DNA of 64,000 bases from Giardia intestinalis. Taxonomy: Eukaryota. Positions 1 through 64,000 of this stretch are shown here, one piece after another. The notes under the pieces were generated by a model that was not told where the DNA came from, made no database searches, and saw nothing but the letters and a program-made list of their open reading frames with translations. The position numbers were made by a program, and so were the translations under genes. How positions within the stretch are numbered: the first letter of the stretch is position 1; every line of letters begins with the position of its first letter. The stretch is from NCBI GenBank assembly GCA_000002435.2, contig CM018789.1; one strand, given 5' to 3'.

Positions 1-3000
1 CAGATCGACACGCATCTTGGACACATCAGCAGCAGCAGTCTCCAGTTTGTCCAATCCAGTTTTGAGACGGCGATGCTGCTCTTTCAGATCCACAAGCTTT
101 TCCAAGTAAAGGCTCTTAAAGCTGCTGAGGAAGGAAAGATAGGACTTCGGTGTGACATACGTTTGCCGTCGGAACCTGTCAAAGTATGACTTGGTTACAT
201 CTGTCATGGAGAGGTGAACCTGCGCAATGTGCTCAACAAGCTTTCCGAGAACGTCGCTATCACCCTCCTTGGTACGGATTTCAAAGCCCGTCAAGTTCTT
301 AATGGCAACGTCGCAGAGAGCCTGCCGCGGCCACGGCTGGAACCAGTCCGTCGTGCATCCAGAGATTAGACCAGGGAACTTCCGTGCCCGTTCGCGGAAC
401 TTGGGACCAACCGGAGAGAAGCAGAGGACAACGTGGAGATTAGCCTTCACCCTGTCCAGGAAAAAGTTCCACAGATTCTCGTTTGTATCGGGCTCACGCG
501 GCTTCTCCTTCTTGAACCCTGGCCTGCAGTCGTTGGTAATGTTTTCGACCTCATCCTTTGCAAATAGAGCTGGAATCTCGCCCGAAGTGAGGATATTATT
601 AATGCGCTCCAAGAAGACCTCTTCCTTTACATCTGCGTCTGTAAACATGAAGGTGACCCCCTTGTTCTCAACGCCAGCCATTCTGTAAAGAGTCCGTAGG
701 TCCTCATCGAAATTACTGATATTATAGCCACGCGTAATTGTGATCTGGAACGTAGTGTAGCCCGCAATGGAACTGGCGAGTTTTGTGCAGCTCTGCTTCC
801 CAGAGCCTCCGACACCGACAAGCAGGCAATGTCCACGAGGCATACGGATGATACGGGATATGCGGAGAATGTGCGCGACACATGCATCGAAGAACACCAG
901 GTCTAACGGGCTGCGTCTATTCAGCTCATTGTACTTCTGCTGGAAGCCACGAATCCGCTCCAAAAGCACCTCTCTGTCCATAACCGGTTCATAGATCTTT
1001 GGCGCCTCGTAAGCATCGTCGTCTGCGCCCTCGGGAACATCTTCTGGCGGGTCCCGCATGAAGTCGACGAAGTAGATCCGCTTCTCGTTGCCTTCTTCGT
1101 CCTTGGCAAACTGTGGCACCGTAATGATGTTGTTCTGGGCGGCGAAGACCTCGACTTCGGCAGCCAGGGCATCACCAAGGTCTTCTGCAGCAAACTGCAC
1201 AATCGCATTGTTGAACCACGTAATATCCTCGAGAGTCGTGAACTTGTCTGGGAGGACGCGCGTGCACTCGTTTGCCCAGAGGTAAACAAGCTTCCTGGCA
1301 GAGTCTATGACGTCCGGCTGGGAGTTGATGAAGCCCTGGGTGATTCGGCTCAGATCGCGAAGATTGAAGATGTAGTGGAACTTCGCAGGCGTGGGGAGCA
1401 TGCGCGCTTTTGTAGCCTGCCAGAGCTTCCTCGTTGTCATAACCAGTCTAGCTGCAATGTTGCACACGTCCTCGGAGAACTCCCGAGACTCCTGGTAGTG
1501 GCCCTTAACAATTGTGCCGAAGATCATGTCCAGCTGATCTGAGGCTGGAAGCCCAACGTTAATCGTGATGAAGTGCCCCTTGAGCCTTGTCGGGATATCG
1601 TTCCTCCCACCTCCAGGAAGAGGGGCAGCAGCCAAAAAGGTCATATCCTGCATTATGTGGAATTCGCCAGGCTTGTCAAGTGCATAAAATCCGCGCTCCT
1701 CTATCAGCTGACGCGTGAGCTCATTGGTTGGCTGATCACCCCACTCGTTAATCTGGGGAATGTTCACCTCGTCGATGAAAACAAGGCCTTTCTTACCTGC
1801 AACCGGACCATACGAGAGGCCCATACGCTTCTCCACAAATGCCTCAACATTATCTTGGAGCAAATGCGCCGTGGTGGCCGACGAGAAGTTGATGTTCCGG
1901 ATGGCGTACTTCTCCTTGTCTTGGTTGTTAAGGAAGGTAAGAATGTCAACTGTCTTACCAGAGCCAGACTCTCCAATGAGCATGATGTTGAATTGGGAGT
2001 AGCTGACTTTGCGGAGAACCATATCGAGGCTGGTGTTATCGATCGTCGGAATGAGGATATTTGCAAAAGGCGTCTCCGTCTTGGGTGGATACTCACACTT
2101 GGGCACAACCTCCGCCCAGAGGCGCCAATTCCCGGTGTCGTCAACGAAGTAGTTAAACACGTTATCGTTGGGGTTGGACGCGTCAAGGGTTGGAAGATCC
2201 AGCACCGCCTTCTTGTCGTAGAGGAACTTTTGAAAAGTCTTGGTCCGCTCTTCCAAATCAAGGACCGCCCCGAAGGACCACATGACAGCAAACGTTACCA
2301 TGCGCTTCAAGTGTGTTTCAGGGTATTTGCTGGCGAAGGCAGCAGCATTGGTAGCGATGGATTGAGTCTGAGCCTGCGTTGCGTTAGTGAATCCCTCGGA
2401 AGTGATGTGTGAGGCTGTGCTCAAGGCATTGACAATACTCTCGTTGACCTCTATAAGCTCGCTTTCGCTGAGCCCGTCAACACCAGATCCAAAGTAGATG
2501 AGCGACGTGAGGACCATCATAAGGCTACGGAAGAGCTGCAGTCGCGGGAGTGTAGTCACGGGGTGAAGGACAGCAGTGTCTATGAGGGCATAAAGGTCGT
2601 CCAGGAAGTTAGCGTCAGTGAACATCCGCTTTATCACGCTGCTTGTGGCCTCGGGCCAGCTGGCGACCCAGCTCTCAAGGACTGGGCGCCAGCCGAGGAT
2701 CCAGTGAGACATGTAGATCATCCCTGCGCGGGATACAGTGGCAGGGGACGCATTGGCAAGGGAGTCGACCTCGAAGACAAGCTTTAGGGTATTGGACATA
2801 GGGATGCGGTCGGAGTTAGCGAGGGTCAGAGTTTTGTTATCATCGAGGACGGTGTTGAGATTCTCAATCCACACGGCATCGACAGGCCCGTTGAGACAGA
2901 AGAAGAACCATTCACCCTCGCGCTTTGTGCAGCGCCGCCAGATGCTCGAGAAAATCCCGTCTGTCCAATCACCGGTGGCGGCATCGAGACGACCGAACAT

Positions 3001-3603
3001 CTGAGGGGCCGTAATGGCTTTGGGGTTCATCTTGATAACGGTGTACTTTTTCGGGAACGTTGTGGATGGGTTCATCGCAGACATAGCCTTGGCAAGAGAG
3101 AGGATGGACTGTGATTTTCCGGAAAGCGGGGGCCCAAGAAGCATAATTCCGTGACGAACCAGGTGGGTCTCGTAGAACTGAACGACGGCCTTGAGCCAGT
3201 CAGGGTGCTGCTGGAGGAAAAGCTCGCCACAGACGACGGAGAGGGCAGCGTCGAGATCCGGGTAGCTGTTATCCTCGACTCGAAGGCCGGGGAAGAGATC
3301 CTCGGTCAGAGACATGAAGAGGGGTGCATCCTCATCAACCAGCTTTGAGCGGTTCATGTCTGTGAGGACGCGTAAAAGTATGTTCTCCTCAGACAGGTCT
3401 GGGTTGCTGCGGCGACGCGACCCGCAAATGCGCAGGACGGAGAGGATGTTTCTAAGCCCAAAGTCGTAGTGGCGTTGCTTGGAAAGCTGCTCCTCGCAGA
3501 GTTGGTAGAGAATAAAGAACTTCTTCGCTAGCATGCTGCTCTTCATGAAGCCCGCGGAGGCGAGCTTGACTCGGATGATGATCTCGCGATCTGGTACCAT
3601 GTG
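1..3603 (-). CDS. Dynein heavy chain, 3' coding segment; partial, the ORF runs off the window at position 1. It starts in the middle of AAA1 and continues through AAA2, AAA3 and AAA4 into the stalk coiled coil.
   Basis: My own minus-strand translation from 3603 to 1 is one uninterrupted frame. It is absent from the ORF track because there is no stop inside the window. Dynein-specific blocks seen: HMVPDREIIIRVKLASAGFMKS (the conserved 'PVAMMVPDYxxIAEI' block of AAA1), LCEEQLSKQRHYDFGLRN, MLLGPPLSGKS (AAA2 P-loop), ATVSRAGMIYMS, IGESGSGKT (AAA3), FIDEVNIPQINEWGDQPTNELTRQLIEERGFY, LVGVGGSGKQS (AAA4), then coiled coil (KLVDLKEQHRRLKTGLDKLE). The first in-frame ATG (3600) is internal to the motor, so it is not a true gene start. 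Confidence 0.85.
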
Positions 3604-3700
3604 CTGTGTGTTAGCTGGCTGTAGGGAGAGGTGGCCCGAGGTGTGTGTCCCTCGGCATCGGGGGTGAAGCTTGGCGTTTTTTATTGAGAATTTGTTTTTA
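3604..3700 (-). other. 3' half of a split (trans-spliced) spliceosomal intron. The Giardia-type fused branch point/acceptor CTAACACACAG (minus-strand sense, plus coordinates 3614..3604) directly abuts the dynein exon; a hairpin CCGAGG-N9-CCTCGG lies at 3634-3654.
   Basis: Sense-strand sequence reads ...ccgagggacacacacctcgggccacctctccctacagccagCTAACACACAG|CACATGGTACCAGAT. This matches the Giardia consensus [A/C]CT[A/G]AC[A/C][A/G]CACAG exactly. There is no GTATGT or GTAAGT donor and no dynein-like coding anywhere in the 500 nt upstream; the small upstream ORF 3804..4016 is unrelated and ends in a stop. Confidence 0.55.
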
Positions 3701-3803
3701 ACGGGAATTTACAAAAACGGACGGCGTCTTGCCTTCCTCCCGCGATGATTACCGAATCACAGCGATACACGATGAAGCACTCATAGTTACTCTGAGCGGT
3801 CCT

Positions 3804-4016
3804 TTACTCAACAAGCAATTTCATCTCGTTCTTCCACTGCTCCTGTGCGTCCTGTAGTTGCCTTTGCACGTCCTGTAGAGCTGAGCTAAGAAGCTCGCTA
3901 GCGTGAACATTAGTGCATAGTACGTCGTAAAGGCGGCTGTCAAGAGCAATGCATCTATCCCGTAGAGCTGCTGCTCGGACGATCGCGTCGGCGAGGGAAA
4001 CAGGGCTAGACTGCAT
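3804..4016 (-). CDS. Hypothetical small protein (70 aa), no recognisable domain
   Basis: ORF with an ATG start that fills the gap between the dynein segment and the divergent RING gene; the only support is position and non-overlap. Confidence 0.3.
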   Translation of the reverse strand: MQSSPVSLADAIVRAAALRDRCIALDSRLYDVLCTNVHASELLSSALQDVQRQLQDAQEQWKNEMKLLVE

Positions 4017-4109
4017 TTTTCAATTAGATCTGCTAATCGTTCAGAAGGTTGAGTTGTCTTTCGATAAGGTCTGCGGACGTCTCCAAGTCAGCTAAAAACA
4101 GAATTACAC

Positions 4110-5033
4110 ATGCGCTCCAACTCTGCCGTTCTTGCTCTTGTCGACGCCCTCCGCTGCATAGTGTGTCACGATGTAGCCCGTAAACCCGTGGTACTGGGCT
4201 GTGACCACATCTTCTGCCTCGAGTGCATCCGGAGCATCCCCCCGGATACAGATAACGCCCTCATGTACCGGTGCCCCCTTTGTAGTGCCCCGTACTCTCT
4301 TCAGCGGTGCCAGCCAAATGCGCGGCTAGATTTAATCTCCATGAACTTCCTGGTTCTTCTCGAAACGGTTTTTAAGGCCCCTTCCGCAATTTCACCCGTA
4401 CGGCAAGCCACTCCTGATCGAGCCAGCTTTATAACGGCCAGTTCTTTCATATCGATTAGCGATGAAGACCCTCCCGTTGTCTATCAGAAGCCTCCCTCTC
4501 TTTCCCGCGGCACTCACGATGCAGCCGAGCAACCGGTCGTAAAGCGCCGTCCGCCGGCTATACCTCGTAAGGCCCGCTGTGCTGCTCGTGGAAAGGCCCA
4601 GGCTGGTGACTTCGATTCACTTGCGTACATTCCTTTGTCGGAGTTCTGCAGGGGAGACGCCGTGATGCAGCGGCTGGAAACCCTGCGCGCCTGCGATTGG
4701 CTGCTACGGTTTGGCTTCAGCAGCACCTTCGTCAGCGACCTTCGCAGTGGGGCCAGCGGGATACGGGCCATCAAGCTCTACAACGAGTATCTCCGTCGCT
4801 ACAAGCACCTTCGATCTGATCCCACCCTTGCCCAAAATCCAGACCTCCGCCTCTACGTTACCGACATCGTGCTGCGGACAGAGGCATCCGCGACGGTACC
4901 TGACCCCCAGGCGGCCTCCGACACAGCCATGTACGCCACGCTCCTGAAGGAGCTCCTCGGGCGCAGAGACGCGTGCAGCCGGCTCCTGCGGAAAACGGCA
5001 AAGGGGCTCGGCATTTACTTCAACCAGACTTGA
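4110..5033 (+). CDS. C3HC4 RING-finger protein (putative E3 ubiquitin ligase)
   Basis: N-terminal [27 protein letters not shown]...[10 protein letters not shown] gives the C-x2-C...C-x-H-x2-C-x2-C...C-x2-C RING spacing. ATG at 4110 is preceded by the AT-rich gctaaaaacagaattacac. Confidence 0.7.
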
Positions 5034-5289
5034 AGATCAGGAAGGCCAGCTGGCCGACGTAGAAGTAGATGAACCTCTTTGTCTCATGCGTGATGTAGGA
5101 CCCGAAGTTCTTCCCGACTATGACGTGCCAGGTCGGGTGGTGCTTCTTGTCGAACTCCTTCTTTATGTACGCCGCGATGTCCTTCTCGATGTTGAAGCGC
5201 TCCATGGACTGGATGGCGCAGTCTATCGCGTCCTGCTGCATGTCCTCGGGCATGTCTGCATTCTTGACGTTAACGCTGCGCTCGCTCAT
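5020..5289 (-). CDS. LC8: Dynein light chain LC8 (DYNLL family), 89 aa
   Basis: Near-identical to canonical LC8: [89 protein letters not shown]. Its 3' end overlaps the convergent RING gene by 14 bp. Confidence 0.92.
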
Positions 5290-5374
5290 TTTTGTTTCTA
5301 CGACTTTTTGCTAACGTGTCCACATCGCTTCGTCCAAATTCCTCTGTTTTAAATTATGAAACAATCGTAATTGT

Positions 5375-6064
5375 TTAGACATAGAGGCTAGTGTATAATG
5401 CTTGGGCGGCGGCGCGGCATATCTCCAGGGCAGCGTCGAGGTCCGCCACAGTTATGGGGCAGCTGCCGTGTTTGCTGATGTCTTGCACTTGGCCCTCCCT
5501 GTCCAGCAGTGCGAGCACGGACGCCTCGGCGCTCTCTTCTTCGACTAGAGATGCATCACAAATCCAGCGTCCCCCCAGCTTCCACGCCCCCACAAAAATG
5601 AGCGGCGCGAATGTGCCATCTAACTGTCTGAGGCAGTCGGCAACCGCGATAGAGGCCGTAGTGCAGTAGCTCGGGCCATAGGCCAGCAGAGAGAGGTATA
5701 GTACAACACCTTTGGGCAGGATGGTATTTCGTGACAACATGGAAACAATAGACTGGCAGTAGGCGAGCCGCTCTCTGTTGTGAGGGGCCAGTGAAGTGGG
5801 AATGTATTGTATTTTCGTGTGGGTTGCTTCAACCTCGGCTTCTGCCTCATTAGGCTCCTCTTCCTGTTTCTGCGTATCCAAGGCTCTAGTAAAGCAAAGC
5901 ACCTGTGCCTCTCCAATTTGGCACGATGAGGACGCATCTACTCCGCACAACGTGCCAGAGCGCTCTCGTACCACGGAGCGAAAGGCGTCAGGCGCTCGGT
6001 TGTCGATGCGCACCCCTGACGCTATGGCGTGGGCGAGAAACCTTTGCTCCGCCTGTGATCGCAT
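5375..6064 (-). CDS. Exosome complex RNase PH-like subunit (Rrp41/Rrp46/Mtr3-type fold)
   Basis: The RNase PH domain signature is GVRIDNRAPDAFRSVVRERSGTLCGVDASSSCQIGEAQVLCF (R-x-DGR...G...GSA...G-T-V pattern), at a typical length of 229 aa. I cannot assign the specific subunit. Confidence 0.55.
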   Translation of the reverse strand: MRSQAEQRFLAHAIASGVRIDNRAPDAFRSVVRERSGTLCGVDASSSCQIGEAQVLCFTRALDTQKQEEEPNEAEAEVEATHTKIQYIPTSLAPHNRERLAYCQSIVSMLSRNTILPKGVVLYLSLLAYGPSYCTTASIAVADCLRQLDGTFAPLIFVGAWKLGGRWICDASLVEEESAEASVLALLDREGQVQDISKHGSCPITVADLDAALEICRAAAQALYTSLYV

Positions 6065-6088
6065 GCACAGCTTGGAGTAAATTTAAAG
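6065..6088. promoter_or_regulatory. Bidirectional AT-rich initiator region (gcacagcttggagtaaatttaaag) between divergent start codons at 6064 (-) and 6089 (+)
   Basis: Only 24 bp separate two divergent ATGs. AAATTTAAAG is the kind of short AT-rich element that functions as a Giardia core promoter. Confidence 0.5.
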
Positions 6089-7189
6089 ATGAGTGTCCTG
6101 GACTTGGAAGTCTCCAAAGCGCCGGTTAAGAGCGTAAAGTATAATATGTTCCGCAGTGATCAAGTATTCATGGCGCTTTCCTTATGCAATGAGCTGGCAG
6201 TTTTTGCCTTTGACGTGTCTGACCGTCCCCGTCGAATCCATGTTCACAGAACGCATCCAGACACACTTATTGAGGCTTTCTTTGTCACACACAGCGAAGT
6301 TGTCATCGTGACAGACAAGAGTCAAATTTCACTGGTGAATTATTTCGAGGGAAGGATTCTTAGCACTTGCTCCTTATCCGTAGGGATTGTTTGCTGTGCC
6401 ATCCTCTATGAGCAATACATTCTGCTGGGCATCAAAACAGGCGGAGTAGTTGCTGTCGATTGGACGCAGCTTCCTGCTCACAAATGGCTGTCTGCAACTC
6501 CTGTGCGGCCTCTTCTTTCCATGATGTGCACTGAAGTGGTACTAGAGCGCTGTAGTCATGGAGACTCTAGATATCTCTGCCTACTCGTCTTTCTCAACGC
6601 ATCATTCACAATATCTATGCGACTGTACACACTAGACTTCGACGAGTGTCCCCAGACACGCCTCCACATGACCCCCGTGACTACCCCGTCTACTTCCTGC
6701 ACTCTCCACCTGCTGTGGATGGACCAAGACCTTATCCTGGCTACTCTTCGAGTACGCAAATTAGGAAAGTACTTCCACTGTTCGATTGCTCCCGTCAACC
6801 TTCGCAGTTACCTCGAGGACACCCTCTTGTCAGCGCGTGTAAAGCTCAGCAAACAATGTGGCAGCCTCTGTCTGAGAGATGTACATCCAACTGTGAGCAC
6901 CTTCATACACAAGCTCCGGACAGAGAGCCTTGACAGGTGGATCGTCAACTGTCCGATAGTAGCATCTTCTGAAGGCTCGCTGATCATTCTCAACGGCACT
7001 TGCTTTCATGCCTCGCTCAATCCTGCGCGCAAGCCTTTCACTGCAACTTACCACAGCGGCCCGGTGACATCGGTATGTTATCACAATCGATCATTTGTCT
7101 CAGGAGATGAAACTGGCCACGTTTATTGCCACAACAAAAACGCGGCCTGTGTTAAAAATGGCCAAGAGAGGACCAGAGGATCTATCTGA
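6089..7189 (+). CDS. Hypothetical protein, 366 aa, possibly a beta-propeller/WD-like fold
   Basis: Long ORF with an ATG start and balanced composition; there is a weak WD-like C-terminus (SGPVTSVCYHNRSFVSGDETGHVYCH). Its stop (7187-7189) lies about 30 bp inside the start of the next gene. Confidence 0.5.
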   Translation: MSVLDLEVSKAPVKSVKYNMFRSDQVFMALSLCNELAVFAFDVSDRPRRIHVHRTHPDTLIEAFFVTHSEVVIVTDKSQISLVNYFEGRILSTCSLSVGIVCCAILYEQYILLGIKTGGVVAVDWTQLPAHKWLSATPVRPLLSMMCTEVVLERCSHGDSRYLCLLVFLNASFTISMRLYTLDFDECPQTRLHMTPVTTPSTSCTLHLLWMDQDLILATLRVRKLGKYFHCSIAPVNLRSYLEDTLLSARVKLSKQCGSLCLRDVHPTVSTFIHKLRTESLDRWIVNCPIVASSEGSLIILNGTCFHASLNPARKPFTATYHSGPVTSVCYHNRSFVSGDETGHVYCHNKNAACVKNGQERTRGSI

Positions 7190-8801
7190 ATCGGAGTTTG
7201 ATGCGCGGTACCAACTAAAGGAAGTAGTCAATCGAGGAACGTTTCGTACCACCTACCGGGTGTACGATAACCAGAGTGGAGAGCACCTCTATTGCAAGCG
7301 GCTGGATGCATCCAATATGCCGGCCTCTCAGCTTTCGGCCTTCGTTAGTAACATGATGTCCATCTCTGCCCTGCAGGAAAAGGGATACCTGGCCATAGAT
7401 ACGGTGTTTGTGCTTGCGAAGCGCAAGCTTGCATATATAGTAACCCCAGACTTCGGAGACTGTAGCCTGGCACACCTGATCCACACTGCTAGACGACAGC
7501 AGACCTCCTTCGAGGAGTCCTTAGTGTGGCGAGTGCTCGCTCAAATTGCAGCCAAGCTTTATGCCCTCCACTTTCCAGGGGAGCACGGCATACGCCCAGG
7601 GCGAAGGTTCATCCATTGTCAGCTTAAGCCATCAAATATCTTTCTCAGCCAGGCCCTCACGGTCTTCATTGTAGACCCTTTGGGCGTTGCTTTCTCGTCT
7701 TATTGCTGGGCAAACTCAGACGACGACGGATTTCGCTATATCCCCAACGAGGCCCTCACTGCCGCTACCCTTACTTCGAAAATAGACATTTACTCTCTCG
7801 GTTGTGTCCTTTATGAGCTATGCACCCTCTTCTCGCGTACCTTCCACGAGTCCCCTGTCGATTATGTCACCCTTCTGAGAGAGACACACTACAGCTCCCA
7901 GCTGAAGGATCTTGTTCTAGCCATGCTCAGCCCATACCCAGATGCTAGACCGTCGGCGCAGGACCTCATGCACAACACCACCATAGCTCAATATCTAAAG
8001 CTTCAATTTGCGTGCTTGAAGTTGTCCACACCTACGCAGAAGCTCCTCTCGTACACGAATATTGCCCACGACCTTAAGAGCATGGCAGAAGAAAACGAGG
8101 CGTCAACTTACAACCCACATGGTATTCACAGAGACTCACGGGCCGTGTCACCAGCAACTGTTCACAGCCTTGAGACACGGTCTATTGCTCTCGCATCCGA
8201 CGATGCCTCTTCCCCAGCTCAGGATGCATCCCTGCAGCAGCTGGCTACACCATCTATTGACACAGTCGAACAGGGTGTCAATACCCTTTTGGATATGGAA
8301 TTGCACCAAAGGGAATTCTCACTCAATCTTTCTCAGATCTCGCATTCGCAACTTGGGATTGACGAACTATCCAATCTTAAGAATTATTGCAGATTTTTAG
8401 AAAATGAAGTAGCAGCCCTGCGATCGGATTTGATCATTGCAGAGTCTCTCAAGCATAAGTACAACGATGAGCTGACAAACACTCGAGTCCAGCTCATGAA
8501 GTATATAGACTCAGAGGCGGCATCAATGTCCCCTGCACTTGCAGACAAACACAAACACGAACATAGCGAAGATGTGTATTCACTAAAAAATAAAATTAAG
8601 GATCTTGAGATCCAACTATCCATGGAGCGGGCAAACACGTTCATTCTGCGTCGAGAAAATGCAAAACTGATGGAGCATCTCAGGAACATAGACGTGACAA
8701 TGACCACGTGTGCAGAGCAAAATGTCAGTCCAAAGGAAATGGTTGATCAAGTTCGTTCGACCAGTATTGCTGCTAGGCGCGTATGTGCGGAAACAGTGTG
8801 A
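7158..8801 (+). CDS. NEK-like protein kinase fold with a C-terminal coiled coil; predicted catalytically inactive (pseudokinase)
   Basis: Kinase-domain order is YQLKEVVNRGTFRTTYRV (degenerate Gly loop), ...LYCKRL, then a catalytic loop RFIHCQLKPSNIFL where HRD is replaced by HCQ. DFG is replaced by DPLG (FIVDPLGVAF). The C-terminus is a coiled coil (LKNYCRFLENEVAALRSDL...). Start moved from the ORF-track 7095 to the ATG at 7158, which is preceded by gttaaaa. Confidence 0.7.
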   Translation: MAKRGPEDLSESEFDARYQLKEVVNRGTFRTTYRVYDNQSGEHLYCKRLDASNMPASQLSAFVSNMMSISALQEKGYLAIDTVFVLAKRKLAYIVTPDFGDCSLAHLIHTARRQQTSFEESLVWRVLAQIAAKLYALHFPGEHGIRPGRRFIHCQLKPSNIFLSQALTVFIVDPLGVAFSSYCWANSDDDGFRYIPNEALTAATLTSKIDIYSLGCVLYELCTLFSRTFHESPVDYVTLLRETHYSSQLKDLVLAMLSPYPDARPSAQDLMHNTTIAQYLKLQFACLKLSTPTQKLLSYTNIAHDLKSMAEENEASTYNPHGIHRDSRAVSPATVHSLETRSIALASDDASSPAQDASLQQLATPSIDTVEQGVNTLLDMELHQREFSLNLSQISHSQLGIDELSNLKNYCRFLENEVAALRSDLIIAESLKHKYNDELTNTRVQLMKYIDSEAASMSPALADKHKHEHSEDVYSLKNKIKDLEIQLSMERANTFILRRENAKLMEHLRNIDVTMTTCAEQNVSPKEMVDQVRSTSIAARRVCAETV

Positions 8802-8818
8802 GTAGAAGCACTAGCACG

Positions 8819-10873
8819 TCACTCCTTATCAACCATGGCTTCTATCTCTGGCTGGAGCTGATTGTAGAGCTTCTTTCTGCAGAGCTTCTGTGTCGCTGTG
8901 AGACATCCATTTTCTATCGTGAATTCACGTCTCAGCAAGTGTATGTCCTTAAGGTGCATAAACGGCTTCATCCCCGCCTCCGAGTGCACTTTCGTGAGGT
9001 CTTTTACGATTTTCTGCTTAAGGAGACCCATTATGTGATTTTCCACATGCTTCCCCTCTAGAACGGAGAAGGAGCCCAGGGCCTCAACCTGCTCATTGGT
9101 GTGAACAGAGTCGGTTGCTGTATCATCTACGAGCTTGTCATGGAGCCCCGTCAGCGACAGAGGTTGGTCAGGCGAGAAATAGTTGGCCACATTCAGCTTA
9201 GCAAGCAGGCTTTCGCTTGGTACAACAAAAGCATAGAGGTGGTTCGAGTTGGGTGTCTGTGGAATGTAGATGGCACTGATCAGCGCGCTTTGCAGGTACA
9301 TAAGCTCAATTGTCTCTGGACAGACAAATTCACCGTTCTGCAGCTTGAAATTGGTATTAATTCTATCTTTGAGGATCAGCTTGTTGTCCTCATTCATCAG
9401 TCCACAATCACCAGATCTATACCATTCAGTTGACGGCGGAAAGTTATGAATATTTTCATAAAAGGTCTCTCCGGGCACGTAGTACCGGCTAAACATGGAG
9501 CTGCCACGAAGCAGAACCTCGTTCTCGGATGGGTCTATTCTCAGCTCCATATTTGGACACACAACCCCACAGTTTCCAACAGAATAGTCCGACTCGCACT
9601 GCACGGTGACACAGGCACACGTCTCTGTCTGTCCGTAGCCCTGGATGAGGTTACATTGAAAGAAGTCCTGAACAAAAAGGTGCACCTTGGGAGGAAGGGA
9701 CGCACCTCCAGATATCATCAGCTTGAAGTTGACGCCTATCTTGCGCTTCACAAGCCCATAGAGACACCGCCTGGCAAACCTTTGTAGCATGCTGTCTCCC
9801 TTGAGCCCGTAGTGGAACCACCCACGAGTGAGTGGGGAGGCCTCCAGCTTGCTGCGGATTGCCTGGTAGAGAGTCGTGTAGACTTTAGGCACGCCACACA
9901 GGATATCCGGTTTAACGTCTTGCATGTCACGTAAAAGTGATTTGAAGTCTCCTCGCCAGAAATAAACCTTACCACCAATGATTATACCAGTTGCCTGAAT
10001 TACGCGCTCATAGATGTGTGCCATGGGCAAATAGGAAAGGTAGTGAAGTCCTCTCCCGCTGCGCACAAAATCAAGAGGAGTCAGAAGATAGCCGTAACAG
10101 GCAGAGGTGAGCGCGCCGTGCGAGATGATAACGCCCTTTGGCGTAGAAGATGTTCCAGATGTATAAATTAAACTAGAAATGGTACTGGGCGTGGGAGGCA
10201 CCGGCGGTACTACATGGACTGCGGCCGTTACGTACCCAAGAATATCTGTGAGACGGGGGTTTGCCATGCCAGAGCGCGCTAGAAGCTGCTCGAGCTCCTC
10301 CACCTGGTTTCCAGGGATGGCACGCTCAAACTCGAGGTCGGTAGTGAGTATTACGGCCTTGAGGAATGAAAGGTCGACCACTGCTTGCGCAAGCGTTTTA
10401 ACCAACCGCCCAATCTTATCACGGCTTATCACCAGGATGTCAGGCCTGGTTGCGTCGATACAGTACGACATGCCGTGTGCAGACAGCGAATCATAAATGG
10501 GAACAAGCACCATAGACTGTCTGTTACAGGCCTGTTCGGTGATAATCCACTCTGGGCTGTTGCAGGACCAGAGCATGACCATCGATCCGGGCTTCAGACC
10601 GAACTTGGTCACAAATGCTGTCGCAAAACGCTCTATATTAGAACGCATGGTCCTGTAGGTGATACCTTCATAAGCCAGGCGCTCGATTGTCTGGGTCTGC
10701 GCGTTGAAGCGAAGAGGTGAATGGAAATAAACGAGCTCGTCAAGTCGAAGCAGAGAGTACTTCTCCCAAATAGCATAGAGGGTTTCCTCGTCTGCCGGTG
10801 CAGTTACAGGGTCGTCGCCGAGGCCTGTCCTCGACTTGTAGGGGTTCAGATAGATCGTCGGGTGAGGCGTCAT
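8819..10873 (-). CDS. Long-chain fatty-acid-CoA ligase (acyl-CoA synthetase, AMP-binding family)
   Basis: AMP-binding motif IYTSGTSSTPKGVIISH (YTSGTTGxPKGV); GYGQTETCA; the C-terminal half is typical of LACS. The ORF-track start at 11008 is GTG. The first ATG with an AT-rich leader (ctaaaaccaaaaATG) is 10873, giving MTPHPTIYLNPYKS... Confidence 0.85.
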   Translation of the reverse strand: MTPHPTIYLNPYKSRTGLGDDPVTAPADEETLYAIWEKYSLLRLDELVYFHSPLRFNAQTQTIERLAYEGITYRTMRSNIERFATAFVTKFGLKPGSMVMLWSCNSPEWIITEQACNRQSMVLVPIYDSLSAHGMSYCIDATRPDILVISRDKIGRLVKTLAQAVVDLSFLKAVILTTDLEFERAIPGNQVEELEQLLARSGMANPRLTDILGYVTAAVHVVPPVPPTPSTISSLIYTSGTSSTPKGVIISHGALTSACYGYLLTPLDFVRSGRGLHYLSYLPMAHIYERVIQATGIIIGGKVYFWRGDFKSLLRDMQDVKPDILCGVPKVYTTLYQAIRSKLEASPLTRGWFHYGLKGDSMLQRFARRCLYGLVKRKIGVNFKLMISGGASLPPKVHLFVQDFFQCNLIQGYGQTETCACVTVQCESDYSVGNCGVVCPNMELRIDPSENEVLLRGSSMFSRYYVPGETFYENIHNFPPSTEWYRSGDCGLMNEDNKLILKDRINTNFKLQNGEFVCPETIELMYLQSALISAIYIPQTPNSNHLYAFVVPSESLLAKLNVANYFSPDQPLSLTGLHDKLVDDTATDSVHTNEQVEALGSFSVLEGKHVENHIMGLLKQKIVKDLTKVHSEAGMKPFMHLKDIHLLRREFTIENGCLTATQKLCRKKLYNQLQPEIEAMVDKE

Positions 10874-11163
10874 TTTTGGTTTTAGAAATGGAAAGATCAT
10901 AATGAAGCAGGGAATAGGTTTACAAATGTTAAAAGGGCTGGTCACTAGAAGGGGAAATAAACGCGCTCGGTAACCGTCACAGCGGTTGGGCCATGACAAA
11001 ATGGGCACTCATAAAGGCCGTATTCTGGCAAATCCATGTGTGCATACGATGTCAGACGACACCGCGGATTGAGACACGTATACTCAGACTGTCTCCAGAT
11101 GGTATCCATGACAGTAAAAGGCTTAAAATTTTTTAAAATTTCCTGGCATTGGGTCCAAGACGT

Positions 11164-13554
11164 TTACAGCTCCCCCTCCGGAAGATCGTTGAGGCGCATT
11201 TCTGAGGATGGTCTCTCTTGTACCAAGATGGACGCTTTGTTTTTGCTCCGAAACTTGGGAATTATGACAGGGAGGGGCGCCTTGCTGGAGGGCGAGAGCA
11301 GCTTGCAGGTCTTCTGGGAAGAGCCTAGAGAGTCTGACCGTATGTATTCATTGGAGATCAGAATAGCAGACCTTCCCCCCGTTTTGTCGCCTCCAGCACT
11401 GCCTGTCATTGCCTCATTCGGCTTTCTATCCGACAGTAGACCTGTGCTCAACAGTAAGCTATTTGCGATTGGCTTCTGAGGGAGCTCCTCATCCAAGTAA
11501 GAAGACAATACGTTGTTCAGTAGCGGGCTTTCCCTTTCTTCATTGTTGGATTCTTTGAAGTCATCTTTGGCGACAGTTGGCAGGTCTGTGACTGTATTTG
11601 ACACACGAATGCCTAATACTGGTAGCTGTATCTCGGTGGGGTCTAGTTTGTTATAGCTGTCGTAAAGATCGGAGTCATAAAGGGGCTGCGTATGCGCTCC
11701 CCTCTCATTTCCACCACCCTCTATGGTGTCGCTGGGACCAGGCGCATGAAAACTATCAAATCTGCTTACTACATTATCGTCCGTTTCTACATATGGAGCA
11801 GATGGAGTAGTGGTTTCGTCCCCCATGGCATTCATAATCATCTGCCGCAGGACCGAGCTCCTCATGCTCCCCTTGAAAAGCTCTTGCACGCAATAGAGTG
11901 CTTCCTTCTGTGCTCTATTTTCGCTCTCCAAGACCTTTATTGTTTCTTGAAGCGAGGCTACAAGCTTCTTGTAGTTTTCTACTAATGCTGCGTGCTTATT
12001 GGGAGAGCACATGCTACTTTCGTGCGCATTGCTCCCACCATCCTTTTGGATGCCTTCTGTGAGGGACACCCTGTTAGCTGATAGCTCGCTATAGCACGAG
12101 CTGGCATCGTCATTTTGATCATGCATAGGGGAGTCACGGAGCTCTTCCCTGCCTTCCTGCAGTGACATTGCTTGTGCGAAGCTCTCGACAGCATTCCTGG
12201 GCAAAATAGTCAAGTGTACACCACATCTTGGACACTGTGAAGTCAAGCACGTTATCTTTTCGTCCTCCTCGTCCTCCATAACGGCGAAATCACCCAAAGT
12301 AGTCATTGATATGCTGGAATCGTAGGCTATACCTTGGGCTGGCTTGCTAGAGGCGCGAGGTGTCGCATTGGCAACAAAGTTTGTTCTAAGAGACATGCAC
12401 CTAGTGGCAAACTGCAGTGTCGAATAGCTTTCGTCGTAGTTGTATGATGATGGCCCTATGGTGGCTACTATCAGTGTTTTGCTGTTCCCCGATAGGGACT
12501 CTGTCAGGAGCCGGGTCAGTGGGCTGTCTCTGAAGGGGACGAAAGACCGATTGGTAGATAAAGCTACAACGCAGTTTCCGAGCGCTGAGAGAGACTGATT
12601 AATTTTCTTGGCCTCTGAAAGGCGCTCTCCGTCTGACATCGTTTTGCTTACCCTTTCGCTACCGGCCAGATCAACAAAGGTAAGGACACCCCGCTTTGTT
12701 GTCGTGCTATAGCGCCTTTCTACAGTCAAAGTAAGCAGTACGTGTGAGCGCGACGAATTGCTATTCATCTGCGTGGCCGCGACTGCTCTCCGCTTGGCAG
12801 CAAACATGATCGCTGCAAAGACGTTTGTCGCCTGGTAGACTGGCAAGTGCATGACATTATTGACGAAGATTCCTCCCTTGTCCTCACGAATCTGCAGAGG
12901 AAGCAAAAGGTGATTGGTGGTAACATTGGCATCGAGGTTGGATAGTAGGTCGAAAACTTGGTCTTTGTATATTTGCACATACGACAGTGTGGCTGTGTAA
13001 GGGACTGTCGATTCATTCAGCTTATTAAAGATTTCTGAAATTGCTCTGGGTACCAACCCAGAGTGACTGGTGAGGACCTGGTTAGAGCGACTGACTCCGG
13101 TAAGCAGAGGGTCATCCGGTGGTCCAAAAGATGTATATGACTTCCCTGATCCCGTCTGGCCGTACATGATGATAGATGCATTCACACCGTTAAGCACATC
13201 ATTTATGCGTTGACGAGCCACAATCTCATATGTATCTTCCTGGGTGGTGAAGTGGGGCAGGACTGCGTCGAATTTGAAGTCACGCCTCTCGTGCATAGTT
13301 CTTCGCAAGCGAATAAAGGGAGTGTATGGTATGCGAACACGGTCAACATCGTACCAATCTGGCGGGACAATAGCTCTCCCGTCTTTGTCTCCCATATCGA
13401 GGATCTGAACGCACCACTCATCGACGGGGTTTGGGTGCAAATCCTCGGGTATAGACGGTCGTACACGCACAATGACGCGTATCTTCTCGTTTCTGATTTG
13501 TTTGGTGCTTGATGAGCGCGGTAGCGTTGGGGTGGCGCTCCTCTGCTGCTCCAT
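11164..13554 (-). CDS. Kinesin-like protein with an N-terminal motor domain, 796 aa
   Basis: Motor motifs present: P-loop IMYGQTGSGKSYT, switch I NSNSSRSHVLLTLTV, switch II FVDLAGSERVSKT. A coiled-coil and low-complexity tail follows. The ATG at 13554 is confirmed. Confidence 0.9.
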   Translation of the reverse strand: MEQQRSATPTLPRSSSTKQIRNEKIRVIVRVRPSIPEDLHPNPVDEWCVQILDMGDKDGRAIVPPDWYDVDRVRIPYTPFIRLRRTMHERRDFKFDAVLPHFTTQEDTYEIVARQRINDVLNGVNASIIMYGQTGSGKSYTSFGPPDDPLLTGVSRSNQVLTSHSGLVPRAISEIFNKLNESTVPYTATLSYVQIYKDQVFDLLSNLDANVTTNHLLLPLQIREDKGGIFVNNVMHLPVYQATNVFAAIMFAAKRRAVAATQMNSNSSRSHVLLTLTVERRYSTTTKRGVLTFVDLAGSERVSKTMSDGERLSEAKKINQSLSALGNCVVALSTNRSFVPFRDSPLTRLLTESLSGNSKTLIVATIGPSSYNYDESYSTLQFATRCMSLRTNFVANATPRASSKPAQGIAYDSSISMTTLGDFAVMEDEEDEKITCLTSQCPRCGVHLTILPRNAVESFAQAMSLQEGREELRDSPMHDQNDDASSCYSELSANRVSLTEGIQKDGGSNAHESSMCSPNKHAALVENYKKLVASLQETIKVLESENRAQKEALYCVQELFKGSMRSSVLRQMIMNAMGDETTTPSAPYVETDDNVVSRFDSFHAPGPSDTIEGGGNERGAHTQPLYDSDLYDSYNKLDPTEIQLPVLGIRVSNTVTDLPTVAKDDFKESNNEERESPLLNNVLSSYLDEELPQKPIANSLLLSTGLLSDRKPNEAMTGSAGGDKTGGRSAILISNEYIRSDSLGSSQKTCKLLSPSSKAPLPVIIPKFRSKNKASILVQERPSSEMRLNDLPEGEL

Positions 13555-13639
13555 GGTTTCGAGCCAAACTTGACTAAAGAACTAAATCCTGGAATGAAGT
13601 GTGTGACAGGTTATTTAAAAATTGCACACTGCATTGCAA

Positions 13640-14755
13640 ATGAAAAATATGGAGGATGATTTAATTGGAGCGGTTATTGATCCAGCCCAGCATACGCTGC
13701 TTCTCGCGCGCTATGGACAGTTGCAGACTCTCGAGGAGCGACAGGACTTCCTGGCCAAGCTATTGGCAATCTATGCAGGATTCTTGGAAGAGCCAGAAAC
13801 ACACATGACCGGTTTAGTAGGATCCGTGCGTAAAGCGATTCAGCTCCTTTTCAGTAAGGTCTTTCCAACTAGCTATGGGTGTGATGTACTAACACCCTTT
13901 CTCAGCCAAGTGGAACGAACCGCAAATGCTATGAAGCAAGCGTTCGATGAATATGTCCAAGAGGACTCTTTTAGGCGGAAAGACGCGGTCCACAGGGCTG
14001 CAGAGCGGTTGTGCTCTTGGCCACTCTATGCTATGCTGGAGTCCTTGGTCCTTCTATTTGTTCAAGAATATAGTCAAGAACAACTGGCAGAGATCTATGC
14101 ATCCAGCACAGAGAACCCTGCTGAGCTCTTCTGTCGGCGATTGTTTACGTCTCTGGAGAAGACGATCAACATTTTTCAATGCAGTGATGAGCTTATCCGC
14201 TACTCACCCTGGTATCTCCGATCCGTTAAGCTCTATGGATTAATGGTGGCACGCTGTACTAGAGTGTGCATTCCTCGCATGTTGCTTCTTATGGCTTACA
14301 AGCATCTAGTTATCTCCACTAAGGGCAAGGAACACAACGAGTACCTCTTTACAGATCCTACGGCAATTCTTTCTATTGCGTCGTCCAGCCACTTACTGCA
14401 TGACTCTAATTACAACTACACCATGGCATTCAATTATCTATTGCTGGTTGGCTCTTACTTATATGCTGACTACACCGTCTATCCTCTTCAGCCAGAAGAC
14501 TCAGAGGACAGGTTTGGGGCGATTGAAGAAAGGTGGCAAGTGCTTAGGCCTTTACTTCTCCTAACTTTTACTGACTTTGTCGTCCTTTTTGGCACTCTTG
14601 AGCGGACACCAGCGTACTTTGACTCTCTACTCAGCTTACTAATCTCCACCTTAGAGTCCGAGCATCCCCTAGATAAGGGCAGAAAGGCTGCACTAGAGCA
14701 ACTTGTTGATGTACGTGACAGTCTTTCGGAGATAACGGTGCGCCTGACTGACTAG
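13640..14755 (+). CDS. Hypothetical protein (~370 aa)
   Basis: Long ORF. The track start at 13622 is TTG; the first ATG at 13640 (MKNMEDDLIG) follows an AT-rich divergent spacer shared with kinesin (ttatttaaaaattgcacactgcattgcaa). Confidence 0.5.
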   Translation: MKNMEDDLIGAVIDPAQHTLLLARYGQLQTLEERQDFLAKLLAIYAGFLEEPETHMTGLVGSVRKAIQLLFSKVFPTSYGCDVLTPFLSQVERTANAMKQAFDEYVQEDSFRRKDAVHRAAERLCSWPLYAMLESLVLLFVQEYSQEQLAEIYASSTENPAELFCRRLFTSLEKTINIFQCSDELIRYSPWYLRSVKLYGLMVARCTRVCIPRMLLLMAYKHLVISTKGKEHNEYLFTDPTAILSIASSSHLLHDSNYNYTMAFNYLLLVGSYLYADYTVYPLQPEDSEDRFGAIEERWQVLRPLLLLTFTDFVVLFGTLERTPAYFDSLLSLLISTLESEHPLDKGRKAALEQLVDVRDSLSEITVRLTD

Positions 14756-14809
14756 TCAACAAAGTAAGATTCTGCCAGGTTCCTGTAGAGAGTGCAGAGC
14801 CCTAGCACG

Positions 14810-17800
14810 ATGGTTGAAGCCAGTAAACTCTTGGGGTTCTCGAGTCACTCTTTTAGCACTAAAAAAGCCAAAATCTGTTTTCAGGGTTCCGAAATGGCCG
14901 AAGGGCAAGTGCTCGTGGACAAGGCATCTATGAATATGCTCATTCTCGAGTTTGATAACTTGAAGCGAGAGAATGAAGCCCTTAGAGAGAACCTGGAGGC
15001 TGCACTCGGGACACAAGATCAAGCGTCGCAGAATCTTCAAGCTGTTACTGAAGCGCTTCATAGAGTGAAAGGTGAGCTGTCCAATTCGGAGAACCACGTT
15101 AAAGTGCAGACGGAGCTGCTTCAGCTTAAGGACATGCAGTTAACGTTAGCGAAAAAGGGGTTTCTGGAGCTCTACAACCAGGTACGCGAGAAGAATGTGC
15201 ACATAGACATAGACATCGATTACATCTACCCATCTCTACGCCCCAGTGAGCTCCCCTCTTTCACTCAAGAAGAACTCGGCCAAATGACCCGCGAATGCGA
15301 GCTAATACGCGCAGAAATCAGCAGGTTTGCGTCTGCACGCGAGGTCACCACAAGTCAAGGCACGTCCAGGCTTGTTTCGCTTGCAGCCACGCCACGTGCG
15401 GCAACTGCTAGGCTTGACCGCTCGGGTCACCTATTAACTGAATCGTCTAACACAAATGTTCAGCAAAAGCTGGATGAACTAGCCATTCTTAAAGTAGAGC
15501 ATGAAGCCCTCCAAAGAGATAACCGAGAACTTTCTTTGCAAGTGCGCAAATTAATTAATGAAACGGCTGCTCAGCGAAGCACACTGGCAGCTTCTCAAAC
15601 GAACATGATCAGCCGGGATGATTATCTTCTGGAGAGACATAGACTTGAAAAGATCGCCAATGAGCTAAGAAACACACTTGACTCGACGCGAATGAGCGCA
15701 GACATGCTTCAGCAGGCCTTGGACCAAGAAAAGGAACGCGCACTACGCCTTCAGAAAGAACGTGATGACCTCAATCAATATCTTTATCAAGCCAGAGATG
15801 AGCTTGAGCAGGTGCGAGCCCAACACTTGGCCAAAAGTAGACACTTTGACCAAAGCTCCTCAACCCTTGAAGGTCACATCCGAACCTTAGAAGAGGATAA
15901 CCAGAAGCTTGCTGAACACGTGACAAAGCTCAGCACTGATTACCATCAGATGGAACAGCAAGATAAACTTAAAGAAGAGTCCATAGCTTTACTAAAAACA
16001 GAAAAGGAAGCACTTTTGGGTCAAATTAAAACTCTGACGCAAGATATTGAGACACTTGGAGTGGAGTTTCAGAACCGCGAGAGCGACCTGGAAGCAGCTG
16101 CAGCGTCTCTGGAGCAGCTTCTGAACAAGGAAATCTACGATGCACCTGTACAGACGGATATTATGGCGGACCAGAGTGTAATTATCACTGTAGGAGAGTT
16201 CAGAGATGCAAAAAGGGAGATCAGAGAGCGGGGAAAGAGAAGAATAATCCACAAAGTGATGAATATCCTTAATTTGAACGGTGAAAAAGCAGAATTGAGT
16301 GTGGAGAGATCCTTGCGACTCGATAGCATTCAGGGAAGCGAGCTCGCCACCAGTATGATAGATTCTGGGGTTCAAGATGTTATTATGTCAGAGGATGAGT
16401 TCATAGACAATCTCATGGTCCTGAAGACAGATATGATTGCTAAGTTTGGTGAACTTAACGGCCTCAAAGAGAAGATTACCAAGCTCACCGAGGACTTGGC
16501 AGAGCATAAAACTCTGAAAGGTGAGCTGCAACGGAAAGCTGAAAGTGCAGAAAAGAATCTCTTAGCACTTCGAGCAGAGATGGAGGAAGCACAGACACAG
16601 GCAGATGCGCTCAGAAGGCGTGAGGAAAAGACGATGGAAGATTTGAAGATAGAGAACAATGCGCTTGCTACACGCTTGCTAGAAGCACAGCAGAAGGGTG
16701 AAACCTCGCGGACACACACTCGTGACATGATGAATGCACTAGAGGAAAAGACAATCAATCTTGACAAGGCACAGCAAGAACTGAACTGGAACCAAGTGAA
16801 GATAGGCCAGCTAGAACGAAGAGTGATCGAGCTAGAGGAGGAGCTGTCAAACCACATTACAGGAGGGTTTCAGACGGATAAGCACGTTGACGCACTCAAG
16901 AAGGCGTACGAAGCAAAAATTGCGGAGCTTAATGCAGAGATTGATCAGCGCGACGCAGACCTGAATCGGGTTCTCAAGGAACAAATGGCCCGCTATGCAG
17001 AACAACGAGCAGAATTAGAGGCTGTGGTTCGAGCACCATCTTCCAGGCCTCAGAATCAAGGCCTTCTAGATGAACTTGTTAATATGCAAAAGATGTACGA
17101 AGACGCTAGAGGAGAGCAGTATAAGCTTATCACAGAGATTCGTGCAAAAGAAATGGAATGTGATGAACTGTCTTCAAGGAATGCATATCTCACCCAGGAA
17201 AAGGACAGATTGCAAGCGCTTCTGGACGAAAACTCTCGCGCTGCGCGGACAATGCGCAGTGAAGAGATTGAGCAACACACACAGATGCTTTCAGAGTACG
17301 AACGGAGGCTCAGAGAAAAGGACTCTGTGGTTGACGAACTACTTGGAAAGGCTAGCAAACTCGAGATAGAGAAGAAGTCGCTTGCAGCTGATTTCACTGA
17401 AGCTGAGGCACGCCTGAAGGCCGCCCTAGCTACATCAGAGGATCTTGCAGAGCAACTTGCGGATTATAAGGCACGCGTTAGTGATTTAGAGCTAGAAAAC
17501 CGGCAGCAAATTACCGAAATCACCATGCAGAAAGCACGGCTCACATCTGTACGCACAGGGGATTCTGAGAAAGATAAGATAATAGTATCTTTACAAGAGA
17601 GCATAAAGAACTATGAAAAAGAGCTAAGCAAATACCAGTCTGAAGTAGAGTCACTGAAAGGTCATATAACGACAAAGACCAAGTTTTTGGAGGCTGCAAA
17701 CAACGAGCTGGCAGGAATAAAGAAGAAGCATGACATGGATACGGATAAATTCAAGGCTACTATAAAGCAACTAAACTCCCGCGTCTCTGACCTCGACACC

Positions 17801-18553
17801 TTATTAAGTAATGCACACAAGGACGACGCCCTATTGTCATCTTATCGACAGAAGATCAGAGAGCTTGAGGCCGCCCTGCAGACTGAGCGCGAGGCTGCAG
17901 AGGCTTCACGAAAGGCCTATAAAGCAGAACAGAGGCAGGAGTTCAAGGAATTGGAGAACAAGATGAAACAATTAAGCTATGCAGTGGATGAACGGGATTC
18001 GTTGCGCCAAGAGAAGAAACGCCTACTTAAGGAGATCCAGAGAATGAAGGATGACCGAGCTAAGATGATAAGGGACCATGAAGAAGCGATGATGGGCATG
18101 CTTCGAAATGCCGATGAGGAGACCGAGACAGATAGAGAGACCATGTTCACCCGGGAAAGGTTTGATCACTATAGGTCACAGGCCAAGAAGTACAAGGACT
18201 TGTACAGAAGAGCATTCAACGTGGTAGAAAGGATGAAAGTAAAAGAGCGAGAAATGAAGAATATCATAGTACAATTGGAGAACAAACTCTTCGAAATGGG
18301 AGCCAAAAGAGATGACATAGTAGTTGGTGGGCTCAATAAAGACAACTCATGCACAACTTACGGTACAGCAAGCGTAAACGGCGACTCCCAAAGCGAGTCC
18401 CGTACTAGGGTGTCTAGTCGCCAAGGCAGCAGGGCAAGCAGCCGTTCCAGACAGCGGAGGTCTGATGCATCTGTGGACTCTAACAGGACAGGAAGAGTAG
18501 ATAGCCCCATTATCCCCGTTAACTTAGCATATAAACCTAGTGCTCAAAAGTAA
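14810..18553 (+). CDS. Large coiled-coil protein (~1,245 aa), of the kind that builds Giardia cytoskeleton or basal bodies
   Basis: Almost entirely heptad-rich, E/K/L/Q-biased sequence with an S/R-rich tail. The track start at 14792 is GTG; the first ATGs are 14810 (MVEASK) and 14894 (MAEGQ). A possible poly(A) signal AGTAAAG overlaps the stop. Confidence 0.6.
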   Translation: MVEASKLLGFSSHSFSTKKAKICFQGSEMAEGQVLVDKASMNMLILEFDNLKRENEALRENLEAALGTQDQASQNLQAVTEALHRVKGELSNSENHVKVQTELLQLKDMQLTLAKKGFLELYNQVREKNVHIDIDIDYIYPSLRPSELPSFTQEELGQMTRECELIRAEISRFASAREVTTSQGTSRLVSLAATPRAATARLDRSGHLLTESSNTNVQQKLDELAILKVEHEALQRDNRELSLQVRKLINETAAQRSTLAASQTNMISRDDYLLERHRLEKIANELRNTLDSTRMSADMLQQALDQEKERALRLQKERDDLNQYLYQARDELEQVRAQHLAKSRHFDQSSSTLEGHIRTLEEDNQKLAEHVTKLSTDYHQMEQQDKLKEESIALLKTEKEALLGQIKTLTQDIETLGVEFQNRESDLEAAAASLEQLLNKEIYDAPVQTDIMADQSVIITVGEFRDAKREIRERGKRRIIHKVMNILNLNGEKAELSVERSLRLDSIQGSELATSMIDSGVQDVIMSEDEFIDNLMVLKTDMIAKFGELNGLKEKITKLTEDLAEHKTLKGELQRKAESAEKNLLALRAEMEEAQTQADALRRREEKTMEDLKIENNALATRLLEAQQKGETSRTHTRDMMNALEEKTINLDKAQQELNWNQVKIGQLERRVIELEEELSNHITGGFQTDKHVDALKKAYEAKIAELNAEIDQRDADLNRVLKEQMARYAEQRAELEAVVRAPSSRPQNQGLLDELVNMQKMYEDARGEQYKLITEIRAKEMECDELSSRNAYLTQEKDRLQALLDENSRAARTMRSEEIEQHTQMLSEYERRLREKDSVVDELLGKASKLEIEKKSLAADFTEAEARLKAALATSEDLAEQLADYKARVSDLELENRQQITEITMQKARLTSVRTGDSEKDKIIVSLQESIKNYEKELSKYQSEVESLKGHITTKTKFLEAANNELAGIKKKHDMDTDKFKATIKQLNSRVSDLDTLLSNAHKDDALLSSYRQKIRELEAALQTEREAAEASRKAYKAEQRQEFKELENKMKQLSYAVDERDSLRQEKKRLLKEIQRMKDDRAKMIRDHEEAMMGMLRNADEETETDRETMFTRERFDHYRSQAKKYKDLYRRAFNVVERMKVKEREMKNIIVQLENKLFEMGAKRDDIVVGGLNKDNSCTTYGTASVNGDSQSESRTRVSSRQGSRASSRSRQRRSDASVDSNRTGRVDSPIIPVNLAYKPSAQK

Positions 18554-18599
18554 AGGGCCTATTAAGGCTTCTAGGACAGAGGGACTATCCGCACACTCT

Positions 18600-20021
18600 T
18601 CATACTATTCTGTCTCTGCGCCTGTACATCGTTGTATAGGCCTCCCAGTGTAAACTTTCTTGACGAAGCCTGTGACAAAGCAGGCGTCCTACTTTCTTGG
18701 ACTCTTTCTTCAAGTAATGCTGTAGCAACTTCTCCATATTGGTATGGGTGATGTCGAATGAATCTGTGTTGCGAAACCGGATATAAGGTAACTCTTGTAG
18801 CCCAGCCATGGCGTGCTTTTTAAGTAGGCCAGTCTGCTCACAAATGTAAACAAGATCAACGTGCTCAGACTTCTTTGGAAGCTTTGCATCTTCAAAAGCT
18901 CCGCGACTGGAAGGCACGGGGGAGAAGGTTAGCTCCTTCTCTGTCCCAAGTGTGTGCATTGAAGATTCGCTCTGGGCGTCAAGTGAGACTGGCACGCTCT
19001 CTGAACTAAGTGTGGCCATCGAGCCATTTCTTCTTACTTGAAGGAGCTCTTCCAAGTTAATCCCAAAAGTGTATTGAAGAAGATACTCAAGGACTTTGTT
19101 CGACCAGTATGCTGTAAAGCCCAATAGCCCAAGCTTTGAAAGAGGCTCCTCTGGGCCAGCTTGCCGATTCTCCATCTGTCCAAGGAGATATGCAAAATCA
19201 ATCAGTAGAGAGCCTATGCCCATTCTATGAAAGCAGGGAAAGGTCAGAATACACGCTAGAATATTGTTTTCACACTTCTCTTTGCTGAAGTACCCGACTA
19301 TTGTTTCCCCTGTGGGATAGCGAAGATTGCAAACTGGCTCAACAGCTGGGCCTCCACGACGCCGAAGAGAAGCATTCATTTCTTCGTCAAGAACGTCGGT
19401 GCGTACGGTCATAACATAAAAGAGGAAAATATCTGTGTCATAAAAGAGAGTTTTGCTATCCAAAAAAAGTTTCGTAAACAGACATAGACACTGACAGAAC
19501 AGCTTGTTGAGCCGTCCATCAACCTCGTAGACTGCGAGGAGGCCGTCGTCGTATATTCTCAAGCCCGGAGGGCGCCTCATGTCACAGTTCTGAATGTGAG
19601 CTGTGTAGGTCTTTTTCTTTCGGATGTAACGCATGCAGAACGGGCAGATAAAGATCTCTGGTAAGTGTGTATAGGGAGGAGGGAACGGAGAGTAGTACCA
19701 TGTGACCATGCGCACGTTCCCCATACAGACCTCTCCAATTGTCCGTTGCTCGAAGGATAGGGGCGTTTTGCTGGCAGTGGGTGGGTTTAGATACTCGAGC
19801 TCATCGTAGCGATACCATGAGGTCTGTTTGGCTTCTCGTGCCTCGGCGGACCCTGCGACACAAAAAAACCTCACATTAAAGAGTTGGTTTTTGGAGCCCT
19901 CTGGGCCACCCACGATTTTTATCTGCGCTATGCGGCCCTTCTGGGGCACATCTGACCCGCGGGGTCGCGTCCGCACTAAAGTCCCTACGAGGAACAGAGC
20001 CTCTGGGGGACAAAAACGCAT
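18600..20021 (-). CDS. MYST-family histone acetyltransferase
   Basis: Diagnostic MYST blocks are present: WYYSPFPPPY, ICPFCMRYIRKKKTYTAHIQNC (C2HC zinc finger), PPGLRIYDD...EVDG, CQCLCLFTKLFLDSKTLFYDTDIFLFYVMT, GYFSKEK, acetyl-CoA site FHRMGIGSLLIDFAYLL, PEEPLSKLGLLGFTAYW. The ATG at 20021 is preceded by cattaaatgaa. Confidence 0.85.
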   Translation of the reverse strand: MRFCPPEALFLVGTLVRTRPRGSDVPQKGRIAQIKIVGGPEGSKNQLFNVRFFCVAGSAEAREAKQTSWYRYDELEYLNPPTASKTPLSFEQRTIGEVCMGNVRMVTWYYSPFPPPYTHLPEIFICPFCMRYIRKKKTYTAHIQNCDMRRPPGLRIYDDGLLAVYEVDGRLNKLFCQCLCLFTKLFLDSKTLFYDTDIFLFYVMTVRTDVLDEEMNASLRRRGGPAVEPVCNLRYPTGETIVGYFSKEKCENNILACILTFPCFHRMGIGSLLIDFAYLLGQMENRQAGPEEPLSKLGLLGFTAYWSNKVLEYLLQYTFGINLEELLQVRRNGSMATLSSESVPVSLDAQSESSMHTLGTEKELTFSPVPSSRGAFEDAKLPKKSEHVDLVYICEQTGLLKKHAMAGLQELPYIRFRNTDSFDITHTNMEKLLQHYLKKESKKVGRLLCHRLRQESLHWEAYTTMYRRRDRIV

Positions 20022-20224
20022 TTCATTTAATGTTCAAAGGAACTGTCTTTGAGGTTTCAGACAAACCCCTTAGAATTGTAAATGAAAGGGTAGATTTGGT
20101 GACTTTTTAATTAAAATTGCATGTAGTTGGGAATCCCTGACCCGGTGCGAACGTTAATACCCCCGCAGGGAAGCCTGCGAAAGCCTTAAGAAAAAATTTA
20201 TTAACTCATTATCTATACCTACGT

Positions 20225-21742
20225 CTAACAGAAAAAGGGAAGTGCCAGAGGCTGTAGCTCCTCATACTGGGGAACATTCTCAATAAACGAGCGATTGACG
20301 GACTCGATGGACTCGAGCATTGTCTTGATCTTATCCATATCAAATGCTTGGCGGGATGTCTGGAAAAAAGAACACAGTGCACAATTTCCCACGCAGCCAG
20401 CTGTCTCGCAAACTATAACAGTTGAGCCGTCGAGGATGTTCTTGTAGTGCTTGGAGCTCTTTTGGATGTAATATTTGCAAATTCGAAGAATGGTTGTCAC
20501 GGTGTCAATCATTCCATGAATCTGCACCACCTTCAAGATGGCTTTTTCAATAACATAGGAGCCGTATTTGGACTCCAGGATCGTTGGCAAATAGCGCGTG
20601 AGAGCTACCTTGCTGATAAATGGCAAGAGGAAATTTTTGGGCAGAACGTTTTCCTTGATTAGCTTTTCTAAGAGATGAGAGGAGTACTTACCGAAGACCA
20701 ACTCGGGAGCATCATTGATGAGTTGTTGTATGATAGACTTTGGGCACTTCTTGTTTTCCAAGAGGTGCTGGATCACGTAGTTACCACAGGTATTATTGCA
20801 TATTGTTGCAAAGTTCTCAATCACCTGGCTGAGGACCGCCGGATCTATCTGGCCTTCTTTAAAAAGGGTCCTCACCACCCAGGATGCATACGTGTTGATA
20901 CAGGCCTGAACCAGAATTCGTGGATCCCCTAGCAGATTGTAAAGGATGGGACCGACCTGCTGCCTTGCTTGGTTGATCATGGCCTGGAGAATGTGGTTGC
21001 CGTAGATGTGAAACATGCAGGGAATCAAGTGCGGATGAAGGTGAGGAAGGATAGCCTGGACCGCAGCCTTTCCATGAGCCGAAAGAAGTGATTGGAGATT
21101 CTTGCTTCCTTGCTTAGTCGTATACATGCTTACAATGTTGGCTGCCAAAAAGCTCGGAGAGGGAATACCAGGTTTCTGTGATTGTGATTGAGAGTCGCTC
21201 AGCTGGGGAGAAGAATATGGCGTTGTGGCTGTAGGGTAGGGAACCGGAACAGTTTGGCAAGGCGGGCTGACGGGGCAATAATAGGACGATGGTGCAATAG
21301 ATTGTTGAGCATATTGATCGACGGGAACAAAACTAGAAATACCATATTGAGGAATTGGTTCTAACTGCGTGTTTATGGACAAGGGGACTATGGGAGGCGT
21401 GGACTCGTTGATGGAGGGATAGTGTAAGACTGGTTGGGGTTGATAGTGGACTTGTGCGGTGGACTGGAAACCGGGTTTTGTGCATGCAGAGGCGCTGACT
21501 AGTGAAAGACCGGGAGGGGGAAGACCGTAGGATTGATGTGATATTACTGGGGGAAAGATTGAAGAATTGAAACCAGAATCACGTACACCGATGTGCATGT
21601 TAAGATTTTGACTACACGAAGAAGAGAAAGAAGTGTGACTGAAGGACCCCGTGGCTGGGGTCTCCCTGGCTGTAGAGTCGTCTGAATAGATCGATGTGCT
21701 ACAAAAGGCAGATTCTGGGCTAGATGGACTATCGGTGAACAT
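20225..21742 (-). CDS. Pumilio/PUF-repeat RNA-binding protein with an S/P/Q-rich N-terminus
   Basis: The C-terminal half carries PUF-repeat cores HIYGNHILQAMINQ, TCGNYVIQHLLEN, SKYGSYVIEKAIL and FGKYSSHLLEKLI. The N-terminal 200 aa are low-complexity. Confidence 0.65.
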   Translation of the reverse strand: MFTDSPSSPESAFCSTSIYSDDSTARETPATGSFSHTSFSSSCSQNLNMHIGVRDSGFNSSIFPPVISHQSYGLPPPGLSLVSASACTKPGFQSTAQVHYQPQPVLHYPSINESTPPIVPLSINTQLEPIPQYGISSFVPVDQYAQQSIAPSSYYCPVSPPCQTVPVPYPTATTPYSSPQLSDSQSQSQKPGIPSPSFLAANIVSMYTTKQGSKNLQSLLSAHGKAAVQAILPHLHPHLIPCMFHIYGNHILQAMINQARQQVGPILYNLLGDPRILVQACINTYASWVVRTLFKEGQIDPAVLSQVIENFATICNNTCGNYVIQHLLENKKCPKSIIQQLINDAPELVFGKYSSHLLEKLIKENVLPKNFLLPFISKVALTRYLPTILESKYGSYVIEKAILKVVQIHGMIDTVTTILRICKYYIQKSSKHYKNILDGSTVIVCETAGCVGNCALCSFFQTSRQAFDMDKIKTMLESIESVNRSFIENVPQYEELQPLALPFFC

Positions 21743-22022
21743 TTTTTGAGGCTCTTTATAATATTTAGAACATTTTTATTAAGTTTTGCAATTAAAATAT
21801 TTAATAAGCTCGAATTTGATCGCCTTCAGGGCAGAACCCCTGTTATAGAGACTCAGCTGCGAAGTATGCCTGTCTTGAAGCCCCTCTTTTCGTCACGCAC
21901 ATCCTAAGCTGCTGGTTGCAGTTGTTGAGCTTGACGACTTGGCCCGGACATCTAAAAGTATCTGAAATTATATATTTGTTTTTTTGAAAGGGCTTCAATA
22001 ATGCATTTATTTCTTGGCCAGA

Positions 22023-22679
22023 ATGACCGACTACTCGCTCCCGTTCGGGGTCCACCTCTATTTCACAGGAACCTTTGGGAGCCGCGAGGTCACAGAAGAC
22101 TCGTTCCGAAACTTAGTCACGCAGATCACCACCACGCCAATCAAGACTATCGAGGAGCTCTGGCGTGTCGTCGATAACATCCCGTCGTTTTTGGATGCCA
22201 ACGATGGGTTCACTTACTACTGGTTCAAGGAGGGGAAGAGCGTCACCTGGGAGAGTGAAGACAACTCTAACGGGGCGGTCTATTCGTACAGTCACGAAGA
22301 AGACGAGCAGCTGATCAAAAGCAATCCTCTGCACTGGGCACAGGTCAAGGCAGATCTGGAGGGCCGGGCCTTGGCGCTTCTGAGCCTCTTTGTTGGCTGC
22401 TCTTTGCCTGAGTTTACCGACCTTGTCAACGGGCTGCTTTTCAAGGTGCGGCGAACGAGAATCTCATACGAGCTTTGGCTTCATAAGGAGCCCTCTCCCG
22501 ACGAGAGGAGGCTACTTGATCAGTGTTTATCAGCTGCACTGCAGATAGATGGCGCCAAGGCCAGGCATATACACTTGAAAACTACGCGCGATCTAATATC
22601 CAGAAGCCAGACATCTTCCAGGCGGTCATCAAGGGCTCCCTCTGAGGAACGGTCACGAACGCACAAACGCTCACGGTGA
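22023..22679 (+). CDS. eIF4E: eIF4E-family cap-binding protein (eIF4E-like)
   Basis: TIEELWRVVDNIPSFLDANDGFTYYWFKEGKSVTWESEDNSNGAVYSY aligns with the eIF4E core (...FW..Y.HI......G.DY.LFK.GI.P.WEDE.N..GGRW), including the conserved Trp and Glu cap-binding positions. There is a basic C-terminal tail. The track start at 22014 is TTG; the first ATG is 22023. Confidence 0.55.
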   Translation: MTDYSLPFGVHLYFTGTFGSREVTEDSFRNLVTQITTTPIKTIEELWRVVDNIPSFLDANDGFTYYWFKEGKSVTWESEDNSNGAVYSYSHEEDEQLIKSNPLHWAQVKADLEGRALALLSLFVGCSLPEFTDLVNGLLFKVRRTRISYELWLHKEPSPDERRLLDQCLSAALQIDGAKARHIHLKTTRDLISRSQTSSRRSSRAPSEERSRTHKRSR

Positions 22680-22825
22680 CAGCACTCTCTAACCGCGTTG
22701 TCTACTCGTTGCATCTCAGGTGCCTATTTGTAAATTGAGCTGATTGTGCCGACTGCATTATCTGGACTGGTCCAAGTCCAGAGGGGAGTGACGCGTTTAG
22801 AAAAAGTTGAAGGAAAACATTGGCT

Positions 22826-25345
22826 ATGTTTTCACTTCCGTTCTTTTGCAACCAGCAATCGGTCCCAGCTGACACATTTTGCAGCTACTGCGGAAGATGC
22901 ATACCGCAGGGAACGAGCGCGCGGCTTACAGAGTCCCGGGTTTTCTGTGCATCTCATGCCCAAACGACTGCGTACTCGATCACCACAGACGCATGTACCT
23001 TTGGAAACTTTGCCCTTTCCTTTGATGAGACTGGGTTTTCCGTAACGATAGACTTGGATGTTCTTCTGGAGCACCGGCCGGATCTAGGGATAGGTATAAT
23101 TTCCCGTTTGCCCATTACAGTCCTTGATGAGACACGGGCGTTTTGCATGGAGGTCTTCCACAGCAATATCCCCGTAGGAAATGAACTACCTGAGTACAAC
23201 TCTGACGCCGCCTCTATCCCAGCTGGCACTCAACCTGACTGGTTGTGCTATCGGCAAAATAAGATACAGAAGTCCAAATATACTCTATACGCACAGTTCC
23301 CCACCTATGGCGTTCTTCAGAAATCGACACGCCTACATCGCTCCTCTAGCCAACTGGAGTCTTTGAACATGGGCCCTCCAGACAAGCGCTTCTGGTCTGC
23401 TAAGTTGCAAGAATCCAAAGAGAAGATATCTAAAGAGTTCCTCCCAATACATTATGTTTACACGGATGTCACCGCTTGCCAAATGAATTCTAAATGGCCG
23501 ATTTATCTTGCCACTCCTCCGCAGGGCGCCAGTCTTCCTGGCTGCAGCTTCATTTCTATAAATATATATTGCTCTTACCTTCCTTCTGTGTTCCAGCCAC
23601 TTCACAGCTCCTCTACAAAGGCCTATATTCTGCGTGCAGATCTTGCTAAGAGCCTCATGAACACATACCCACCAACAGATGTTATCACAGAGGAGTTCTC
23701 GGTTATTCTTGGCAAGTATCTTTGTCAGATAGCTGCACGTGTCGTCTACCCATATAAGTACCAAAATATAGCAAGCACGGAGGAGGCCATAAAGAACTTC
23801 TTCTTAAGCAACAGAAAGTCTCAAAACCACAAACCACCATCAGGCATAGATAAGGGCGTAACGTTCGGATCTCTTCTGAACTCGCGGCCGACGGGGTCGG
23901 AGGTCATAGTATATGTTTCTGGAGGACTAGAGACGCAAAGCTACAACCAGAAGAAGGACAAGATAACAACGAGCTACATGCGCTCTTACCTGTGCCTCAA
24001 CCAATATGTTATTTCCTACGCAGCAGAGAGATTCAGGCTCCACCGTTTAATCACATCTAAGCCGGAGTTACTATCATCGCTAACACAGGATCTTTCGGTG
24101 ACCTCAACCGAAATGAAGTTACTCACTACTGCGTTGGGCCCTCCGAGCCAATTGATAATGTGCAAAGTGTTTTATGAGTGTTACAAGAAGGTCGGAGGAA
24201 ATTGTGCCCCATTTCAACTTCAAACGTGGAACTCAGCTAATAATTTCTATAACATAAATATATCCTTGCTTGCAAACGACGGATCTGTTATAGATAAGGT
24301 CATAGAAACATGTGACCAGCATAACACAGAAAAGAGCGACGTGCTGACAGCTGAGGAGTCCTCCAACATACAACCCAGTACCGTTATCTTTACAAGCATA
24401 GTCAACTTGACCTCTCTCTATGACAAGTTGCTGGGCTCTGATGACCAGCAGGACGACGCTCCGTCAGTACAGCTTTCGACCACTACCAGCCAGCTCGGAG
24501 AGCGCTCCCTCACCGACATGACCAGCATAGCAGGGAACATGGACGACGAAGACACAGGAGCAGATAGCTATCGGGTCTTTGCCGGGCTCATTGGACACTG
24601 CTCGTTAAGACCCATGTTCCCGGCGATATGGGTCGCATACCGTATCTCCTTTCCTAAAGCAGATCCCATGGAGAAGCTTCTCACTACTGTTGGAGCCTCG
24701 TTTCTTAGCACTCTCGGTAATGCTTCGGGAGAATTTATCAAAGGGTCAAGCACATCGCCGTACTATGCCTCGCTCCGGGGCCGCACGATAACAACGTCAG
24801 GTGCAGCCGCATCAGCCACAGCAATCTCATCATTCAACATCCTCGCCGTTTCACTGGCAGATGATGTCGTGGACAGCAAGCAGATGGGTGTGCATGGAGG
24901 CTCGACTGAAGAAAGCGGTCCCGCAAGGATGGGCGGATCTAGAGTGGTTTCGGCCATTTATGACATCTTACAGACAAGTACAGTACCGGATGGGTCAAAG
25001 AAGTATATGGGGTCTCTTGGAGATAACATCACGATCGATGCGCTGGATCGCATATATCCCCAAGACTACAGCAGGTCACTGTACTACTCTGAACCGTCTG
25101 TGCCCGTTTTTGCCAAGCCAAGGTATCTTTTTGCGCCGAGCTCAACGCCCAATAACTTTAAAATAGATGAGCATTTACTAGAATCTATATGCTTAGGATA
25201 TGGCGATTTTATGAACGTTGACGCTGTGCGGCGAATCCTGGAGGCAAACCATGCGGGTCTGAGCTCTCGGCTGTTTCTTTGTGAACAGAATGGGCAGAAA
25301 ATTTTCGACCGAGTGCAGAGTAATCATCGCAGACCCTCTCAGTGA
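22826..25345 (+). CDS. Hypothetical protein (~840 aa)
   Basis: Long ORF. The track start at 22820 is TTG; the ATG at 22826 gives MFSLPFFCNQ... with a Cys-rich N-terminus (CSYCGRC). No domain recognised. Confidence 0.5.
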   Translation: MFSLPFFCNQQSVPADTFCSYCGRCIPQGTSARLTESRVFCASHAQTTAYSITTDACTFGNFALSFDETGFSVTIDLDVLLEHRPDLGIGIISRLPITVLDETRAFCMEVFHSNIPVGNELPEYNSDAASIPAGTQPDWLCYRQNKIQKSKYTLYAQFPTYGVLQKSTRLHRSSSQLESLNMGPPDKRFWSAKLQESKEKISKEFLPIHYVYTDVTACQMNSKWPIYLATPPQGASLPGCSFISINIYCSYLPSVFQPLHSSSTKAYILRADLAKSLMNTYPPTDVITEEFSVILGKYLCQIAARVVYPYKYQNIASTEEAIKNFFLSNRKSQNHKPPSGIDKGVTFGSLLNSRPTGSEVIVYVSGGLETQSYNQKKDKITTSYMRSYLCLNQYVISYAAERFRLHRLITSKPELLSSLTQDLSVTSTEMKLLTTALGPPSQLIMCKVFYECYKKVGGNCAPFQLQTWNSANNFYNINISLLANDGSVIDKVIETCDQHNTEKSDVLTAEESSNIQPSTVIFTSIVNLTSLYDKLLGSDDQQDDAPSVQLSTTTSQLGERSLTDMTSIAGNMDDEDTGADSYRVFAGLIGHCSLRPMFPAIWVAYRISFPKADPMEKLLTTVGASFLSTLGNASGEFIKGSSTSPYYASLRGRTITTSGAAASATAISSFNILAVSLADDVVDSKQMGVHGGSTEESGPARMGGSRVVSAIYDILQTSTVPDGSKKYMGSLGDNITIDALDRIYPQDYSRSLYYSEPSVPVFAKPRYLFAPSSTPNNFKIDEHLLESICLGYGDFMNVDAVRRILEANHAGLSSRLFLCEQNGQKIFDRVQSNHRRPSQ

Positions 25346-25401
25346 GTAACTTAAGCTTACAGCCGTGCGAAGATAAAGGCAAACCACAAGCTGCACACTG
25401 T

Positions 25402-28400
25402 TTACAACCCGGATTCTGGCTCTATGTCGCCTGGTGCGGTGATAAACCCTTTAGAACTATTTATTAAAGAGATGACGCCCACATCGGACACCGTATTCGT
25501 CCTAGTAACACACGCATACGTGAAAGGTGCCATGGGAAGCTCATCAAAGTCTATTATGTTGGTATTGTTCCACTTCAAGAGAGGGTTCATATAGATCTCA
25601 TAGAATTGCTTTCCAGATGGATAGTCAAACACCTTTAGCACACCCGTATCGTGCTGCGAAACAAGGAATTTCTTAGACGTGTTTATAAAGGCAGCCTTTG
25701 TGTGATTATATGCACTGCGGATTGAAGAAAAATTGTAAACAGATGCCGCTGGATTAGCGTGGTCGCTGCGAACATCGTAGTGTAGCACTCGTCCATCAAG
25801 TGCAGCAGAAAGAATAACGTGTCCATCCAGGCCGAATGTGATGCTCTCGACAGGTAGCCCAGAAAACTTGTCCAATGTAAGAACAGGCTTGGAGCTGGAG
25901 GACAGTGTGCGCACATCATAAAGTAAGATCTGCCCTGACAGCGTACCCAGTCCTAGTAGAGAGGATGACAGAGAGTAGCTGCATTTGGTAAACTGTGGAG
26001 CCCGTGGGGCCAGCTCGTTTGCAGACACCGGTAGGAGGTTGGTTATGGGAATATCATTAACTAGTGTGCATAAATCGTAGTTGACCACGCGCAGAGCGTC
26101 TTGAGCGACGGAATAAACCTCGCTGAAGGATGATCTAAGGGCAAAGTCTAAAATGGTACGACCAACGTCGATGCTATGGCTTTTCAGTCGCTGCTTATGC
26201 GCAGCACTGTGTGAGTAGTCATAGAGCATGTGTCCAAAAAGCAGCTCACCATAGGAGGTGGCTGCAACAATAACGTTTGCAGAGGAACTCAGCCACGTGA
26301 GAGCCACAATGGAGTCTTGGCTGTGCCCCTCTGTCTTCCTGCGGCGCATGAAGGGAATGTCCACCACGTAGTCACGCCTAGACGAGTCCGTGATTGTAAC
26401 ATAGCGATGCATAGACTCAACAAGAGGCGCCGATCCATCAATAACAAACACATCTCCTTGATCAGTACCGATCGCAATATCAGAATTGTAAGGGGAAGCA
26501 CGGAGTACGCTTGGGCGACCGAACCTAGACATCAAGGAAAAGGTGGACTCCGTCGGCAATTCTGGTGGTGTTGTTGAAAGACGAAATGGGGAACCAAGAG
26601 AGGACACATTAAAAATACTGTAGCTTCTAGGCTCAATGATCCTAGAGATGTGGCGTGCACAGAGTTTCTTCGCTGTACGCGCAGGAAGGTCTAAAGGCAT
26701 AATGGTGGGTGTAAATCGCCAGCTATGGTACTGACCCTCCAGCTCTTGAAAGTATAAGGAGGGTCTGTTCCTCATTATCGGAAAAGTGCCTCGGGAATCG
26801 ATGGATGATGCACTCTTCGCAGCTCGGTCTGTTTTCTTCTTCTTCGAGATGGACGCCTTATCTTCTAGCCTTTCCAGTATGAGATAGTGAGGAAAAGAGT
26901 AACGACTCTGTATCTCCTTCACGTATTCGCGCTGCTTTGTAGGTGCAATGGAGACGCCATCAATCGTCTTGAGGGAGGGGAGCAAAGCAGAAAGAAGGGG
27001 AAGGTAATCGGGTCGTGTACCAATTGACATAAGGCGCCTAACAACAATGGTCGGAAGATCGTATCTGATGGAGTCCAGTAGACCGCTCATTATTGAGAGT
27101 TTTGTAGCGCTGTCCTCTCCCTTGAATTGGCGTATGATACTCTTGAGAACGTAACTAAAGAACGACTTAGATTGACGAAGCTCTCCGGTGCCCTGGATAT
27201 CAGATCCCTGGCCCTTTTGTTCTTGTTCGGATTGCTCTAAAGAAGGGGAGGCCTGGACTTCACTTTTTTGTGCCAGAGAAGATTTCTTATCCTCTGGAAA
27301 AGACAAGCAATCCACCTGAGGACTGTCTTGATTATGTAAAAGGGCTTTAGCAGATATAAGATGGTTTAAGTCCATATCGTTTGTATTGCCTGCAGGGGAC
27401 TCGCCTGCAGTATTGTATGATAACTCGAATGCTGGTGCAAGCGACGAAGAACCTTCGAAATCTGCACTCTGTATCGTGAGATGGCCCCGATCACTAATCA
27501 GGACATCTGATGTGTGGGCATCTCCAGACGCAGTGTATGCAAATCGATGAAAACCGGTGCCCGGAGAAACTCTCTTTTCACTGTAATAGTTGATGCTCGA
27601 TGAATGGTCAGCCATATGCTCATAGCTGCAACCGGACAAGGATGCAGATTGCTGTCTCTCAGTGCTTTTATATTGCCTTAGCTGAGCTTCCTCAAGGCCC
27701 TGCTCAGCTCTTATGCGTGTAGGATTGGTAGTTCTTGCAGGAAACGTGGTAGTGTCTGTATGGTGTAGATGTTCAAGAAGCATTCGTTCAGAAAGAAAGA
27801 TACCTCCTTGACGCAGGATGTTCAACAGGTCTATTTCGTGAGTCGAGTCTGTAAGGTCTTTCACTTTAGTAAATGATATGAGCAAGCGTGAGGTTTCAGT
27901 GATTTCCTCGAAGGGCACTTGAAGTATAGCACAACGTATACAAACGTGGCTAGTGCTCTTGAGAAGTACTTCATAGACGTCACCAGCCTTCTGCCGCTCA
28001 CTCTCAATGGAGGTTGAAGAAACGGGTGCTTCAACGGGATGTTTAGTATCTATAGGCTGTGAATAATGCTGTGGCTTTGTGGATAACGCGTGCACTTGCA
28101 CAGAAGATGAACGCAAAGTATCTTTAGGTTCTGCCTCTCCACGCTGTCGAACAGCTGAGGAGAACCCAAGCCAGGATAGGAAGTTACTGTCTGAAACATG
28201 CTTTCTCACACTAATCTCTTGATAAAGCATAGATGTAAACCTCTCGTAGACGGTAGCTGCTGGTCGCTGGGAAACGGGGCACGGGAGCTTGAGCCAGAGG
28301 TGGCGCAGATTTGGAATTTTTCCAAGAGTGTCTAGGAGCACAAAGATATTAGTAGGGTGGAATGCAGAAAGGTCGAGGACATCAAACTCATATTTCTCCG

Positions 28401-28518
28401 GGGTGCACAATCCTGATCTGAAGTGATCTGTGATAGGATCGGAGAGTGTGTCACCCACAGACGGAACATCAGCGCGACAGATGGGACACTTTTCCATGAC
28501 ACTGCCCGCATTTTCCAT
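25402..28518 (-). CDS. Hypothetical large protein (~1,040 aa) with an N-terminal C-x2-C element and a C-terminal beta-propeller-like region
   Basis: Long ORF. The track start at 28569 is GTG; the first ATG at 28518 gives MENAGSVMEKCPICRADV... No confident family assignment. Confidence 0.5.
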   Translation of the reverse strand: MENAGSVMEKCPICRADVPSVGDTLSDPITDHFRSGLCTPEKYEFDVLDLSAFHPTNIFVLLDTLGKIPNLRHLWLKLPCPVSQRPAATVYERFTSMLYQEISVRKHVSDSNFLSWLGFSSAVRQRGEAEPKDTLRSSSVQVHALSTKPQHYSQPIDTKHPVEAPVSSTSIESERQKAGDVYEVLLKSTSHVCIRCAILQVPFEEITETSRLLISFTKVKDLTDSTHEIDLLNILRQGGIFLSERMLLEHLHHTDTTTFPARTTNPTRIRAEQGLEEAQLRQYKSTERQQSASLSGCSYEHMADHSSSINYYSEKRVSPGTGFHRFAYTASGDAHTSDVLISDRGHLTIQSADFEGSSSLAPAFELSYNTAGESPAGNTNDMDLNHLISAKALLHNQDSPQVDCLSFPEDKKSSLAQKSEVQASPSLEQSEQEQKGQGSDIQGTGELRQSKSFFSYVLKSIIRQFKGEDSATKLSIMSGLLDSIRYDLPTIVVRRLMSIGTRPDYLPLLSALLPSLKTIDGVSIAPTKQREYVKEIQSRYSFPHYLILERLEDKASISKKKKTDRAAKSASSIDSRGTFPIMRNRPSLYFQELEGQYHSWRFTPTIMPLDLPARTAKKLCARHISRIIEPRSYSIFNVSSLGSPFRLSTTPPELPTESTFSLMSRFGRPSVLRASPYNSDIAIGTDQGDVFVIDGSAPLVESMHRYVTITDSSRRDYVVDIPFMRRRKTEGHSQDSIVALTWLSSSANVIVAATSYGELLFGHMLYDYSHSAAHKQRLKSHSIDVGRTILDFALRSSFSEVYSVAQDALRVVNYDLCTLVNDIPITNLLPVSANELAPRAPQFTKCSYSLSSSLLGLGTLSGQILLYDVRTLSSSSKPVLTLDKFSGLPVESITFGLDGHVILSAALDGRVLHYDVRSDHANPAASVYNFSSIRSAYNHTKAAFINTSKKFLVSQHDTGVLKVFDYPSGKQFYEIYMNPLLKWNNTNIIDFDELPMAPFTYACVTRTNTVSDVGVISLINSSKGFITAPGDIEPESGL

Positions 28519-28996
28519 TGTATGCCGCGCTGAATAGCTAACGGCGTTTTTTAAACAGTCTTTCCACACTCACGCAGCAGATGCCAGTTCGCAACAAGTG
28601 GCCTATTAGTTAAACAATCTTGTTAGCAAAGAATGCTTTTCAGGCACTAAAACATGACACCAGACAAGCATTTACTTGTTGATAAAGAAAAGAACGACGG
28701 TGTGGAGCAATTTAAACTGACGGTTTATTGGTAGCAACTGGTAAAATGTCAGAGGTTGTACTAAGCCTCCTAAAGCCTATGGAAAAACTCTTGTCCAACC
28801 AATCATTCATCTATTCTGACTCTCATGAAAGAGTTATAGAACAAGACTAATACTATACCAACAATACTATGCCAGGTGCTCGTAGCTTTATAGTGAGGTG
28901 CCCAAGACGAAACCTGCACCAAAGTGCTTAGGTCTGGAGGCTGTCACCCGGGATAGCAAATTTTAAATTGTTCTCCGACGCCACTTACGTTCAGGC

Positions 28997-31300
28997 ATGC
29001 TTCCAACGCCGCCGAGTGCTGCGCTATCGTTCTTCAGAAACCCAGTGGTGCTAAGCCATGCAGTCATATCTGGTATTTCACGTGAGACAGGCATAGAATC
29101 ATACGGCATCTGTTTGCCCGCCAAACAAGTGCCTAAGCAGCTCGCCACTCAATTGACGGTTCTCGTAAGCACTAGCTACTTGCATGTTTCTGCATTCTAT
29201 CAGTTAAAGAGCTCTGCTGGTGATATCCGCTATTACTTGCTGGTCATTCCTCGAGATGACGCAGCCGACGTCCGCCCATATATGTCATTGTATGGCATAC
29301 TGCGTGATAAGATGCAACTAGACTGTGGTTTATTTGAACCCTTAGCGCTTCAGCTGCTAGATTTACTGGACACATTTAGTCGCTTGAGGTATACCCACGG
29401 GGCAATTTGTCCAAGTAATATTTACCTTAGTCCCGCCCAACTGTCCGTACGGCTGGGGCCCCCAATGCCCTTTGCTGCCTATCTGATTGATGTAGAAAGA
29501 ACTACTATGATTGACTCTTCTGTCCACAGTTATGATGTCTGCATACCACCAGAGTGCTTTCTTATCTATAAAAGCACAATAAACTGTCTGCAGCCAAGCA
29601 CTGATGCTTGGATGGTTGGCGCCTCACTGCTTTACGTTGTTCTTGGCACAAAGTTCATAGAGTCCCATTTCACCAGTTCATACAGTGACTATCGGGTTGA
29701 GCTAATAACACTTCTTTTCCATGCTCTCGGTCCTCCTCGTCAACTTGGTTCTCTGCCACTGCAAAAAGAGGCAGAAGAAAAGCTCATCTCGTCATTTGAA
29801 GGGATCGTTCCATACTTAGATTGTTCCAATCAAATAAGTTTTCCTGGGGCGCTTAGATTGAATGGCTTTAGAAGATCTGTTATAAAAAGAATCGTTACGG
29901 GTCTTATGACCTATGACTTTAATAGTCGGCTTAGACCAGGTCTTGCTCTAGAAATAATGAAGAAGGAGATAGATCGATTGGAGCCCACGAGCTGCACGCC
30001 TAACTTCCATTCTAGTTCTGACCACGCAGCACAGCTTTTGCATACAGAAAGACAAGATTTACACACATGCCAAAAACGCAGGAGGAGCCGTTCAATGTCT
30101 CCACACAAACGTAGGAGCACATCTAGTCGAGGCCCTTCACTAGCTGTAGACGCACCGTCTTCCCATCTGTGTGTGGAGACCCTTGCCAGACAACCCGTCA
30201 ATCATCGTTCGAAGTCTTCTAGCACCGACATGGACGAACTAGTGAAGCAGGTACGGAGTTCTATAGATTATGGTGCAATAGCTGCAAGCACAATTAGTAC
30301 TCGGGCGCTCAAACGAGCCATGGTGTCCTCCCCGATTGAGTCAGCGAGGGACATCCAGGCCACGCTCCAAAAGGAATACGAGACCCGGCCATCTGTAGAA
30401 GATCTGATTATTCCAAGCAAGGCGTCACTAAGCAGAGGCACAGCATCGATAAAGCCTCTTACCGTCGAGAAAGACAAGCCCAGCAGAAGGTCTGAGAGCG
30501 TGCATTATAAAAGATATTCAAAAGTACTGCGAGAACAAGTCTCTAGAGAGCTTGCATGCACAGAAAGAAGACTTAATAGCGATCGTAAGCCGCTTTCACA
30601 ATCTCTTCAGTTGTCTGCAGACAACCCTAATGCTTCGCGTGATTCTGTCAATGAATTTAGTGTTGCTGCACCCGAATACGACCGAGGCGATGGGCTTTTT
30701 GTTGACAGCATGGATGCGCCTCTACTGGAGATTACCAAGGAGCTTCCCCTTCTATCAAAGGGCTCTGATGTCAAGGCATACACACAGATGTCGCTTCCGG
30801 TGACACTAGCTTCAAAGATTCGCGAGCCAGTGTGCTCAGATAACAGGTATGAGCCTCCAATCTCTGATGACTCTATAAGGTGCCAGAGTACGGGGAAGAA
30901 AGTTGCGAGAGACATATGCACCATCGTAATACACCGTCTGTCTACTCCGTACAAGGCACAGCTGAATGTTGACTTTGCAGTGGAGCTCAAGCCGGCAGGC
31001 CATTCGTCAAGATCCTCATTTATTGGTAGCATGAGCAATGTAAAGATAGCAGAGCCCCCAGACTTCGGAATTTCTGTCCCCACAAACGTGGAAATAAAAG
31101 TCGTGAATTTTGATTCTGCATCAAGAGACTACTCCGGGGTACTTAGTGGTAGATTGGTTGTGTCCATTAATGCACCCCTAAATACCTGTAAAGTCATTTC
31201 CTTTAATCTCCGTATAGACATACGAGAAATGCCAAAGCCTCAAGAGTGGATGCTGAGCACAAATGGTCTGGCATCTGCTCTGCTGGAAGTTTTATACTAA
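28997..31300 (+). CDS. Kinase-like protein, probable pseudokinase, 767 aa
   Basis: The N-terminal 300 aa have kinase-like architecture with a catalytic-loop-like YTHGAICPSNIYLSP (Asp missing) and a C-lobe-like YSDYRVELITLLFHALGPP. The remainder is S/R-rich low complexity. ATG at 28997 confirmed. Confidence 0.45.
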   Translation: MLPTPPSAALSFFRNPVVLSHAVISGISRETGIESYGICLPAKQVPKQLATQLTVLVSTSYLHVSAFYQLKSSAGDIRYYLLVIPRDDAADVRPYMSLYGILRDKMQLDCGLFEPLALQLLDLLDTFSRLRYTHGAICPSNIYLSPAQLSVRLGPPMPFAAYLIDVERTTMIDSSVHSYDVCIPPECFLIYKSTINCLQPSTDAWMVGASLLYVVLGTKFIESHFTSSYSDYRVELITLLFHALGPPRQLGSLPLQKEAEEKLISSFEGIVPYLDCSNQISFPGALRLNGFRRSVIKRIVTGLMTYDFNSRLRPGLALEIMKKEIDRLEPTSCTPNFHSSSDHAAQLLHTERQDLHTCQKRRRSRSMSPHKRRSTSSRGPSLAVDAPSSHLCVETLARQPVNHRSKSSSTDMDELVKQVRSSIDYGAIAASTISTRALKRAMVSSPIESARDIQATLQKEYETRPSVEDLIIPSKASLSRGTASIKPLTVEKDKPSRRSESVHYKRYSKVLREQVSRELACTERRLNSDRKPLSQSLQLSADNPNASRDSVNEFSVAAPEYDRGDGLFVDSMDAPLLEITKELPLLSKGSDVKAYTQMSLPVTLASKIREPVCSDNRYEPPISDDSIRCQSTGKKVARDICTIVIHRLSTPYKAQLNVDFAVELKPAGHSSRSSFIGSMSNVKIAEPPDFGISVPTNVEIKVVNFDSASRDYSGVLSGRLVVSINAPLNTCKVISFNLRIDIREMPKPQEWMLSTNGLASALLEVLY

Positions 31301-33408
31301 GCAACGGGTGAGAAGTTCTGCTTTATGGTCTTGAAGATTGTTACCAGTGTGTCATATGGAATTATTTCATCCTGGTATAGTGAAAGGGTTGTGTAGAGCC
31401 GTACGAGGTGTTGCATCTGCTTTTTAGGATGTGATGAGCTGTCCTCCTCTGGAAAAAGGGTCTTCCACTCTGGGGAGTGTCCCTCGCTACTGATTGTCAA
31501 CCGAAGTTTCTGGCATTCCCTTTCCTGCACAGCTAACGCCTCTAGGACATCCACTTGCCTGGAGGCATCCTTATGTATCTCCGCACCATCTAGCTTACTC
31601 TTGTATACATCTGTTAGGTCTACCAATTGCTTAAGCGTCACGCTCCGCATGTGCTTCTTGCAAGAAGATGCAATAGTCTGGGCAACAAAACGCGGGCCCT
31701 GCATACTAACAAAAATAGCGGAAGAATCTCCCCCACACTCTTGTGAATACGTGTGAAGGGCCAAGAAAAACCTAATCAACACAAGATCTAACATATCATT
31801 TCCGCACGATAGGGATATGCCCGTGTACTTTTGTATGACCCTTGAAATAAGGCGCAGCAGCACAGGGTCTTTTGCACTATCATGTGTTCGACTAAAGTAC
31901 TCACACCACTCACGAACAACCGCTGGCCCGTAGCAGATCTTTTGGTGCTGCAAGTCCGGAGAGTCAGAGAGAATAGCGTTCTGGGTCAGACTATTTGATG
32001 AGGATATGATGGTTATTAGAGCCCCTGTTACAACAGGGCACACGATGAGCTCTTGCAACTGTTCCACAGACCCTTTGTCCAGAAAGAAGATCCTGTACAG
32101 GTACTGCCCGATGATGCTGCCCCTAAAGGTACTCATAATGTGTACCAATAATATGAGCACTATGTGCACTGGTAGAACAGGTGGCATTTTCTGTATGAGT
32201 GCCTGATTTGCATCCATTGAAACGGAAACAGAGAGCGACTGTCCTCCGTTATAGCTACTGTCCAATATCATGCTGTCACCCATTACACTGCCTTTGCTTG
32301 TATCTACAGAGTCTATGCTTCTAGAACTAAGGGCCAATCCTGTTGATTGCAAGGGTAGAGATGGCGCGCCAAGCTGTCCTCCTTGCGGATTAGAGTCTGT
32401 ATCTGCTTTTTCATCATTATTGCTGAGACATCCTCTCACGGAAAAGCTGTATATCGGCCAACTAATGTTGTGCTGGGCAACCTTCTCGAAGCGACAATGC
32501 TGAAGAGATACTAAGATTACAGGACCAATCACCAGCTCAATAAGGCGCTGAGTAATGATCCTCGACACCTCCATGCATTGCTCCTCGTGTCGCACAGAGC
32601 TCAAGTCAAGGAAGAAGTCTAAAATATCTGAGATCTTCTCATGAAGCTCTTTTATCTGAGATCTTTTCGCTGGGTCATGCGGTGGGCAGTATGGTCCGTC
32701 GCTCAGATTGGCTAAGTCGACAGACATCACCAATAGCTCGTAGCACATATAAGAGATAAATGGCCCCAGCAACACGCGATTTATCCACTCTAGGAGCTCT
32801 GGCAATTGGCCTCTGTGAGTCTGGCTGTGCTGCAGTGAGGCCAGTATTAACCCTTTAACAGCCATCTGCTGGTCCTTCTCACCTGTGGCGTAGCAGTTGG
32901 TAATCTTCACTAAAAATGGATATTCGCCGCCAACACTCAGTAAATTAAGCTGCTTAACTGTAATTGACGAGGCTATGAACTTGAGGCTTGCAGTTGCGTA
33001 GCCGCGGATGTCCGGATTTGGCGATGACAGGGCGGAGGTGAGCACGTCCTGCATAGGCTCAGACTGCAAAAGCAAGCTAAGCATGTCCTCCGTTAGATTC
33101 TGAAGGAGATAGGCATAGGACATAACAACCTGTGTCTTTATTTCTAAGAAGTTGTCTGCCTTGCAGTACACCACCTTTAGAAATTCAAGGTTGTCACTTG
33201 TAATGGCACTCTGGACATTTTCAAGCCCTGAGATGCTTCCCCTATGAAGTAACGTCGCAAAGAGCTCTATATTTTCTCTAATATCCGAGCTGTTCTTAGA
33301 TGTAGCTGGGAAGGCGTTACAGATAACAGAACGTACATACATTATGTTCTCCAAGCTATTCTTATCCTTGGGGGCTCGAATACGGCGAGTGGCTACCTCA
33401 GGAAACAT
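31297..33408 (-). CDS. Hypothetical protein (~700 aa), probably helical-repeat (ARM/HEAT-like)
   Basis: Long ORF. The track start at 33486 is TTG; the first ATG at 33408 (MFPEVATRR) is preceded by ttttaatttagag and lies just past the stop of the upstream ankyrin gene (33416). Confidence 0.5.
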   Translation of the reverse strand: MFPEVATRRIRAPKDKNSLENIMYVRSVICNAFPATSKNSSDIRENIELFATLLHRGSISGLENVQSAITSDNLEFLKVVYCKADNFLEIKTQVVMSYAYLLQNLTEDMLSLLLQSEPMQDVLTSALSSPNPDIRGYATASLKFIASSITVKQLNLLSVGGEYPFLVKITNCYATGEKDQQMAVKGLILASLQHSQTHRGQLPELLEWINRVLLGPFISYMCYELLVMSVDLANLSDGPYCPPHDPAKRSQIKELHEKISDILDFFLDLSSVRHEEQCMEVSRIITQRLIELVIGPVILVSLQHCRFEKVAQHNISWPIYSFSVRGCLSNNDEKADTDSNPQGGQLGAPSLPLQSTGLALSSRSIDSVDTSKGSVMGDSMILDSSYNGGQSLSVSVSMDANQALIQKMPPVLPVHIVLILLVHIMSTFRGSIIGQYLYRIFFLDKGSVEQLQELIVCPVVTGALITIISSSNSLTQNAILSDSPDLQHQKICYGPAVVREWCEYFSRTHDSAKDPVLLRLISRVIQKYTGISLSCGNDMLDLVLIRFFLALHTYSQECGGDSSAIFVSMQGPRFVAQTIASSCKKHMRSVTLKQLVDLTDVYKSKLDGAEIHKDASRQVDVLEALAVQERECQKLRLTISSEGHSPEWKTLFPEEDSSSHPKKQMQHLVRLYTTLSLYQDEIIPYDTLVTIFKTIKQNFSPVA

Positions 33409-33415
33409 CTCTAAA

Positions 33416-35830
33416 TTAAAATATGTTTTTTCGACATTCTTCAAGAACAGACAAGACCTGAGACCTAACGCTTGGCTTGGGGGCAATGGAGCGTGCAGCC
33501 CAGTAGAAGACGTCCTTCTTTTTTGCAGTTAAAAGCTCTGCTTCATGAGGATAAAGTTTCCTCACTATATCTGAGTGTCCATGGTATGCAGCAAACATGA
33601 GTGCAGACCACCCGCTATCTGTCTGCATCCCTGCCTCCTGCTTAATGAGGAACTTCACCGCTATACTATTTCCTATGGCGGCTCCAATCATCAGCGCTGT
33701 GTAGCCCCCCACTGTCCGCTGTCCTGCCTGTGGTTGTGTCTTGAAGAACAGCGAATAGTTCCGAGTTGCTACTGAGTACATGAGCCGAGTAAAGTTCCAC
33801 TTCTCGTTTCCATAGTCCATGAGCGAAGAAACTATATCTTTTCGACCATATTGCGCAGCAAGAGCTAGTGCGCAAAGTCCGTGCTTCTTTTGCAGCCCAT
33901 GTTCTTTCTCAGCTAACAGCCGTGCGACATCGGCATGCCCATTTTCCACTGCAAACATCAGGGCACTCATTCCATGCTTAGTTTGGAGCCCTGCTTCAAC
34001 ATCTATTAATGCCTCAACTACTTCGACGAACCCTTGGTTTGCTGCTATCATCAATGCTGTTTCTCCGTTGCTTGTGACTAGCCCGCCCTCGTGTGGCAGC
34101 AAAAGCTGCACTACTTCATGTCTTCTGTACTGTGCGGCTAGCATCATGGCTGTTCTTCCTTCCTGATCCTGGAGTCCTGCTTCTTCTAACAGAAGCTTGC
34201 AGACATCTGTATGACCATACCGTGCTGCGATCATAAGTGCTGTTCTCCCCGTGCTTGTTCTGATGCCCCGCTCTATCAGGAGCATCTTAACATTGTCTAT
34301 TTCACCTGTGTATGCCGCGATCATCAGAGCCGTGCTCCCTGTGATCTGGCATTTACTCCGTCTATCTGTAGAATGAAACTCTAGCTGCTGTGTGTATATA
34401 TGCCCAAGAGTATCCAAGTAACCTATAAGGTCGTGTGCATTCCTATTACATACACTCATCATTAGCCTGGTTTGTTTGTCTACACGCTTGTGAAGGGGGG
34501 AAGAGAGGGTGATGGGGAGTTCATCAGCCGCTATTTTATGGCATAGCAGCGATAATATGAGGGTGTTTCCTCTGCGTAATGCCTCTTCAAAAATGCCAGA
34601 GTCTAGAGCGTCAATGTTGTCTAAAACCGTATCAATTTTCGAACATTGCACTGCATGCATAAGTCTTTCCCACGGGCTGCTTACGCAGTCTTTGTCCTCC
34701 AACAGTAACATACATTCATGTCGCCTCATTGTGCGAGCAATATCAAGTGCGCTCTTTCCTGTCTTTGTTCTCAGCCCTGCCTCGAACTCCAACAGCGCTT
34801 CCACACACTCGAAGTGATTGTTCTCCACAGCAAGCATTAGAGCGGTATACCCATCATTATCTTGCATCCGTGCCTCATGAGGAGCCAAAAGCCGAACAAA
34901 CTCTAACTTTCCGGCAGAGGATGCCAACATTAGGGCAGTCCTGCCATCCTCTGTTGTATGCCTCTTTTCTGTGGGCAGATACTTGGCCACTTCGTGCAGA
35001 CAATCCAGCAGGACACACTCCATCAGCGTCGTCCTTCCCTGGGGCATGTCGGGTTCTGAAAGAGTTTCTGAAGAATCTAAATTATGCTTTTCTGTAAATA
35101 GTGACGGAGGAACTATGGATGTGGGTTGACCAAATTGAAGATAAGAAAACACACACTGCAGGGTTTCAGGTGTATAAATAGACGATTCCGCCAGCACGGC
35201 TGCACGGCTGACGTACTCTGAAGTCTCACTGCATTGCAAAGTACATAGCTCAAGAAGAACAAGGCCAAGGCAATGCTTCAGAGATATGACATCTGTTAAA
35301 GGCGCTTCGGTCGCTATGCTCATAGATCTAGTCTCCAATCCCAACAGGAACAGAGGATCCAGTAAGACTGGCCCCTCCAGATTGTAATTAGAGATGATAT
35401 CTGCGGCACCAAACCTTACAGGAAGCTCAGAGAACTCCGCTAGATTGGAAGAGAGGTAGTCAATGGCCTTTTCAATGCTTTCTGCAACTCGAAGAACAAT
35501 TGCTTCACTAATGTGGGTACAAGCGTGCGCCTGGCTATTAAGAAGTACAGCTAGTTGTAGGGGAACGACGTTAAACTCTAAAAGAGCTTCAGAGTCCGAT
35601 AGGACAATTATCTTGTAGGCAAGTATGCTCGGGTGGCATAGTTTCTCGATTGCATGAATAAGTCGAGTGAAAGGTTTGGCAGATCTTCCCTCCAGTCTGG
35701 TAAAGTTTATGTGTCGGACAAAGACCTGCTCGTTGTGTTTTACAGAGAATGCGCGATATGTAACAATATCCCTACCTTCAAATATCACGAGACAGTCTCG
35801 ATAGTGGGTATTGATAAGAGAGTCAGACAT
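33416..35830 (-). CDS. Ankyrin-repeat protein ('protein 21.1' type) with an N-terminal degenerate NEK-like kinase fold
   Basis: There are at least 10 ankyrin repeats with a recurring TALMLAA/TALMIAA...GH core. The N-terminal kinase-like region (HPSILAY...RFGAAD...EAP) has no HRD or DFG. The track start at 35959 is GTG. The candidate ATG at 35830 (MSDSLINTHYRD) is preceded by a strong AT-rich leader (aaaaaataaatcgacctta) and lies 10 nt past the AK6 stop; alternative ATGs at 35935 and 35920 would overlap the AK6 tail. Confidence 0.65.
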   Translation of the reverse strand: MSDSLINTHYRDCLVIFEGRDIVTYRAFSVKHNEQVFVRHINFTRLEGRSAKPFTRLIHAIEKLCHPSILAYKIIVLSDSEALLEFNVVPLQLAVLLNSQAHACTHISEAIVLRVAESIEKAIDYLSSNLAEFSELPVRFGAADIISNYNLEGPVLLDPLFLLGLETRSMSIATEAPLTDVISLKHCLGLVLLELCTLQCSETSEYVSRAAVLAESSIYTPETLQCVFSYLQFGQPTSIVPPSLFTEKHNLDSSETLSEPDMPQGRTTLMECVLLDCLHEVAKYLPTEKRHTTEDGRTALMLASSAGKLEFVRLLAPHEARMQDNDGYTALMLAVENNHFECVEALLEFEAGLRTKTGKSALDIARTMRRHECMLLLEDKDCVSSPWERLMHAVQCSKIDTVLDNIDALDSGIFEEALRRGNTLILSLLCHKIAADELPITLSSPLHKRVDKQTRLMMSVCNRNAHDLIGYLDTLGHIYTQQLEFHSTDRRSKCQITGSTALMIAAYTGEIDNVKMLLIERGIRTSTGRTALMIAARYGHTDVCKLLLEEAGLQDQEGRTAMMLAAQYRRHEVVQLLLPHEGGLVTSNGETALMIAANQGFVEVVEALIDVEAGLQTKHGMSALMFAVENGHADVARLLAEKEHGLQKKHGLCALALAAQYGRKDIVSSLMDYGNEKWNFTRLMYSVATRNYSLFFKTQPQAGQRTVGGYTALMIGAAIGNSIAVKFLIKQEAGMQTDSGWSALMFAAYHGHSDIVRKLYPHEAELLTAKKKDVFYWAARSIAPKPSVRSQVLSVLEECRKNIF

Positions 35831-35840
35831 TAAGGTCGAT

Positions 35841-36492
35841 TTATTTTTTCCTTTCCCCTCCTGAGGACCGGAAACGGAGTGAGTTACGATAGGCCTTGCA
35901 GAAAGAGGAGATAGATCCATGCCATGTCCACGCATAGCATCTTTGTGGTCGGCACACACAGAGCCTTGTCTTGGATCCCTTCAGTCTAACAGACCGGGGA
36001 GTCTGATGAAGCCTTTCTTCTATGCGTGCAAGAACGTGACGCATATCATCTTCAGTCTTGTGAGTGAAAGTTATAACTCGCCGCTGGTCGAAATCTGCGA
36101 CTGCGTCCTCTGCAACCCCCATTATCTCGGCCTCGATGTTTTCTAGGATCTTTTTCGATGAATACCCACGCAAAACCAGTCGATCATACAGTTCCTCAGT
36201 GCCTAGACGCAGAAGAACGACGATGTCAAACCAGCGAATCGGGAAGCGTTCGCAGGAATGGTGGTCCACCAGGATGTTCTTATTCCTCTGGATGAGTACC
36301 TCAAGAGTGTCCAGAAGCCGCTCCTCATCCGGAACTACGGAGTTGAAGACTTCGTCGTAGCTCTCTATTAGTCCAGAGCTGTGGACAAGATCGCTTACAT
36401 TGACATATCTATAATCTGGATGGAGCTCCAAGAAGCGCTTAGCAAGGGTCGTCTTCCCAACCCCAGGGGTTCCTGTGACCAATATCCTCATC
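35841..36492 (-). CDS. AK6: Adenylate kinase isoenzyme 6 (AK6/Fap7/hCINAP family) with an unusual 55-aa basic C-terminal extension
   Basis: MRILVTGTPGVGKTTLAKRF (P-loop exactly as in AK6), ...VDHHSCERFPIRWFDIVVLLR..., ending ...ARIEERL at ~170 aa, as AK6 proteins do. The frame then stays open for 55 more residues (HQTPRSVRLKGSKTRLCVCRPQRCY...GGERKK). The track start is TTG; the first ATG is 36492. Confidence 0.8.
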
Positions 36493-37016
36493 GATGCTGA
36501 TAGTCTGTTTAGTCCCAACGCCTCAAAAGTAGCTTTTTCGAAAATGCCTCAACTGATCTCCGCGGACTCCGTCACAAACCTTGTCCAGTGTGCGATTTAC
36601 AGATAAATTGAGCCGGAAGTAAGAACGGAACACAAACCCCTGGCTTAAGAGAAACACGACCACCAAATAGGTAATCACACTTTCAGTCTTGTCACCTATG
36701 TACATGTCCGTGCGTAAATATTTGGTAAGGATTGCTTCACAAAACACCAACGCGTATCAAAGACAACGTCCTCGAATTGAATGATGATGCCACCCTGATG
36801 GACATTTTTTCGAGAAAAAACTACAGATGAGATCCAATAAGTATCACATACCAGCAACTATAGACGTGCACTGCAGGATATGCAACTTTTTATACTACCA
36901 GTTTGAAGTCTTCGAAGTGTGGCTTTTCTGCCATGCTTTCAGACCTCTGTAGGCCAATCTACCAATGAAAAGATGCTAACTGTGATTATGAGTCCCAACA
37001 ATATGCAACATAAATA

Positions 37017-37826
37017 CTACCAGATTGCCGTCTCAGTCAGAAATGGTGGGCCTTGGAAACTCCCTGCTCCATCCTCGTCACAAGAGGGTGCAATCATATG
37101 GCAACTAGTGGCCAGTATCGAGAGGGTGTGGAGCCTTGGGAGGAACTCAACGGCCATATCATGGACTTTCTCAACGAGATGAGAAGGAAGGTCATAAAGA
37201 ATCAGTCTCTGCAACGACTGATGAAGGAGTCGGAAGTCTGGAACAGTTGTCAAATAGGTCAGAGGGCCAATTGTAAGACTTACTACCTCGTCAAGTCGCT
37301 CTAAAAGATCTGCAAGCAACTTATTTGTAAATGGCTGAGACTCATTGTAAAGTTCCACAATCTGCTGTGGGTAGTCCATGTTGCCTACTGCCTGTTCGCC
37401 AGGCTTCTTCACGACTTGGAACTGTAGGTTTCGTAGAGCTTGCAGACATAATGTCTCCTCTTTCTTCTGTGTAAAAAGGATGTCCGGTATAGTTGCAAGC
37501 TTGTCGGACAGCTTGGCACTCATAGATCGTCGCTCTAGATAAGATACTGAAGGGTTGGTTGGGGTATGCAGGGCAGCGAGCGCTGAAAGAGACTCATACG
37601 GCTGAATATATTGCTGATACTTTTTTTTCAGCATAGAGGAGGCAGAGGTCGCTGATTTCGACAGTCCAAGTGCTCGAGAAACAGCTGCCCAGGAGAAGTT
37701 GGACGATTGGGTTTTCAGTTGTTGCACCGCGTGACAAAGAGACTCCACGGTCACAGAGACCCCTCCAATGGTCCACTGCACTCCAGGATTTTTCTGAACA
37801 CATAGCTCACATATATTGTTGTCCAT
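37017..37826 (-). CDS. Hypothetical protein, 269 aa; possible Myb/SANT-like N-terminal domain (weak)
   Basis: ATG confirmed at 37826. The N-terminus W-x~30-W pattern (VQWTIGGVSVTVESLCHAVQQL...FSWAAVSRALGLSKSATSASSMLKKKY) resembles a Myb/SANT repeat. Confidence 0.4.
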   Translation of the reverse strand: MDNNICELCVQKNPGVQWTIGGVSVTVESLCHAVQQLKTQSSNFSWAAVSRALGLSKSATSASSMLKKKYQQYIQPYESLSALAALHTPTNPSVSYLERRSMSAKLSDKLATIPDILFTQKKEETLCLQALRNLQFQVVKKPGEQAVGNMDYPQQIVELYNESQPFTNKLLADLLERLDEVVSLTIGPLTYLTTVPDFRLLHQSLQRLILYDLPSHLVEKVHDMAVEFLPRLHTLSILATSCHMIAPSCDEDGAGSFQGPPFLTETAIW

Positions 37827-37840
37827 ATCCTTTTGAAAAA

Positions 37841-38683
37841 CTACCGATTGTGTTTACATCTGTTTACAACTCTGCAGAGCCGACTGGGGGTTGCCGCATA
37901 TGCACCGTATGCTTCCCTGAGCATATATGTGTCGAACTCTGCCTCTGCTAGCTGGATGTTGAAGACACTCGTTGTCTTGTCGGTTGAGGTGCAACCATCT
38001 GCTCCCTTCTGCAGTTGACTGCACAGCTGGCACGTCCTTGCCACGTAGATGGCCTGGATGGTCTTCTCCGGCAGCGCTACTTGATAGATGAAGGGGTACT
38101 GCTCCAGCCTCCCGTTGTCTCCGTACCTAATTCTGCCGCGAACCGCCTCCTCGTCGACATGGAGCGCCAGCCTCCCGAAGTCCTCGAACGTCAGCTCTCG
38201 GATGCTGTGCCTTGGGTTGCAGAACGTGCTGCTGTCCGACAACAGCTTCACGGTTATCGCAGAGTATATCTCGGCCAGGCTGTGATACGACTTTACCCAG
38301 AGGTAGCCGAGGCTGCACACCGGCGCGAGGAGGGTGCTACACAGGAAAAGCGTCCCGGTGTCGTATCTGTGCATGATGTTTCCAAGGACCACCCCGTGGA
38401 GCATCATGTTGATGCACTCGTTGAGCGTCTGGAAGGAGAGAGAGGAGTCCTTCTGGCTCTTGTTCGCCATGAGTTCTCTGAAGTACCGCATCTTCTTGTC
38501 CTTGGCAGTCCTGTCGACGTAGAAGGACGCCTGGATGCAGGGCAGGTGGTGGTAGTAGCTGCATGTCACGAGGGCGAAGATGAACTCGCAGAGAAACAGC
38601 CTTACCCCTACAACATGATCCACTTTACCCCCTGATTGTTTCCAGTGTTGTGTTGTTAGGGCACGCCTATAGATGTGGTTCAA
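37841..38683 (-). CDS. Hypothetical GC3-rich protein; the true 5' end is unresolved
   Basis: The minus frame has strong third-position G/C bias, whereas the antisense plus ORF 38015..38635 has mixed third positions. The track start at 38683 is TTG; the first in-frame ATG is at 38491. The GC3-biased coding signal, including the hydrophobic LFLCEFIFALVTCSYY, continues about 190 nt upstream of that ATG. Confidence 0.45.
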   Translation of the reverse strand: MNHIYRRALTTQHWKQSGGKVDHVVGVRLFLCEFIFALVTCSYYHHLPCIQASFYVDRTAKDKKMRYFRELMANKSQKDSSLSFQTLNECINMMLHGVVLGNIMHRYDTGTLFLCSTLLAPVCSLGYLWVKSYHSLAEIYSAITVKLLSDSSTFCNPRHSIRELTFEDFGRLALHVDEEAVRGRIRYGDNGRLEQYPFIYQVALPEKTIQAIYVARTCQLCSQLQKGADGCTSTDKTTSVFNIQLAEAEFDTYMLREAYGAYAATPSRLCRVVNRCKHNR

Positions 38684-39009
38684 AGATTTTACAAATAGAC
38701 TTACTTCATTTATAACTGTATTTAGAGATGGAGGTAGCTAGTGGTTATGAATGTAGAGCTTTTCTGACACCTTTGCTTATCAAATCTGGTGCGCTCTCTA
38801 AGAGACTTTTATATTTAACCAATACGCGCGCATCGGTTACCGCTCGACCGTAGCCCTCCTCCTCTTGCCCCCTGCGAGGACGCCGCCACTGGCTAGACGC
38901 GGGCGTCGTTGCTGCCCGGCCTTCTCGTGACCTCCTTCCTTCATGAGGTGTGCTCACCCCTCTCCGTCAGCACCACTCTCTGACGCATACACAGCTTGTC
39001 CATCCGGCC

Positions 39010-40220
39010 CTTGAGAAGAGCCACATCACACGAGGAAGGGCGCCGTTTACTCGAGGAGAGAGGCGATTGCGTCGTGGCCATGCCTCCTTGCGATGTCGAG
39101 GGCGGTGGTGCCGGGCGGGAAGCCGAGCCACTCACGGGTGGTCTGCATGCCTTTCTCCTTGTCCATCAGGAGCCTCGCACACTCCAGGTGACCACCCTGC
39201 GCTGCATGCATGAGCGCTGTCCATCCGTTGTTAGTCTTCATGCCGTCTTCTTTGTCTACTAGAAGCCTCACGCAGTCCGAGCAACCGTTGTCGGCTGCGT
39301 GCATGAGGGCAGTCCACCCACTGTTGGCCCTCATCCCGCCTTCCTTGTCCAGTAGAGCCTCCGCACACTCGCGGCGCCCATACTGTGCTGCATACATTAG
39401 GGCGGTCTTCCCATCATCCGTTTTCATGCCACCCTCCCTCTCCAGGAGGAGCTGCACGGACTCCAGTTTGCCGCGCCGTGCTGCGTACATAAGGGCGGTG
39501 GTGCCGTTGTTCCTCCGTTTGCCGCCTTCCCTCTTCAGCAGGAACTTCACGCATTCCGGGTGGCCCCCGTACGCCGCCCGCATGAGCGCGGTCTCTCCAA
39601 GCTTATTCTGTGTGCTACCTTTCATCTTCAGCAGAACCTTCACGGCTCTCAGGTTTCCATACTCTGCTGCTGACATGATGTCGGTCTCGACGAAGCCGTA
39701 TTTCAGCAACAAAAAAGACGAGAGACTCAGCCCGCTCCTCCCTTGTTGGTGGTAAAACTCTGCGGCTTCATCGATGCTCCTATCAGAAGCAGACCCCTCG
39801 GTGTCCTGAGGGCGACGACTCGCCTCCGAATCCCTGAGCACACCACTCGACATTTTTAACTTCGTCTGCTTGCAGGAAGACACTGCCACGGAAACACACA
39901 CTTTGCTCTCTGCTTCACTGAAAACGGTTTGTCAACTGCTGTCCGAGCATCTCCGTGAGAGCCGCCGCGCTGGGTGGGCCGCCCGCTCACCGTCCGGGGT
40001 CCAAGGTTCAGATCTTGAAGCTCGAACTCGTGCCCTCATACAAGGCCTCCTCCCCTGTGGGTAGGCGGGTCTCACGCTCGTTCACTTCTCCAATCCAGGA
40101 CTCAGAACTCGAAGCTTGAGCGTCGAATGTCATGATGATTTACTCCACCCACCGGTTGCTTCCAGTGGTGTGCTGCTGGGGCCTGCCTGCAGGTATGGTC
40201 CAGAGATCCCACGGGCAAGC
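39010..40220. repeat. Left arm of a 1,211-bp perfect inverted duplication; it is the reverse complement of 43142..44352
   Basis: Boundaries were verified base by base at both ends: ...cttctcaag | g versus a on the outside, and gcttgcccgtggg... on the inside. The three encoded ORFs of 284, 181 and 64 aa are identical in both arms. Confidence 0.9.
39047..39901 (-). CDS. Ankyrin-repeat protein, 284 aa, copy A; identical to the 43461..44315 protein
   Basis: Seven ankyrin repeats (TALMRAAYGGHPECVKFLL, TALMYAARRGKLESVQLLL, TALMYAAQYGRRECAEALL, TALMHAADNGCSDCVRLLV, TALMHAAQGGHLECARLLM, TALDIARRHGHDAIASLLE). It is GC3-rich, and 319 bp of identical upstream sequence is included in the repeat. Confidence 0.75.
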   Translation of the reverse strand: MCVSVAVSSCKQTKLKMSSGVLRDSEASRRPQDTEGSASDRSIDEAAEFYHQQGRSGLSLSSFLLLKYGFVETDIMSAAEYGNLRAVKVLLKMKGSTQNKLGETALMRAAYGGHPECVKFLLKREGGKRRNNGTTALMYAARRGKLESVQLLLEREGGMKTDDGKTALMYAAQYGRRECAEALLDKEGGMRANSGWTALMHAADNGCSDCVRLLVDKEDGMKTNNGWTALMHAAQGGHLECARLLMDKEKGMQTTREWLGFPPGTTALDIARRHGHDAIASLLE

Positions 40221-43141
40221 TCTTGCTCAGTCCCTGACTAGTCCGGAGACGAGGGTTGGTCGTGTATCAATATAAGGACCACAGTGGTAGTAGGAGGAGC
40301 TATTGCGTTCCTCAGCTGTTCTACGGGCGTGTGCTCGGTCTAGGTGTGCACATAGGTCCTTTTGGAGATCAAGCCATCTCATGGACTCACTGGTCTACTA
40401 GGGTGCCTCTCCTTGCTCTCCCCTCACGGTGAGTGAAGCTCTGGTCTTTGTTGTCATTCTCAATACTGTCCATGTAGATCAGCAGCAGCTAGCGGGGCTT
40501 TCTCTTCTGGTTGGGATTCAACTCGGTTGTGTGTCCAGTCTTTGCACCTTCTCGGTCGTTGTCGACAGGTCCCAGGGGTGGATTCATTCAGCTGTCAGAA
40601 GTAGGATGACAGGAGACGGTCGCTCTGGGTGACCAGGCTTTCGGCCCGGCCCGTCTGATCAGCTTCGTCGGGTGCTCGTTCGCCTCTGCAGCCATGTGGG
40701 CGATGGCGAAGGCAGCCCGGACAGAGAGCTTCTCAACGTCCACGTGGAGCTCCTCGAGGTGCCCCTTGGACTGGGGTGGAGGGATCCGTCTGTCCCGTAG
40801 ATGATCGGGAGCGTCCCGTCCCTGTACTTCTTGACCTTCTCGTTGTAGTAGGCATCCATCTGGCGGAGCTGGATGACACCCACATCTATCGCCTTGCACT
40901 TGTCGACAAGCCAGATGTCGGGCTTCTGGTTCTGGTCGCTGAGGTGGCTGTGGGTCTCGACTTCCAGTTCCGGTTGAGCTTCCCCGAGACGCGGAGGCAC
41001 AGGCACGCGACGATCATGTCGTGCCTCGTGGTCGAGGGTCCACGCCGTGTGGCAGCCCGGGCAGGTGCCTCTTGTCTGCGCCATGATCGAGCCGCCCTTC
41101 TCCTTCAGGGCCCTTTCCTCCTCGGTCAGCACGCCGCCGCTCTGTCCGGAAGCTGGTGTGCGCGTGAGGAGGCGGTTGAAGTAGGCCCCTTCCCCTGCAG
41201 TGCCTGGCCGTTCACCGGCAGCTCCACCGGGTCTCTGGTCCCCTTGTTGACGTCCAGGGAGGCCCATACCCTCCGCAGCTCGTCGTGGTAGGATCCAGGC
41301 ATGAGCAGGCCCAGGCCGCCCTTCTCCTTCGGGTACGCCAGGAAGTCGACCAGGCGATCGCAGCTTCTGTTGGTTAGTGCTGAAGCCTTGTGCGACGCGT
41401 CTGTTGAGCTCCTCGTAGTCCGCCTTGTCCGATGTTACTTCGACCAGGGGGGCGTAGCTCACCATCGGGACCACGCAGTGACATCAGGATGAGCTTCTGG
41501 TGGGTGGTTATGGGGGCGTTCTCAATCTTCCTCAGGGCAGTCACAGCACCTGCGATGACCTTTGGAGCTTGCAGGAGTGGGGGACGCCGGGTGGTTGAGG
41601 AAGGTCACCTCCTCGCCCGCCATGGTGGACTTGCATTGTCGCTCCTGATCGTCAGGCCCATGGCGGCAGCCTCTGCTGTGGCCAGCTGTGTTATCACACC
41701 TGCTGGGTACCCTTCGTCGTGGAACGCCACGATGTCGTCCGCTAGGCAAGGAAGGTGATGCCCCTCTCCCTGAGGCGTCTCAGGAGGCGCTCGATGGCCA
41801 TGCAGAAGAGGAGCGTGCTGAGCGGGCTGCCCTGGGGGACGCCACAGACCTCGCACTTCACGTCCCGGCTGTGCCTCAGATCGAGGAAGTTCCTGATGTA
41901 GTCGATCAGGACCTTCAGGATGCCCGCCTCGTTCAGGGCTCTGATGACCTCCGCCTTCGGGAGCGAGTTGAAGGCATTCTTTGTGTCGAGGGAGACGGCG
42001 TGCTCCTGTCCTGCTGATGAGCTCGTGGGCCCTCCTCACACCTACCGCGTACGCGTTCTGCTTGAAGGCGATCTGCTCGCATGAGAGGTAGTTGGCATGC
42101 TTGATCAGCCCTTCAGCAGGACGCGGTGGAAGATGTTCGTGACCATCCGCCTATCGCGATCGGGGTATCCGTCGGACTCTTTCGGGATGAGGATCGCCCG
42201 GAACTCGAACATGGCCATCACGTCGGACATCGCCTCGGGGTGGGTGGTCAGCTCGTTGTACGCCTGCGTGAGGTACTTCACGAAGCTGTCGTTCTGCTTC
42301 ATCGCCTTGAGCTGGACCGGCCCGAGGCCAGACACGCCTGAGGCCTTCTTGTTGAGAGTCCTAACAGGGCCTTCCTCATTTCCTCCTCGGTTGCCGCTCC
42401 AGCCCGTCGAGCTCATCGATGGAGGGTAGTCAAGGCCAACGTAGCCTTCGGGGGGACGCACGGGTGTCTCATCAAGGGCGCGGAGAGCCTTAGCAACTGC
42501 TCCGAAGCTCAGCGCGTTGTTCACCCTGTTTGCTATCCGGCGTCTCGCCTTCTCGGGGTCTGGGTCTGCCTTACTCTGGGCCTGCTCTACTGTGTTGCTT
42601 GAGTCCTCTGGGGCTTCCCACCAGGGCGTTCAGGCCCCTGATAGCAGGGAGCGCGACCCCAGTCCCGGCCTGTTCGATGCTCGCGATCATGCGTGCCCCC
42701 TGGTGGATGAGCATAGCGAGCTCTGTCTGGTTCGGTACTGGGCCGGAATGATCAACTTGTCGTCGCCCAGCACTCTGTGTCTGTCATCGTTTGCTTCTCT
42801 CAGGTGCTCGGTTGGTTGCTTGGCGCTCTCGCACGGTAGGCCACAGAGCCAGCGTGTGTGTCCTGCTGAGAGAGTAAACGTCTTTGGAGTGGTCCCCCGA
42901 GTAGAGACTCACGGCTTGCTCTCTGGGTGTCCCTGAGGTACGATTTTGCATTCGTAGTGCAGATCTGGTCCTCGCGGGCTCTCCTTCGCCTCAGGTCCAG
43001 CTGTGCGCACGCCCACGGAACAGCCGAGGAACGCACAGACCCCAGATCCACAAACGGAGGGAGCTCCTCCTATCACCGTTGTGGCTATCGTTACGACCCG
43101 CGGCCAACCCTCATCTCCAGACTGGCCGGGAATTGAGCGAG
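40221..43141 (-). mobile_element. Degenerate ('dead') non-LTR retrotransposon remnant of the R2/CRE/NeSL/Genie clade, carrying reverse transcriptase, a CCHC zinc finger and a restriction-like (REL) endonuclease. Its sense is on the minus strand, with the 5' end near 43141 and the 3' end near 40221.
   Basis: RT motifs, read on the minus strand across three different frames: FRAILIPKESDGYP (42200-42160), LDTKNAFNSL, VCGVPQGSPLSTLLFCMAIE, then ITFLA[TAG]ADDIVAFHDEG. In the last of these the Tyr codon of YADD is a stop and the frame shifts (about 41740). A C-terminal CPGCHTAWTLDHE plus KPDIWLVDKCKAIDVGVI (PD..D...K REL-endo) lies at ~41050-40900. The body is GC-rich (~62%), unlike the flanks. All the ORFs in this interval (40659..41474, 41605..42039, 42105..42524 and others) are fragments. 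Confidence 0.75.
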
Positions 43142-44352
43142 GCTTGCCCGTGGGATCTCTGGACCATACCTGCAGGCAGGCCCCAGCAGCACACCACTGG
43201 AAGCAACCGGTGGGTGGAGTAAATCATCATGACATTCGACGCTCAAGCTTCGAGTTCTGAGTCCTGGATTGGAGAAGTGAACGAGCGTGAGACCCGCCTA
43301 CCCACAGGGGAGGAGGCCTTGTATGAGGGCACGAGTTCGAGCTTCAAGATCTGAACCTTGGACCCCGGACGGTGAGCGGGCGGCCCACCCAGCGCGGCGG
43401 CTCTCACGGAGATGCTCGGACAGCAGTTGACAAACCGTTTTCAGTGAAGCAGAGAGCAAAGTGTGTGTTTCCGTGGCAGTGTCTTCCTGCAAGCAGACGA
43501 AGTTAAAAATGTCGAGTGGTGTGCTCAGGGATTCGGAGGCGAGTCGTCGCCCTCAGGACACCGAGGGGTCTGCTTCTGATAGGAGCATCGATGAAGCCGC
43601 AGAGTTTTACCACCAACAAGGGAGGAGCGGGCTGAGTCTCTCGTCTTTTTTGTTGCTGAAATACGGCTTCGTCGAGACCGACATCATGTCAGCAGCAGAG
43701 TATGGAAACCTGAGAGCCGTGAAGGTTCTGCTGAAGATGAAAGGTAGCACACAGAATAAGCTTGGAGAGACCGCGCTCATGCGGGCGGCGTACGGGGGCC
43801 ACCCGGAATGCGTGAAGTTCCTGCTGAAGAGGGAAGGCGGCAAACGGAGGAACAACGGCACCACCGCCCTTATGTACGCAGCACGGCGCGGCAAACTGGA
43901 GTCCGTGCAGCTCCTCCTGGAGAGGGAGGGTGGCATGAAAACGGATGATGGGAAGACCGCCCTAATGTATGCAGCACAGTATGGGCGCCGCGAGTGTGCG
44001 GAGGCTCTACTGGACAAGGAAGGCGGGATGAGGGCCAACAGTGGGTGGACTGCCCTCATGCACGCAGCCGACAACGGTTGCTCGGACTGCGTGAGGCTTC
44101 TAGTAGACAAAGAAGACGGCATGAAGACTAACAACGGATGGACAGCGCTCATGCATGCAGCGCAGGGTGGTCACCTGGAGTGTGCGAGGCTCCTGATGGA
44201 CAAGGAGAAAGGCATGCAGACCACCCGTGAGTGGCTCGGCTTCCCGCCCGGCACCACCGCCCTCGACATCGCAAGGAGGCATGGCCACGACGCAATCGCC
44301 TCTCTCCTCGAGTAAACGGCGCCCTTCCTCGTGTGATGTGGCTCTTCTCAAG
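43142..44352. repeat. Right arm of the 1,211-bp perfect inverted duplication; it is the reverse complement of 39010..40220
   Basis: See the left arm. About 40 bp of roughly 80%-identical degenerate extension continues inward on both sides (40221-40262 against 43100-43141). Confidence 0.9.
43461..44315 (+). CDS. Ankyrin-repeat protein, 284 aa, copy B; identical to copy A
   Basis: The protein is identical to the 39047..39901 translation. Both copies are transcribed outward, away from the central retroelement. Confidence 0.75.
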   Translation: MCVSVAVSSCKQTKLKMSSGVLRDSEASRRPQDTEGSASDRSIDEAAEFYHQQGRSGLSLSSFLLLKYGFVETDIMSAAEYGNLRAVKVLLKMKGSTQNKLGETALMRAAYGGHPECVKFLLKREGGKRRNNGTTALMYAARRGKLESVQLLLEREGGMKTDDGKTALMYAAQYGRRECAEALLDKEGGMRANSGWTALMHAADNGCSDCVRLLVDKEDGMKTNNGWTALMHAAQGGHLECARLLMDKEKGMQTTREWLGFPPGTTALDIARRHGHDAIASLLE

Positions 44353-44899
44353 AGGCAGAGAGAAAATGTCAGATAGGTGGGTTTGTGTGTGCCGGAAAGC
44401 AGTACAATGGAAATGGTAGCATATAGATATATGGAGATAGCGATATTATTAATGGAGTATGGCGGCAATGCAGAGAATGACGGTGAATACTGGTAATCCA
44501 TAGGTCAGATTCTTAAAGGCTGAAAATCTAAGAGCTCTACTAGGACTGCTTAGCATAGTAGTACGAAGCTCGGATAAGAAATTATAAAGTAATTGATAAG
44601 AGTATAGAAATGAAGATTTACAGACAAGAAGAATAAACTAACGTAATAGCAAATACTACAGGACCATAAGCTGAGTGTATAGCATCATTAAGCAACAGAG
44701 TTCTGTTGGAAGCCAAGTCTACGCCATCACTATAATTTAATCAAGTGTGCTGCTACACATTATAAAAGGAAAGGAGACCTTTGTAGAACCTCCATTATTA
44801 TCACAGCGATCATGACAGTGAGATATCAGGTATTCTAGATCCACAAAGACTCACCAGACGAGTTGAACCTTTGAATGAATGATTTGCAAACACAGACCT

Positions 44900-46060
44900 T
44901 TATAAACGTCTACTAAGGCAAAGAGGCTCTGATAAGAGCGGGTATGCGTCACAGAAGCCAATGCTCTGTGCATACTCCAAACAACTCATCACTCCTTTGC
45001 CATTCCACCGAGAAGCAATGTTACGCTCATCAGGCCTATGTAGTGAAAAGTTCTGGTAGTGAGCTTCGTTGTATGCAGATAACAATGTGACACAAGCCAC
45101 AGATTTCATTAGCGTCGCATAACAGAGCGCGTTGTTATCAAAAACATCATGCTTGCTCAATTCCAACGTGCGAAACTGTTCAGGGCAGTATCGTATCAAG
45201 GCCCGTATGGAGTCCACTTGATCTTTGCAGCAAGCTATCATTATTGCCGTCTGTCCTAATCCGTTCGTTTTACCGAGAAAGCCAGGAGCCATTTCTATAA
45301 GTCTAGCAATGTCCTTAGTAACTGCAGCGCGCATCCAGCGATCGAGATCTAGTGCGTCAGATAGATTCTTGGCATGAGGATCATTTTCTAAATCTTGAGA
45401 AATACTCTCGAGGATGTCTAGTGCAAACAGGTGGTCGATAAAAACAGTTTTTGTACGATCTGTGTTTCGGACATGCCTTTCCAGAACAAAGAACATTCCT
45501 GATTCGTAAGTAGACAAGAACAAGGCCACATCAAAGTGCCGTGCCTCAACGGCAAGCATCAGAGCCGTCTTCCCAGATACCCAGCTCGACGGTTTAGTTC
45601 CGGAGCATTTTATGTGTGCTTCGGAATGCATTTGCAGGCATGCTTCATAAGGAGCAAGGCTTCTCACTAGCTCCAAGAACCCTCCTTGCGCTGCTAGCAT
45701 GAGCGCAGACATTCCATTAGAGTCCTGAAGGCCCAGAAGACATCTTCCGGCGGCTCCTTCTTCTGTCATTGCCCAATTTAGAAGTGTGCTGGCTAGCAAT
45801 TCCTTCTTGGCGCGTAGTAAATACATTAGTGCGCTAGTTCCTCGAGGAAACTCTTCGCCACCAAGGAGAGAATCATCGGTACGGACGGAAAGGTCGAAAG
45901 CGGAGACTCCTGCGAGCAAGTCAGCAGGGGTGGACACTTCTTTAAGATATAGAAAGAGATCGTTTTCACTGGCTAGTGCATCCAAGTGCCCGGTAGCTGG
46001 TAGAGCTTGCGCTGCTATTGCCATGTCCAAACATTCCAGAAAGTCTTCTTTGTCCTCCAT
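44900..46060 (-). CDS. Ankyrin-repeat protein ('protein 21.1' type)
   Basis: Ankyrin cores MSALMLAAQGGFLELVRSLAPYEA, TALMLAVEARHFDVALFLSTYESG, TAIMIACCKDQVDSIRALIRY. The track start is 46075 (ATG, MLDFK); the alternative ATG at 46060 (MEDKEDF) sits directly on the AT-rich palindrome. Both are in frame. Confidence 0.7.
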   Translation of the reverse strand: MEDKEDFLECLDMAIAAQALPATGHLDALASENDLFLYLKEVSTPADLLAGVSAFDLSVRTDDSLLGGEEFPRGTSALMYLLRAKKELLASTLLNWAMTEEGAAGRCLLGLQDSNGMSALMLAAQGGFLELVRSLAPYEACLQMHSEAHIKCSGTKPSSWVSGKTALMLAVEARHFDVALFLSTYESGMFFVLERHVRNTDRTKTVFIDHLFALDILESISQDLENDPHAKNLSDALDLDRWMRAAVTKDIARLIEMAPGFLGKTNGLGQTAIMIACCKDQVDSIRALIRYCPEQFRTLELSKHDVFDNNALCYATLMKSVACVTLLSAYNEAHYQNFSLHRPDERNIASRWNGKGVMSCLEYAQSIGFCDAYPLLSEPLCLSRRL

Positions 46061-46068
46061 TTTAAAAT
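46059..46068. promoter_or_regulatory. Perfect palindromic AT-rich initiator ATTTTAAAAT shared by two divergent genes
   Basis: On the plus strand the sequence reads ccATTTTAAAATccaacATGcag; on the minus strand it reads ttggATTTTAAAATGgagg. Start codons are at 46060/46075 (-) and 46074 (+). Confidence 0.5.
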
Positions 46069-46073
46069 CCAAC

Positions 46074-46583
46074 ATGCAGACACACTCAGTGGGATTTTCC
46101 TACCAGAATGACCCGTACAGCCTTTCCTCCCGCGCTCTAGCAACCAAAGCGGTAGCAACAATGGATGTTCCCGGTCAGCACCGAAAGCTCGCTGTCCCAG
46201 AACCCATAGATCTGGCGTCTGTAGACGAATGGGTAACTGTCTATGGGATTACTCCATCCAATCTTTCGCTGGCTCTTCACGCCCTTATGAACTTTGGGAC
46301 CATTATGAGGGTCAATTACGCCAATCACCATTTTATTCATGTCCGTTTCAGAGACGCCCTCTCCGCACAAGCCGCGGTTTCTGCGAGAGTAATCTGTCTC
46401 AGCAAGATCTCCATCATCGGCCTTATCCCCTGTCTTGTTAAGGACTTAGACAACGACATAACACTTTGTCACGAGCTTGACCTACCTCCTTATGTGTTGA
46501 CAAAAAAGACGCCCCCAGTGGTCAGTAATGGAATACTCGAGCGGATAATAAATTGGTTTGCGACGCTTCTTAAATCTGATTAA
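46074..46583 (+). CDS. Nup35/Nup53-like nucleoporin domain protein (MPPN/RRM-like fold), ~170 aa
   Basis: DEWVTVYGITPSNLSLALHALMNFGTIMRVNYANHHFIHVRFRDALSAQAAVSARVICLSKISIIGLIPCLVKD aligns with the Nup53 RRM block (D.WVTVFGFP......L..F..YG.I......GNWMHIRY.S...A.KAL...G.I......IGV.PC). The ATG at 46074 is in frame with a later ATG at 46161. Confidence 0.55.
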   Translation: MQTHSVGFSYQNDPYSLSSRALATKAVATMDVPGQHRKLAVPEPIDLASVDEWVTVYGITPSNLSLALHALMNFGTIMRVNYANHHFIHVRFRDALSAQAAVSARVICLSKISIIGLIPCLVKDLDNDITLCHELDLPPYVLTKKTPPVVSNGILERIINWFATLLKSD

Positions 46584-46748
46584 ATTGGGCCATTTATTTG
46601 CTACCTGCTCACACTATCTGCTTGTACTCAGCTAACGTACTCAACTAACGTATTCAGTTGATTGCTGTATGATCAGTGATGCGAAAGAGTTGGATTACAT
46701 GCCCGTCATGCTCATAGCGGAACATCAGATTTGGAGATTAAAAAACTA

Positions 46749-49700
46749 ATGCGTGCGAAGTCACTGTCACATCACAAACGGCCTGTTTCTGTGTTGAGCA
46801 CTCGAAGTGTGTCGCGCGCACCTCGCAGATTAGTGCGGGGCAGAGATCGCGATCCAAATCAAGATTACGTTCGATCCTTGGTGGCCAATCTCGAGTGCAA
46901 GAATCCTCTCGAGCTGACCACGGCGATTCGAGAGCTAACAGATATTTATGTGTCTAACAAGTATTCAGAGGTCTTTTTCTCCCGCGACGTGCCTACTAAA
47001 GTCTTTAAAGCAACCCTCCAAAACAGTCACAACGCTAAGATATTTGCTCTTGGGAAAACGTTTTTAAAATGCTTCATGGAGTCTTGCGCCTCGCAGTCTT
47101 CTTATATATTTGCGAACCTCAGTATTGATTCTAAAGAATATAGTAGAACCAAGTGTCTAGATTCTCTTCTCAATTACATTATTTCACAGCTCAGTGATAG
47201 TGAAATGTTATATAGTATTTATTTCTATGTGCTTGTGGGGGACATAATCTCAACACATCACGCTTGTGTGCCATTCGTGCACACACTATCACCAATTCAC
47301 TTCATTCAGGTGTATCTCAACAAGGTGTGTAACAACCTCGATATGTGCTCGCAGACAACCAACTCTCTCTCCATTGTGCAGTTGAATCAAATACATAGGG
47401 GCCGCGGCAATGCCAAGGACGGTGACACCAGCGATGGTAACGAATCGACCAACTCCGGGATGACAGTAGCCTCCAGTCTTTCTCTCGACGAGGATTGCAC
47501 TATGCCTACGGTTTGTAAGCAGTTGGATGATGCGCTATCGGAGATCTCGTCAGCACGGAGCATTCTCTCTAACTTTGCTGAGACGGTGTTTAGTAATTCT
47601 GTTCCAGGACAAAAAAGAAAACTGCGAAAAGAGACCGCCTCATATGGCAAGCTTCCTTTGATTAATACTGTTCGCTCGGAGGGTAGCAGTATGGTGTCCG
47701 ACCGCTCATCCATCGAAATTAACAACAGTCAGCACTTGGACTCTGATGATAACGAGGAAGAAAGTGGCTATTATTCTCAGTCTAACAATGGTGACTCTAA
47801 TACCAACTTAAATAGTGACAGATCAAGAGACTTTGGCGAGGATTTGTTCGACGAAAACGATAGGGAGGAGCGACAACCCACTCCACTTGACCACCAAGAA
47901 TCAGCAGTCTTTGTCTCACCACGTACCTGCAATCAAGAACCTAGTCTACACGGCACACAGGCATCCACTGAATTGGCTAAAGACTTACAAAAACAAAGTC
48001 ATGCAGGAGTGAAAGAGCCATCTCAAGATGTGAATATAAGAAATCACTCAAGGTCTTCTTGCAGCAGAAGCAGCGCGTCATTTTGTGAGAAGGATCGCTT
48101 GCTAGAGCTCCCAGCGCTAGGTGATTGCATTCCTGAGATCCCACAACCAGAGCATAAGGATGAGAGCGTCAGGGGACGACCACCTGTCACGAGAGGAGTC
48201 AAGGTCAGACTCCCCCCTATGGTGCATGACCAACGGAATACCTCGAAAGAAACTGGAGCTTACGACCCATTACTAAATGACGCGCTTACCCAGGAATCAT
48301 CTGCGTCTGCGATTCTAACGCCATTTAACTTGGGAACTATATCGGAGGCCAAAGTCTCGTCTGCCGAGCTACAGATGGTGCAAGGAGAAGAGGCTCAATC
48401 CGTCCTAGGCTCTGCAGTCCCCGTTCTTAACCTTCACTTGCCGTTAGCTGTCAATCCTGAACGAGATCCTGTTAATGAGAGCTCGTCTCCTGCACGGCAA
48501 GTGCTCACAACCGCGCGGCGACAGTCTAGGTATATGATTCACAGCACTCAAGCTGGTAAGGGGCGAACGAATGCTGTTGCCTATGGGCAAGCTTCACACA
48601 ACAGAGCCGTCGCTCCTGGGGTCAAGAATCGCTCCTCCTCAAACCTCCTCATCCCGCCTTCCACACCAAATGGAACTCTTTCTAACATCGGGGAGCCATT
48701 TTCTGGAGCAGCTCGTCAATTTTACCCGCAAAAGGACAAGTCTGCTGACTTTACACATGCGGAGCAAATTGAGAAGGTCGAAAGACGTGCAATCTGTGGC
48801 CCATTGGCTTTGGCATCTAAAACGAAACCTTGCAGGCCCTCTATCGTTCCGCTTCTATCACTGAGTTGTCCAGCTCAACAAGAGAAAGACCCTCCTGAAA
48901 TTACCACCCAATCAACACCAAAGCTTTCTCAACAAAAGTTTCCCGGTCTCAGTCTAGGATTATCCTTAGATTTGAAGTCTGTTCACAATCGGGAGAGTAC
49001 AGCACCTTCTATGAGTCATCGAGGACATCCAGGACGATTCGGTGACACAGATTCTCCTGCCACTGGTCAGTCCTACACCGGACTTAATCAGGAGACGGCC
49101 GATTTTGTGTTTGATAAGTATCTTCAGGTTCTTTCTGAACGGCGGAAGGGAATTCCGGAACTCGTGGATGTTGCTAACCGTATTGGCGAGTATACCTTTA
49201 TGCGGGACTATCCCCTGCTATGTTCTCTCAGTCGCGATAAAACCTATTCACACGGGTCCGCGAACTTAACAGCGCGTTCCACACACAGTAGCCTTTCAGT
49301 GTTGACTACATCTACTTCCCAAGCTGTTCAGGCGAATTACATCGTCAATCACCTCTATGTAACCCATAACTATTACACTTATTTAAAGGAACACAAAAGA
49401 CGATACCTTCTCTACAAGCTATTTGGTTCCACTCATACCAGGGATTTGTCTGACTATGAATTTAACTTCTCTATTATGTCAACCGAGCTTTTGCCCCTGG
49501 TGCGTCTTCAGAGAGTGGATCTATCTAGGGAGGATGTCATTCGCCTCGGTGTTAGCTATATTCTCTACCACTGCATCAGGAACCTTTCAAATATAACGCT
49601 GAGGTACTTCCCCAATATCCTGCCAAGCATATGCACAGACCTTATTTCACTGCATCAGCGTAAGACTGGCTTCATACCTGCAGTGGTTCTAGCGTTGTCA

Positions 49701-52700
49701 ACCCTCGTCAACCAAATACACAGCGCAAGCCAAACGCGCATAAGATCAGACTGGATGCGACTATTGTTTAAGATGTATAAGTATGCTAAGCTTACCTATG
49801 ACTACATAGATGTGGACACGGGGGAGTGTGTGCCTGAAAGTGAGCTGAATGTCTGCCACGGGGGCGTAGAAGTCACAACTGAAACTATGCAGGAAAACTT
49901 TCTAGTGGAGAACACTGTTTCCCCGGCAACAGGCCTGCCAAAGCGAAAGATTGGAAAGAGGCATGCAGTAACTCTTCCAGACGACATGTTCTTACTCCAA
50001 CGCCTCGAGGCTCAGCGGCGCATGTACTGCATAGATATGTATACTCTGTCTTTGCGGTTAAGTACTTTAGTATTGATGCCTTATTCCATCTCTGCTTGTG
50101 ATGATATCGCATGTTACTTGGCAGTCATTGCTGACCGGCTGGCCACTTCGCATGCAAACCCGATGGTGCGGGGGCTTGTGACAACGGCGCTTCTTCCATC
50201 GCTTCTAAAAGTCGTGGAACTCTTTCAGACAAGACGAATCAATTCTCGCCTTCACTATATTCTTATTGTCCAACGAATCCTTGAAGTTATGAGCCTGCTA
50301 GCGTCGGACTCTTTTGTTCGTGCCCCTAGCCTTGTGACATCCCCTGAGCCTCCGGTGGTTAGAGCATTGGTCAATAACAACGTCTGCTACACCACCGATC
50401 GATCAATGCAGAACATTGATAACATGCTGTGCGACGCGCTGGTGTTCAACGAGACTAATCTTAAGTGGCTAAGACGCTATAGCTGTCTGATTTTCCTAAA
50501 CACACGCATAAAGGATGAGCTCTCGGGAATGTATTACAGCAAGCCTCAGTGTCAGCACTCCTTTGAGGTCTACAAGATTAAGTTCTCCAAGTATATTATC
50601 ACCATGATTAGACTTCTCCGGTACCACTTCCTCAAGGTGGCTCAGCAGCTCTCCACAAACACAAAATTAGAGACCACAAAGATGTTCACTGCTGCAACTC
50701 ATAATAGCACCCACAGCTCTCACATCGCTTCGCGCCTGGTTGATAGTACGAGAAGGCAAAGCTTTAAGCTAGCAACGAGCTCGTTCCATGCTCCAATATA
50801 TATCACCAAATATGCCAATCTACCAGAGAATGACTATCCACGAGGATTGAAGGAGATTGCAGAGTACACTCAGGAGACACGGCTGAAGAATTTACCTATG
50901 ACTTCGCTGGCTACCTTGTGCACTCTAGAGAGCCATGCCAATATTTTCACAACGGCACGACTGGACCACATCCCCCTAACGCGCTGTGATGAAAGTCATC
51001 GTTTTAATGTGAAGGAGCTTCTCAGAAACAACGACTGCCACAGTATCATCGGCACATGGTCATTCTTATTTGACTTCGAAACAGGAGTTTTCCCACAGTA
51101 TCTTATGCTGGCCAAAAATGGCTCGGATGTTCAGGTTCAGACAGGTGGTGTCAACTTCTCCAAACACTTGGGGCTTTTTGACGATTCTGACCTTCTCAAG
51201 GCTATGCCAACCGCAGAGACGGTGGCAGAGGCCCGAACTCAGCACACGTCAGCAAAGGAGCTCCTGACAGAGCTTTCCAAAAATGCGCTCTCTGCACCTA
51301 CAAGCAGAAAGTCTGTCCTCTACGTCCTTTATACGCTCGCTGAGTTCTTCGCCATTGAAAACGTTGATCTTTATATAAAGCCTACAGACTTGCGAAAATT
51401 CATATCGTTTCATTACAAGTCGTTCTTGAAGCTGTACAACGACTGTGAGGTAGATCTGATTGAATGTATTTTAAGTACCAACAACAGCGTGAGTCTTCTC
51501 GACCTGTGCAATGGGCACCTCAATGTACTTTGCTCTCTCATTCAGATGGATTCTCCAAACACCCGGCAATATTTCTATGAACTTCGCATCATGCAATTTC
51601 TTATTCTGCAGCTGTCAGTCGACAATATTGATCAGAATAGTGGCTGGCAGAGAACAATTGCAGAAAGCGACGCTTCTACACTCCAGAAGATAAACCTTGC
51701 TAAGGCAGAGGCCGATAGAGAATGGGCTATAAAGGTGGCATCTGCACAAGCCCAAAAATTGCTACCTCCTATCTCTATGCCATATTTACGGTCTGATAAC
51801 CCCACAGCCACTCAAGATCAGGCCAAGAAACCTTCGGGAACCAGCCCCACCAAGACTAGTGTGTTCTTCAGCACACCGACACGTCCTTTGAAGCAAACTG
51901 CTCATAGTACCGGATCTCACATTCTAGCGAATAAGGATTATGAACTGGGTGATCTCAGAGCCAATGCTAACGCAGTATCTAGTATGATAGAGGAAGATGT
52001 GGAAGACAAGGTAGTAACTACCGTAAATGGGAGTCAGGAGTCCAAGAAGAGTGCTGCAACGTCACTTTCCACTAAGCCATCAGTGTCTGCAATCTTAACC
52101 CCTGGATTGGAAACCAAGCTGATCACAGACAACAGCTCCACAATGGACCTATTGGAAAAGTCAGAGATCACCGACTGCAACATCAGCGATCAGCTGCAAG
52201 CGACAGCAAAGCAAAAGCAACCAGTTGAGGTAATTAATGGAGATGCCATTCCATCTATAGACACTCTATTTGACTATCATGGATCTGCTGTCATACACCC
52301 CCTAAAGCTCCCCAGCACGGAATCTGAATTGATGGGCTCTCAGCAGTGTACTGACAGAAAAACACCATTAGAGGGCATCAAGCACAAGAGTAGTCTGGTG
52401 ATCACTGCAGTTCCAAAGCGCTCAACCCACATTTACGACGACGATGACAGCGATAGTTGTTGGGACGACGAGGCACAGAAACGCGGCATAGAGTTGCCAA
52501 AACGAGACTCTAAACAGCGGAGGGCTAACGAGCTGGAGCCACCTAAGGCTGATAAGCCCAGTGACGCCTACTCATCTCATGGAGACTCAAGTTTTAGTGA
52601 CTCTAGTGACCTACCACGAGCTCCTCCTGCCACTGTGCCCAAGACCTTCGGATTCACTCTCAAATTACCAGCCGTTAAGGTTTCAATCGATAAGCAGAAC

Positions 52701-55700
52701 GTAGTACTGGAAAAGGAGTCCAATTCTCAGAACATAGCTGGTGGCATTTCACAGTTTGAAGCCGCTGCCGATTCCCTAAACCCCAAATTCCATTTAGTTT
52801 TAGGGAATAGAATCGCAGCCAAACTAGAAACTGCACACTCTCTTCCACTAGCCACGGAAGGTTGCCAGGCTCCGGAGCCGGTTTTAGAAGTGGAGCAAAC
52901 AGATACTGAGGGTTTGAAACAGGGCAAGCAGAGGCAAAAGCAGCCAAAGGCAACCAAGTCAGTGCTTAAGAGGACCAAGTCCACCTTTTCTAGCAGTATC
53001 AGCCTGGCTGGCTTTACCTCTGAATTTGTTCGCGATACCGATGCGAAAAATAACAAGGAACAGCAGCGCTTTCTTACTCACAGCGCAACCGTGGCAAAGC
53101 TCAGTGCTCAAAATCGGCAGACGAGCACTGCCCAGGGTAGTCCAGACAAATGTCGCATCCAGCCGGTTTTACAGCATGGAGTACAGGATCCTCTCCTCGT
53201 TGCTCAAGAGTCGACGCTCTCCACGCTCTCCGGTTACAGAGACTTTGAGCATGGAAATCCATCAGAGCTGGAGGCCTCTGATCTTTTGGAGTACTCTCAG
53301 GCCAGCGCTTCAATAGAAAAGGCGCTTCACCGACCATTATATATCCACGAGGAGCTACACTATACTATTCTGCGAATTGTTTTGCTATTGATCATTGTCC
53401 CCGAGACTGGTACTCTCGATCCGATGTACTGTTCCCAGTTTCCAGCCAATGATGGCATGCCAAACATTCTATGGATCCTTCACCACCATCTTAATCATCC
53501 GAGAAACGAGAAATTCGCCCTTAGGTTAATATCTTCCGACATTTCACCTGCTGCTAAGCGTCTCTTACGCCTCACCTGCTATACTCTGTTTGACTCTACC
53601 TTGTATCCCATCAAGGACGCCACTAAGTTTTCACTCATGGCACAGGGTGCCTATGGATCTGTTTATTCTGGGAATGTATCGCTGGTTACAGAGGACAATC
53701 AGACCAACCAATCATTCCTGACTCCAGTAGCGGTCAAAATCCAGGACAGATCGAAGTCAATTTATGACCGGTGCGTCCTTCACGATATCTTTAACGAAAT
53801 AACTGTAATGGAACGGTTAGCCAATTATAGCGGAGTTAGTCGAATGTATGATTACGGAGTTACGAAGGATGGATACTACATCATCATGCACAAGTACGTT
53901 ACCAGTCTCAGGGATCTCCGTCTCAAACTCTTCGACGACCCAGCCACACTGCAATCCAACCAATTGCTGTATCATCCGGAGCCAAAGTATAAGCATCTGC
54001 CTATATACGGCCACGAACTGTCTTACATGAAGTACATCAGAATCTATCTTCTGATATTCATAAAATTCCTCCGACACCTTGAGTACCTACATACTGCTGG
54101 AGTCAATCACTATGATATAAAGGCCGACAACGTATTCTTTGATCCCAGAACAGTTCAGTGGTACTCTAAACTAGCTAGACTGGATGAAAATAGCAGGCCT
54201 GCCGGTACTGTTGACACTGGGACGCCTATTACAAAGATTTTCCTTGATAAGATCTTCACCGATTACCAGGCTGTACCATCGTACGAACTGCTTCCTTTTC
54301 GCATTGCAATAGCGGACTTTGGAGAGTCGATGGTCTTTTCAGATGAAGAGAGCTCCTACACACTCATCAATAAGGGGACAGAATATAATAAATCGCCAGA
54401 GATGCTGCTCTCGGCAAACATGGTAGCCCAAACCCGGTCTAACTTTGATCGGCGTCGTCCAAAGGGCGCTGGAAGCTCTTCAGACATCTGGTCTGCTGCA
54501 TGCTTCCTTTACGAGCTATTGACAGGTGACATCTTGTTCTTTGACTCTGACTGGATCCGCTTCTTTATCAGAGTCACGAAGGATAGCTATCAGAGCAACG
54601 TGCGAGCAAGGGCACGTGACAAGTCAGCTGCCCAATCATTTACATTTGATCATTCAGGCAAGTTTGCTCAGCTTTACAGGGGAGTTTCGCTTTCTCCAGA
54701 GAAGAAGGCCATGTTGGGGAACTGCCAGCCAATAATAGACCTTCTTGAGTTTTGCTTGGTACCAAACCCTACTCTGCGCCCCCAAATAAGAGACGTTATC
54801 GCCATGACCGAGCACATATTAAAGGTCTATTTTCCAGAAACCTACATGTATAAGCCCGAGTGTTACTATGTGGAGCCGGCGAAGGCGGAGCCATTCATCA
54901 GTAGCAGCTTTTGTTTCAGCATTATCGGAAGTGTTAATGACTGCCTGGTCAATCCTAGCGATGCCCTTGCACCAAAGCTTTCTATTGTCAAAAAGCAATG
55001 CGAACAATCCCCGAACTCTGTACAGAAGCAATTGGAGAGCCATGCTGCTATACCCAGCTACCTTCTTGCGACGGCTCAGCTCACTAGCCCTGTGTTGGGT
55101 CAACCCTGTGCCACGCTTCCTGTCAAAGTGATGCCTCCTGCCACTAATATTATAGATGGGTTTCTGTGGATAGGGTCTGTTTCCGTCTTGCGGCATGCAG
55201 AGCATCTTCTGGCATATAACGTTACGTCTGTGATTGATTGCCTAACGACCTCTCTAGAGCAGTCCATGGAGACCAAGCGAGTTATAGAAATGACCACTAT
55301 CCACTATTATAAGCTCCCCCTTGTTCTCACACAAATTATTAATCCCACGTCCAACAAGACGCTCTTTCTGGGTTCTCCTCGCGAAAGTACTCCGGGTTTA
55401 CCTAAGGCAGAGTTCCTGCGATACTCAGCCGCCCTGGACAGCGTGCTGGACTTCCTGCGCAGAACGGTCACCCATGGAGGCAGGTGCCTGCTTTACGACG
55501 AGAACGGTACCGGCCTCTCTGCTGCAGTGGCAATAGCCATGCTCGTGGAATTTAGATCTCTGTCTCTGTTTGCTGCTTACCTCCACGTCAGGAACCTCAG
55601 GCCTCACATTGCACCTCCCCTTCCGTTCTTAGATTTCCTGCACTACTGGTTCTTATTCAGAGTTCGACCAGGAATTAAGAACAAAGACTTTCTCTATGCG

Positions 55701-56291
55701 AACTCTTCGTACTTCAGACAAATTCTTTTCAAGCCTACACCGACATTTGAGCAACTTATTAATCTAAGGATCAGTAAGGCGCGATATCAGTGTCTTTGTG
55801 GCAAGATCTTCTTTATAGTCAAGCCAGACGTGAAGCGGATGCCGACATTTGTGCTTTGCAACTGTGCATATACACCGCAGCTTTCCAAGGACTCCCCAGG
55901 AACACCTGGAAAGGCCCTGAGCCAACCAGCCTGTCCTACTCTATCGTGCCGATCCATAATCAATCTATTCATGTCTATTTACGGATTGCGTCTCGGACGA
56001 ATCCTTTGGGCCTTTCTTCCTGCTCGAGACGTTGTCTCTAATTGGAAGACAGACACGATGGGAATAAGGAACATTCCCTCAACACCCCACGCCATCGAGA
56101 GAGCCTCAGCAGACATGTATAACAAGTTTACGGGCCTCGACAATATGCGCGCTCCAATCAATCGCATACCCCGACAGAGAAATTGGGAGCTCTATTACTG
56201 CAAGATTTGCGGGCTGGTGACCCATGCTGCTGATGCTTCCTCTCCAGATGCAGTACAGCTGGCTATTCTGGCAAACTTTTCCCCGAAGTGA
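46749..56291 (+). CDS. Giant multidomain protein (~3,180 aa). It has a long N-terminal S/N/T-rich and helical region, a C-terminal Ser/Thr protein kinase domain that looks catalytically competent, and a dual-specificity-phosphatase (DSP) fold lacking the catalytic Cys and Arg (pseudophosphatase).
   Basis: Kinase (about 53600-54800): LMAQGAYGSVYSG (Gly loop), VAVKIQD (Lys), LHTAGVNHYDIKADNVFF (catalytic loop with Asp), IADFGES (DFG), KSPEML (APE-like). DSP-like (about 55130-55560): IDGFLWIGSVSVLRHAEHLLAYNVTSVIDCL ... GGRCLLYDENGTGLSAAVAIAMLVEF. The signature VHCxAGxxRS reads LYDENGTGLS here, so Cys is Asp and Arg is Leu. The track start at 46731 is TTG; the first ATG is 46749, preceded by gagattaaaaaacta. 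Confidence 0.7.
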   Translation: MRAKSLSHHKRPVSVLSTRSVSRAPRRLVRGRDRDPNQDYVRSLVANLECKNPLELTTAIRELTDIYVSNKYSEVFFSRDVPTKVFKATLQNSHNAKIFALGKTFLKCFMESCASQSSYIFANLSIDSKEYSRTKCLDSLLNYIISQLSDSEMLYSIYFYVLVGDIISTHHACVPFVHTLSPIHFIQVYLNKVCNNLDMCSQTTNSLSIVQLNQIHRGRGNAKDGDTSDGNESTNSGMTVASSLSLDEDCTMPTVCKQLDDALSEISSARSILSNFAETVFSNSVPGQKRKLRKETASYGKLPLINTVRSEGSSMVSDRSSIEINNSQHLDSDDNEEESGYYSQSNNGDSNTNLNSDRSRDFGEDLFDENDREERQPTPLDHQESAVFVSPRTCNQEPSLHGTQASTELAKDLQKQSHAGVKEPSQDVNIRNHSRSSCSRSSASFCEKDRLLELPALGDCIPEIPQPEHKDESVRGRPPVTRGVKVRLPPMVHDQRNTSKETGAYDPLLNDALTQESSASAILTPFNLGTISEAKVSSAELQMVQGEEAQSVLGSAVPVLNLHLPLAVNPERDPVNESSSPARQVLTTARRQSRYMIHSTQAGKGRTNAVAYGQASHNRAVAPGVKNRSSSNLLIPPSTPNGTLSNIGEPFSGAARQFYPQKDKSADFTHAEQIEKVERRAICGPLALASKTKPCRPSIVPLLSLSCPAQQEKDPPEITTQSTPKLSQQKFPGLSLGLSLDLKSVHNRESTAPSMSHRGHPGRFGDTDSPATGQSYTGLNQETADFVFDKYLQVLSERRKGIPELVDVANRIGEYTFMRDYPLLCSLSRDKTYSHGSANLTARSTHSSLSVLTTSTSQAVQANYIVNHLYVTHNYYTYLKEHKRRYLLYKLFGSTHTRDLSDYEFNFSIMSTELLPLVRLQRVDLSREDVIRLGVSYILYHCIRNLSNITLRYFPNILPSICTDLISLHQRKTGFIPAVVLALSTLVNQIHSASQTRIRSDWMRLLFKMYKYAKLTYDYIDVDTGECVPESELNVCHGGVEVTTETMQENFLVENTVSPATGLPKRKIGKRHAVTLPDDMFLLQRLEAQRRMYCIDMYTLSLRLSTLVLMPYSISACDDIACYLAVIADRLATSHANPMVRGLVTTALLPSLLKVVELFQTRRINSRLHYILIVQRILEVMSLLASDSFVRAPSLVTSPEPPVVRALVNNNVCYTTDRSMQNIDNMLCDALVFNETNLKWLRRYSCLIFLNTRIKDELSGMYYSKPQCQHSFEVYKIKFSKYIITMIRLLRYHFLKVAQQLSTNTKLETTKMFTAATHNSTHSSHIASRLVDSTRRQSFKLATSSFHAPIYITKYANLPENDYPRGLKEIAEYTQETRLKNLPMTSLATLCTLESHANIFTTARLDHIPLTRCDESHRFNVKELLRNNDCHSIIGTWSFLFDFETGVFPQYLMLAKNGSDVQVQTGGVNFSKHLGLFDDSDLLKAMPTAETVAEARTQHTSAKELLTELSKNALSAPTSRKSVLYVLYTLAEFFAIENVDLYIKPTDLRKFISFHYKSFLKLYNDCEVDLIECILSTNNSVSLLDLCNGHLNVLCSLIQMDSPNTRQYFYELRIMQFLILQLSVDNIDQNSGWQRTIAESDASTLQKINLAKAEADREWAIKVASAQAQKLLPPISMPYLRSDNPTATQDQAKKPSGTSPTKTSVFFSTPTRPLKQTAHSTGSHILANKDYELGDLRANANAVSSMIEEDVEDKVVTTVNGSQESKKSAATSLSTKPSVSAILTPGLETKLITDNSSTMDLLEKSEITDCNISDQLQATAKQKQPVEVINGDAIPSIDTLFDYHGSAVIHPLKLPSTESELMGSQQCTDRKTPLEGIKHKSSLVITAVPKRSTHIYDDDDSDSCWDDEAQKRGIELPKRDSKQRRANELEPPKADKPSDAYSSHGDSSFSDSSDLPRAPPATVPKTFGFTLKLPAVKVSIDKQNVVLEKESNSQNIAGGISQFEAAADSLNPKFHLVLGNRIAAKLETAHSLPLATEGCQAPEPVLEVEQTDTEGLKQGKQRQKQPKATKSVLKRTKSTFSSSISLAGFTSEFVRDTDAKNNKEQQRFLTHSATVAKLSAQNRQTSTAQGSPDKCRIQPVLQHGVQDPLLVAQESTLSTLSGYRDFEHGNPSELEASDLLEYSQASASIEKALHRPLYIHEELHYTILRIVLLLIIVPETGTLDPMYCSQFPANDGMPNILWILHHHLNHPRNEKFALRLISSDISPAAKRLLRLTCYTLFDSTLYPIKDATKFSLMAQGAYGSVYSGNVSLVTEDNQTNQSFLTPVAVKIQDRSKSIYDRCVLHDIFNEITVMERLANYSGVSRMYDYGVTKDGYYIIMHKYVTSLRDLRLKLFDDPATLQSNQLLYHPEPKYKHLPIYGHELSYMKYIRIYLLIFIKFLRHLEYLHTAGVNHYDIKADNVFFDPRTVQWYSKLARLDENSRPAGTVDTGTPITKIFLDKIFTDYQAVPSYELLPFRIAIADFGESMVFSDEESSYTLINKGTEYNKSPEMLLSANMVAQTRSNFDRRRPKGAGSSSDIWSAACFLYELLTGDILFFDSDWIRFFIRVTKDSYQSNVRARARDKSAAQSFTFDHSGKFAQLYRGVSLSPEKKAMLGNCQPIIDLLEFCLVPNPTLRPQIRDVIAMTEHILKVYFPETYMYKPECYYVEPAKAEPFISSSFCFSIIGSVNDCLVNPSDALAPKLSIVKKQCEQSPNSVQKQLESHAAIPSYLLATAQLTSPVLGQPCATLPVKVMPPATNIIDGFLWIGSVSVLRHAEHLLAYNVTSVIDCLTTSLEQSMETKRVIEMTTIHYYKLPLVLTQIINPTSNKTLFLGSPRESTPGLPKAEFLRYSAALDSVLDFLRRTVTHGGRCLLYDENGTGLSAAVAIAMLVEFRSLSLFAAYLHVRNLRPHIAPPLPFLDFLHYWFLFRVRPGIKNKDFLYANSSYFRQILFKPTPTFEQLINLRISKARYQCLCGKIFFIVKPDVKRMPTFVLCNCAYTPQLSKDSPGTPGKALSQPACPTLSCRSIINLFMSIYGLRLGRILWAFLPARDVVSNWKTDTMGIRNIPSTPHAIERASADMYNKFTGLDNMRAPINRIPRQRNWELYYCKICGLVTHAADASSPDAVQLAILANFSPK

Positions 56292-56442
56292 CCATGATAA
56301 TAGACTGGCCCCACGCAGGTGTTCTATGACTTACTGAATGTTCTTTTGGGGTAAAATTTACAAAGATGAACAACAGAGTGCAAAAGTTAGAGGAAGACAA
56401 TGCAGGATTGCGGCGCGCTCTTTGAGCCCTACTGCTGCTAAT

Positions 56443-58530
56443 CTAGACACCGCGTAAGGATATAGCCCTAGCCAAAGTGCCGCACTGAGGACACTTGGTG
56501 ATTGACTCAGGGTTAGATGTGGCAATCCTGTGGCCACACGGCGAACATACAGCAGCCTCGCCCAAGATCGGAGACACAGTTGCAGAGCAGGAGCGAAGAA
56601 TGGTCGGGTCACTGGATATAACGTCGATGATCGCCACCTTGAGGTCCTCCGGGTCTGCGGCTTTAGCGCCAATCTTAGTGCGAAGTAGGCTAGCTTCGTT
56701 TTTCGCACTTAGTATATCTTTTCCCATAGAAAACTGCTGTCTTTTAATTTGTTCCAGCTCCTTTCTCACCTTTGCAAACTCCCTGAGAATCTGCCTAATC
56801 GTGCCGCTGTCGGCTCCACCGCTACCAAGTTCAGAGGGTTCTTGGAAGAATGAGTTCAGGGATTTATCCTCGTAATACGAGATATTTTTGCTTACATCTG
56901 TATTTAACTGCTGGAGTGGCTTTGTGTCCACAGAAGCAAGCGCCTCTGTGCCAGTTTTATTGAGGATATGAGGTTGCGGGACATACGTTGATGGATTGCT
57001 AGTTTGATAGAAGTCATCACTGTCCTGTGAAGGCGTTTGAATGGCAACAGGACCGCTGGGAATAGCAGGAAACTGAGAAATAGACTTCTTTCTAACACCA
57101 CGAGGTATGTTAGTAGGTAGAATAACTGCATTAGCCACATGGGCTTCTATGTCAGAGCACTCGTCAATTGACACTCTAAGGCCTCCAGAGTGTCTTCTGG
57201 GAGCACCAGACACAGAGTTAAGTCTTTTGAAGCGGTGCTTCTTTTCCCTAGACAAAGATGGAGCCTTAGGAGGGACAGTCGTCATAGCCTTGTATTCAGC
57301 GCACTCTCGCTTCAAGGCATCTATCTCTCTATCCTTTCTTGTTACAATGTCGCTTAATCGCTGTACTTCTGCAGTAAGCTTCACCATCTCATGGTCCTCA
57401 GAACTGGCGAGAAGGGCATCCAGTACTGATTGGGATTGCTGCTGCTCGTTTTTCACGCGGTCTATTTCCTCTTTCATAAGCCTCACTGTCTTGTTCAGGG
57501 CTTCAACTTCATGTCTGGCGTCATCATACTTTTCTGCTCTGCTTTTATATGTAGCTCCCTCTTCCTTAAGGCGCTCGATTTCCATAGCGAGACCCTTATC
57601 ATTTTCCAAGTGACTCTTATCAACTAAGGCCTCTAGCTTTTTAATTGTATCGTGTGCCACCATTAGTTCATGCTTAAGTTTCTCAATTGTATCTGTGTCG
57701 GCTGCTTCTCCTAAAATAGGACTAGCCTCGGTGTCTGCTGAGATGCATTGTTGGAACGAGGCATCGGGGTCAACAATTGTATGCACAACAGACTTAGAGT
57801 AAAGGTAATCTTGTTGACCGGTTGGGAAGGTAATGCTGTCATTTTTGCGTGCAACAGAAACCATGCGCATGACCTTGGCGTTCTCCAAAATCAGAGGACC
57901 CTCTGTGTCTATTAGCAGCTCAGCGACCGAGCCGTGATTGTTCCAGACAGCCGACATTAGAGCTGTCCACCCATATGGATCCATGACACGTGCCTCAGCG
58001 CCCATGAGAAATTTAACCACAGAATAGTGTCCATTCCACGCTGCAGACATGAGTGCGGTCCACCCCTTCTGATCGACCATGCCCTTTTCCCGTTCGTAAA
58101 GGAGCTTCACAACATCTAGGTGTCCATTCCAGGCCGCACACATTAACGCAGTCCAGCCATCTACATCTTGCATCCCCACTTCCTCGCTGTAAAGATAATT
58201 CACCACTTCTAGGTGTCCGTTCCACGCAGCGGACATGAGTGCGGTCCAACCACTGCAATCACGCATGCGGATTTCCTGGTGGGATAGGTAGCGAACACAG
58301 TCCCAGTTCCCAGACCACGACGCATACATCAGCGCAGTCCAGCCGTCTTCATCAGCCTGCCCAAGCTCGTAAGGCGCGAGCATCTCCACGATCTCAACGT
58401 GACCTTCCTGGGCCGCCAACATCAACGCTGTGCGTCCCTCTTGGTCCCGCTGTCTAGCATACTCCTCCAAAAGCTCTGCAACTAGCTCGGTGTTCCCCGC
58501 AAACGCGGCCTCCATGAGCCTAGTGGTCAT
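56443..58530 (-). CDS. Ankyrin-repeat plus coiled-coil protein with a C-terminal Cys4 zinc ribbon ('protein 21.1' type)
   Basis: The N-terminal ankyrin repeats share a WTALM(Y/S/C)A(A/S)W(N/S)G(H/N) core across 7 repeats. The central part is coiled coil (KLEALVDKSHLEND...LKRECAEYK). The C-terminus reads CSPCGHRIATSNPESITKCPQCGT. ATG at 58530 confirmed. Confidence 0.7.
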   Translation of the reverse strand: MTTRLMEAAFAGNTELVAELLEEYARQRDQEGRTALMLAAQEGHVEIVEMLAPYELGQADEDGWTALMYASWSGNWDCVRYLSHQEIRMRDCSGWTALMSAAWNGHLEVVNYLYSEEVGMQDVDGWTALMCAAWNGHLDVVKLLYEREKGMVDQKGWTALMSAAWNGHYSVVKFLMGAEARVMDPYGWTALMSAVWNNHGSVAELLIDTEGPLILENAKVMRMVSVARKNDSITFPTGQQDYLYSKSVVHTIVDPDASFQQCISADTEASPILGEAADTDTIEKLKHELMVAHDTIKKLEALVDKSHLENDKGLAMEIERLKEEGATYKSRAEKYDDARHEVEALNKTVRLMKEEIDRVKNEQQQSQSVLDALLASSEDHEMVKLTAEVQRLSDIVTRKDREIDALKRECAEYKAMTTVPPKAPSLSREKKHRFKRLNSVSGAPRRHSGGLRVSIDECSDIEAHVANAVILPTNIPRGVRKKSISQFPAIPSGPVAIQTPSQDSDDFYQTSNPSTYVPQPHILNKTGTEALASVDTKPLQQLNTDVSKNISYYEDKSLNSFFQEPSELGSGGADSGTIRQILREFAKVRKELEQIKRQQFSMGKDILSAKNEASLLRTKIGAKAADPEDLKVAIIDVISSDPTILRSCSATVSPILGEAAVCSPCGHRIATSNPESITKCPQCGTLARAISLRGV

Positions 58531-58769
58531 CCGCCCAATAAATTTTATAGAAAGGATGATTTATAGACTCGGAGATCTCCTCTTAGCCTCAACACTTTTC
58601 ATCAACGCAGGTGCAATACTAAACTTCGCGGTGGAAAAACAGGATGGGTTAACAGCCAAGGCAAAGCTCTTTGAGTGCATCCGTGCCCTTCAGGTGTTTC
58701 GCTTTGTGATTTGTCTCTGGAATATTCTCATGCTCATCATGCTTATCATCTAAGGTCCCATGTGTTCTT

Positions 58770-59477
58770 TTATAGAGTAAATACCCACCCTATGAGTGTG
58801 TCATCATTTTCAAAGATGGGTATTAGGATGTCGTTGTTGGCCCTAAGGAGTCGTACAGTGTCGGAGGAATCAATGAACTTATCCATGCCAGACAGTGACA
58901 GTAGGTTTCGTAGGTCTGCCGTGGTAAGAACTCGGTGAGCGTAGTGGCTTCTGAGAAACTGACCTATCTGCCCTAGCTGGTCGCGAAATATACGTACAAA
59001 CACCCATTCGGTATCAGGGTCTTCTACAATATTATCTGGGACAGATTTCTTCCACCACAACAGTTTCTGTAGAAACGTTCTATCATCATTGATTCCAAAC
59101 CGTGAGTACGGCGTCACGACCCCCTTAGCACAGAGCTTTCGCATTGCAACGGCAATATTCCGCGGACAAGTCTTGAAGAGTTCAACTAGCTCGCGGCCTC
59201 GCATGATCATGGCAGAACTATAATTGGCATATCGAGGAATTTGCTGAACATAGAATTCTAAGCGAACATCCCAGTCACAAGGATCAATATCTCGTTGGTC
59301 CTTGAATGGCTCCCTGATAAAGAGCTTGAACTCGGGCCTGCTCCACTCCGAGATGTCATTCAAAAAGCCAGCCATTTTTGACGGCCTATTCCCTCTTCGT
59401 CTACTAACGTTCGCAGGGTCCGCACCAGTGGATGTTGCCAAGGGAAAGAAAATTGACGTCTCCACTTCAGAAGCCAT
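58770..59477 (-). CDS. Hypothetical protein, 235 aa
   Basis: ATG at 59477 confirmed; no family recognised. Confidence 0.45.
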   Translation of the reverse strand: MASEVETSIFFPLATSTGADPANVSRRRGNRPSKMAGFLNDISEWSRPEFKLFIREPFKDQRDIDPCDWDVRLEFYVQQIPRYANYSSAMIMRGRELVELFKTCPRNIAVAMRKLCAKGVVTPYSRFGINDDRTFLQKLLWWKKSVPDNIVEDPDTEWVFVRIFRDQLGQIGQFLRSHYAHRVLTTADLRNLLSLSGMDKFIDSSDTVRLLRANNDILIPIFENDDTLIGWVFTL

Positions 59478-59539
59478 ACACTAATCTAACTAAAGATTTC
59501 GGCAAAATTTACCTAGTATTCTGCTTCTAAAAACGCAGC

Positions 59540-61336
59540 ATGGCTAGTGAGGATCCGGTTAAGGACTATCTTACCAAGATATCGGCCTTGCAAGCCAACA
59601 TTGGAACGCTTCAGGCGCAGCTACGGCAGAGCACCGACCAAATAGAGCGCCTTCATCGTCTACAGAGTGCCATAGTAGGAATGTATCTGGAATTCAAAGA
59701 TCGATCGCATGAGGATGCCTCGACACGCCGCAATATTGACGAGGAGAAGGCCGAGCTTTTGGGGGAATCTCCTCTCGTGATTCTTGATAAACTGCGGGCT
59801 TCCCTCCGCGTCCTGTTGGCCTTCAAAGAGGATTTCGAGTGCGAGCTCAAGGCAGCTATTTCACGACAAATTTCAGAAAAGGACGCTACAGCGAAGGATC
59901 TGTCTGCTCGACTGGTGGCTGCGCAAGAGAAGATTCGAGATCTTACTAGTCAGTTAAACAACATCCGCAAATATCAAGAGGACTCTATGGATAGGGAGAG
60001 GAGCATCAAGAAGCGAGCAGATGAGCGAAATTCTCAAATGGAAACAGAAATAGCACAGCTCAAGGCTAAGCTCGATGAAAAGAATACCCAGATCCAAGGG
60101 ATGAAGGATCTCGTTGCAGAGAGAGATGATCTGTTACGGAACAGGGATACTCGTCTCTCCCGAATCTCTCAATTGGAGTCTCAATTGCAGCTCAACCGCC
60201 TCCAGTCTCAGTTCGACCTATCAAAAGTCCAAACGGCAAGCCGCCAGAAGATCATTCAATTGGAAAAAGAAGCTCTTAAGTTCAACCGTTTAGAAGCAGA
60301 AAATGCAGAGCTTCGCGAGCGTGTTCGGACGATGTCCACTCAGTTGGGATCTTACCAGACAAACATGCAGGTCAAAAAGACCAATTTACTGGAGCAGGAA
60401 CTTGCACGCTGCAAGCAAGAGCTAGAGGGTTATAAGAGCAAGTTGGCTCTGAAAGAAGAGAGACTTCGGACAACGGAAGCAAATCTGGCTCAATCAAAGC
60501 TGCAAGTGGCCAACTTACATCAAAAGATATCAGCCCTGGCCGGGGATACAACTACTTCACAGCCCATTCAAGGAAAATCAACCCCCAAGGGGAACACTTC
60601 TTCCCCGGTACGTGGAAGTATGAGCGCACGCGCTGCAAAGCAAACGCGCATCTCTCCAGGTATCGACACAACGGGTGATCCCCATGATGTAGAGACATCA
60701 ATAGCAGAGGCTTCACAGCAACACATCATTTCCAGTTACAAGGATAAGCTCAAGGAAAAGGACTTAGAGATAGAGGAATTAGCAAAGAGAGTTCGGAGAC
60801 TATTGACACTGCAGCACAGATCTGCACTGTCTCAGCGTGCCTGGGAAGAGGAGAGGACCAGACTAGAGAAGCAAATAAGTGGGCTACGAGATGATGTGAC
60901 TCAACTGCGCAAGATTATAGGCAATAAGGCCATGGGGCAGCTTACCCTCTCAGAAGATAGACAAGATGCTAAAGACGATGCCGCACGAGACATCCAAAAC
61001 CTTCGGGCCTTTGCCATAACCACGAGTCATGCTTTCAATCAGTTGCAGTCTGGCGACAAAGGTGTTTCGAATAACTTCAAACGCCTAAATATTCAGCAGC
61101 TTGATCCGGTCATTGATCCACGGGGGTCCAGGCCCTTGACAAGCAGACCAATCTCCAGCGGAGGGGCCGGTAGCAAGAGTATGGTAACTGAATATGGGGC
61201 CTCATCCCCCAACCGAGCCCGGCCAGTAAGTGCTGCTCAATCAAACAAAACAGGCCGCGGGGCCGGGTACGGTCGTGGGACAATGCTTGGGCGGACGGCT
61301 CGCATGGGGACTACGTATAATTTTGGGCTAGACTAG
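59540..61336 (+). CDS. Coiled-coil protein (598 aa) with a G/R-rich C-terminal tail
   Basis: Heptad-rich Q/L/E/K sequence throughout. The tail is ...RGSRPLTSRPISSGGAGSK...GRGAGYGRGTMLGRTARMG. ATG at 59540 confirmed. Confidence 0.6.
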   Translation: MASEDPVKDYLTKISALQANIGTLQAQLRQSTDQIERLHRLQSAIVGMYLEFKDRSHEDASTRRNIDEEKAELLGESPLVILDKLRASLRVLLAFKEDFECELKAAISRQISEKDATAKDLSARLVAAQEKIRDLTSQLNNIRKYQEDSMDRERSIKKRADERNSQMETEIAQLKAKLDEKNTQIQGMKDLVAERDDLLRNRDTRLSRISQLESQLQLNRLQSQFDLSKVQTASRQKIIQLEKEALKFNRLEAENAELRERVRTMSTQLGSYQTNMQVKKTNLLEQELARCKQELEGYKSKLALKEERLRTTEANLAQSKLQVANLHQKISALAGDTTTSQPIQGKSTPKGNTSSPVRGSMSARAAKQTRISPGIDTTGDPHDVETSIAEASQQHIISSYKDKLKEKDLEIEELAKRVRRLLTLQHRSALSQRAWEEERTRLEKQISGLRDDVTQLRKIIGNKAMGQLTLSEDRQDAKDDAARDIQNLRAFAITTSHAFNQLQSGDKGVSNNFKRLNIQQLDPVIDPRGSRPLTSRPISSGGAGSKSMVTEYGASSPNRARPVSAAQSNKTGRGAGYGRGTMLGRTARMGTTYNFGLD

Positions 61337-61471
61337 GCGAGACATAGTTATGGCTGGACGATGAAGAGAATGCGCAAATGGCCGTGATGTAGCGCAGGGT
61401 GAGTCAATGGGAAGGAAAAACAAATCAATTTCAAAAACATTTGACTTCTTAATTTGTGCTAAAGAAGTGTT

Positions 61472-62704
61472 ATGTCGAAGCCTCTCCCTGGTGCACTTGC
61501 AGATACAAAGATTCGTACGCGAAAGCGCAACATAGTGGTCCAAAAGGATCCAGAGTCTTTTCTTGAGGCCTTGGAGCACCTGTTTGTGGGCGACAGTCTA
61601 GAGGAGGTCTTTAAGAATTTGGATTCAGCCACGGACATAGATTATAAGACCTACCACGAGTTCTTCTTTGACAGATTTATTTCCGGGTCTATTGGAGTTT
61701 GCTTTGGTCGCGTTGACAAGAGGAAGACCCCTCGATCCCCGTCAATATTTGCTGATAGTCTCAGCAAGGTGGATGCGTGGATCTCTATACTAGAGCGGTT
61801 TATGAGGAAGCGGCCTTACATGCGTATAGGGATAGGCGAGGTGATCGGGAGGGCCATGCTCACGATTGATAACATCCCTCAATATCTTGACCATGTTATG
61901 TCCATATGCTCTCATCTGGCCAATCTGGACATACTTAAATATGAAAAGACCACCGAGTTCTTCCTCCTCAAGTTACTAAGAATCAACCACCTCGTTGTCT
62001 CTGGAGAGGCTCTCAGCATCCTGTCAAAGTTTACAAACTTATATGCTACCTTGTCCAGTCAGCAGAAGGCGTGGGAGTACCTCATTGCAGGCGAAGTCGT
62101 TGATAAGCTCTTTGACTTCTGCCCGGAGCACTGCAGCGATGTCTTGAAGCTTCTAGAAGACTCGTATGGTATGCAATGGTTTGTCGAGCTTTATCGCACC
62201 AATCAGACGAAGAACAATATAACGACGTGGGAGCAGAAGATCATTCAGTTTATGCAGAAAGACCCAGAGGGGGAAGAAGAGACCCTCGAGGCTCTTCGCG
62301 AGGACGCGCTCAGACAGGTGAAGCAGTGCAAGGAGGAGTGCGGCATGTCTGCCGAAGAGTCAGTCATGTTCATGTGGCGCTGTATTGTTTCTCTTTCTAA
62401 GACAATGTCAAAGGACATTGTTGGGGCATTGAAAAAGTGGGGGCCGTGCTTGTATACTTTAGTAGGAGATGACTTAGTCATGCAAGGCAAGCTCCTATCC
62501 ACTGTCCAGACCACATGTTATAACAATCCCAACATCATTAACAGCTTTAAGCCTATTGTCGTGCAGCTTTATGATCTAGAAATCTTGGAGGCCGACGTTA
62601 TCATCGCATGGGCCAACGGGAATAGTGGCCCTGGCAGGTCTCTGTTTGGAGAACAGCTAGCTGAGTTCGTCACCTGGCTTGAGGCCGACGATGGAGAGGA
62701 CTAG
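61472..62704 (+). CDS. BZW: BZW1/BZW2 (5MP, eIF5-mimic protein) homologue with a C-terminal W2 domain
   Basis: The N-terminus KIRTRKRN...DPESFLEALEHLF...LDSATDIDYKTYHEFFFDRFISGSIG parallels BZW1 RFKTRKRD...FDPTQFQDCII...[25 protein letters not shown]. The C-terminal W2 with an acidic/aromatic box, PIVVQLYDLEILEADVIIAWANGNSGPGRSLFGEQLAEFVTWLEADDGED, parallels [23 protein letters not shown]...FLEQMKKFVEWLKNAEEE. The length of 410 aa matches BZW (~420), and there is no eIF5-type N-terminal zinc finger. Confidence 0.8.
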   Translation: MSKPLPGALADTKIRTRKRNIVVQKDPESFLEALEHLFVGDSLEEVFKNLDSATDIDYKTYHEFFFDRFISGSIGVCFGRVDKRKTPRSPSIFADSLSKVDAWISILERFMRKRPYMRIGIGEVIGRAMLTIDNIPQYLDHVMSICSHLANLDILKYEKTTEFFLLKLLRINHLVVSGEALSILSKFTNLYATLSSQQKAWEYLIAGEVVDKLFDFCPEHCSDVLKLLEDSYGMQWFVELYRTNQTKNNITTWEQKIIQFMQKDPEGEEETLEALREDALRQVKQCKEECGMSAEESVMFMWRCIVSLSKTMSKDIVGALKKWGPCLYTLVGDDLVMQGKLLSTVQTTCYNNPNIINSFKPIVVQLYDLEILEADVIIAWANGNSGPGRSLFGEQLAEFVTWLEADDGED

Positions 62705-62802
62705 CGAGACGTGGCCCTGCAATCGATTGGCCTTGATTTTGCGTTGCACATATGTTAGTACTCTGGGGTAAATTTTTGTGGCTTTTTAGAGAACACTGTA
62801 CA

Positions 62803-63237
62803 ATGAATCGAGGAGGCACTCAGACCCTCGTGATATCGCGGTCTCAATCTCCACAGGATCTAGGGTCTGCTGCTGACGAATATCTGGCCCCGTCACCAAC
62901 CCACCACCTGAACGCTCTGCAAAACCACACGATGTCAACCCATTCCACATTTACTGCAGAACCATCAGAGACATCATCCCGTTTTCCCGGACAGCCGAGT
63001 ACACTAACAAAGGATGAAGAGCTGGGAGAACCCGAGGCAACGCCCACGGCAACAGAGATCAGTACAGTGGATACGGGATTGACGACAACCTCTGCACACG
63101 TCATTCAAGAGTTACTGCAGCGGATAGCCATCTTGGAGAATGAGGTTCTAACCCCTGAGACTTTATCTAAACTAATAGATAATAAGGATACCGTGCTATC
63201 TCTCATACGTAGAACAAGGCTAACAGGCACAATGTAA
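62803..63237 (+). CDS. Hypothetical small protein; S/T-rich N-terminus, short helical C-terminus
   Basis: ORF 62752..63237; the ATG at 62803 (MNRGGTQ) is the more plausible start. The only support is the ORF and its position. Confidence 0.3.
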   Translation: MNRGGTQTLVISRSQSPQDLGSAADEYLAPSPTHHLNALQNHTMSTHSTFTAEPSETSSRFPGQPSTLTKDEELGEPEATPTATEISTVDTGLTTTSAHVIQELLQRIAILENEVLTPETLSKLIDNKDTVLSLIRRTRLTGTM

Positions 63238-63268
63238 ACTCAGATTCTTCTAGGACACATGCACGGTC

Positions 63269-64000
63269 CTAGTCGTAATATGATGAACTGCGGCGCTGGA
63301 CGCGGTCCTGCGCAAGGGCAGCTGAAAGACGATCTTCTGGGAGCTTTCCATTCGTGACCATATCGATAAGACGAGAGTTCTCATAATCTGCCTTGGGCGA
63401 AGAAAGGGTAGGCGAAAGCGTGGTTTTAATCGCCTGTGGCTCAAACTTGCTATGCTCAACGTGGCCTCGGAGAGATTGTTGCGAGACATGTGGAGGTGGC
63501 CTAGCTGCATTCATAGAGGCACCTCTACTGGAAGAGCGATCCTCTATTACGTCCTCGGTCAAGGCAATCAGATTCTTCTCTAACTCCGTCAGACGACTTG
63601 TGGCCTCGTCACGCTCCATGCGGAACATCGTAACAGCTCCTTGTAACTCAGAAATCTGGTCGTCCTTCACCGAAATGGTGGCCTGAATGGAGGTGTTCTC
63701 TGCTTCAAGGGCCTCTACCTTACGCAGAAGGACATTAACTTCACCCTGGCTCTGTCGTAGTTTATCGCTTAAGGCAGATAGCTCTGCTTTAAGTCCTGAG
63801 TTTTCCGTCTCAAGGCTCTTCATTAGAGGCTTCAAGTGATTAAGCTCCCTAACGGTCACATCAGTATCTGTACGGAGCGTATTCAGTTGCTCACGCAAGC
63901 GCTCGGTCTCGTTTCTATGCTCGTTGTCGTGGAGCCGAGCCGTATCACGCTCCTTGAGAAGCCTGTCTTTGACCATGTTCGCAGTGTCTCTGAAGGCGTC
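63269..64000 (-). CDS. Coiled-coil protein, C-terminal part (partial; the ORF stays open past the window end)
   Basis: Heptad-rich sequence (LKPLMKSLETENSGLKAELSALSDKLRQSQGEVNVLLRKVEALEAEN...). The frame upstream of the listed Met at 63976 has no stop before position 64000. Confidence 0.5.
   Translation of the reverse strand, partial: DAFRDTANMVKDRLLKERDTARLHDNEHRNETERLREQLNTLRTDTDVTVRELNHLKPLMKSLETENSGLKAELSALSDKLRQSQGEVNVLLRKVEALEAENTSIQATISVKDDQISELQGAVTMFRMERDEATSRLTELEKNLIALTEDVIEDRSSSRGASMNAARPPPHVSQQSLRGHVEHSKFEPQAIKTTLSPTLSSPKADYENSRLIDMVTNGKLPEDRLSAALAQDRVQRRSSSYYD

Follow-up and report, generated by a model that had tools for sequence, protein, structure and literature searches.

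The window analysed here is a 64,000-nucleotide stretch of Giardia intestinalis DNA (contig CM018789.1 of assembly GCA_000002435.2), and the locus under study within it is a pair of ankyrin-repeat genes that lie in the two arms of an inverted repeat, on either side of a decayed retrotransposon. A base-by-base check revealed that 39010-40220 is the reverse complement of 43142-44352 over 1211 bp with 0 mismatches, confirming the repeat coordinates and the perfect identity reported in a first-pass annotation made from the sequence alone. The claims that each arm carries a complete ankyrin gene, that both genes are transcribed outward, and that ORFs of 284, 181 and 64 aa are found in both arms in identical form were borne out as well. 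An automated repeat search gave a length of 1225 nt at "100%"; only 8 of the 14 extra outer bases match, and thus the true exact length is 1211 bp. Within the 64-kb window, the repeat search revealed no other repeat of 60 nt or longer. The arms and their genes are as follows.

39010..40220, no strand: left arm of the exact inverted repeat (base-by-base match, flank contig ends, contiguity in P15)
43142..44352, no strand: right arm of the exact inverted repeat (base-by-base match, flank contig ends, outer 127 bp in P15)
39047..39853, minus strand: ankyrin-repeat gene, left copy, 268 aa if begun at the ATG; the GTG-initiated ORF reaches 39901
43509..44315, plus strand: ankyrin-repeat gene, right copy, 268 aa plus stop, identical in sequence to the left copy

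The inverted repeat also runs further inward, a continuation that does not appear in the first-pass annotation: 40221-40301 pairs with 43141-43062 over approximately 81 bp at approximately 78% identity with small indels, and the full alignment including this inward part covers 1295 bp at 98.07%. Each arm had been divided into a 37-bp 3' flank, an 855-bp ORF and 319 bp of upstream sequence; these lengths are correct, but the innermost 82-87 bp of the 319 bp belong to the retroelement terminal repeat. The host DNA in each arm amounts to approximately 1.13 kb (the gene, approximately 285 bp upstream and 37 bp downstream) and abuts both element ends in opposite orientation.

The 284-aa ORF begins at a GTG, and the eukaryotic start codon is likely the ATG at 43509 (mirrored at 39853), which gives a protein of 268 aa. 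This ATG lies in an A-rich context, AAGTTAAAAATG, which we take to be typical of Giardia starts, and the TAA stop falls within AGTAAA, presumably the polyadenylation signal. The product matches Pfam Ank_2 with E=2.6e-51, and its Pfam matches (Ank, Ank_2-5 and the KRIT1 ankyrin domain) all fall in ankyrin-repeat families; kinase and zinc-finger domains are absent. Its nearest database relatives in a word-indexed search are Giardia proteins named "Ankyrin repeat protein" and "Protein 21.1", with identities of at most approximately 55% and mostly below 50%; the recall of this search was poor, a later run having missed the record of its own query, and absence from its results is not taken as evidence. 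The dN/dS value of the gene is approximately 0.3-0.6, and assemblage E isolate P15 carries a positional ortholog of the left copy (7740-9404 of locus L026) in which the unique N- and C-termini match. The arm gene is a conserved, intact ankyrin-repeat gene of the ARP-1/protein 21.1 type. An exact look-up of 20 ORF variants (the ankyrin protein with 10 alternative starts and 10 ORFs of the arms and spacer) in a collection of 15 billion proteins found none of them recorded, unlike the genes flanking the palindrome, which are present in the same collection from more than 100 assemblies. The output of a HMMER search of cluster representatives was dominated by giant multi-repeat ankyrin proteins, and two metagenome scans found no Giardia locus. 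The duplication is predicted to double one ARP gene and to create a long palindrome prone to rearrangement.

The spacer had been described as a decayed non-LTR retrotransposon, and its content agrees with that description.

40139..43223, minus strand: putative GilD/Genie-2-type dead non-LTR retrotransposon, 3085 bp (approximately 3.09 kb), collinear with paralogous copies
40139..40301, no strand: element 3' terminal inverted repeat, of which the outer 82 bp (40139-40220) form part of the perfect arm and the inner 81 bp are approximately 78% identical to the partner
43062..43223, no strand: element 5' terminal inverted repeat, of which the outer 82 bp (43142-43223) form part of the perfect arm
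41745..42035, minus strand: reverse-transcriptase domain fragment (Pfam RVT_1, E=1e-13, 51.9 bits, profile positions 64-149 of 205)
40463..41474, minus strand: frameshifted region C-terminal to the RT, homologous to Giardia "Reverse transcriptase/endonuclease, putative"

The ends of the element, set at approximately 40139 and 43223 by collinearity with the paralogous copies L012 (84%), L011 (86%) and L010 (87%), are good to within 5 bp, and a GATGAT motif at 40134-40139 may belong to the element. An RVT_1-bearing ORF of L010 aligns to 42354-41742 over three reading frames at 79-91% amino-acid identity. The region at 40463..41474 has 37 database matches at 41-93% identity and changes frame on the tblastn map; the annotated "Reverse transcriptase/endonuclease, putative" homologs of the element come from WB, DH and GS. 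In all, the reading frame of the element changes at 42109, ~42032, ~41742, 41476, ~40776 and ~40648, its longest ORF is 271 aa, and no ORF is intact. Genie 2/GilD is reportedly a "dead" non-LTR family of Giardia, whose members are approximately 3 kb long and dispersed, with a degenerate RT ORF and terminal inverted repeats of up to approximately 172 bp. The window element resembles them in its length of approximately 3 kb, its degenerate RT fragment and its terminal inverted repeats of approximately 170 bp, and appears to be of this type. The terminal repeats measure approximately 163-170 bp in the window element and 170 nt at 98% identity in L012, in agreement with the first-pass statement that degenerate Giardia retroelements have short inverted repeats of up to about 170 bp. 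The difference from GilD/Genie 2 is that the inverted repeat of the window copy takes in a further 1.13 kb of host DNA beyond the element, a whole gene included. The complete paralogous elements L011 and L012 both lack a flanking palindrome.

Taken together, the locus is probably a real and old gene-bearing palindrome around a dead GilD/Genie-2-type element, with arms kept identical by conversion. The layout itself has precedents among surface-antigen genes. For the WB long-read genome, Xu et al. 2020 (PMC7000408, Table 2) list identical head-to-head VSP pairs that enclose an RT remnant, and identical VSP and CRMP pairs around RT remnants have also been noted elsewhere (bioRxiv 10.1101/2022.03.07.483299). 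As in the ankyrin locus, two identical divergently transcribed genes enclose a dead RT element, and the gene-to-gene spacing of approximately 3.2-6.3 kb in those pairs may be compared with an ATG-to-ATG distance of 3.66 kb here. The suggestion that this palindrome is a novel structure, much larger than and functionally different from known ones, is thus not supported. The cargo differs, being an ankyrin-repeat protein and not a cysteine-rich surface protein, and those papers do not give the age of the pairs, the end of the identity tract relative to the terminal repeat, or concerted evolution. Beyond the known VSP/CRMP pairs, the present locus contributes no more than its ankyrin cargo and the evidence on age and on concerted evolution.

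With regard to the origin of the palindrome, and judging only from its geometry, we give slightly less than an even chance to a scenario in which the short inverted repeat needed for a fold-back or template switch would have been supplied by the terminal repeats of the element. The DNA flanking one end of the element would thereby be copied to its other end, and it would follow that the host symmetry begins precisely at the two termini. Short inverted repeats are said to seed large palindromes by fold-back or intrastrand annealing after a break, and palindrome formation by ODIRA is reportedly also seeded by short inverted repeats. The Giardia locus resembles these cases in having a short inverted repeat (the element terminal repeats) at the inner edge of the arms and an asymmetric loop kept as the spacer. 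However, repeat-seeded palindromes are usually terminal or amplified, whereas the Giardia arm is interstitial and 1.2 kb long and requires a second junction at 39010 or 44352.

The reverse order of events is that a host pair of ankyrin genes already existed and that the retroelement inserted at its fragile centre without any causal role. The exact start of the host symmetry at both element ends would fit this order too, and the centres of palindromes are break-prone. Moreover, tail-to-tail identical VSP pairs exist that have no RT remnant between them (PMC7000408). We nevertheless consider this order unlikely, since an ordinary insertion should be flanked by a direct target-site duplication and would have to fall precisely on the axis of symmetry. 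In addition, the RT remnant lies between the genes in 4 of the 7 head-to-head VSP pairs of WB (PMC7000408), which suggests a causal link, although one that could run in either direction. Nothing in the present data discriminates firmly between the two orders.

The age of the duplication can be judged from assemblage E. The P15 locus (L026) is syntenic with the window on both sides, and a retroelement remnant whose 5' half is missing sits between its two copies. The outer boundaries of the inverted repeat in P15 lie at the same nucleotides as in assemblage A, with the orthologous flanks side by side: the left arm is contiguous with its outer flank, and the outer 127 bp of the right arm are at the orthologous place. 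In P15 the left gene is thus complete, the right arm is reduced to a remnant of 125 bp and the element is truncated; the inverted repeat of P15 itself measures 98 nt at 82% identity. The element 3' terminal repeat was also sought beside the left gene copy of P15, and the alignment was not significant. Because assemblage E shares the inverted-repeat boundaries with assemblage A, the inverted duplication is shown to be older than the split of the two assemblages. In the assemblage E lineage, a deletion of approximately 2.5 kb probably took most of the right arm together with the 5' half of the element, and the remaining 125-bp stub then diverged freely from the left copy.

The outer ends of the arms can also be followed in other assemblies of assemblage A. 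One Logan contig (L023) and 4 similar ones that come from the left flank end at 39039, 30 nt inside the left arm, while at least 20 Logan contigs from the right flank extend to 44323/44324, likewise 30 nt into the right arm; 30 nt equals k-1 for k=31. An ENA scaffold of 61.8 kb from a different source ends approximately 55 nt inside the right arm. In independent short-read assemblies, an identical 30-mer is joined to two different flanks. Among these sequences, AII-like strains, which are approximately 1% diverged (the AI-AII divergence given in PMC4570179), carry 2 substitutions (44327 and 44329) and 1 indel in the arm tail. Even so, their contigs stop at the same boundary, 30 or 55 nt into the arm, so that both of their arms must carry the changes, as judged on the outer 30-55 nt.

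These observations bear on the possibility that the copy formed very recently in assemblage A, for instance by a fold-back primed in the terminal repeat, and has had no time to diverge. The 0 differences in 1211 bp would be expected of such an event, and the sharp drop to approximately 78% identity inside the terminal repeat is the pattern that priming there should leave. However, assemblage E has the same boundaries on both sides with copies that are only 78% identical, the AII-like strains share the break boundary and have their own substitutions in both arms, and derivation of the assemblage A state from a P15-like one would require re-creation of the element 5' half, which P15 lacks. A young duplication is thus largely refuted by the P15 locus, and we regard it as improbable. 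Of the explanations first offered for the perfect identity, recent formation is disfavoured on these grounds, and ongoing homogenisation is supported by the boundaries in assemblage E and the strain-specific substitutions in both AII-like arms.

An old palindrome with homogenised arms also agrees with the pairwise comparisons. Over the 129 alignable columns shared by the copies, with assemblage E represented by one draft assembly, identity is 84.4% between A and E-right, 83.7% between A and E-left, and 78.3% between E-right and E-left. Assemblage A shares its base with E-right alone at 14 sites and with E-left alone at 13, a star-like pattern. The arms of assemblage A differ at 0 of 1211 positions, as against the 78% identity of the assemblage E copies with the same boundaries, and these comparisons strongly suggest that recurrent arm-to-arm gene conversion keeps the assemblage A arms identical. 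The identity tract goes 82 bp into the element terminal repeat and stops where the repeats are approximately 22% diverged; heterology of this degree would be expected to stop heteroduplex extension. At aligned codons, GC3 is 0.71 in A and 0.59 in the single-copy E ortholog, and the A/E differences comprise 113 sites at which a weak base (A/T) of E faces a strong one (G/C) of A, as against 71 of the reverse kind. This is suggestive of GC-biased conversion in the assemblage A arms, although the GC3 gap is unpolarised and AT-biased decay in the E lineage could equally account for it.

The ampliconic palindromes of the primate Y chromosome are reportedly held identical by arm-to-arm gene conversion in a similar manner. 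They likewise have gene-bearing arms, a unique spacer and near-perfect identity despite an origin before a lineage split, and a GC-biased conversion signature is a further possible likeness. In Giardia, however, the arms span 1.2 kb, as against 9 kb to 1.45 Mb on the Y chromosome, a retroelement bearing inverted repeats of its own forms the spacer, and the host is a tetraploid protist with no sex chromosome.

Loci like the ankyrin palindrome break short-read assemblies and are easily mis-polished, and either one arm could be spurious or real differences between the arms could have been erased by short-read polishing. A perfect identity of 1.2 kb is the outcome expected from polishing with multi-mapping reads, and no ORF of the arms or spacer is found in the gene calls of other assemblies. 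Three lines of evidence make such an artefact very improbable. First, the same arm end is attached to both flanks across short-read assemblies of many runs and a scaffold of different origin, and an artefact is unlikely when independent assemblies break exactly k-1 inside each arm; this evidence from other assemblage A strains is confined to the outermost 30-55 nt of the arms. Second, the asymmetric 2.9-kb spacer with diverged inner repeats is unlike the palindrome of a chimeric read. Third, the inverted repeat is also present in a different assemblage that was assembled with a different technology. The first-pass concern about an assembly artefact is accordingly disfavoured, although multi-mapping short reads, if used to polish the source assembly, could have made the 100% arm identity a slight overestimate.

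We give equally little credence to a functional hairpin-RNA locus, in which a read-through transcript would fold into a 1.2-kb double-stranded stem that feeds RNAi while selection keeps the arms identical: the geometry permits it, and a telomeric retroposon family of Giardia is reported to give rise to small sense and antisense RNAs (Ullu et al. 2005, as cited in PMC2875222), but the genes face outward, normal transcription does not span both arms, and an Rfam search gave no match.

The old and probably converted palindrome offers a datable case of how the multigene families of Giardia duplicate and stay homogeneous. Two assemblages share this inverted duplication, perfectly homogenised in A and decaying in E after truncation of one arm, and it thus represents a natural experiment on intrachromosomal gene conversion, its minimum homology and its possible GC bias. 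Giardia is tetraploid, and allelic heterozygosity in assemblage A is very low; to our knowledge, meiosis has not been demonstrated in this genus. The layout of an identical gene pair around a dead retroelement is extended from surface-antigen genes to the large ankyrin family, and the ankyrin palindrome makes the role of the element terminal repeats directly testable in long-read genomes. A broader proposal would be that GilD/Genie-2 terminal repeats are general seeds of gene-bearing palindromes (VSP, CRMP and ARP) whose arms are then kept identical, beyond the A/E divergence, by possibly GC-biased conversion. We hold this proposal to be distinctly speculative and, on balance, quite unlikely. 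If it were true, a dead retroelement family would constitute a long-lived system of gene duplication and proof-reading in a parasite with little or no meiotic sex, and the arms might also supply hairpin RNA.

The DNA outside the arms contains two further features, both to the left of the palindrome.

37841..38616, minus strand: truncated gene remnant X', a 5'-truncated conserved hypothetical gene that ends where a retroelement terminus starts
38615..38687, plus strand: decayed solo outer end of an element terminal repeat, oriented the same way as the left one

The P15 proteins GLP15_3616 and GLP15_124 align to the remnant by tblastn, and in P15 the same truncated remnant arrangement adjoins the ARID gene. 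The interval that contains the palindrome is bounded by a 391-aa ankyrin gene and by this ARID gene. Two contigs (L006 and L007) in which a 642-aa gene is joined to the ARID side were considered as the ancestral "empty" arrangement; this idea was dropped, because P15 has the window-type arrangement, which is thus the shared and older one. The L006 type is more likely a recombinant between two partial gene copies, or a chimeric contig. Outside the right arm, an ankyrin-like short frame at 44407-44496 was considered as a remnant of a replaced gene, and the evidence was too weak. The solo terminal-repeat copy aligns with 40135-40207 over 73 bp at 72.6% identity, with a local alignment score of 66 versus 26 +/- 3 for shuffled sequences, and a multiple alignment supports the match as well. 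GC-to-AT transitions account for 13 of its 20 differences, and the copy is kept in P15 at 9805-9877 of L026.

In a direct comparison, the two arms (39010-40220 and 43142-44352) proved to be perfect reverse complements of each other over 1211 bp, with 0 mismatches, so that the coordinates in the first-pass annotation were exact to the base. A repeat search returned 1225 nt, but the extra 14 outer bases match at only 8/14, and 1211 bp was therefore taken as the exact length; this palindrome was the sole long repeat found in the 64-kb window. The first-pass annotation had the extent of the perfect part right and overlooked a diverged inward continuation of the inverted repeat (40221-40301 vs 43141-43062, ~78% identity with small indels). 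The GC content of the block at ~38750-44250 is 0.58-0.64, compared with ~0.43-0.49 in its flanks. The flanking genes encode identical protein sequences in >100 public Giardia duodenalis short-read assemblies, and proteins of Giardia are also the best relatives of those encoded locally.

The spacer encodes a frameshifted reverse transcriptase (RT) on its minus strand. A stop-free piece at 42035-41745 matched Pfam RVT_1 (E=1e-13), and the downstream part to ~40463 matched many Giardia proteins annotated as 'Reverse transcriptase/endonuclease, putative', with the reading frame changing repeatedly; these matches bear out its identification as a decayed non-LTR retrotransposon. Three paralogous copies in the assembly of the AII isolate DH are collinear with the spacer element at 84-87% identity, which set the element ends at ~40139 and ~43223 and its length at 3.09 kb. 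Each perfect arm is thus made up of 1129 bp of host DNA (39010-40138, mirrored on the right) followed inward by the outermost 82 bp of the terminal repeat of the element; the remaining 81 bp of that repeat, on its inner side, are only ~78% identical between left and right. Inverted repeats in Genie 2/GilD copies reach up to ~172 bp in length. In one paralogous copy, L012, the terminal inverted repeats measure 170 nt and are 98% identical, in agreement with the short repeats mentioned in the first-pass annotation, and the flanking palindrome is absent from two complete paralogous copies, including L012.

An assembly artefact had been considered as an alternative explanation of the palindrome. 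Independent assemblies gave a clear answer that the outer arm junctions are real. Right-flank contigs from at least 20 runs end at 44323 or 44324, 30 nt into the right arm, and left-flank contigs stop at 39039, 30 nt into the left arm; 30 nt is k-1 for de Bruijn assemblies with k=31. These ends indicate that one 30-mer adjoins two different flanks. In addition, a 61.8-kb ENA metagenome scaffold ends ~55 nt into the right arm, and the asymmetric spacer with its diverged inner repeats is unlike a chimeric palindromic read.

In runs SRR3177739, SRR10209740 and SRR10209741, a 61-kb right-flank contig (L003-L005, L021, L022; 44374-44384) ends 22-32 nt short of the arm, and 2 of the contigs ending before the right arm have a mismatched final base; low coverage or a different junction could account for these early ends. 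Left-flank contigs L008 and L024 stop at 38901, 109 bp before the arm, while L023 and others reach 39039; the segment 38872-39009 is GC-rich and may have a coverage drop or contain another short repeat. A collection of 15 billion proteins contained none of 20 ORF variants taken from arms and spacer, while the flanking genes were found in 126-181 index blocks; either no genes were called on such short repeat contigs, or short-read data under-assemble the region.

Each arm contains one ankyrin-repeat ORF (Pfam Ank_2, E=2.6e-51), whose start codon is probably the ATG at 43509 (mirror 39853). This ATG lies in the A-rich context AAGTTAAAAATG, and the TAA stop falls within AGTAAA; we take these to be a typical Giardia start context and a polyadenylation signal, respectively. 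The positional ortholog in assemblage E (L026 7740-9404) has the same unique termini (N-terminal MSSGVL...DEAAEFY, C-terminal EWLGFPPGTTALDIA...) and ~5 additional 31-residue (93-bp) repeats relative to 43509-44315. Its annotated start precedes the conserved MSSGVL start by 131 codons and is probably over-extended. Together with the shared termini, a dN/dS of 0.3-0.6 (A vs E, alignable ends) shows that the gene is conserved, fast-evolving and probably functional.

The architecture of this palindrome was already known, since the long-read genome of WB contains 19 identical inverted VSP pairs, 7 of them head-to-head, and in 4/7 head-to-head pairs the genes are 3.2-6.3 kb apart with an RT remnant between them (PMC7000408, Table 2). 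A later preprint reported the same for VSP and CRMP pairs, with retrotransposon remnants between head-to-head pairs (bioRxiv 10.1101/2022.03.07.483299), and nanopore work predicted many inversions and a few inverted duplications within isolates (PMC7048089). The ankyrin palindrome shares its architecture with the head-to-head VSP/CRMP pairs but differs in cargo. The novelty claimed in the first-pass annotation was thus overstated; the new points are the ankyrin cargo, together with the evidence on age and concerted evolution.

The orthologous locus of P15, an assemblage E isolate (L026), is syntenic with the window locus on both sides.

Features of the P15 locus L026, in order
Feature 1: 391-aa ankyrin gene
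Feature 2: intergenic region
Feature 3: 125-bp remnant, corresponding to the right arm's outer end
Feature 4: element remnant, C-terminal region (tblastn)
Feature 5: ankyrin gene, full-length copy, in left-arm orientation
Feature 6: 393-bp stretch
Feature 7: truncated gene
Feature 8: ARID gene

In a four-way alignment, A and E share the first nucleotide of the inverted repeat on either side, and each outer flank in A is orthologous to its E counterpart. The comparison across assemblages proposed earlier thus recovered the repeat in P15 with identical boundaries, and these findings showed that a single inverted duplication preceded the A/E split. A later loss of ~2.5 kb in P15 removed the inner right arm together with the element's 5' half.

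We compared the four copies over the 129 columns common to both A arms, E-left and E-right (the P15 counterparts of the two arms). E-left and E-right were 78.3% identical, whereas both A arms were 84.4% identical to E-right and 83.7% to E-left. A agreed with E-right only at 14 sites and with E-left only at 13, and differed from both mutually agreeing E copies at 6. This star-like pattern indicates that the arms were still alike when A and E split. Silent-site divergence of the gene between A and E is 0.4-1.1, and the A arms differ at 0/1211 positions in the assembled sequence. Assemblage A strains diverged by ~1%, a size matching AII (PMC4570179), have 2 substitutions and 1 indel in the arm tail, of which the outermost 30-55 nt are seen; their contigs break 30 or 55 nt into the arm, so those changes are present in both arms. 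The arms are thus homogeneous, and the simplest explanation is recurrent arm-to-arm gene conversion; of the first-pass alternatives, homogenisation is the one supported. Conversion tracts would halt 82 bp into the element's terminal repeat, the inner repeat being too diverged, and conversion in E would have ended once just 125 bp of homology remained. GC3 is 0.71 in the palindromic A copy (43509-44312) vs 0.59 in the single-copy E ortholog (aligned codons) and 0.44-0.50 in neighbouring genes. In the unpolarised A/E comparison, 113 differences have A/T in E where A has G/C and 71 show the reverse, which is suggestive of GC-biased gene conversion in the A arms.

On each side, the symmetry of host DNA begins precisely at the end of the element. 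Such symmetry would result if a fold-back event or a template switch, acting between the terminal repeats of the element, copied one flank to the other side; alternatively, the element may have inserted into the middle of a pre-existing palindrome.

The inner terminal repeat (40260-40280, 43080-43100; L010, L011 and L012, the paralogous copies; alignment A1 of the terminal repeats) occurs in two sequence variants, TATCAATAYAAAGACC and GGYCGTAACGATARYC. Their distribution between 5' and 3' ends differs among element copies, with one variant at both ends of L012, which hints at conversion or flipping inside elements. At L011 6875-14803 (DH contig AHGT01000021.1), a 241-aa ankyrin gene is directed away from the element's 5' end, VSP genes lie downstream of its 3' end, and an 86-nt inverted repeat (78% identity) spans 6.7 kb; the element family is here again associated with multigene-family genes.

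A third, heavily decayed copy of the terminal repeat's outer end lies at 38615-38687 (also L026 9805-9877), its differences being mostly GC-to-AT transitions. It begins exactly at the truncation point of the neighbouring gene 37841-38616 and is conserved in assemblage E; this gene was thus already disrupted at a terminus of the element when A and E split. Contigs L006 and L007 (SRR10063833, SRR10063826) are 99.98% identical to the window as far as 38616 and then continue into different DNA with an intact 642-aa ORF, a 1459-aa gene and a VPS13-like gene. In P15, the N-terminal and C-terminal halves of the gene occupy separate loci (L027 and L026) with ~360 bp in common; the L006 type thus looks like a recombinant of two partial gene copies, an inversion allele or a chimeric contig.

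Follow-up and report, generated by a model that had tools for sequence, protein, structure and literature searches.

The locus analysed here lies in a 64,000-nt stretch of Giardia DNA (contig CM018789.1), hereafter called the window, whose genes include those for a kinesin, a MYST acetyltransferase, a PUF protein, a W2/5MP protein and an ARID protein. Genes flanking the locus are matched in Giardia assemblies, and TAGGG telomere repeats are absent from the whole 64-kb window, in keeping with the initial annotation, which had placed a dead non-LTR retrotransposon at an internal chromosomal position among housekeeping genes. The retrotransposon is present on the minus strand, and all of the peptide strings quoted for it are encoded there. 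On either side of it we observe an identical ankyrin-repeat open reading frame (ORF) in inverted orientation, each within one arm of a perfect inverted repeat. The GC content of the element body (0.60–0.65) had been described as high relative to its neighbours; this holds for the more distant neighbours (0.42–0.49), and the adjacent repeat arms are also rich (0.57–0.61). An Rfam scan of positions 37500–45500 gave zero matches. The coordinates of all features are collected in Table 1.

Table 1. Features of the retrotransposon-centred palindrome and its surroundings (window coordinates).
Feature	Position	Strand	Basis and remarks
Whole GilD/Genie 2-type element	40137..43225 (3089 nt)	-	family-level boundaries; colinear blastn to 7 DH copies
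5' terminal inverted repeat	43005..43225	.	outer 84 nt (43142-43225) within perfect arm
3' terminal inverted repeat	40137..40334	.	outer 84 nt (40137-40220) within perfect arm
Degenerate single ORF	40598..42908	-	frameshift-aware protein-to-DNA alignment; aa 1-816 of family consensus
Putative N-terminal C2H2-like motif	42777..42854	-	consensus CWLCG-x12-H-x8-H; first Cys is Arg in window copy
Reverse transcriptase domain	41627..42197	-	Pfam RVT_1; AILIPKESDGY, SLDTKNAFNSL, VCGVPQG, FLA[Y]ADD, GLTIRSD
TAG in YADD Tyr codon (TAT)	41744..41746	-	1-nt deletion; multiple alignment column
CCHC remnant and endonuclease motifs	40818..41063	-	CPGCH..H, RHD, KPDIWLVDKCKAIDVGV, NEKVKKYRD
Left arm of perfect inverted repeat	39010..40220 (1211 nt)	.	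direct comparison and blastn
Right arm of perfect inverted repeat	43142..44352 (1211 nt)	.	direct comparison and blastn
Ankyrin-repeat ORF, left copy	39047..39901	-	Pfam Ank_2, E=1.9e-51; transcribed away from element
Ankyrin-repeat ORF, right copy	43461..44315	+	identical to left copy
3' gene fragment, 258 codons	37841..38616	-	other assemblies, 99.98% identical, carry the intact 642-aa ORF

The coding region of the element was compared with that of seven genomic copies from G. duodenalis isolate DH, and the eight copies together gave an 816-aa family consensus. Pfam RVT_1 matches the unedited 97-aa ORF piece at 42035..41745 (E=1e-13), the frame-stitched reverse transcriptase (RT) region of the window copy (E=8.3e-26) and the consensus (E=4e-29), far beyond what chance would give. 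RVT_1 is the sole Pfam domain on the consensus; the same search returned no integrase or AP-endonuclease domain and no zinc-finger match, the N-terminal motif included. The R2-like architecture originally put forward is borne out by the top solved-structure match, the R2 protein 9nl2_A (E=4e-12), in which the RT, thumb and CCHC/endonuclease segments follow the same order as in the consensus; the leading PDB matches are R2 and group II RTs. By BLASTP the consensus aligns over about 600 aa with a Spironucleus RT (E=4e-58) and with a Giardia RT/endonuclease protein that is itself intact (E=4e-54, 28% identity); the CCHC, RHD, KPD..D and K..KY motifs all lie within these alignments. The endonuclease motifs are colinear with those of R2, but the R2 match by itself is not significant for this domain (domain i-Evalue 91). 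An AlphaFold (AF2) model of an intact C-terminal fragment (P0055), built from a 7-sequence alignment, reached a pLDDT of 36, too low to confirm the endonuclease fold.

Every close homologue of the element is a G. duodenalis RT/endonuclease fragment of at most 402 aa. Matches of at least 45% identity come exclusively from G. duodenalis (WB, DH and GS) or from metagenome and Logan fragments, and amino acid identity to the WB proteins annotated as 'Reverse transcriptase/endonuclease, putative' is 80–93%. On these comparisons, 40137–43225 is a defunct non-LTR retrotransposon belonging to a degenerate Giardia duodenalis family, most probably that of GilD/Genie 2, which is internal and distinct from the intact telomeric families, as had been proposed. 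Nothing tested contradicts this membership.

Alignment of the consensus to the window shows the extent of decay. The single ORF shares 92.5% amino acid identity with the consensus, carries 16 frameshifts and has lost 55 residues; after frame correction no in-frame stop is left. Three internal deletions, each with 6–8 nt of microhomology, complete the picture of a dead element. The RT motifs had been reported as scattered over three frames. The ORF as a whole does wander through three, but the five quoted motifs occupy only two absolute frames: AILIPKESDGYP, LDTKNAFNSL/VCGVPQGSPLS and CPGCH/KPDIW share one frame, with compensating shifts between them, and ADDIVAF lies in another. Similarly, the stop and the frame change described at the YADD tyrosine codon are both present, but they stem from a 1-nt deletion and not from a substitution: loss of a T from TAT in the ancestral GCC TAT GCG GAC GAC creates the TAG and shifts the frame in one event. 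This deletion occurs in six of the eight copies, and the TAT codon is intact in L001, L007 and P0002. A programmed −1 frameshift at GCC TAG was considered and rejected, as it would yield FLA-LADD and the slippery site is absent; the intact TAT in sister copies and the 15 other frameshifts of the window copy rule it out further. At the C-terminus, the consensus reads CPGCHTARTLDHDMNC .. ARHD .. KPDIWLVDKCKAIDVGV .. NEKVKKYRD. The CCHC and endonuclease motif set recognised in the initial annotation is present, but the CCHC is incomplete in the window copy, its last Cys having been removed by a 38-nt microhomology deletion at 41028/41029. As reconstructed from the eight copies, the family's ancestral product was a single protein of about 816 aa comprising a possible N-terminal zinc finger, an RT, a CCHC motif and a restriction-like endonuclease. 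By analogy with R2-like elements, the family would have propagated by target-primed reverse transcription.

We next consider the ends of the element. The initial annotation had set it at 40221–43141 and had taken its length of about 2.9 kb as a sign of 5' truncation. Those positions prove to be the inner edges of the perfect inverted repeat; blastn matches to the seven DH copies run colinearly from 43223/43225 to 40137/40139 at 84–88% identity. All eight copies are 3.0–3.2 kb long and colinear end to end, and the window copy retains both termini and the N-terminal region, so that, judged by this comparison, it is dead but full length for its family of about 3.1 kb. In the sense orientation (the minus strand of the window) its 3' end reads ...CCGGTGGGTGGAGTAAA, and a 3' terminus ...GGTGGGTGGAGTAAA is common to several copies. 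Alignment of all copy termini revealed no poly(A) tail at the 3' end. No target-site duplication is evident in L002, the only copy whose ends are complete and whose flanks are unrelated, and a repeat search found no flanking direct repeats around the window element.

What had been missed altogether are the terminal inverted repeats of the element and the 1.2-kb perfect palindrome of host DNA around it. Inverted termini of about 170–220 nt are found in eight of eight copies (166–213 nt at 83–94% identity in the other seven). In the window copy the inner part of the 3' repeat is 70–84% complementary to the 5' repeat, with a 24-nt indel. The repeat is homologous in all copies whatever their flank and has a fixed inner boundary; it therefore travels with the element. 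Its outer 5' ends vary between copies. Inverted termini could suggest a DNA transposon or foldback element; this was rejected, since the element has no transposase, RT/endonuclease being its sole coding capacity, and shows no target-site duplication.

These features can be set beside those of related families. GilD was reportedly described by Arkhipova and Morrison in 2001 and Genie 2 by Burke et al. in 2002, both in Giardia lamblia, the latter reportedly with inverted repeats of up to 172 bp. Like them, the window family has a Giardia host, an internal rather than telomeric location, a unit of about 3 kb and a C-terminal CCHC with a restriction-like endonuclease, and all eight genomic copies carry frameshifts, substitutions and microhomology-mediated deletions. 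Terminal inverted repeats, reportedly a feature of Genie 2, are present too. Some family copies also adjoin genes encoding variant-specific surface proteins (VSPs), as in GilD/Genie 2 (here L001 and L004), whereas the window copy sits among ankyrin and housekeeping genes. In GilM and GilT, elements of about 5.5–6 kb, the ORFs are intact, and the copies are arrayed head to tail at telomeres. The intact Giardia protein aligned above, 883 aa in length, is presumably that of GilM/GilT (Genie 1), and the window family shares its overall protein plan, but the window element, at 3.1 kb, is a solitary, dead copy at an internal position and has inverted termini. Like R2/CRE/NeSL elements, the family has a single ORF with an RT followed by CCHC, RHD/N, (K/R)PD..D and K..KY; unlike them, it is not evidently specific for rDNA or for any other site. 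For non-LTR elements of the restriction-like-endonuclease class, inverted repeats at the termini are unusual. In the literature, a published summary of GilD as degenerate, with frameshifts, substitutions and microhomology deletions, matches the window element as far as that summary goes (PMC2861651), and GilM is given as 5,474 bp, RT-encoding and present in several copies near a chromosome end (PMC7000408).

The palindrome is centred exactly on the element. Direct comparison of the arms gives 0 mismatches in 1211 nt; an automated repeat search had placed them out to 38996/44366 at 100%, an over-extension of 14 nt. The left arm consists of 84 nt of element terminus and 1127 nt of host flank, and the spacer between the perfect arms is about 2.9 kb. 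Identity falls abruptly to 70–84% inside the terminal repeat, 84 nt from the terminus. The ankyrin ORFs, of 284 aa from a GTG or 268 aa from an ATG at 39853, stand head to head 3559–3655 nt apart. Arm identity ends 320 nt (GTG, 39901) or 367 nt (ATG, 39853) upstream of the ORF start and 37 nt past its stop. The search for a single-copy orthologue of the ankyrin gene found none, the best homologue being 48% identical.

Perfect identity of this kind could reflect an artefact of assembly or polishing, with a single ankyrin copy next to the element. Consensus polishing can yield perfect arms, an exact look-up of 22 ORF variants from the arms and spacer in a collection of 15 billion proteins found them in no other assembly, and duplicated pairs in Giardia were once questioned as assembly artefacts (bioRxiv 10.1101/2022.03.07.483299). 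The contig ends of independent assemblies at the outer arm edge argue the other way. Short-read contigs from the right flank stop at 44323–44384, the outer edge of the right arm. This break recurs in more than 20 independent short-read assemblies, which match the window at 100% identity, and is the behaviour expected of a real repeat with two contexts. L009 (with 19 places like it) and L008, the latter of an isolate differing by 0.6%, stop exactly 30 nt inside the arm, as would be expected of assemblies made with k=31; on the left flank, the contig ends 109 nt short of the arm and not 30 nt inside it. In addition, the imperfect inner repeat and 2.9-kb spacer are unlike a missed-adapter chimera, and the same architecture has been confirmed for VSP pairs in long-read genomes (bioRxiv 10.1101/2022.03.07.483299). 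We regard the palindrome as real, and an artefact as highly improbable.

The abrupt drop in identity inside the terminal repeat is what a switch of template inside that repeat would predict, and the contrast between perfect arms and a heavily decayed spacer indicates that the decay came before the duplication, or else before the last homogenisation. Our preferred reading, which we consider probable, is that a dead GilD/Genie 2 element seeded, through its own inverted repeats, a later fold-back duplication of its flank. Once the element had decayed, these repeats would have allowed a fold-back or a template switch. A DNA 3' end, broken or stalled within one repeat, could pair with the other and extend outward, making an inverted copy of the repeat's outer 84 nt together with 1127 nt of flank that holds the whole ankyrin gene. 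This would leave a perfect palindrome with arms of 1211 nt, in which identical genes stand head to head and the element forms a 2.9-kb spacer. A structural-variant breakpoint at 38616/38617, 394 nt left of the left arm, truncates the neighbouring gene; this junction may stem from the duplication event or its repair. Fold-back palindromic duplication is known from the Tetrahymena rDNA palindrome and from yeast and mammalian palindromic amplification. As in those systems, long perfect arms enclose a unique spacer, a short inverted repeat lies at the centre and a chromosomal breakpoint is associated; here, in contrast, the seeding repeat would be the termini of a retrotransposon, and for Giardia the mechanism is inferred from anatomy. 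The element itself probably has no present function, its effect being presumably structural, through gene duplication and genome instability.

Gene conversion between arms could keep an old palindrome perfect, as in the palindromes of sex chromosomes, in which case the sharp inner boundary would mark where conversion tracts stop. The contig break at the arm edge recurs in L008, so that the structure predates that isolate split, and the arms around L001, only 76–78% identical, show that element-centred palindromes can be old. Those same arms, however, were not kept uniform, and conversion alone would have to account for a very sharp step, from 0 differences in 1211 nt to 16–30% divergence in the adjoining 115–137 nt of the same terminal repeat. 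As it also leaves the origin of the palindrome unexplained, we consider this account unlikely. Similar doubt attaches to a duplication made during insertion. Here, once first-strand cDNA had been synthesised, its 3' end, lying in the 5' repeat, would snap back onto the complementary 3'-repeat cDNA, and extension along the target strand would copy the target flank in inverted form. The perfect arms would then imply that a copy already defective was mobilised in trans and inserted very recently. Such an event predicts the same anatomy, with perfect identity running outward from a point inside the inverted repeat, and is consistent with the variable outer and fixed inner ends of the repeat. Frameshifts common to many copies, the YADD deletion among them, further suggest that defective copies propagated somehow; Giardia also encodes intact RTs of other families, and the metagenomic copy L017 has only two frameshifts, which makes the family less uniformly degraded than 'dead' suggests. 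On the other hand, no near-identical source was found, the closest of eight other copies being about 87–88% identical, and frameshifts (7–16 per copy in the eight genomic copies) are shared in a mosaic rather than tree-like pattern, which fits recombination or conversion between copies equally well. The lack of a visible target-site duplication or poly(A) tail and the ordinary, unrelated flanks of half the copies also speak against duplication at insertion.

The other family members bear on the fold-back reading as well. None of the seven DH copies is an orthologue of the window copy. Four of the eight copies lie at the symmetry centre of inverted host DNA: besides the window copy, these are L001, whose arms of at least 2.5 kb carry VSP genes symmetrically about the element, and L004 and L006, whose arms are 98–99% identical and extend beyond the element end up to the contig edge. 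Since the flanks of L004 and L006 reach contig ends, fold-back during assembly could account for part of their palindromes. The remaining four have unrelated, non-palindromic flanks, indicating that the inverted repeats do not always cause duplication. Half of the copies being so placed would also be expected if elements inserted at the centre of pre-existing host palindromes, through a preference for hairpins or cruciforms, the inverted repeats then being host sequence. This we think very improbable, given that a repeat of about 200 nt with a fixed inner boundary is homologous in all copies regardless of flank, that four copies have unrelated flanks, and that perfect arms enclose a heavily decayed element.

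The arrangement resembles the identical inverted vsp pairs of Giardia, described for vsp1267 and 13 further pairs with spacers of 2190–3847 bp (Adam et al. 2010, PMC2996952). That study noted abrupt divergence points, called the pairs cryptic and described the spacer only as non-coding DNA (PMC2996952); retrotransposon relics between duplicated VSP and CRMP pairs were later noted in a preprint (bioRxiv 10.1101/2022.03.07.483299). The ankyrin ORFs are likewise identical, inverted and separated by some 3 kb of DNA (3559–3655 nt), their identity stops abruptly within a few hundred nucleotides of the coding region, short-read contigs end at the pair, and a retrotransposon relic lies between the copies. 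Two differences stand out. The duplicated gene is an ankyrin-repeat (21.1-type) gene rather than a VSP or CRMP gene, and the breakpoint is here mapped inside the inverted repeat of the relic itself, a position that suggests a mechanism.

By itself, the element adds a further copy to a family known since 2001–2002 and changes little; the family, the gene-pair architecture for VSP genes and, from the preprint, the relics between pairs were already known. The context is more useful, in that perfect identity stops inside the element's own inverted repeat and three other family copies are also centred in inverted host DNA, two of them beside VSP genes. We raise, tentatively and with somewhat less than even confidence, the possibility that the terminal inverted repeats of this family are the general engine of Giardia's identical inverted pairs (VSP, CRMP and ankyrin), with the end of DNA or of an insertion cDNA folding back in the repeat and copying the neighbouring gene in reverse. 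If the general link is true, annotators should be aware that such palindromes interrupt short-read assemblies and have retroelement relics as spacers, and a family written off as dead would drive antigen-gene duplication and recent structural variation between near-identical isolates. It would provide a concrete, testable mechanism for duplicating members of the surface-antigen and other multigene families, and would explain the clustering of rearrangement breakpoints at such sites.

The stretch 40221-43141, taken by the initial annotation as the span of a dead non-LTR retrotransposon, has as its edges the inner ends of a perfect inverted repeat, and the element itself extends further. Seven additional copies, reached via fragment proteins at loci L001-L007 of Giardia duodenalis DH, align end to end with the window copy at 84-88% nucleotide identity and are each 3.0-3.2 kb long. 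The sequence common to the copies runs from window position 43223/43225 to 40137/40139, and because sister-copy homology ends there we place the limits of the element about 84 nt beyond the earlier span on each side. Being colinear with copies of this length, the window copy spans the full family unit, and the proposed 5' truncation is unsupported. Every copy has inverted termini of approximately 170-220 nt and 83-94% identity; in an alignment of all ends their inner boundary is constant, and the outer 5' end is shortened to a varying extent between copies. As the repeat is present with a fixed inner boundary in all copies, it is part of the element. The complete terminus reads (G)TTTACTCCACCCACCGGTTGCTTCC..., and neither a poly(A) tail nor a clear target-site duplication was seen at the element termini. 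Burke and colleagues (2002) reportedly described inverted repeats in Genie 2 that reach 172 bp.

By direct comparison, the two palindrome arms are identical. An automated repeat search had put their outer ends at 38996/44366 (1225 nt, 100% complementary), 14 nt too far: positions 38996-39009 and 44353-44366 are non-matching by direct comparison. An arm comprises 1127 nt of host DNA plus the outermost 84 nt of the terminal repeat. Further in, complementarity between the remaining 115-137 nt of the repeats is just 70-84%, with a 24-nt indel between them, and each side resembles a different variant from other copies. Identity thus falls from 100% to about 75% within the element's own inverted repeat, where the arm edge cuts it. 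Both arms contain the same ankyrin-repeat ORF (268/284 aa; Pfam Ank_2 E=1.9e-51), and the two ORFs are separated by 3559-3655 nt. The ORF contains, at 39182-39601 (mirror 43761-44180), five 93-nt (31-codon) repeat units of 65-69% identity; the 181-aa ORF that runs antisense to it probably results from the high GC content.

Features of the element, the palindrome and the adjacent breakpoint
Feature	Location	Strand	Remarks
Retrotransposon, window copy	40137-43225	minus	3089 nt
Palindrome arms	39010-40220 and 43142-44352		1211 nt, 0 mismatches
Arm ankyrin ORFs	39047-39901 and 43461-44315		head to head, facing away from element
Gene fragment	37841-38616	minus	last 258 codons of 642-aa gene
N-terminal C2H2-like motif, putative	816-aa consensus		Pfam: no match
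C-terminal motif set	816-aa consensus		CPGCHTARTLDHDMNC, ARHD, KPDIWLVDKCKAIDVGV, NEKVKKYRD

That the palindrome is an artefact of assembly is unlikely, given the way in which contigs break at its edge. The right neighbour gene, encoding a 391-aa ankyrin protein, has an exact match in 167 short-read assembly blocks, and contigs that match the window at 100% identity for 11.7 kb stop at 44323-44384. One window-identical contig (with 19 similar places) ends exactly 30 nt inside the right arm, as does a contig of an isolate differing by 0.6%. The Logan assemblies were presumably built with k=31, and a stop 30 nt inside the arm is what a k=31 graph would give at the edge of a sequence that occurs in two contexts. 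These right-edge breaks support a real duplication. Two observations speak against it. On the left, contigs with the window arrangement end at 38901, 109 nt short of the arm; heterozygosity, a repeat at this site or poor coverage of a GC-rich stretch could be the reason. And the genes flanking the palindrome were found in more than 100 assemblies, unlike the ORFs of the arms and spacer: in a 15-billion-protein collection, neither the arm ankyrin ORF, taken from 12 possible start codons, nor the spacer ORFs (40221-43141) had an exact entry. The best homologue of the arm ankyrin ORF has only 48% identity.

As to the identity of the element, all peptide strings quoted in the initial annotation are present on the minus strand of 40221-43141, and the notion that the RT motifs are chance matches is refuted by an RVT_1 match (E=1e-13) on an unedited 97-aa ORF piece (42035..41745). 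A frame-joined RT version of the window copy matches the full Pfam RVT_1 profile with E=8.3e-26; this stitched protein found 19 matches of up to 89% identity and up to 340 aa, 18 of them Giardia duodenalis reverse-transcriptase or unnamed fragments and the remaining one a distant bacterial-type RT. The 271-aa C-terminal ORF matches solely Giardia 'reverse transcriptase/endonuclease' fragments (WB, DH and GS), all of 402 aa or less. A set of DH proteins in NCBI (P0063, P0070 and P0026) seems misnamed: some are C-terminal fragments of the element named 'Dihydrolipoamide acyltransferase' or 'Diadenosine tetraphosphatase' by the source and one is an ankyrin protein named 'Calmodulin', which look like annotation errors.

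When the eight copies were combined into a majority consensus, most of one single ORF was restored, and joining its three frames yielded an 816-aa conceptual protein with an RT domain (Pfam RVT_1 E=4e-29). Its top solved-structure match is the R2 retrotransposon protein 9nl2_A (E=4.2e-12), with which the RT, thumb and CCHC/endonuclease segments are colinear, the endonuclease segment alone being non-significant; an AlphaFold prediction for the C-terminal portion was unusable at pLDDT 36. In an exhaustive search with the intact RT fragment P0002, the closest relatives outside the family were 33-39% identical; among them were an RT from Spironucleus salmonicida and intact RT proteins from Giardia. 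BLASTP of the consensus against two outside-family relatives gave one alignment of about 600 aa each (E=4e-54 and 4e-58, 27-28% identity), both spanning the CCHC and endonuclease motifs. On the strength of the R2 structure match and these long alignments, the architecture is R2-like, of the restriction-like-endonuclease non-LTR type, and the family is separate from the intact Giardia RT families. The consensus alignments to R2 and diplomonad RTs thus bear out the earlier reading of a non-LTR retrotransposon with a CCHC motif and a restriction-like endonuclease.

Decay was scored by frameshift-aware protein-to-DNA alignment against the consensus. The window copy covers residues 1-816 (window 42908 to 40598) at 92.5% amino acid identity, with 16 frameshifts, 55 deleted residues and, once the corrected frame is followed, no stop codon left; with 7-13 frameshifts in each of the seven DH copies, it shows the heaviest decay among the eight. 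A metagenome copy (L017; ENA ERZ28627677, scaffold_2536, 2-2435), with two frameshifts, no stop and the whole 816-aa ORF, is far better preserved than the window copy or any DH-assembly copy. The TAG and frame change described at the YADD tyrosine codon are both present, although the lesion is not a substitution: GCC TAT GCG GAC GAC is intact in L001, L007 and fragment P0002, whereas in six copies, that of the window included, the T is missing, a single loss that creates both. Further frameshifts are common to several copies in a mosaic distribution; therefore, defective copies propagated or exchanged sequence. Three internal deletions in the window copy (50, 22 and 38 nt) each lie between 6-8-nt direct repeats, and the 38-nt deletion, also found in L001, takes out the final Cys of the CCHC, so that the annotated zinc finger survives as a remnant of the motif. 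These deletions agree with the microhomology-mediated deletions attributed to GilD copies, along with a VSP (surface-antigen) gene neighbourhood, in the summary in PMC2861651. Substitutions of the window copy against the consensus by codon position 1/2/3 (24/28/38) are close to even, as neutral decay would predict.

The described GC contrast holds (body 60-65%, 42-49% farther off), as does the internal chromosomal position: telomere repeats and a second RT are absent from the 64-kb window, which encodes housekeeping-type neighbours (kinesin, MYST acetyltransferase, PUF, W2/5MP and ARID proteins) and numerous ankyrin proteins. The element fits the dead internal GilD/Genie 2 family on each testable feature, matching the family descriptions. 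As a retrotransposon it is ordinary: its family has been known for 25 years.

Inverted host DNA also surrounds the element in three of the seven DH copies. In L004 and L006, arms of 98-99% identity extend beyond the element end up to the contig edge, and in L004 a VSP gene (3815-6058) comes next to the element copy. The arms of L001, at least 2.5 kb long, 76-78% identical and symmetric about the element, hold a pair of convergent VSP genes with the 3' flank of each (1-1890 and 8167-9990). To the left of the window palindrome, two assemblies (contigs L013 and L014) sharing 99.98% identity with the window part from it at 38616/38617 and carry an intact 642-aa gene at 8058-9986. The lost part of this gene is nowhere in the 64-kb window; the remaining 258 codons, here as in over 20 further runs, adjoin an unmatched segment of 393 nt (38617-39009), beyond which the palindrome begins. 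Runs SRR10063833/26 on one side, and SRR10662887 and others on the other, represent the two alleles at 38616. A gene-truncating structural variant between near-identical assemblies is thus located 394 nt from the palindrome.

Perfect arms around so decayed an element would be younger than its decay, or have since been homogenised; the rival to a young palindrome is an old one made uniform by gene conversion. Because the arms postdate the decay (or were homogenised) and their inner end lies inside the terminal repeat, our preferred origin for the palindrome is a fold-back, or a template switch, at the level of DNA. A 3' end within one terminal repeat would anneal to the opposite repeat and, as it grew outward, copy the flank in inverted orientation; the far end of the copied flank would be joined elsewhere, possibly giving rise to the 38616 junction. 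Alternatively, snap-back of cDNA might have occurred while an already defective copy was inserting. Insertion of the element into an existing palindrome is unlikely, since the terminal repeat travels with the element.

Isolate WB contains 14 identical inverted vsp pairs with spacers of 2190-3847 bp, in which identity is lost abruptly 139-729 bp from the ORFs and at which contigs stop; the authors called the pairs a cryptic observation and mentioned no retroelement (PMC2996952). The ankyrin pair of the window has the same layout. A 2022 preprint described relics of non-LTR retrotransposons lying between the members of duplicated VSP and CRMP pairs, and proposed that duplication is 'driven by transposition' (bioRxiv 10.1101/2022.03.07.483299). 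The palindrome is therefore partly anticipated by the literature, and is the more interesting part of the locus than the element; new here are a non-VSP pair, formed by an ankyrin gene, the location of the identity breakpoint in the relic's inverted repeat, and a polymorphic rearrangement junction adjoining the palindrome.

Follow-up and report, generated by a model that had tools for sequence, protein, structure and literature searches.

GL50803_3598, the gene at 46074..46583 of the window (the whole stretch of 64,000 nucleotides of Giardia intestinalis DNA analyzed here), very probably encodes a minimal, single-copy orthologue of Nup35/Nup53/Nup40, a dimerizing and membrane-anchoring nucleoporin of the inner ring, when all parts of this reading are taken jointly. 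It is a real gene whose domain assignment is correct and which is already known and annotated. The analyses described here support the integrity of the gene, the family of its RNA recognition motif (RRM), the predicted fold, an amphipathic helix at the C terminus, and the conservation of the protein and of its gene order. As read from the sequence and from an AlphaFold2 model, the protein has a minimal layout comprising an apparently disordered N terminus of 50 residues, a Nup35-type RRM, a linker of 28 residues, and a predicted C-terminal amphipathic helix. The corresponding features are as follows.

46074..46583, plus strand: coding sequence of GL50803_3598, the probable Giardia Nup35/Nup53 orthologue; an intact ORF of 169 codons followed by TAA
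46074..46223, plus strand: N-terminal region, residues 1–50, predicted to be disordered (AlphaFold2 pLDDT 36–40 for residues 1–40)
46224..46445, plus strand: Nup35-type RRM (MPPN), residues 51–124, assigned from PF05172, hhalign, AlphaFold2, and Foldseek
46446..46529, plus strand: linker, residues 125–152, predicted to be disordered (pLDDT 33–35), which holds LPPY and P148
46530..46571, plus strand: predicted C-terminal amphipathic helix, residues 153–166 (GILERIINWFATLL), assigned from the hydrophobic moment, AlphaFold2/DSSP, and alignments

Annotation and Previous Reports

The encoded protein matches XP_001706400.2 / KAE8301584.1 (P0052) at 169/169 residues (100% identity), and the name of that entry is "Nup53/35/40-type RNA recognition motif-containing protein" [Giardia intestinalis]. 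In G. muris, the orthologue TNJ27575.1 bears the same Nup53/35/40 name, the P15 and GS orthologues are listed in UniRef as "RRM Nup35-type domain-containing protein," and ESU36926.1, a 186-residue model of GL50803_3598, is named "Putative NUP-type RNA recognition protein." Among the models, only the superseded 2007 version, XP_001706400.1 (186 residues), is designated "hypothetical protein GL50803_3598." The gene has also appeared in print. Table 2 of Neumann, Lundin and Poole (PLoS One 2010, PMC2951903) records Nup35 as present in Giardia lamblia, and Table S1 of that paper gives GL50803_3598 / gi:159112342 as the candidate. The entry "nup35_giardia" in the supplementary alignment Nup35new.aln (PMC2951903) contains the strings ...HFIHVRF... 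and ...KTPPVVSN--GILERIINWFATLLKSD, which identify it as the protein encoded at 46074..46583, and Table 3 attributes the detection of Nup35 in excavates to two earlier screens as well, those of Mans et al. and Bapteste et al. The first-pass annotation, made from the letters of the DNA alone, had presented this gene as a candidate unannotated pore component that would probably be listed only as hypothetical; that claim does not stand, because RefSeq and GenBank already have a name for the identical protein, which was published as a Nup35 candidate in 2010.

Literature searches with the identifier GL50803_3598 found no papers, and those on Giardia nucleoporins, Nup35, and Nup53 found comparative-genomic mentions only, with no localization or interaction study among them. 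GL50803_3598 is one of the few recognizable inner-ring components of the poorly characterized diplomonad nuclear pore. Its remaining value is as a reagent: a tagged form would serve as a pore marker and as a bait for the Giardia nuclear pore complex (NPC), and its stripped-down architecture makes it naturally suited to testing which modules of Nup53 are indispensable.

Gene Model, Start Codon, and Putative Shared Promoter

Three further features bear on the 5' end of the gene.

46023..46025, plus strand: upstream in-frame ATG, used as the start in the 186-residue models XP_001706400.1, ESU36926.1, and EFO65248.1
46058..46069, no strand assigned: A/T-rich element CATTTTAAAATC, between the divergent ankyrin and Nup35 start codons
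44900-46075, minus strand: divergent ankyrin-repeat gene, with its ATG at 46060..46058

The start at 46074, which the first-pass annotation had also chosen, is that of the current RefSeq model, and the earlier size estimate of ~170 residues is correct for this ORF, which is much shorter than opisthokont Nup53. The coding sequence differs at two positions, both synonymous, from contig AHGT01000036.1 of the assemblage A2 isolate DH, and the window is therefore from another assemblage A isolate. Public annotations of the gene contain at least six different N termini, giving proteins of 140, 169, 184, 186, 199, and 256 residues. The reading frame is open upstream as far as 45786, running antisense through 288 nucleotides of the ankyrin coding sequence to make an ORF of 265 residues, and this explains the 184-, 186-, 199-, and 256-residue models of older annotations. 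The ATG at 46023 lies inside the divergent ankyrin coding sequence and is probably not the true start of the Nup35 gene. A comparative DNA alignment shows this ATG and the open frame to be conserved across Giardia contigs, but that conservation is uninformative because the third codon positions coincide with those of the ankyrin coding sequence on the opposite strand and the ATG is one-half of a CATG palindrome where the ankyrin gene has a conserved Met codon. We favor 46074 over 46023 because an invariant AT-rich element lies just upstream of it, the current RefSeq model uses it, and the G. muris protein lacks the extension. An internal start at Met30, as in the 140-residue model, was rejected because other assemblages do not have Met at residue 30 and residues 1–29 are conserved.

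The upstream extent of the open frame and the range of annotated lengths, from 140 to 256 residues, are features that a spurious ORF, arising as a chance antisense extension of the ankyrin reading frame, might also display. Such an origin is exceedingly improbable for a sequence that is almost wholly outside the ankyrin coding sequence in its 169-residue part, contains a significant Pfam domain, and is 80–93% identical in other assemblages and 40% identical over its full length in G. muris (TNJ27575.1, 172 residues). It is refuted for residues 1–169, and only the extension N-terminal of 46074 is doubtful.

There is one Nup35-type RRM gene per Giardia lineage or genome, and the gene order ankyrin (minus), Nup35 (plus), kinase (plus) recurs in contigs from two more divergent Giardia lineages. 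The ankyrin and Nup35 ATG codons are separated by an intergenic gap of 13 nucleotides (46061-46073). The element CATTTTAAAATC is invariant and corresponds to columns 69–80 of alignment A1, which comprises the window and four Giardia contigs from two divergent lineages; gene calls in those four contigs place the ankyrin and Nup35 genes 13–16 nucleotides apart. Giardia genes have very short 5'-UTRs and AT-rich initiators, and it is on this known promoter style that we base the proposal that CATTTTAAAATC is probably a shared initiator/promoter of the two genes.

Genomic Neighborhood

The composition and gene density of the window fit a compact protist genome. Downstream of GL50803_3598, on the same strand, 46731-56291 encodes a protein of 3186 residues with a protein-kinase domain at residues 2327–2691 (E = 1.2e-16) and a weak dual-specificity-phosphatase-like segment at residues 2898–2970, which is sub-threshold at 21 bits as compared with a cut-off of 33.5; other Giardia lineages have this gene at the syntenic position. 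Upstream there is a GC-rich island (GC 0.57–0.60 versus ~0.47 around it) that contains a perfect inverted repeat, the arms of which (38996-40220 and 43142-44366) are each 1225 nucleotides long, 100% complementary, and separated by a spacer of 2921 nucleotides. Both arms contain the same ankyrin-repeat ORF of 284 residues (Ank_2, E = 2.6e-51), which is on the minus strand at 39047..39901 and on the plus strand at 43461..44315. In the draft DH assembly, the first nucleotide of contig AHGT01000036.1 corresponds to ~43880 of the window, inside the right arm, which suggests that the inverted repeat broke the DH assembly. The spacer, 40221-43141, has a GC content of ~0.60 and contains fragmentary minus-strand ORFs of 139–271 residues that are mutually out of frame. 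A Pfam scan of these fragments gave no match; one of them includes "...FRAILIPKESDGYPDRDRR...", which has a faint likeness to a reverse-transcriptase motif, and the spacer may represent a mobile element that has degenerated. An ORF on the margin of the island, 37017-37826 on the minus strand, encodes a protein of 269 residues in which an ARID/BRIGHT DNA-binding domain narrowly exceeds the Pfam cut-off (E = 8.1e-6).

Family and Fold of the RRM

Pfam assigns residues 51–124 to PF05172 (RRM_Nup35) with an E-value of 1.5e-10 and a score of 41.3 bits as compared with a gathering cut-off of 24 bits. PF14605 (Nup35_RRM_2) scores just under its cut-off, and PF00076 (RRM_1) gives no match in the Pfam scan of the ORF even at E ≤ 10. 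An hhalign comparison between an alignment of the Giardia clade and a profile of non-diplomonad Nup35 gave a probability of 99.3% and an E-value of 4.3e-20 over residues 51–128. When PDB sequences were searched with phmmer, the meaningful matches were all Nup35/Nup53 chains, with E-values of 4e-6 to 1e-5 for 4lir, 7tbj, 1wwh, 8ozb, and 7r5j and 1.7e-3 for 9hcj. The motifs that had been named from inspection of the translation, WVTV(Y/F)G, (F/W)(I/M)H(V/I)R(F/Y), and L(S/Q)A(Q/R)xA(V/L)S, are all seen in the phmmer alignment, and the core quoted with them is exactly residues 51–120. The original call of a Nup35/Nup53-type MPPN domain as opposed to a generic RRM is therefore upheld by the assignment of PF05172, the absence of PF00076, and the agreement of hhalign and Foldseek; the Pfam check that had been proposed for it did not return a generic RRM.

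An exhaustive HMMER search against 1.84 billion representatives gave 25 matches at E ≤ 1e-3. Two of these, P0006 (E = 9e-11) and P0007 (E = 9e-9), are long repeat proteins from bacteria in which 4–10 short stretches are matched and were discarded as repeat-summed artefacts. The others are Nup35-type RRM proteins from many eukaryotes, most of which end in a C terminus of the type ...S-x-x-K-x-x-E/D-x-x-F-G-W, and a profile search with the alignment of the HMMER matches retrieves named NUP35/NUP53 proteins from fish and an ascidian.

The AlphaFold2 model, for which a 17-sequence alignment was the input, has pLDDT values of 80–88 for residues ~50–122 and a β-α-β-β-α-β fold in this region. Its elements are strands at residues 53–57, 77–84, 87–92, and 114–119 and helices at residues 61–71 and 95–104. 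In a Foldseek search of the PDB, ranks 1–9 are all occupied by Nup35/Nup53 chains, some of them from the NPC maps of human and Dictyostelium, with a best E-value of 1.4e-6. The isolated RRM crystal structures 4lir, 1wwh, and 8ozb superimpose with TM scores of 0.76–0.84 and rmsd values of 1.5–1.9 Å at 28–31% identity. Canonical RRMs appear at rank 10 and below, with E-values of at least 3e-4 (~100-fold worse) and identities of 13–22%.

An RRM-like fold, together with distant Foldseek matches that include U2AF1, NONO/SFPQ, and PABPN1, would also be expected of a generic RNA-binding RRM protein that is unrelated to the pore. This reading is already disfavored, and we regard it as highly improbable, given that RRM_1 is absent from the Pfam results and that every structural match above the canonical RRMs is to Nup35 or Nup53. 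The nucleic acid-binding motifs point in the same direction. Canonical RRM RNA-binding proteins have RNP1 ([RK]G[FY][GA][FY]...) and RNP2 consensus motifs, but the Giardia domain has the noncanonical sequences WVTVYG and HFIHVRF at the RNP2 and RNP1 positions, respectively, as in Nup35.

The RRM of Xenopus Nup53 is a dimerization module; with the double substitution F172E/W203E, the protein becomes monomeric, its liposome binding falls by 70%, and it is unable to support NPC assembly (PMC3474928). When mapped by residue count in the phmmer alignment, Phe172 and Trp203 of the Xenopus protein correspond to Tyr57 and Phe87 of the Giardia protein, both of which are aromatic. The position equivalent to Trp203 is occupied by Leu in G. 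muris.

N-terminal Region and Linker

The RRM is preceded by only 50 residues. In alignment A4, which comprises 7 Giardia and related sequences, Gly7, Tyr10, and Pro33 are invariant, the first two of these forming a short motif ("VGFSY", GxxY). The ~170-residue N-terminal region of animal and fungal Nup53 has no counterpart in Giardia and is gapped in alignment A2. In vertebrates, the N-terminal region of Nup53 bears Nup93-binding and N-terminal membrane-binding sites, and the long disordered N terminus of the opisthokont proteins, with its Nup93/Nic96- and membrane-binding segments, is absent from the Giardia protein. The missing region makes the mechanism less similar in its details, but membership of the RRM family is unaffected. 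Within the linker, Pro148, which is located just before the C-terminal helix, is invariant in alignment A4 and nearly invariant in alignments A2 and A3. The linker may be a candidate site for a short linear motif that binds a scaffold nucleoporin.

Predicted C-terminal Amphipathic Helix

The first-pass annotation had reported no obvious C-terminal amphipathic helix, and on this point the analysis gives the opposite result. When helical hydrophobic moments are computed with the Eisenberg scale for windows of 11 and 14 residues, the maximum for the entire protein (0.69–0.72) falls at residues 154–167. When GILERIINWFATLL was shuffled, 54 of 10,000 shuffles reached the observed moment. The C-terminal segment is likewise the one with the top moment in all G. 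intestinalis assemblages, in G. muris, and in one of two more distant relatives, and its conservation extends to G. muris and two related sequences. DSSP assigns a helix at residues 153–166 of the AlphaFold2 model, although the confidence of the model is low here (pLDDT ~45). Both a MAFFT alignment and the published alignment (PMC2951903) place the GILERIINWFATLL segment on the C-terminal motif of Nup35 (human ...SLVSKAMEYMFGW).

The corresponding motif of Xenopus Nup53 binds and tubulates membranes and is needed for the insertion of pores into the intact interphase envelope (PMC3474928). The terminal Trp of the Xenopus protein matters for membrane deformation, whereas Giardia Nup35 ends in ...LLKSD and the terminal FGW is absent. 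A 24-residue HMM constructed from 19 non-diplomonad Nup35 C termini, which was searched against 765 six-frame segments of the window and the diplomonad orthologues, gave the Giardia ORF only 0.7 bits (E = 28), below many decoys, and the hhalign alignment stops at residue 128, short of the helix. As judged from sequence and model, the Giardia helix is a positional and physicochemical equivalent of the Nup53 C terminus, and homology is plausible; in view of the low score of the motif HMM, the end of the hhalign alignment, and the missing FGW, it is statistically undemonstrated.

Proposed Function

By analogy with Nup53, we infer that GL50803_3598 dimerizes, binds membranes and a partner protein, and resides at the nuclear pore. 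The mechanism that we propose takes its RRM dimer with two membrane helices from the data on Xenopus Nup53 (PMC3474928). The Giardia RRM would act as a homodimerization module and not as an RNA binder, as in the vertebrate and yeast proteins, and the dimer would present two C-terminal amphipathic helices for insertion into the curved membrane of the pore. The disordered segments (with Gly7/Tyr10, LPPY, and Pro148) might use short linear motifs to hold a scaffold nucleoporin, for which the Nup155/Nup170 candidate GL50803_112408 is the most plausible choice, and the protein would thereby help to anchor and assemble a reduced inner ring into an intact nuclear envelope. In the 2010 inventory, GL50803_112408 is the Giardia Nup155 candidate, and no candidates for Nup93 or Ndc1 were found (PMC2951903). 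Nup155 is therefore the only recognizable candidate partner in that inventory, and the absence of Nup93 and Ndc1 from it fits a Nup35 that lacks the long N-terminal region.

An alternative is that the protein is associated with the nuclear envelope or lamina and merely has a Nup35-type RRM, without being a structural nucleoporin of the inner ring. The precedent is in T. brucei, where TbNup65 and LAP73 are both Nup35-type RRM proteins: TbNup65 is anchored by a transmembrane domain, whereas LAP73 has no obvious anchor (PMC11018031). LAP73 also lacks inner-ring interactions and was judged not to be an NPC orthologue (PMC11018031). The absence from the Giardia protein of the long N-terminal region of other Nup35 proteins would be consistent with a similar role, as would the result of Neumann et al. 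(2010, PMC2951903), who found neither a Nup93 nor an Ndc1 candidate in Giardia. We nevertheless consider this alternative unlikely. Giardia has a single Nup35-type RRM protein per genome, its RRM scores best against bona fide Nup35, and at its extreme C terminus it has an amphipathic helix preceded by Pro, which is the layout of Nup53 and unlike LAP73 with its lack of an obvious membrane anchor. It is the C-terminal helix and the single-copy status that argue for the Giardia protein as a true Nup35 orthologue.

If GL50803_3598 is this orthologue, a more specific proposal is that the minimal Nup35 of Giardia and its close relatives is the principal membrane anchor of a reduced NPC in which neither Ndc1 nor Nup93 has been detected. 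We put this forward tentatively and consider it rather less probable than its converse. If true, the minimal Nup35 would be the smallest module sufficient for coupling the inner ring to the membrane and for inserting pores into an intact envelope.

Comparison with Known Nup35/Nup53 Proteins

Two proteins of 181–190 residues, encoded by L007 96-641 (Logan SRR31929897) and P0067 (Logan), are 27–31% identical to Giardia Nup35 and share the minimal layout of GxxY motif, RRM, Pro148, and C-terminal amphipathic helix; they are probably from other diplomonads or related metamonads. The same minimal architecture is found in G. muris TNJ27575.1 and in two relatives from Logan assemblies, P0009 and P0067; these proteins have 172–190 residues and identities of 27–40%. 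As compared with G. intestinalis, the G. muris protein has a three-residue insertion in the β2-β3 loop.

Vertebrate NUP35/Nup53 (human and mouse MPPN/RRM structures 4LIR and 1WWH, and Xenopus Nup53) shares the Nup35-type RRM, with 28–31% identity and an rmsd of ~1.5 Å relative to the Giardia model. The likeness extends to aromatic residues at the dimer-surface positions (Tyr57 for Phe172 and Phe87 for Trp203) and to an amphipathic segment, preceded by Pro, at the extreme C terminus. The differences are in length (169 residues as compared with ~320–326), in the linker between the RRM and the helix (~28 residues as compared with ~60–70), and in the C terminus itself (LLKSD in place of FGW).

Yeast Nup53/Nup59 and S. 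pombe Nup40 have an RRM of the same PF05172 family (5uaz and 3p3d are among the Foldseek matches), and they also have a C-terminal amphipathic helix as a membrane anchor. Yeast Nup53 and Nup59 are a pair of paralogues and are much longer, with FG repeats and segments that bind Kap121 and Nic96, whereas the Giardia protein is short and single copy. In contrast with TbNup65, which uses a transmembrane domain, and with LAP73, Giardia Nup35 appears to have kept the amphipathic-helix solution.

Follow-up and report, generated by a model that had tools for sequence, protein, structure and literature searches.

The largest gene in a 64,000-nucleotide stretch of DNA from Giardia intestinalis (the window) raises the question of what a protein kinase does with a phosphatase fold whose catalytic residues are replaced. 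The gene is a single open reading frame on the plus strand, extending from 46731 (TTG) or 46749 (ATG) to 56291, with an A-rich stretch, GATTAAAAAACTA, immediately 5′ of the ATG. The first-pass annotation had described it as uninterrupted and by far the largest gene in the window, which holds: the second-largest open reading frame encodes 1,253 amino acids, compared with 3,180 (from the ATG) here. A protein-cluster look-up matched the translation at 100% identity to A8BL13/XP_001706398.1 ('Kinase, Uni1', Giardia intestinalis WB). The N-terminal residues agree with the sequence given for GL50803_16436 in Table S1 of Manning et al. (2011), and ORF 16436 is classed as Other/Uni1. The window thus contains Giardia's sole member of the Uni1 ('Unicellular kinase 1') family. 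A mention of GL50803_16436 in the main text of papers was not found in the literature searched. Only its unusual length could suggest that separate genes were fused by an assembly or annotation error. This has a negligible probability: a product of 3,160–3,186 amino acids is present on more than 120 independent contigs from three Giardia assemblages, and orthologues of 1,950–3,518 amino acids from other genera are collinear over the full length.

Features of the Uni1 gene, with nucleotide positions in the window and residue numbers of the protein
Feature	Residues	Position	Strand	Basis
Complete CDS 'Kinase, Uni1' (GL50803_16436)	3,180 aa plus stop	46749..56291	+	ORF and 100% identity to A8BL13/XP_001706398.1
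N-terminal conserved helical region	~40-290	46866..47618	+	BLASTP to orthologues; without Pfam match
Central conserved helical region	~781-1640	49089..51668	+	BLASTP to orthologues
Family-specific pre-kinase extension	2191-2290	53319..53618	+	LH..L..LI.P.TGTLD..Y..QFP...NI..ILHHHLNH ... RLLRL.C
Protein kinase domain	~2291-2690	53619..54818	+	Pfam Pkinase; motifs; lineage-specific inserts
Pseudo-DSP domain	~2796-2975	55134..55673	+	DSP/PTP fold
Degenerate P-loop GGRCLLYDENGTGLSAAVAIAML	2910-2932	55476..55544	+	D2917 at Cys position, L2923 at Arg position
C-terminal 8-Cys domain	~3011-3180	55779..56288	+	Invariant Cys and predicted beta-tent fold

The Uni1 family is known from the Giardia kinome (Manning et al. 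2011) and from Goldberg et al., and the published passages found had noted the DSPc domain in 2006 and 2011. As in the Dictyostelium homologue, the kinase is followed by a DSPc-type domain in the Giardia protein. The accessible passages of Manning et al. (2011) and Goldberg et al. contain neither a statement that the DSPc domain is dead nor a C-terminal Cys-rich domain. The phosphatase domain is also unmentioned in the accessible part of the 2025 reannotation of the Giardia kinome.

The kinase had been called intact-looking, and every signature is in place: GAYGSV at 2300, VAVK ending with K2330, HYDIKADN at 2454, DFG at 2523 and SPE at 2549. Pfam Pkinase covers residues 2321–2685 with 61.4 bits (gathering cut-off 31.7); NCBIfam provided trivial sub-threshold kinase matches only. 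The key residues are G2300/G2303, K2330, E2350, D2456, K2458, N2461, D2523, SPE 2549–2551, D2579 and R2677. The columns of the K, E, D, N, DFG, PE, D and R are invariant in an alignment of 12 homologues. Aligned to GSK3beta, the HRD region reads HYD, which makes Uni1 a non-RD eukaryotic protein kinase (ePK). With a complete set of catalytic residues, the kinase is predicted to be active; Table S1 of Manning et al. (2011) lists it as 'Active (K,D,D present)'.

A weakly conserved linker of ~100 amino acids (80% identity between WB and P15) leads to the second domain, which has a DSP/PTP fold. STYX is the closest solved structure, and the Pfam DSPc score of 21.1 bits is under the gathering score of 33.5. 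The loop reads Y-D2917-ENGTG-L2923-S, compared with the canonical HC-x5-R(S/T), exactly the exchanges of Cys by Asp and Arg by Leu that were first aligned. The loop (D-E-x-G) is acidified by D2917 and E2918. The general-acid Asp of the D-loop is missing at the aligned position, where the alignment crosses an insertion and the register is less certain. By alignment, all three catalytic elements are absent from the Giardia domain. The domain is nevertheless maintained: WB and P15 share 93.3% of the amino acids in the pseudo-DSP, compared with 96.2% in the kinase and 80–84% in the linkers, and these values indicate that it is under purifying selection.

STYX and MK-STYX are phospho-ligand binders that still possess the P-loop Arg, the residue to which phospho-binding by STYX-like proteins is attributed. 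The original description as a STYX-type pseudophosphatase is therefore correct for the pseudophosphatase, with a replaced Cys and STYX as nearest structure, but not for the P-loop Arg, which is lost. Giardia Uni1 differs from both proteins by the Leu at the Arg position, the acidic loop, the missing general-acid Asp and the fusion to a kinase. The phospho-substrate trap suggested for Giardia is unlikely on the same grounds: because Arg and the general-acid Asp are lost and the loop carries Asp-Glu, the pseudo-DSP has most likely lost its phosphate binding. Strictly speaking, a phospho-ligand might still be bound via backbone amides in the absence of the Arg.

The phosphatase loss was placed in a family context with relatives collected by an exhaustive search of representatives with a profile of the DSP and Cys domains. 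Uni1 orthologues were found in Fornicata (metamonads), Amoebozoa and green algae, the latter represented by Coccomyxa and Chloropicon. The order of the parts, including the long helical N-terminal regions, recurs across the three groups. In every full-length member, kinase, DSP and Cys domain are conserved together and follow one another in an unchanging order. The combination of a kinase with a pseudo-DSP is neither new nor specific for diplomonads; it occurs in Amoebozoa and green algae and defines the Uni1 family. The statement in the accessible family literature that Uni1 was lost in plants needs to be qualified for the green algae.

A C-x5-R motif was absent from all 50 sampled family members. 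The pairs of residues at the nucleophile and Arg positions include Ser with Arg (11 members) and Asp with a hydrophobic residue (12 members), and the residue after the nucleophile position is Asp or Glu in 34 of the 50. Fornicata, including Giardia, have Leu, Val, Phe or Ile instead of the P-loop Arg, and D-E or D-D at the nucleophile and the next position. Amoebozoa have kept Ser-x5-Arg and the general-acid Asp, and amoebozoan orthologues pass the Pfam DSPc gathering score of 33.5 with 83.8 and 103.3 bits. Since C-x5-R is found in none of the sampled members, the phosphatase was probably already dead in the common ancestor of the family and then kept as a non-catalytic module. Judged by these residues, the decay differs in degree by lineage, from trap-like in Amoebozoa to acidified and Arg-less in Fornicata. 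The amoebozoan Ser-x5-Arg with the Asp looks like a substrate trap, and the trap reading fits Amoebozoa better than Giardia.

The ~2,300 amino acids outside the kinase and the pseudo-DSP had been described as lacking recognisable domains. For Pfam this is true: its models have no match in the N-terminal ~2,190 amino acids of Giardia Uni1, nor in those of four orthologues. The description missed the conserved N-terminal helical regions and the C-terminal 8-Cys domain, which had escaped the first reading of the sequence altogether. Residues ~40–290 have BLASTP E values of 5e-4 to Hexamita P0013 and of 9e-36 and 7e-20 to P0027 and P0028, both diplomonad-like orthologues. Values for residues ~781–1640 are 3e-36 (P0013), 4e-117 (P0027) and 4e-165 (P0028); a dictyostelid matches weakly in the motif Y-x-SF-x-KLYN (E 1e-4). 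This central region is flanked by weakly conserved linkers rich in S/T/N/P (residues 291–780 and 1641–2190); identity between WB and P15 is 94% in the region and 84% in the flanking linkers. The pre-kinase extension is kept in every homologue aligned and is 96% identical between WB and P15.

Across the family, conservation of the 8-Cys domain is stricter than that of the pseudo-DSP. Invariant are C3015, C3017, C3037, C3039, C3062, C3067, C3151 and C3154, together with P3063. The predicted fold is a beta-tent, GFA/CENP-V-like, and the motifs C-x-C-G, C-x-C and C-x-x-C-G align with 3fac. It is probably a two-zinc domain, with zinc being deduced from the Cys pattern and the predicted fold. Sequence similarity to GFA/CENP-V and to other beta-tent zinc domains (cereblon CULT, Yippee/Mis18, MsrB, STEEP1) is below significance. 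The profile of the domain reached E 0.29 in the PDB, short of significance. Pfam GFA (PF04828) was matched by one of 38 members at a non-significant E of 0.027, and Giardia Uni1 matched in the same search STEEP1 only (0.0047, under the cut-off). Unlike GFA/CENP-V, the domain has an additional C-P-x3-C pair and a long insert. A model of the DSP and Cys domains had a pTM of 0.51, and the relative placement of the two domains in it is uncertain. An earlier description of a beta-tent domain adjoining a DSP or a kinase was not found in the literature searched. No link of the DSP and zinc module to proteins of the DUSP12/Yvh1 type, which combine a DSP with a zinc domain, was found: matches over 300–400 amino acids in two stretches were tandem-DSP proteins, the second stretch being another DSP.

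Other proteins combine kinase and phosphatase folds. Trypanosomatid 'kinatases' have kinase-like and DSP domains in one protist polypeptide (Brenchley et al. 2007). There the DSP is active and accompanied by LRRs and two pseudokinase domains. Uni1 has the reverse logic: its only kinase domain has kept every catalytic residue, its DSP is dead, and Pfam shows no LRR match. Uni1 was thus rejected as a TriTryp kinatase. The plant and green-algal tubulin kinase-phosphatase PHS1 is built in the same order, with the kinase on the N-terminal side of a DSP/MKP-like domain. In PHS1 an atypical, actin-fragmin-kinase-like domain is joined to an active phosphatase. The four Pfam matches of Uni1 include Pkinase but not the actin-fragmin-kinase family, and its catalytic Cys is missing; Uni1 is not a PHS1. 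One Uni1-like fragment carries the NCBI label 'PHS1 family'. GAK and auxilin represent another arrangement, with a kinase of the NAK family, a PTEN-like pseudophosphatase with a C2 domain, and a J domain, none of which Pfam detected in Uni1.

Experimental data on any Uni1 protein were not found in the literature searched. Somewhat favoured here is a giant scaffold-type kinase of ancient eukaryotic origin, consisting of an active-type kinase, a dead DSP and an 8-Cys domain with a predicted beta-tent fold. The long helical N-terminus may serve as a scaffold. The pseudo-DSP and the adjoining zinc-type domain would probably form a C-terminal docking or regulatory unit, which would bring the kinase to its substrates or partners or control it in cis. 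We infer that such a non-catalytic role of the Giardia pseudo-DSP is a better guess than a phospho-trap. Binding of phospho-residues by the dead DSP, as a built-in substrate trap or a reader of priming sites in the manner of STYX or a C-to-S trapping mutant, could draw on STYX as closest structure, on purifying selection and on the amoebozoan Ser-x5-Arg with the general-acid Asp, the configuration of engineered trapping mutants. It is unlikely in view of the L/V/F/I at the Arg position and the D-E or D-D in Giardia and other Fornicata, as well as the D-loop Asp also lost in Giardia. From the established chemistry of PTPs, an acidic pocket without Arg should repel phosphate.

The pseudo-DSP might instead act within the molecule, gating the activity of the kinase by packing against it, as a pseudosubstrate or in an allosteric manner, while the beta-tent senses a releasing ligand or partner. 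The fixed order and co-conservation of the three domains would suit this, and so would the small ligands bound by the beta-tent relatives cereblon CULT, GFA and MsrB. PHS1 is a precedent by analogy: its phosphatase domain suppresses its own kinase in cis. That suppression requires phosphatase activity, which is absent in Uni1, and the linker between kinase and DSP is weakly conserved; such a regulator is doubtful. Residual catalysis with Asp2917 as the nucleophile is far less probable still. The C215D mutant of PTP1B reportedly retains very low activity, and Asp or Glu recurs at the nucleophile position in many Uni1 members. A functional characterisation of a PTP1B C215D mutant has been published (Romsicki et al. 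2003). Residual activity of this kind would need the general-acid Asp and the P-loop Arg, and Giardia has neither. More speculative than the scaffold-type kinase, and quite improbable, is a sensor module of ancient, possibly LECA-age, origin, new to the literature and made up of pseudo-DSP and two-zinc beta-tent. Its D-E-x-G loop would bind a basic or cationic ligand instead of phosphate; its beta-tent pocket, like those of cereblon or GFA, would take up a small molecule or the end of a peptide, and occupancy would switch the kinase on or off.

The Giardia Uni1 gene and its kinase/DSPc architecture were already known, and the present points are an incremental annotation, not a new kind of system. 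They add to the published passages found that the phosphatase is dead family-wide with a lineage-dependent decay, that the C-terminal 8-Cys beta-tent-like domain is the most invariant non-kinase feature of the family, and that the family is present in green algae. Uni1 is among the few 'primordial' kinase families missing from animals, fungi and land plants. Because of this absence and its predicted, probable activity, the parasite-specific Uni1 kinase of Giardia is a conceivable drug target.

By far the longest open reading frame of the 64-kb window (3,180 aa; the second longest has 1,253 aa) encodes a known kinase. Its product is 100% identical in every region to P0175, the deposited Giardia intestinalis WB protein 'Kinase, Uni1' (A8BL13 / XP_001706398.1), and has the N-terminus of GL50803_16436 as printed in Table S1 of Manning et al. 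(2011). On more than 120 contigs, products of 3,160-3,186 aa are nearly identical to it; such products are also present in assemblage P15 and another isolate. An assembly artefact as source of the long frame is thereby ruled out.

Pfam Pkinase matched residues 2321-2685 with 61.4 bits (gathering score 31.7). The kinase motifs named in the first-pass annotation are all present (see table), and the catalytic columns are invariant in an alignment with 11 homologues. These are the beta3 Lys, the alphaC Glu, the catalytic Asp, Lys and Asn, DFGE, GTE..PEML, D.W and the subdomain XI Arg. Tyr occupies the position of the HRD Arg; Uni1 is therefore a non-RD kinase. All solved kinases are distant from it; the top phmmer match, GSK3beta (E ~1e-6), covers the catalytic-loop segment only. 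This fits the placement of Uni1 in a separate 'Other' family. The kinase is intact-looking and, judged by its sequence, predicted to be active; the table entry for GL50803_16436 reads 'Active (K,D,D present)' (Manning et al. 2011).

The region downstream of the kinase has the fold of a dual-specificity phosphatase (DSP) without its catalytic apparatus. For the Giardia sequence alone, Pfam DSPc stayed below threshold (21.1 vs 33.5 bits) and covered profile positions 55-127 only. An exhaustive search of 1.84 billion representatives with a profile of the DSP and C-terminal region yielded 16,559 matches with E<=1e-3 and 3,731 with E<=1e-10, most of them ordinary DSPs covering profile positions ~11-157. 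For amoebozoan orthologues the DSPc match was above threshold and spanned the entire profile (83.8 and 103.3 bits), and their P-loop aligns residue for residue with that of Giardia (VLIVSDKGVSRSAA vs CLLYDENGTGLSAA). The agreement of these results makes the fold assignment firm. In a phmmer search of PDB sequences, DUSP28 matched with E 6e-6, aligning GGRCLLYDENGTGLSAAV with GGACLVYSKNGRSRSAAV; its solved chain has Ser at the nucleophile position, the place of the catalytic Cys in canonical DSPs. This alignment places D2917 at the nucleophile and L2923 at the Arg position. The replacements of Cys by Asp and Arg by Leu, proposed from the sequence at first pass, were thus correctly aligned, and the Giardia domain contains no mis-aligned C-x5-R. 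Dictyostelids (LHDD), Balamuthia (LLDD) and a canonical DSP (VEDD) carry a general-acid Asp in the D-loop. Giardia lacks it at the aligned position; its loop carries an insertion, which makes the register less certain there.

The loss extends across the family. Fifty retrieved members with at least seven of the eight C-terminal Cys and an aligned P-loop were aligned to the profile, and C-x5-R was found in none of the 50. A Ser/Arg pair is present in 11, mostly Amoebozoa. Asp with Leu, Val, Ile or Phe at the Arg position was found in 12, among them Fornicata including Giardia, and Glu with a non-Arg residue in six. Two members keep the Cys and have Tyr or Ile instead of Arg; the rest have Gly, Tyr, His or Ala at the nucleophile position. 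The hit P0092 (HCVEGKSRS) is an ordinary DSP and has neither the Cys-rich domain nor a kinase motif. Read most simply, these data mean that the common ancestor of the Uni1 lineages already carried the domain in a non-catalytic state and that it decayed unevenly later, with Arg and the acid Asp kept in Amoebozoa and neither kept in Giardia. An acidic residue (Asp or Glu) follows the former Cys position in 34 of the 50 members, which suggests that the acidified loop itself is conserved. In Fornicata, this stretch of the P-loop (Giardia 2917-2923) has Asp/Glu-Asp/Glu, with a hydrophobic residue replacing Arg. The dead domain has not been left to drift. Between assemblages WB and P15, identity is 93.3% in the pseudo-DSP, 96.2% in the kinase, 93-94% in helical regions and 95.9% in the C-terminal domain, and only 80-84% in the linkers; all folded parts are constrained.

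The first-pass annotation had combined a pseudophosphatase with a phospho-substrate trap. The pseudophosphatase reading stands. Phosphate binding by the PTP fold needs the P-loop Arg and a positive pocket; the Giardia loop reads D-E-N-G-T-G-L, and a trap is therefore unlikely in this organism. Orthologues with Ser-x5-Arg and the acid Asp look like C-to-S mutants engineered for trapping, and for them the proposal is reasonable. Residual catalysis by the Asp has an analogy in PTP1B C215D, a mutant reportedly of low residual activity. It is very unlikely in Giardia because both the Arg and the acid Asp are missing.

The remainder of the protein had been described as free of recognisable domains, and a conserved domain of ~170 aa C-terminal to the pseudo-DSP was missed. 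C3015, C3017, C3037, C3039, C3062, C3067, C3151, C3154 and P3063 are invariant in alignments of 13 and 38 sequences; G3018, W3087, W3146 and N3176 are nearly so. No Pfam family scored above threshold. Sub-threshold matches among the 38 members were STEEP1 in four (best E 0.0047) and GFA in one (0.027). The best Foldseek match had E 7e-3. A sequence profile also ranked the PDB chain 3fac first (E 0.29, not significant), aligning QCLCG..CNC with TCHCG..CDC and YKCKTCGxxTHA with WFCRTCGIYTHH. On the Foldseek result and these motifs, the domain is probably a divergent GFA/CENP-V-like beta-tent, predicted to bind two zinc ions.

The architecture is neither new nor specific to diplomonads. Among named homologues, 'Kinase' proteins of Hexamita inflata match the C-terminal 900 aa best (36-37% identity, full coverage). 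Further relatives are Kipferlia bialata, Carpediemonas membranifera and the diplomonad-like proteins P0027 (3,518 aa) and P0028 (2,726 aa). Amoebozoa are represented by four dictyostelids (including Polysphondylium, Cavenderia and Tieghemostelium), Balamuthia, Pelomyxa, Mastigamoeba, Mastigella and Planoprotostelium, green algae by Coccomyxa and Chloropicon; many sequences are from metagenomic eukaryotes. Collinearity reaches beyond the kinase: Hexamita, P0027 and P0028 can be aligned to Giardia residues ~40-290 and ~680-1660, with E-values as low as 4e-165, and the short motifs Y-x-SF-x-KLYN and PKF-x-L-V-x-G recur in dictyostelids. The homologues are orthologous along their full length to this large, presumed scaffold kinase. 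The green-algal proteins P0019 and P0020 (Coccomyxa) and P0004 (Chloropicon mariensis) have the kinase and a degenerate DSP, with the 8-Cys domain present in Chloropicon; the family summary of Manning et al. (2011) states 'lost in plants'. The Uni1-type fragment P0034 (MDP2437988.1) has the kinase, a Ser-x5-Arg DSP and the 8-Cys domain. Its deposited name is 'MAG: dual specificity protein phosphatase PHS1 family protein [archaeon]'. Probably this is a contig of eukaryotic origin that was mis-binned into an archaeal MAG and got its name from the domain architecture.

Uni1 lies among densely packed genes, as is typical of Giardia, adjoined by ankyrin-repeat proteins, a kinesin and a 5MP/W2 protein. 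Five ankyrin ORFs cluster within ~25 kb, which matches Giardia's large family of ankyrin ('21.1') proteins. A perfect inverted repeat (see table) and the spacer between its arms correspond to a GC-rich island (0.57-0.60 vs ~0.47 elsewhere). The three spacer ORFs had no Pfam matches, and no Rfam families were found across 36000-46800. Possible origins of the repeat are a recent inverted duplication, the insertion of mobile or foreign DNA, and a feature of the assembly. The 265-aa GTG-start ORF, which overlaps the 3' part of a divergently oriented ankyrin gene and occupies a large part of the intergenic DNA upstream of Uni1, is probably spurious.

Features of Uni1 (residues) and its neighbourhood (nucleotides)
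Feature	Position	Strand	Remark
Uni1 ORF	46731 (TTG) / 46749 (ATG)-56291	+	uninterrupted; 3,180 aa from ATG
GAYGSV	residue 2300		read from sequence
VAVK	residues 2327-2330		read from sequence
HYDIKADN	residues 2454-2461		read from sequence
DFG	residues 2523-2525		read from sequence
SPE	residues 2549-2551		read from sequence
Inverted repeat arms	38996-40220, 43142-44366		1,225 nt, 100% identical, 2,921 nt apart
Ankyrin ORF, first arm	39047-39901	-	284 aa, identical in both arms
Ankyrin ORF, second arm	43461-44315	+	284 aa, identical in both arms
Spacer ORFs	40659-41474, 41605-42039, 42105-42524	-	
Other ankyrin ORFs	33416-35959, 44900-46075, 56443-58530	-	
GTG-start ORF	45786-46583	+	265 aa; overlaps 44900-46075

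The Giardia gene belongs to the Uni1 family already named in the literature (Goldberg et al.; Manning et al.) and is not a new kind of system. Trypanosomatid kinatases are opposite in design, with two pseudokinases, LRRs and an active DSP. Plant PHS1 differs in that its actin-fragmin-like tubulin kinase is atypical and its MKP-like domain is active and suppresses the kinase. A relation to DUSP12/Yvh1-type proteins with DSP and zinc domain was looked for and not found. Added here are the family-wide census of dead sites, the lineage-specific decay, the beta-tent assignment of the C-terminal domain and the green-algal presence. Uni1 combines an intact-looking kinase, a DSP fold, an invariant Cys-rich domain of predicted beta-tent type and conserved helical N-terminal regions. 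A model of the DSP and Cys domains had a pTM of 0.51 and does not fix their arrangement. No functional study of this ancient kinase retained by the parasite was found in the literature searched. Uni1 is probably a scaffold kinase whose C-terminal pseudo-DSP and zinc module would have a non-catalytic role: targeting, docking of partners or substrates, or regulation in cis.
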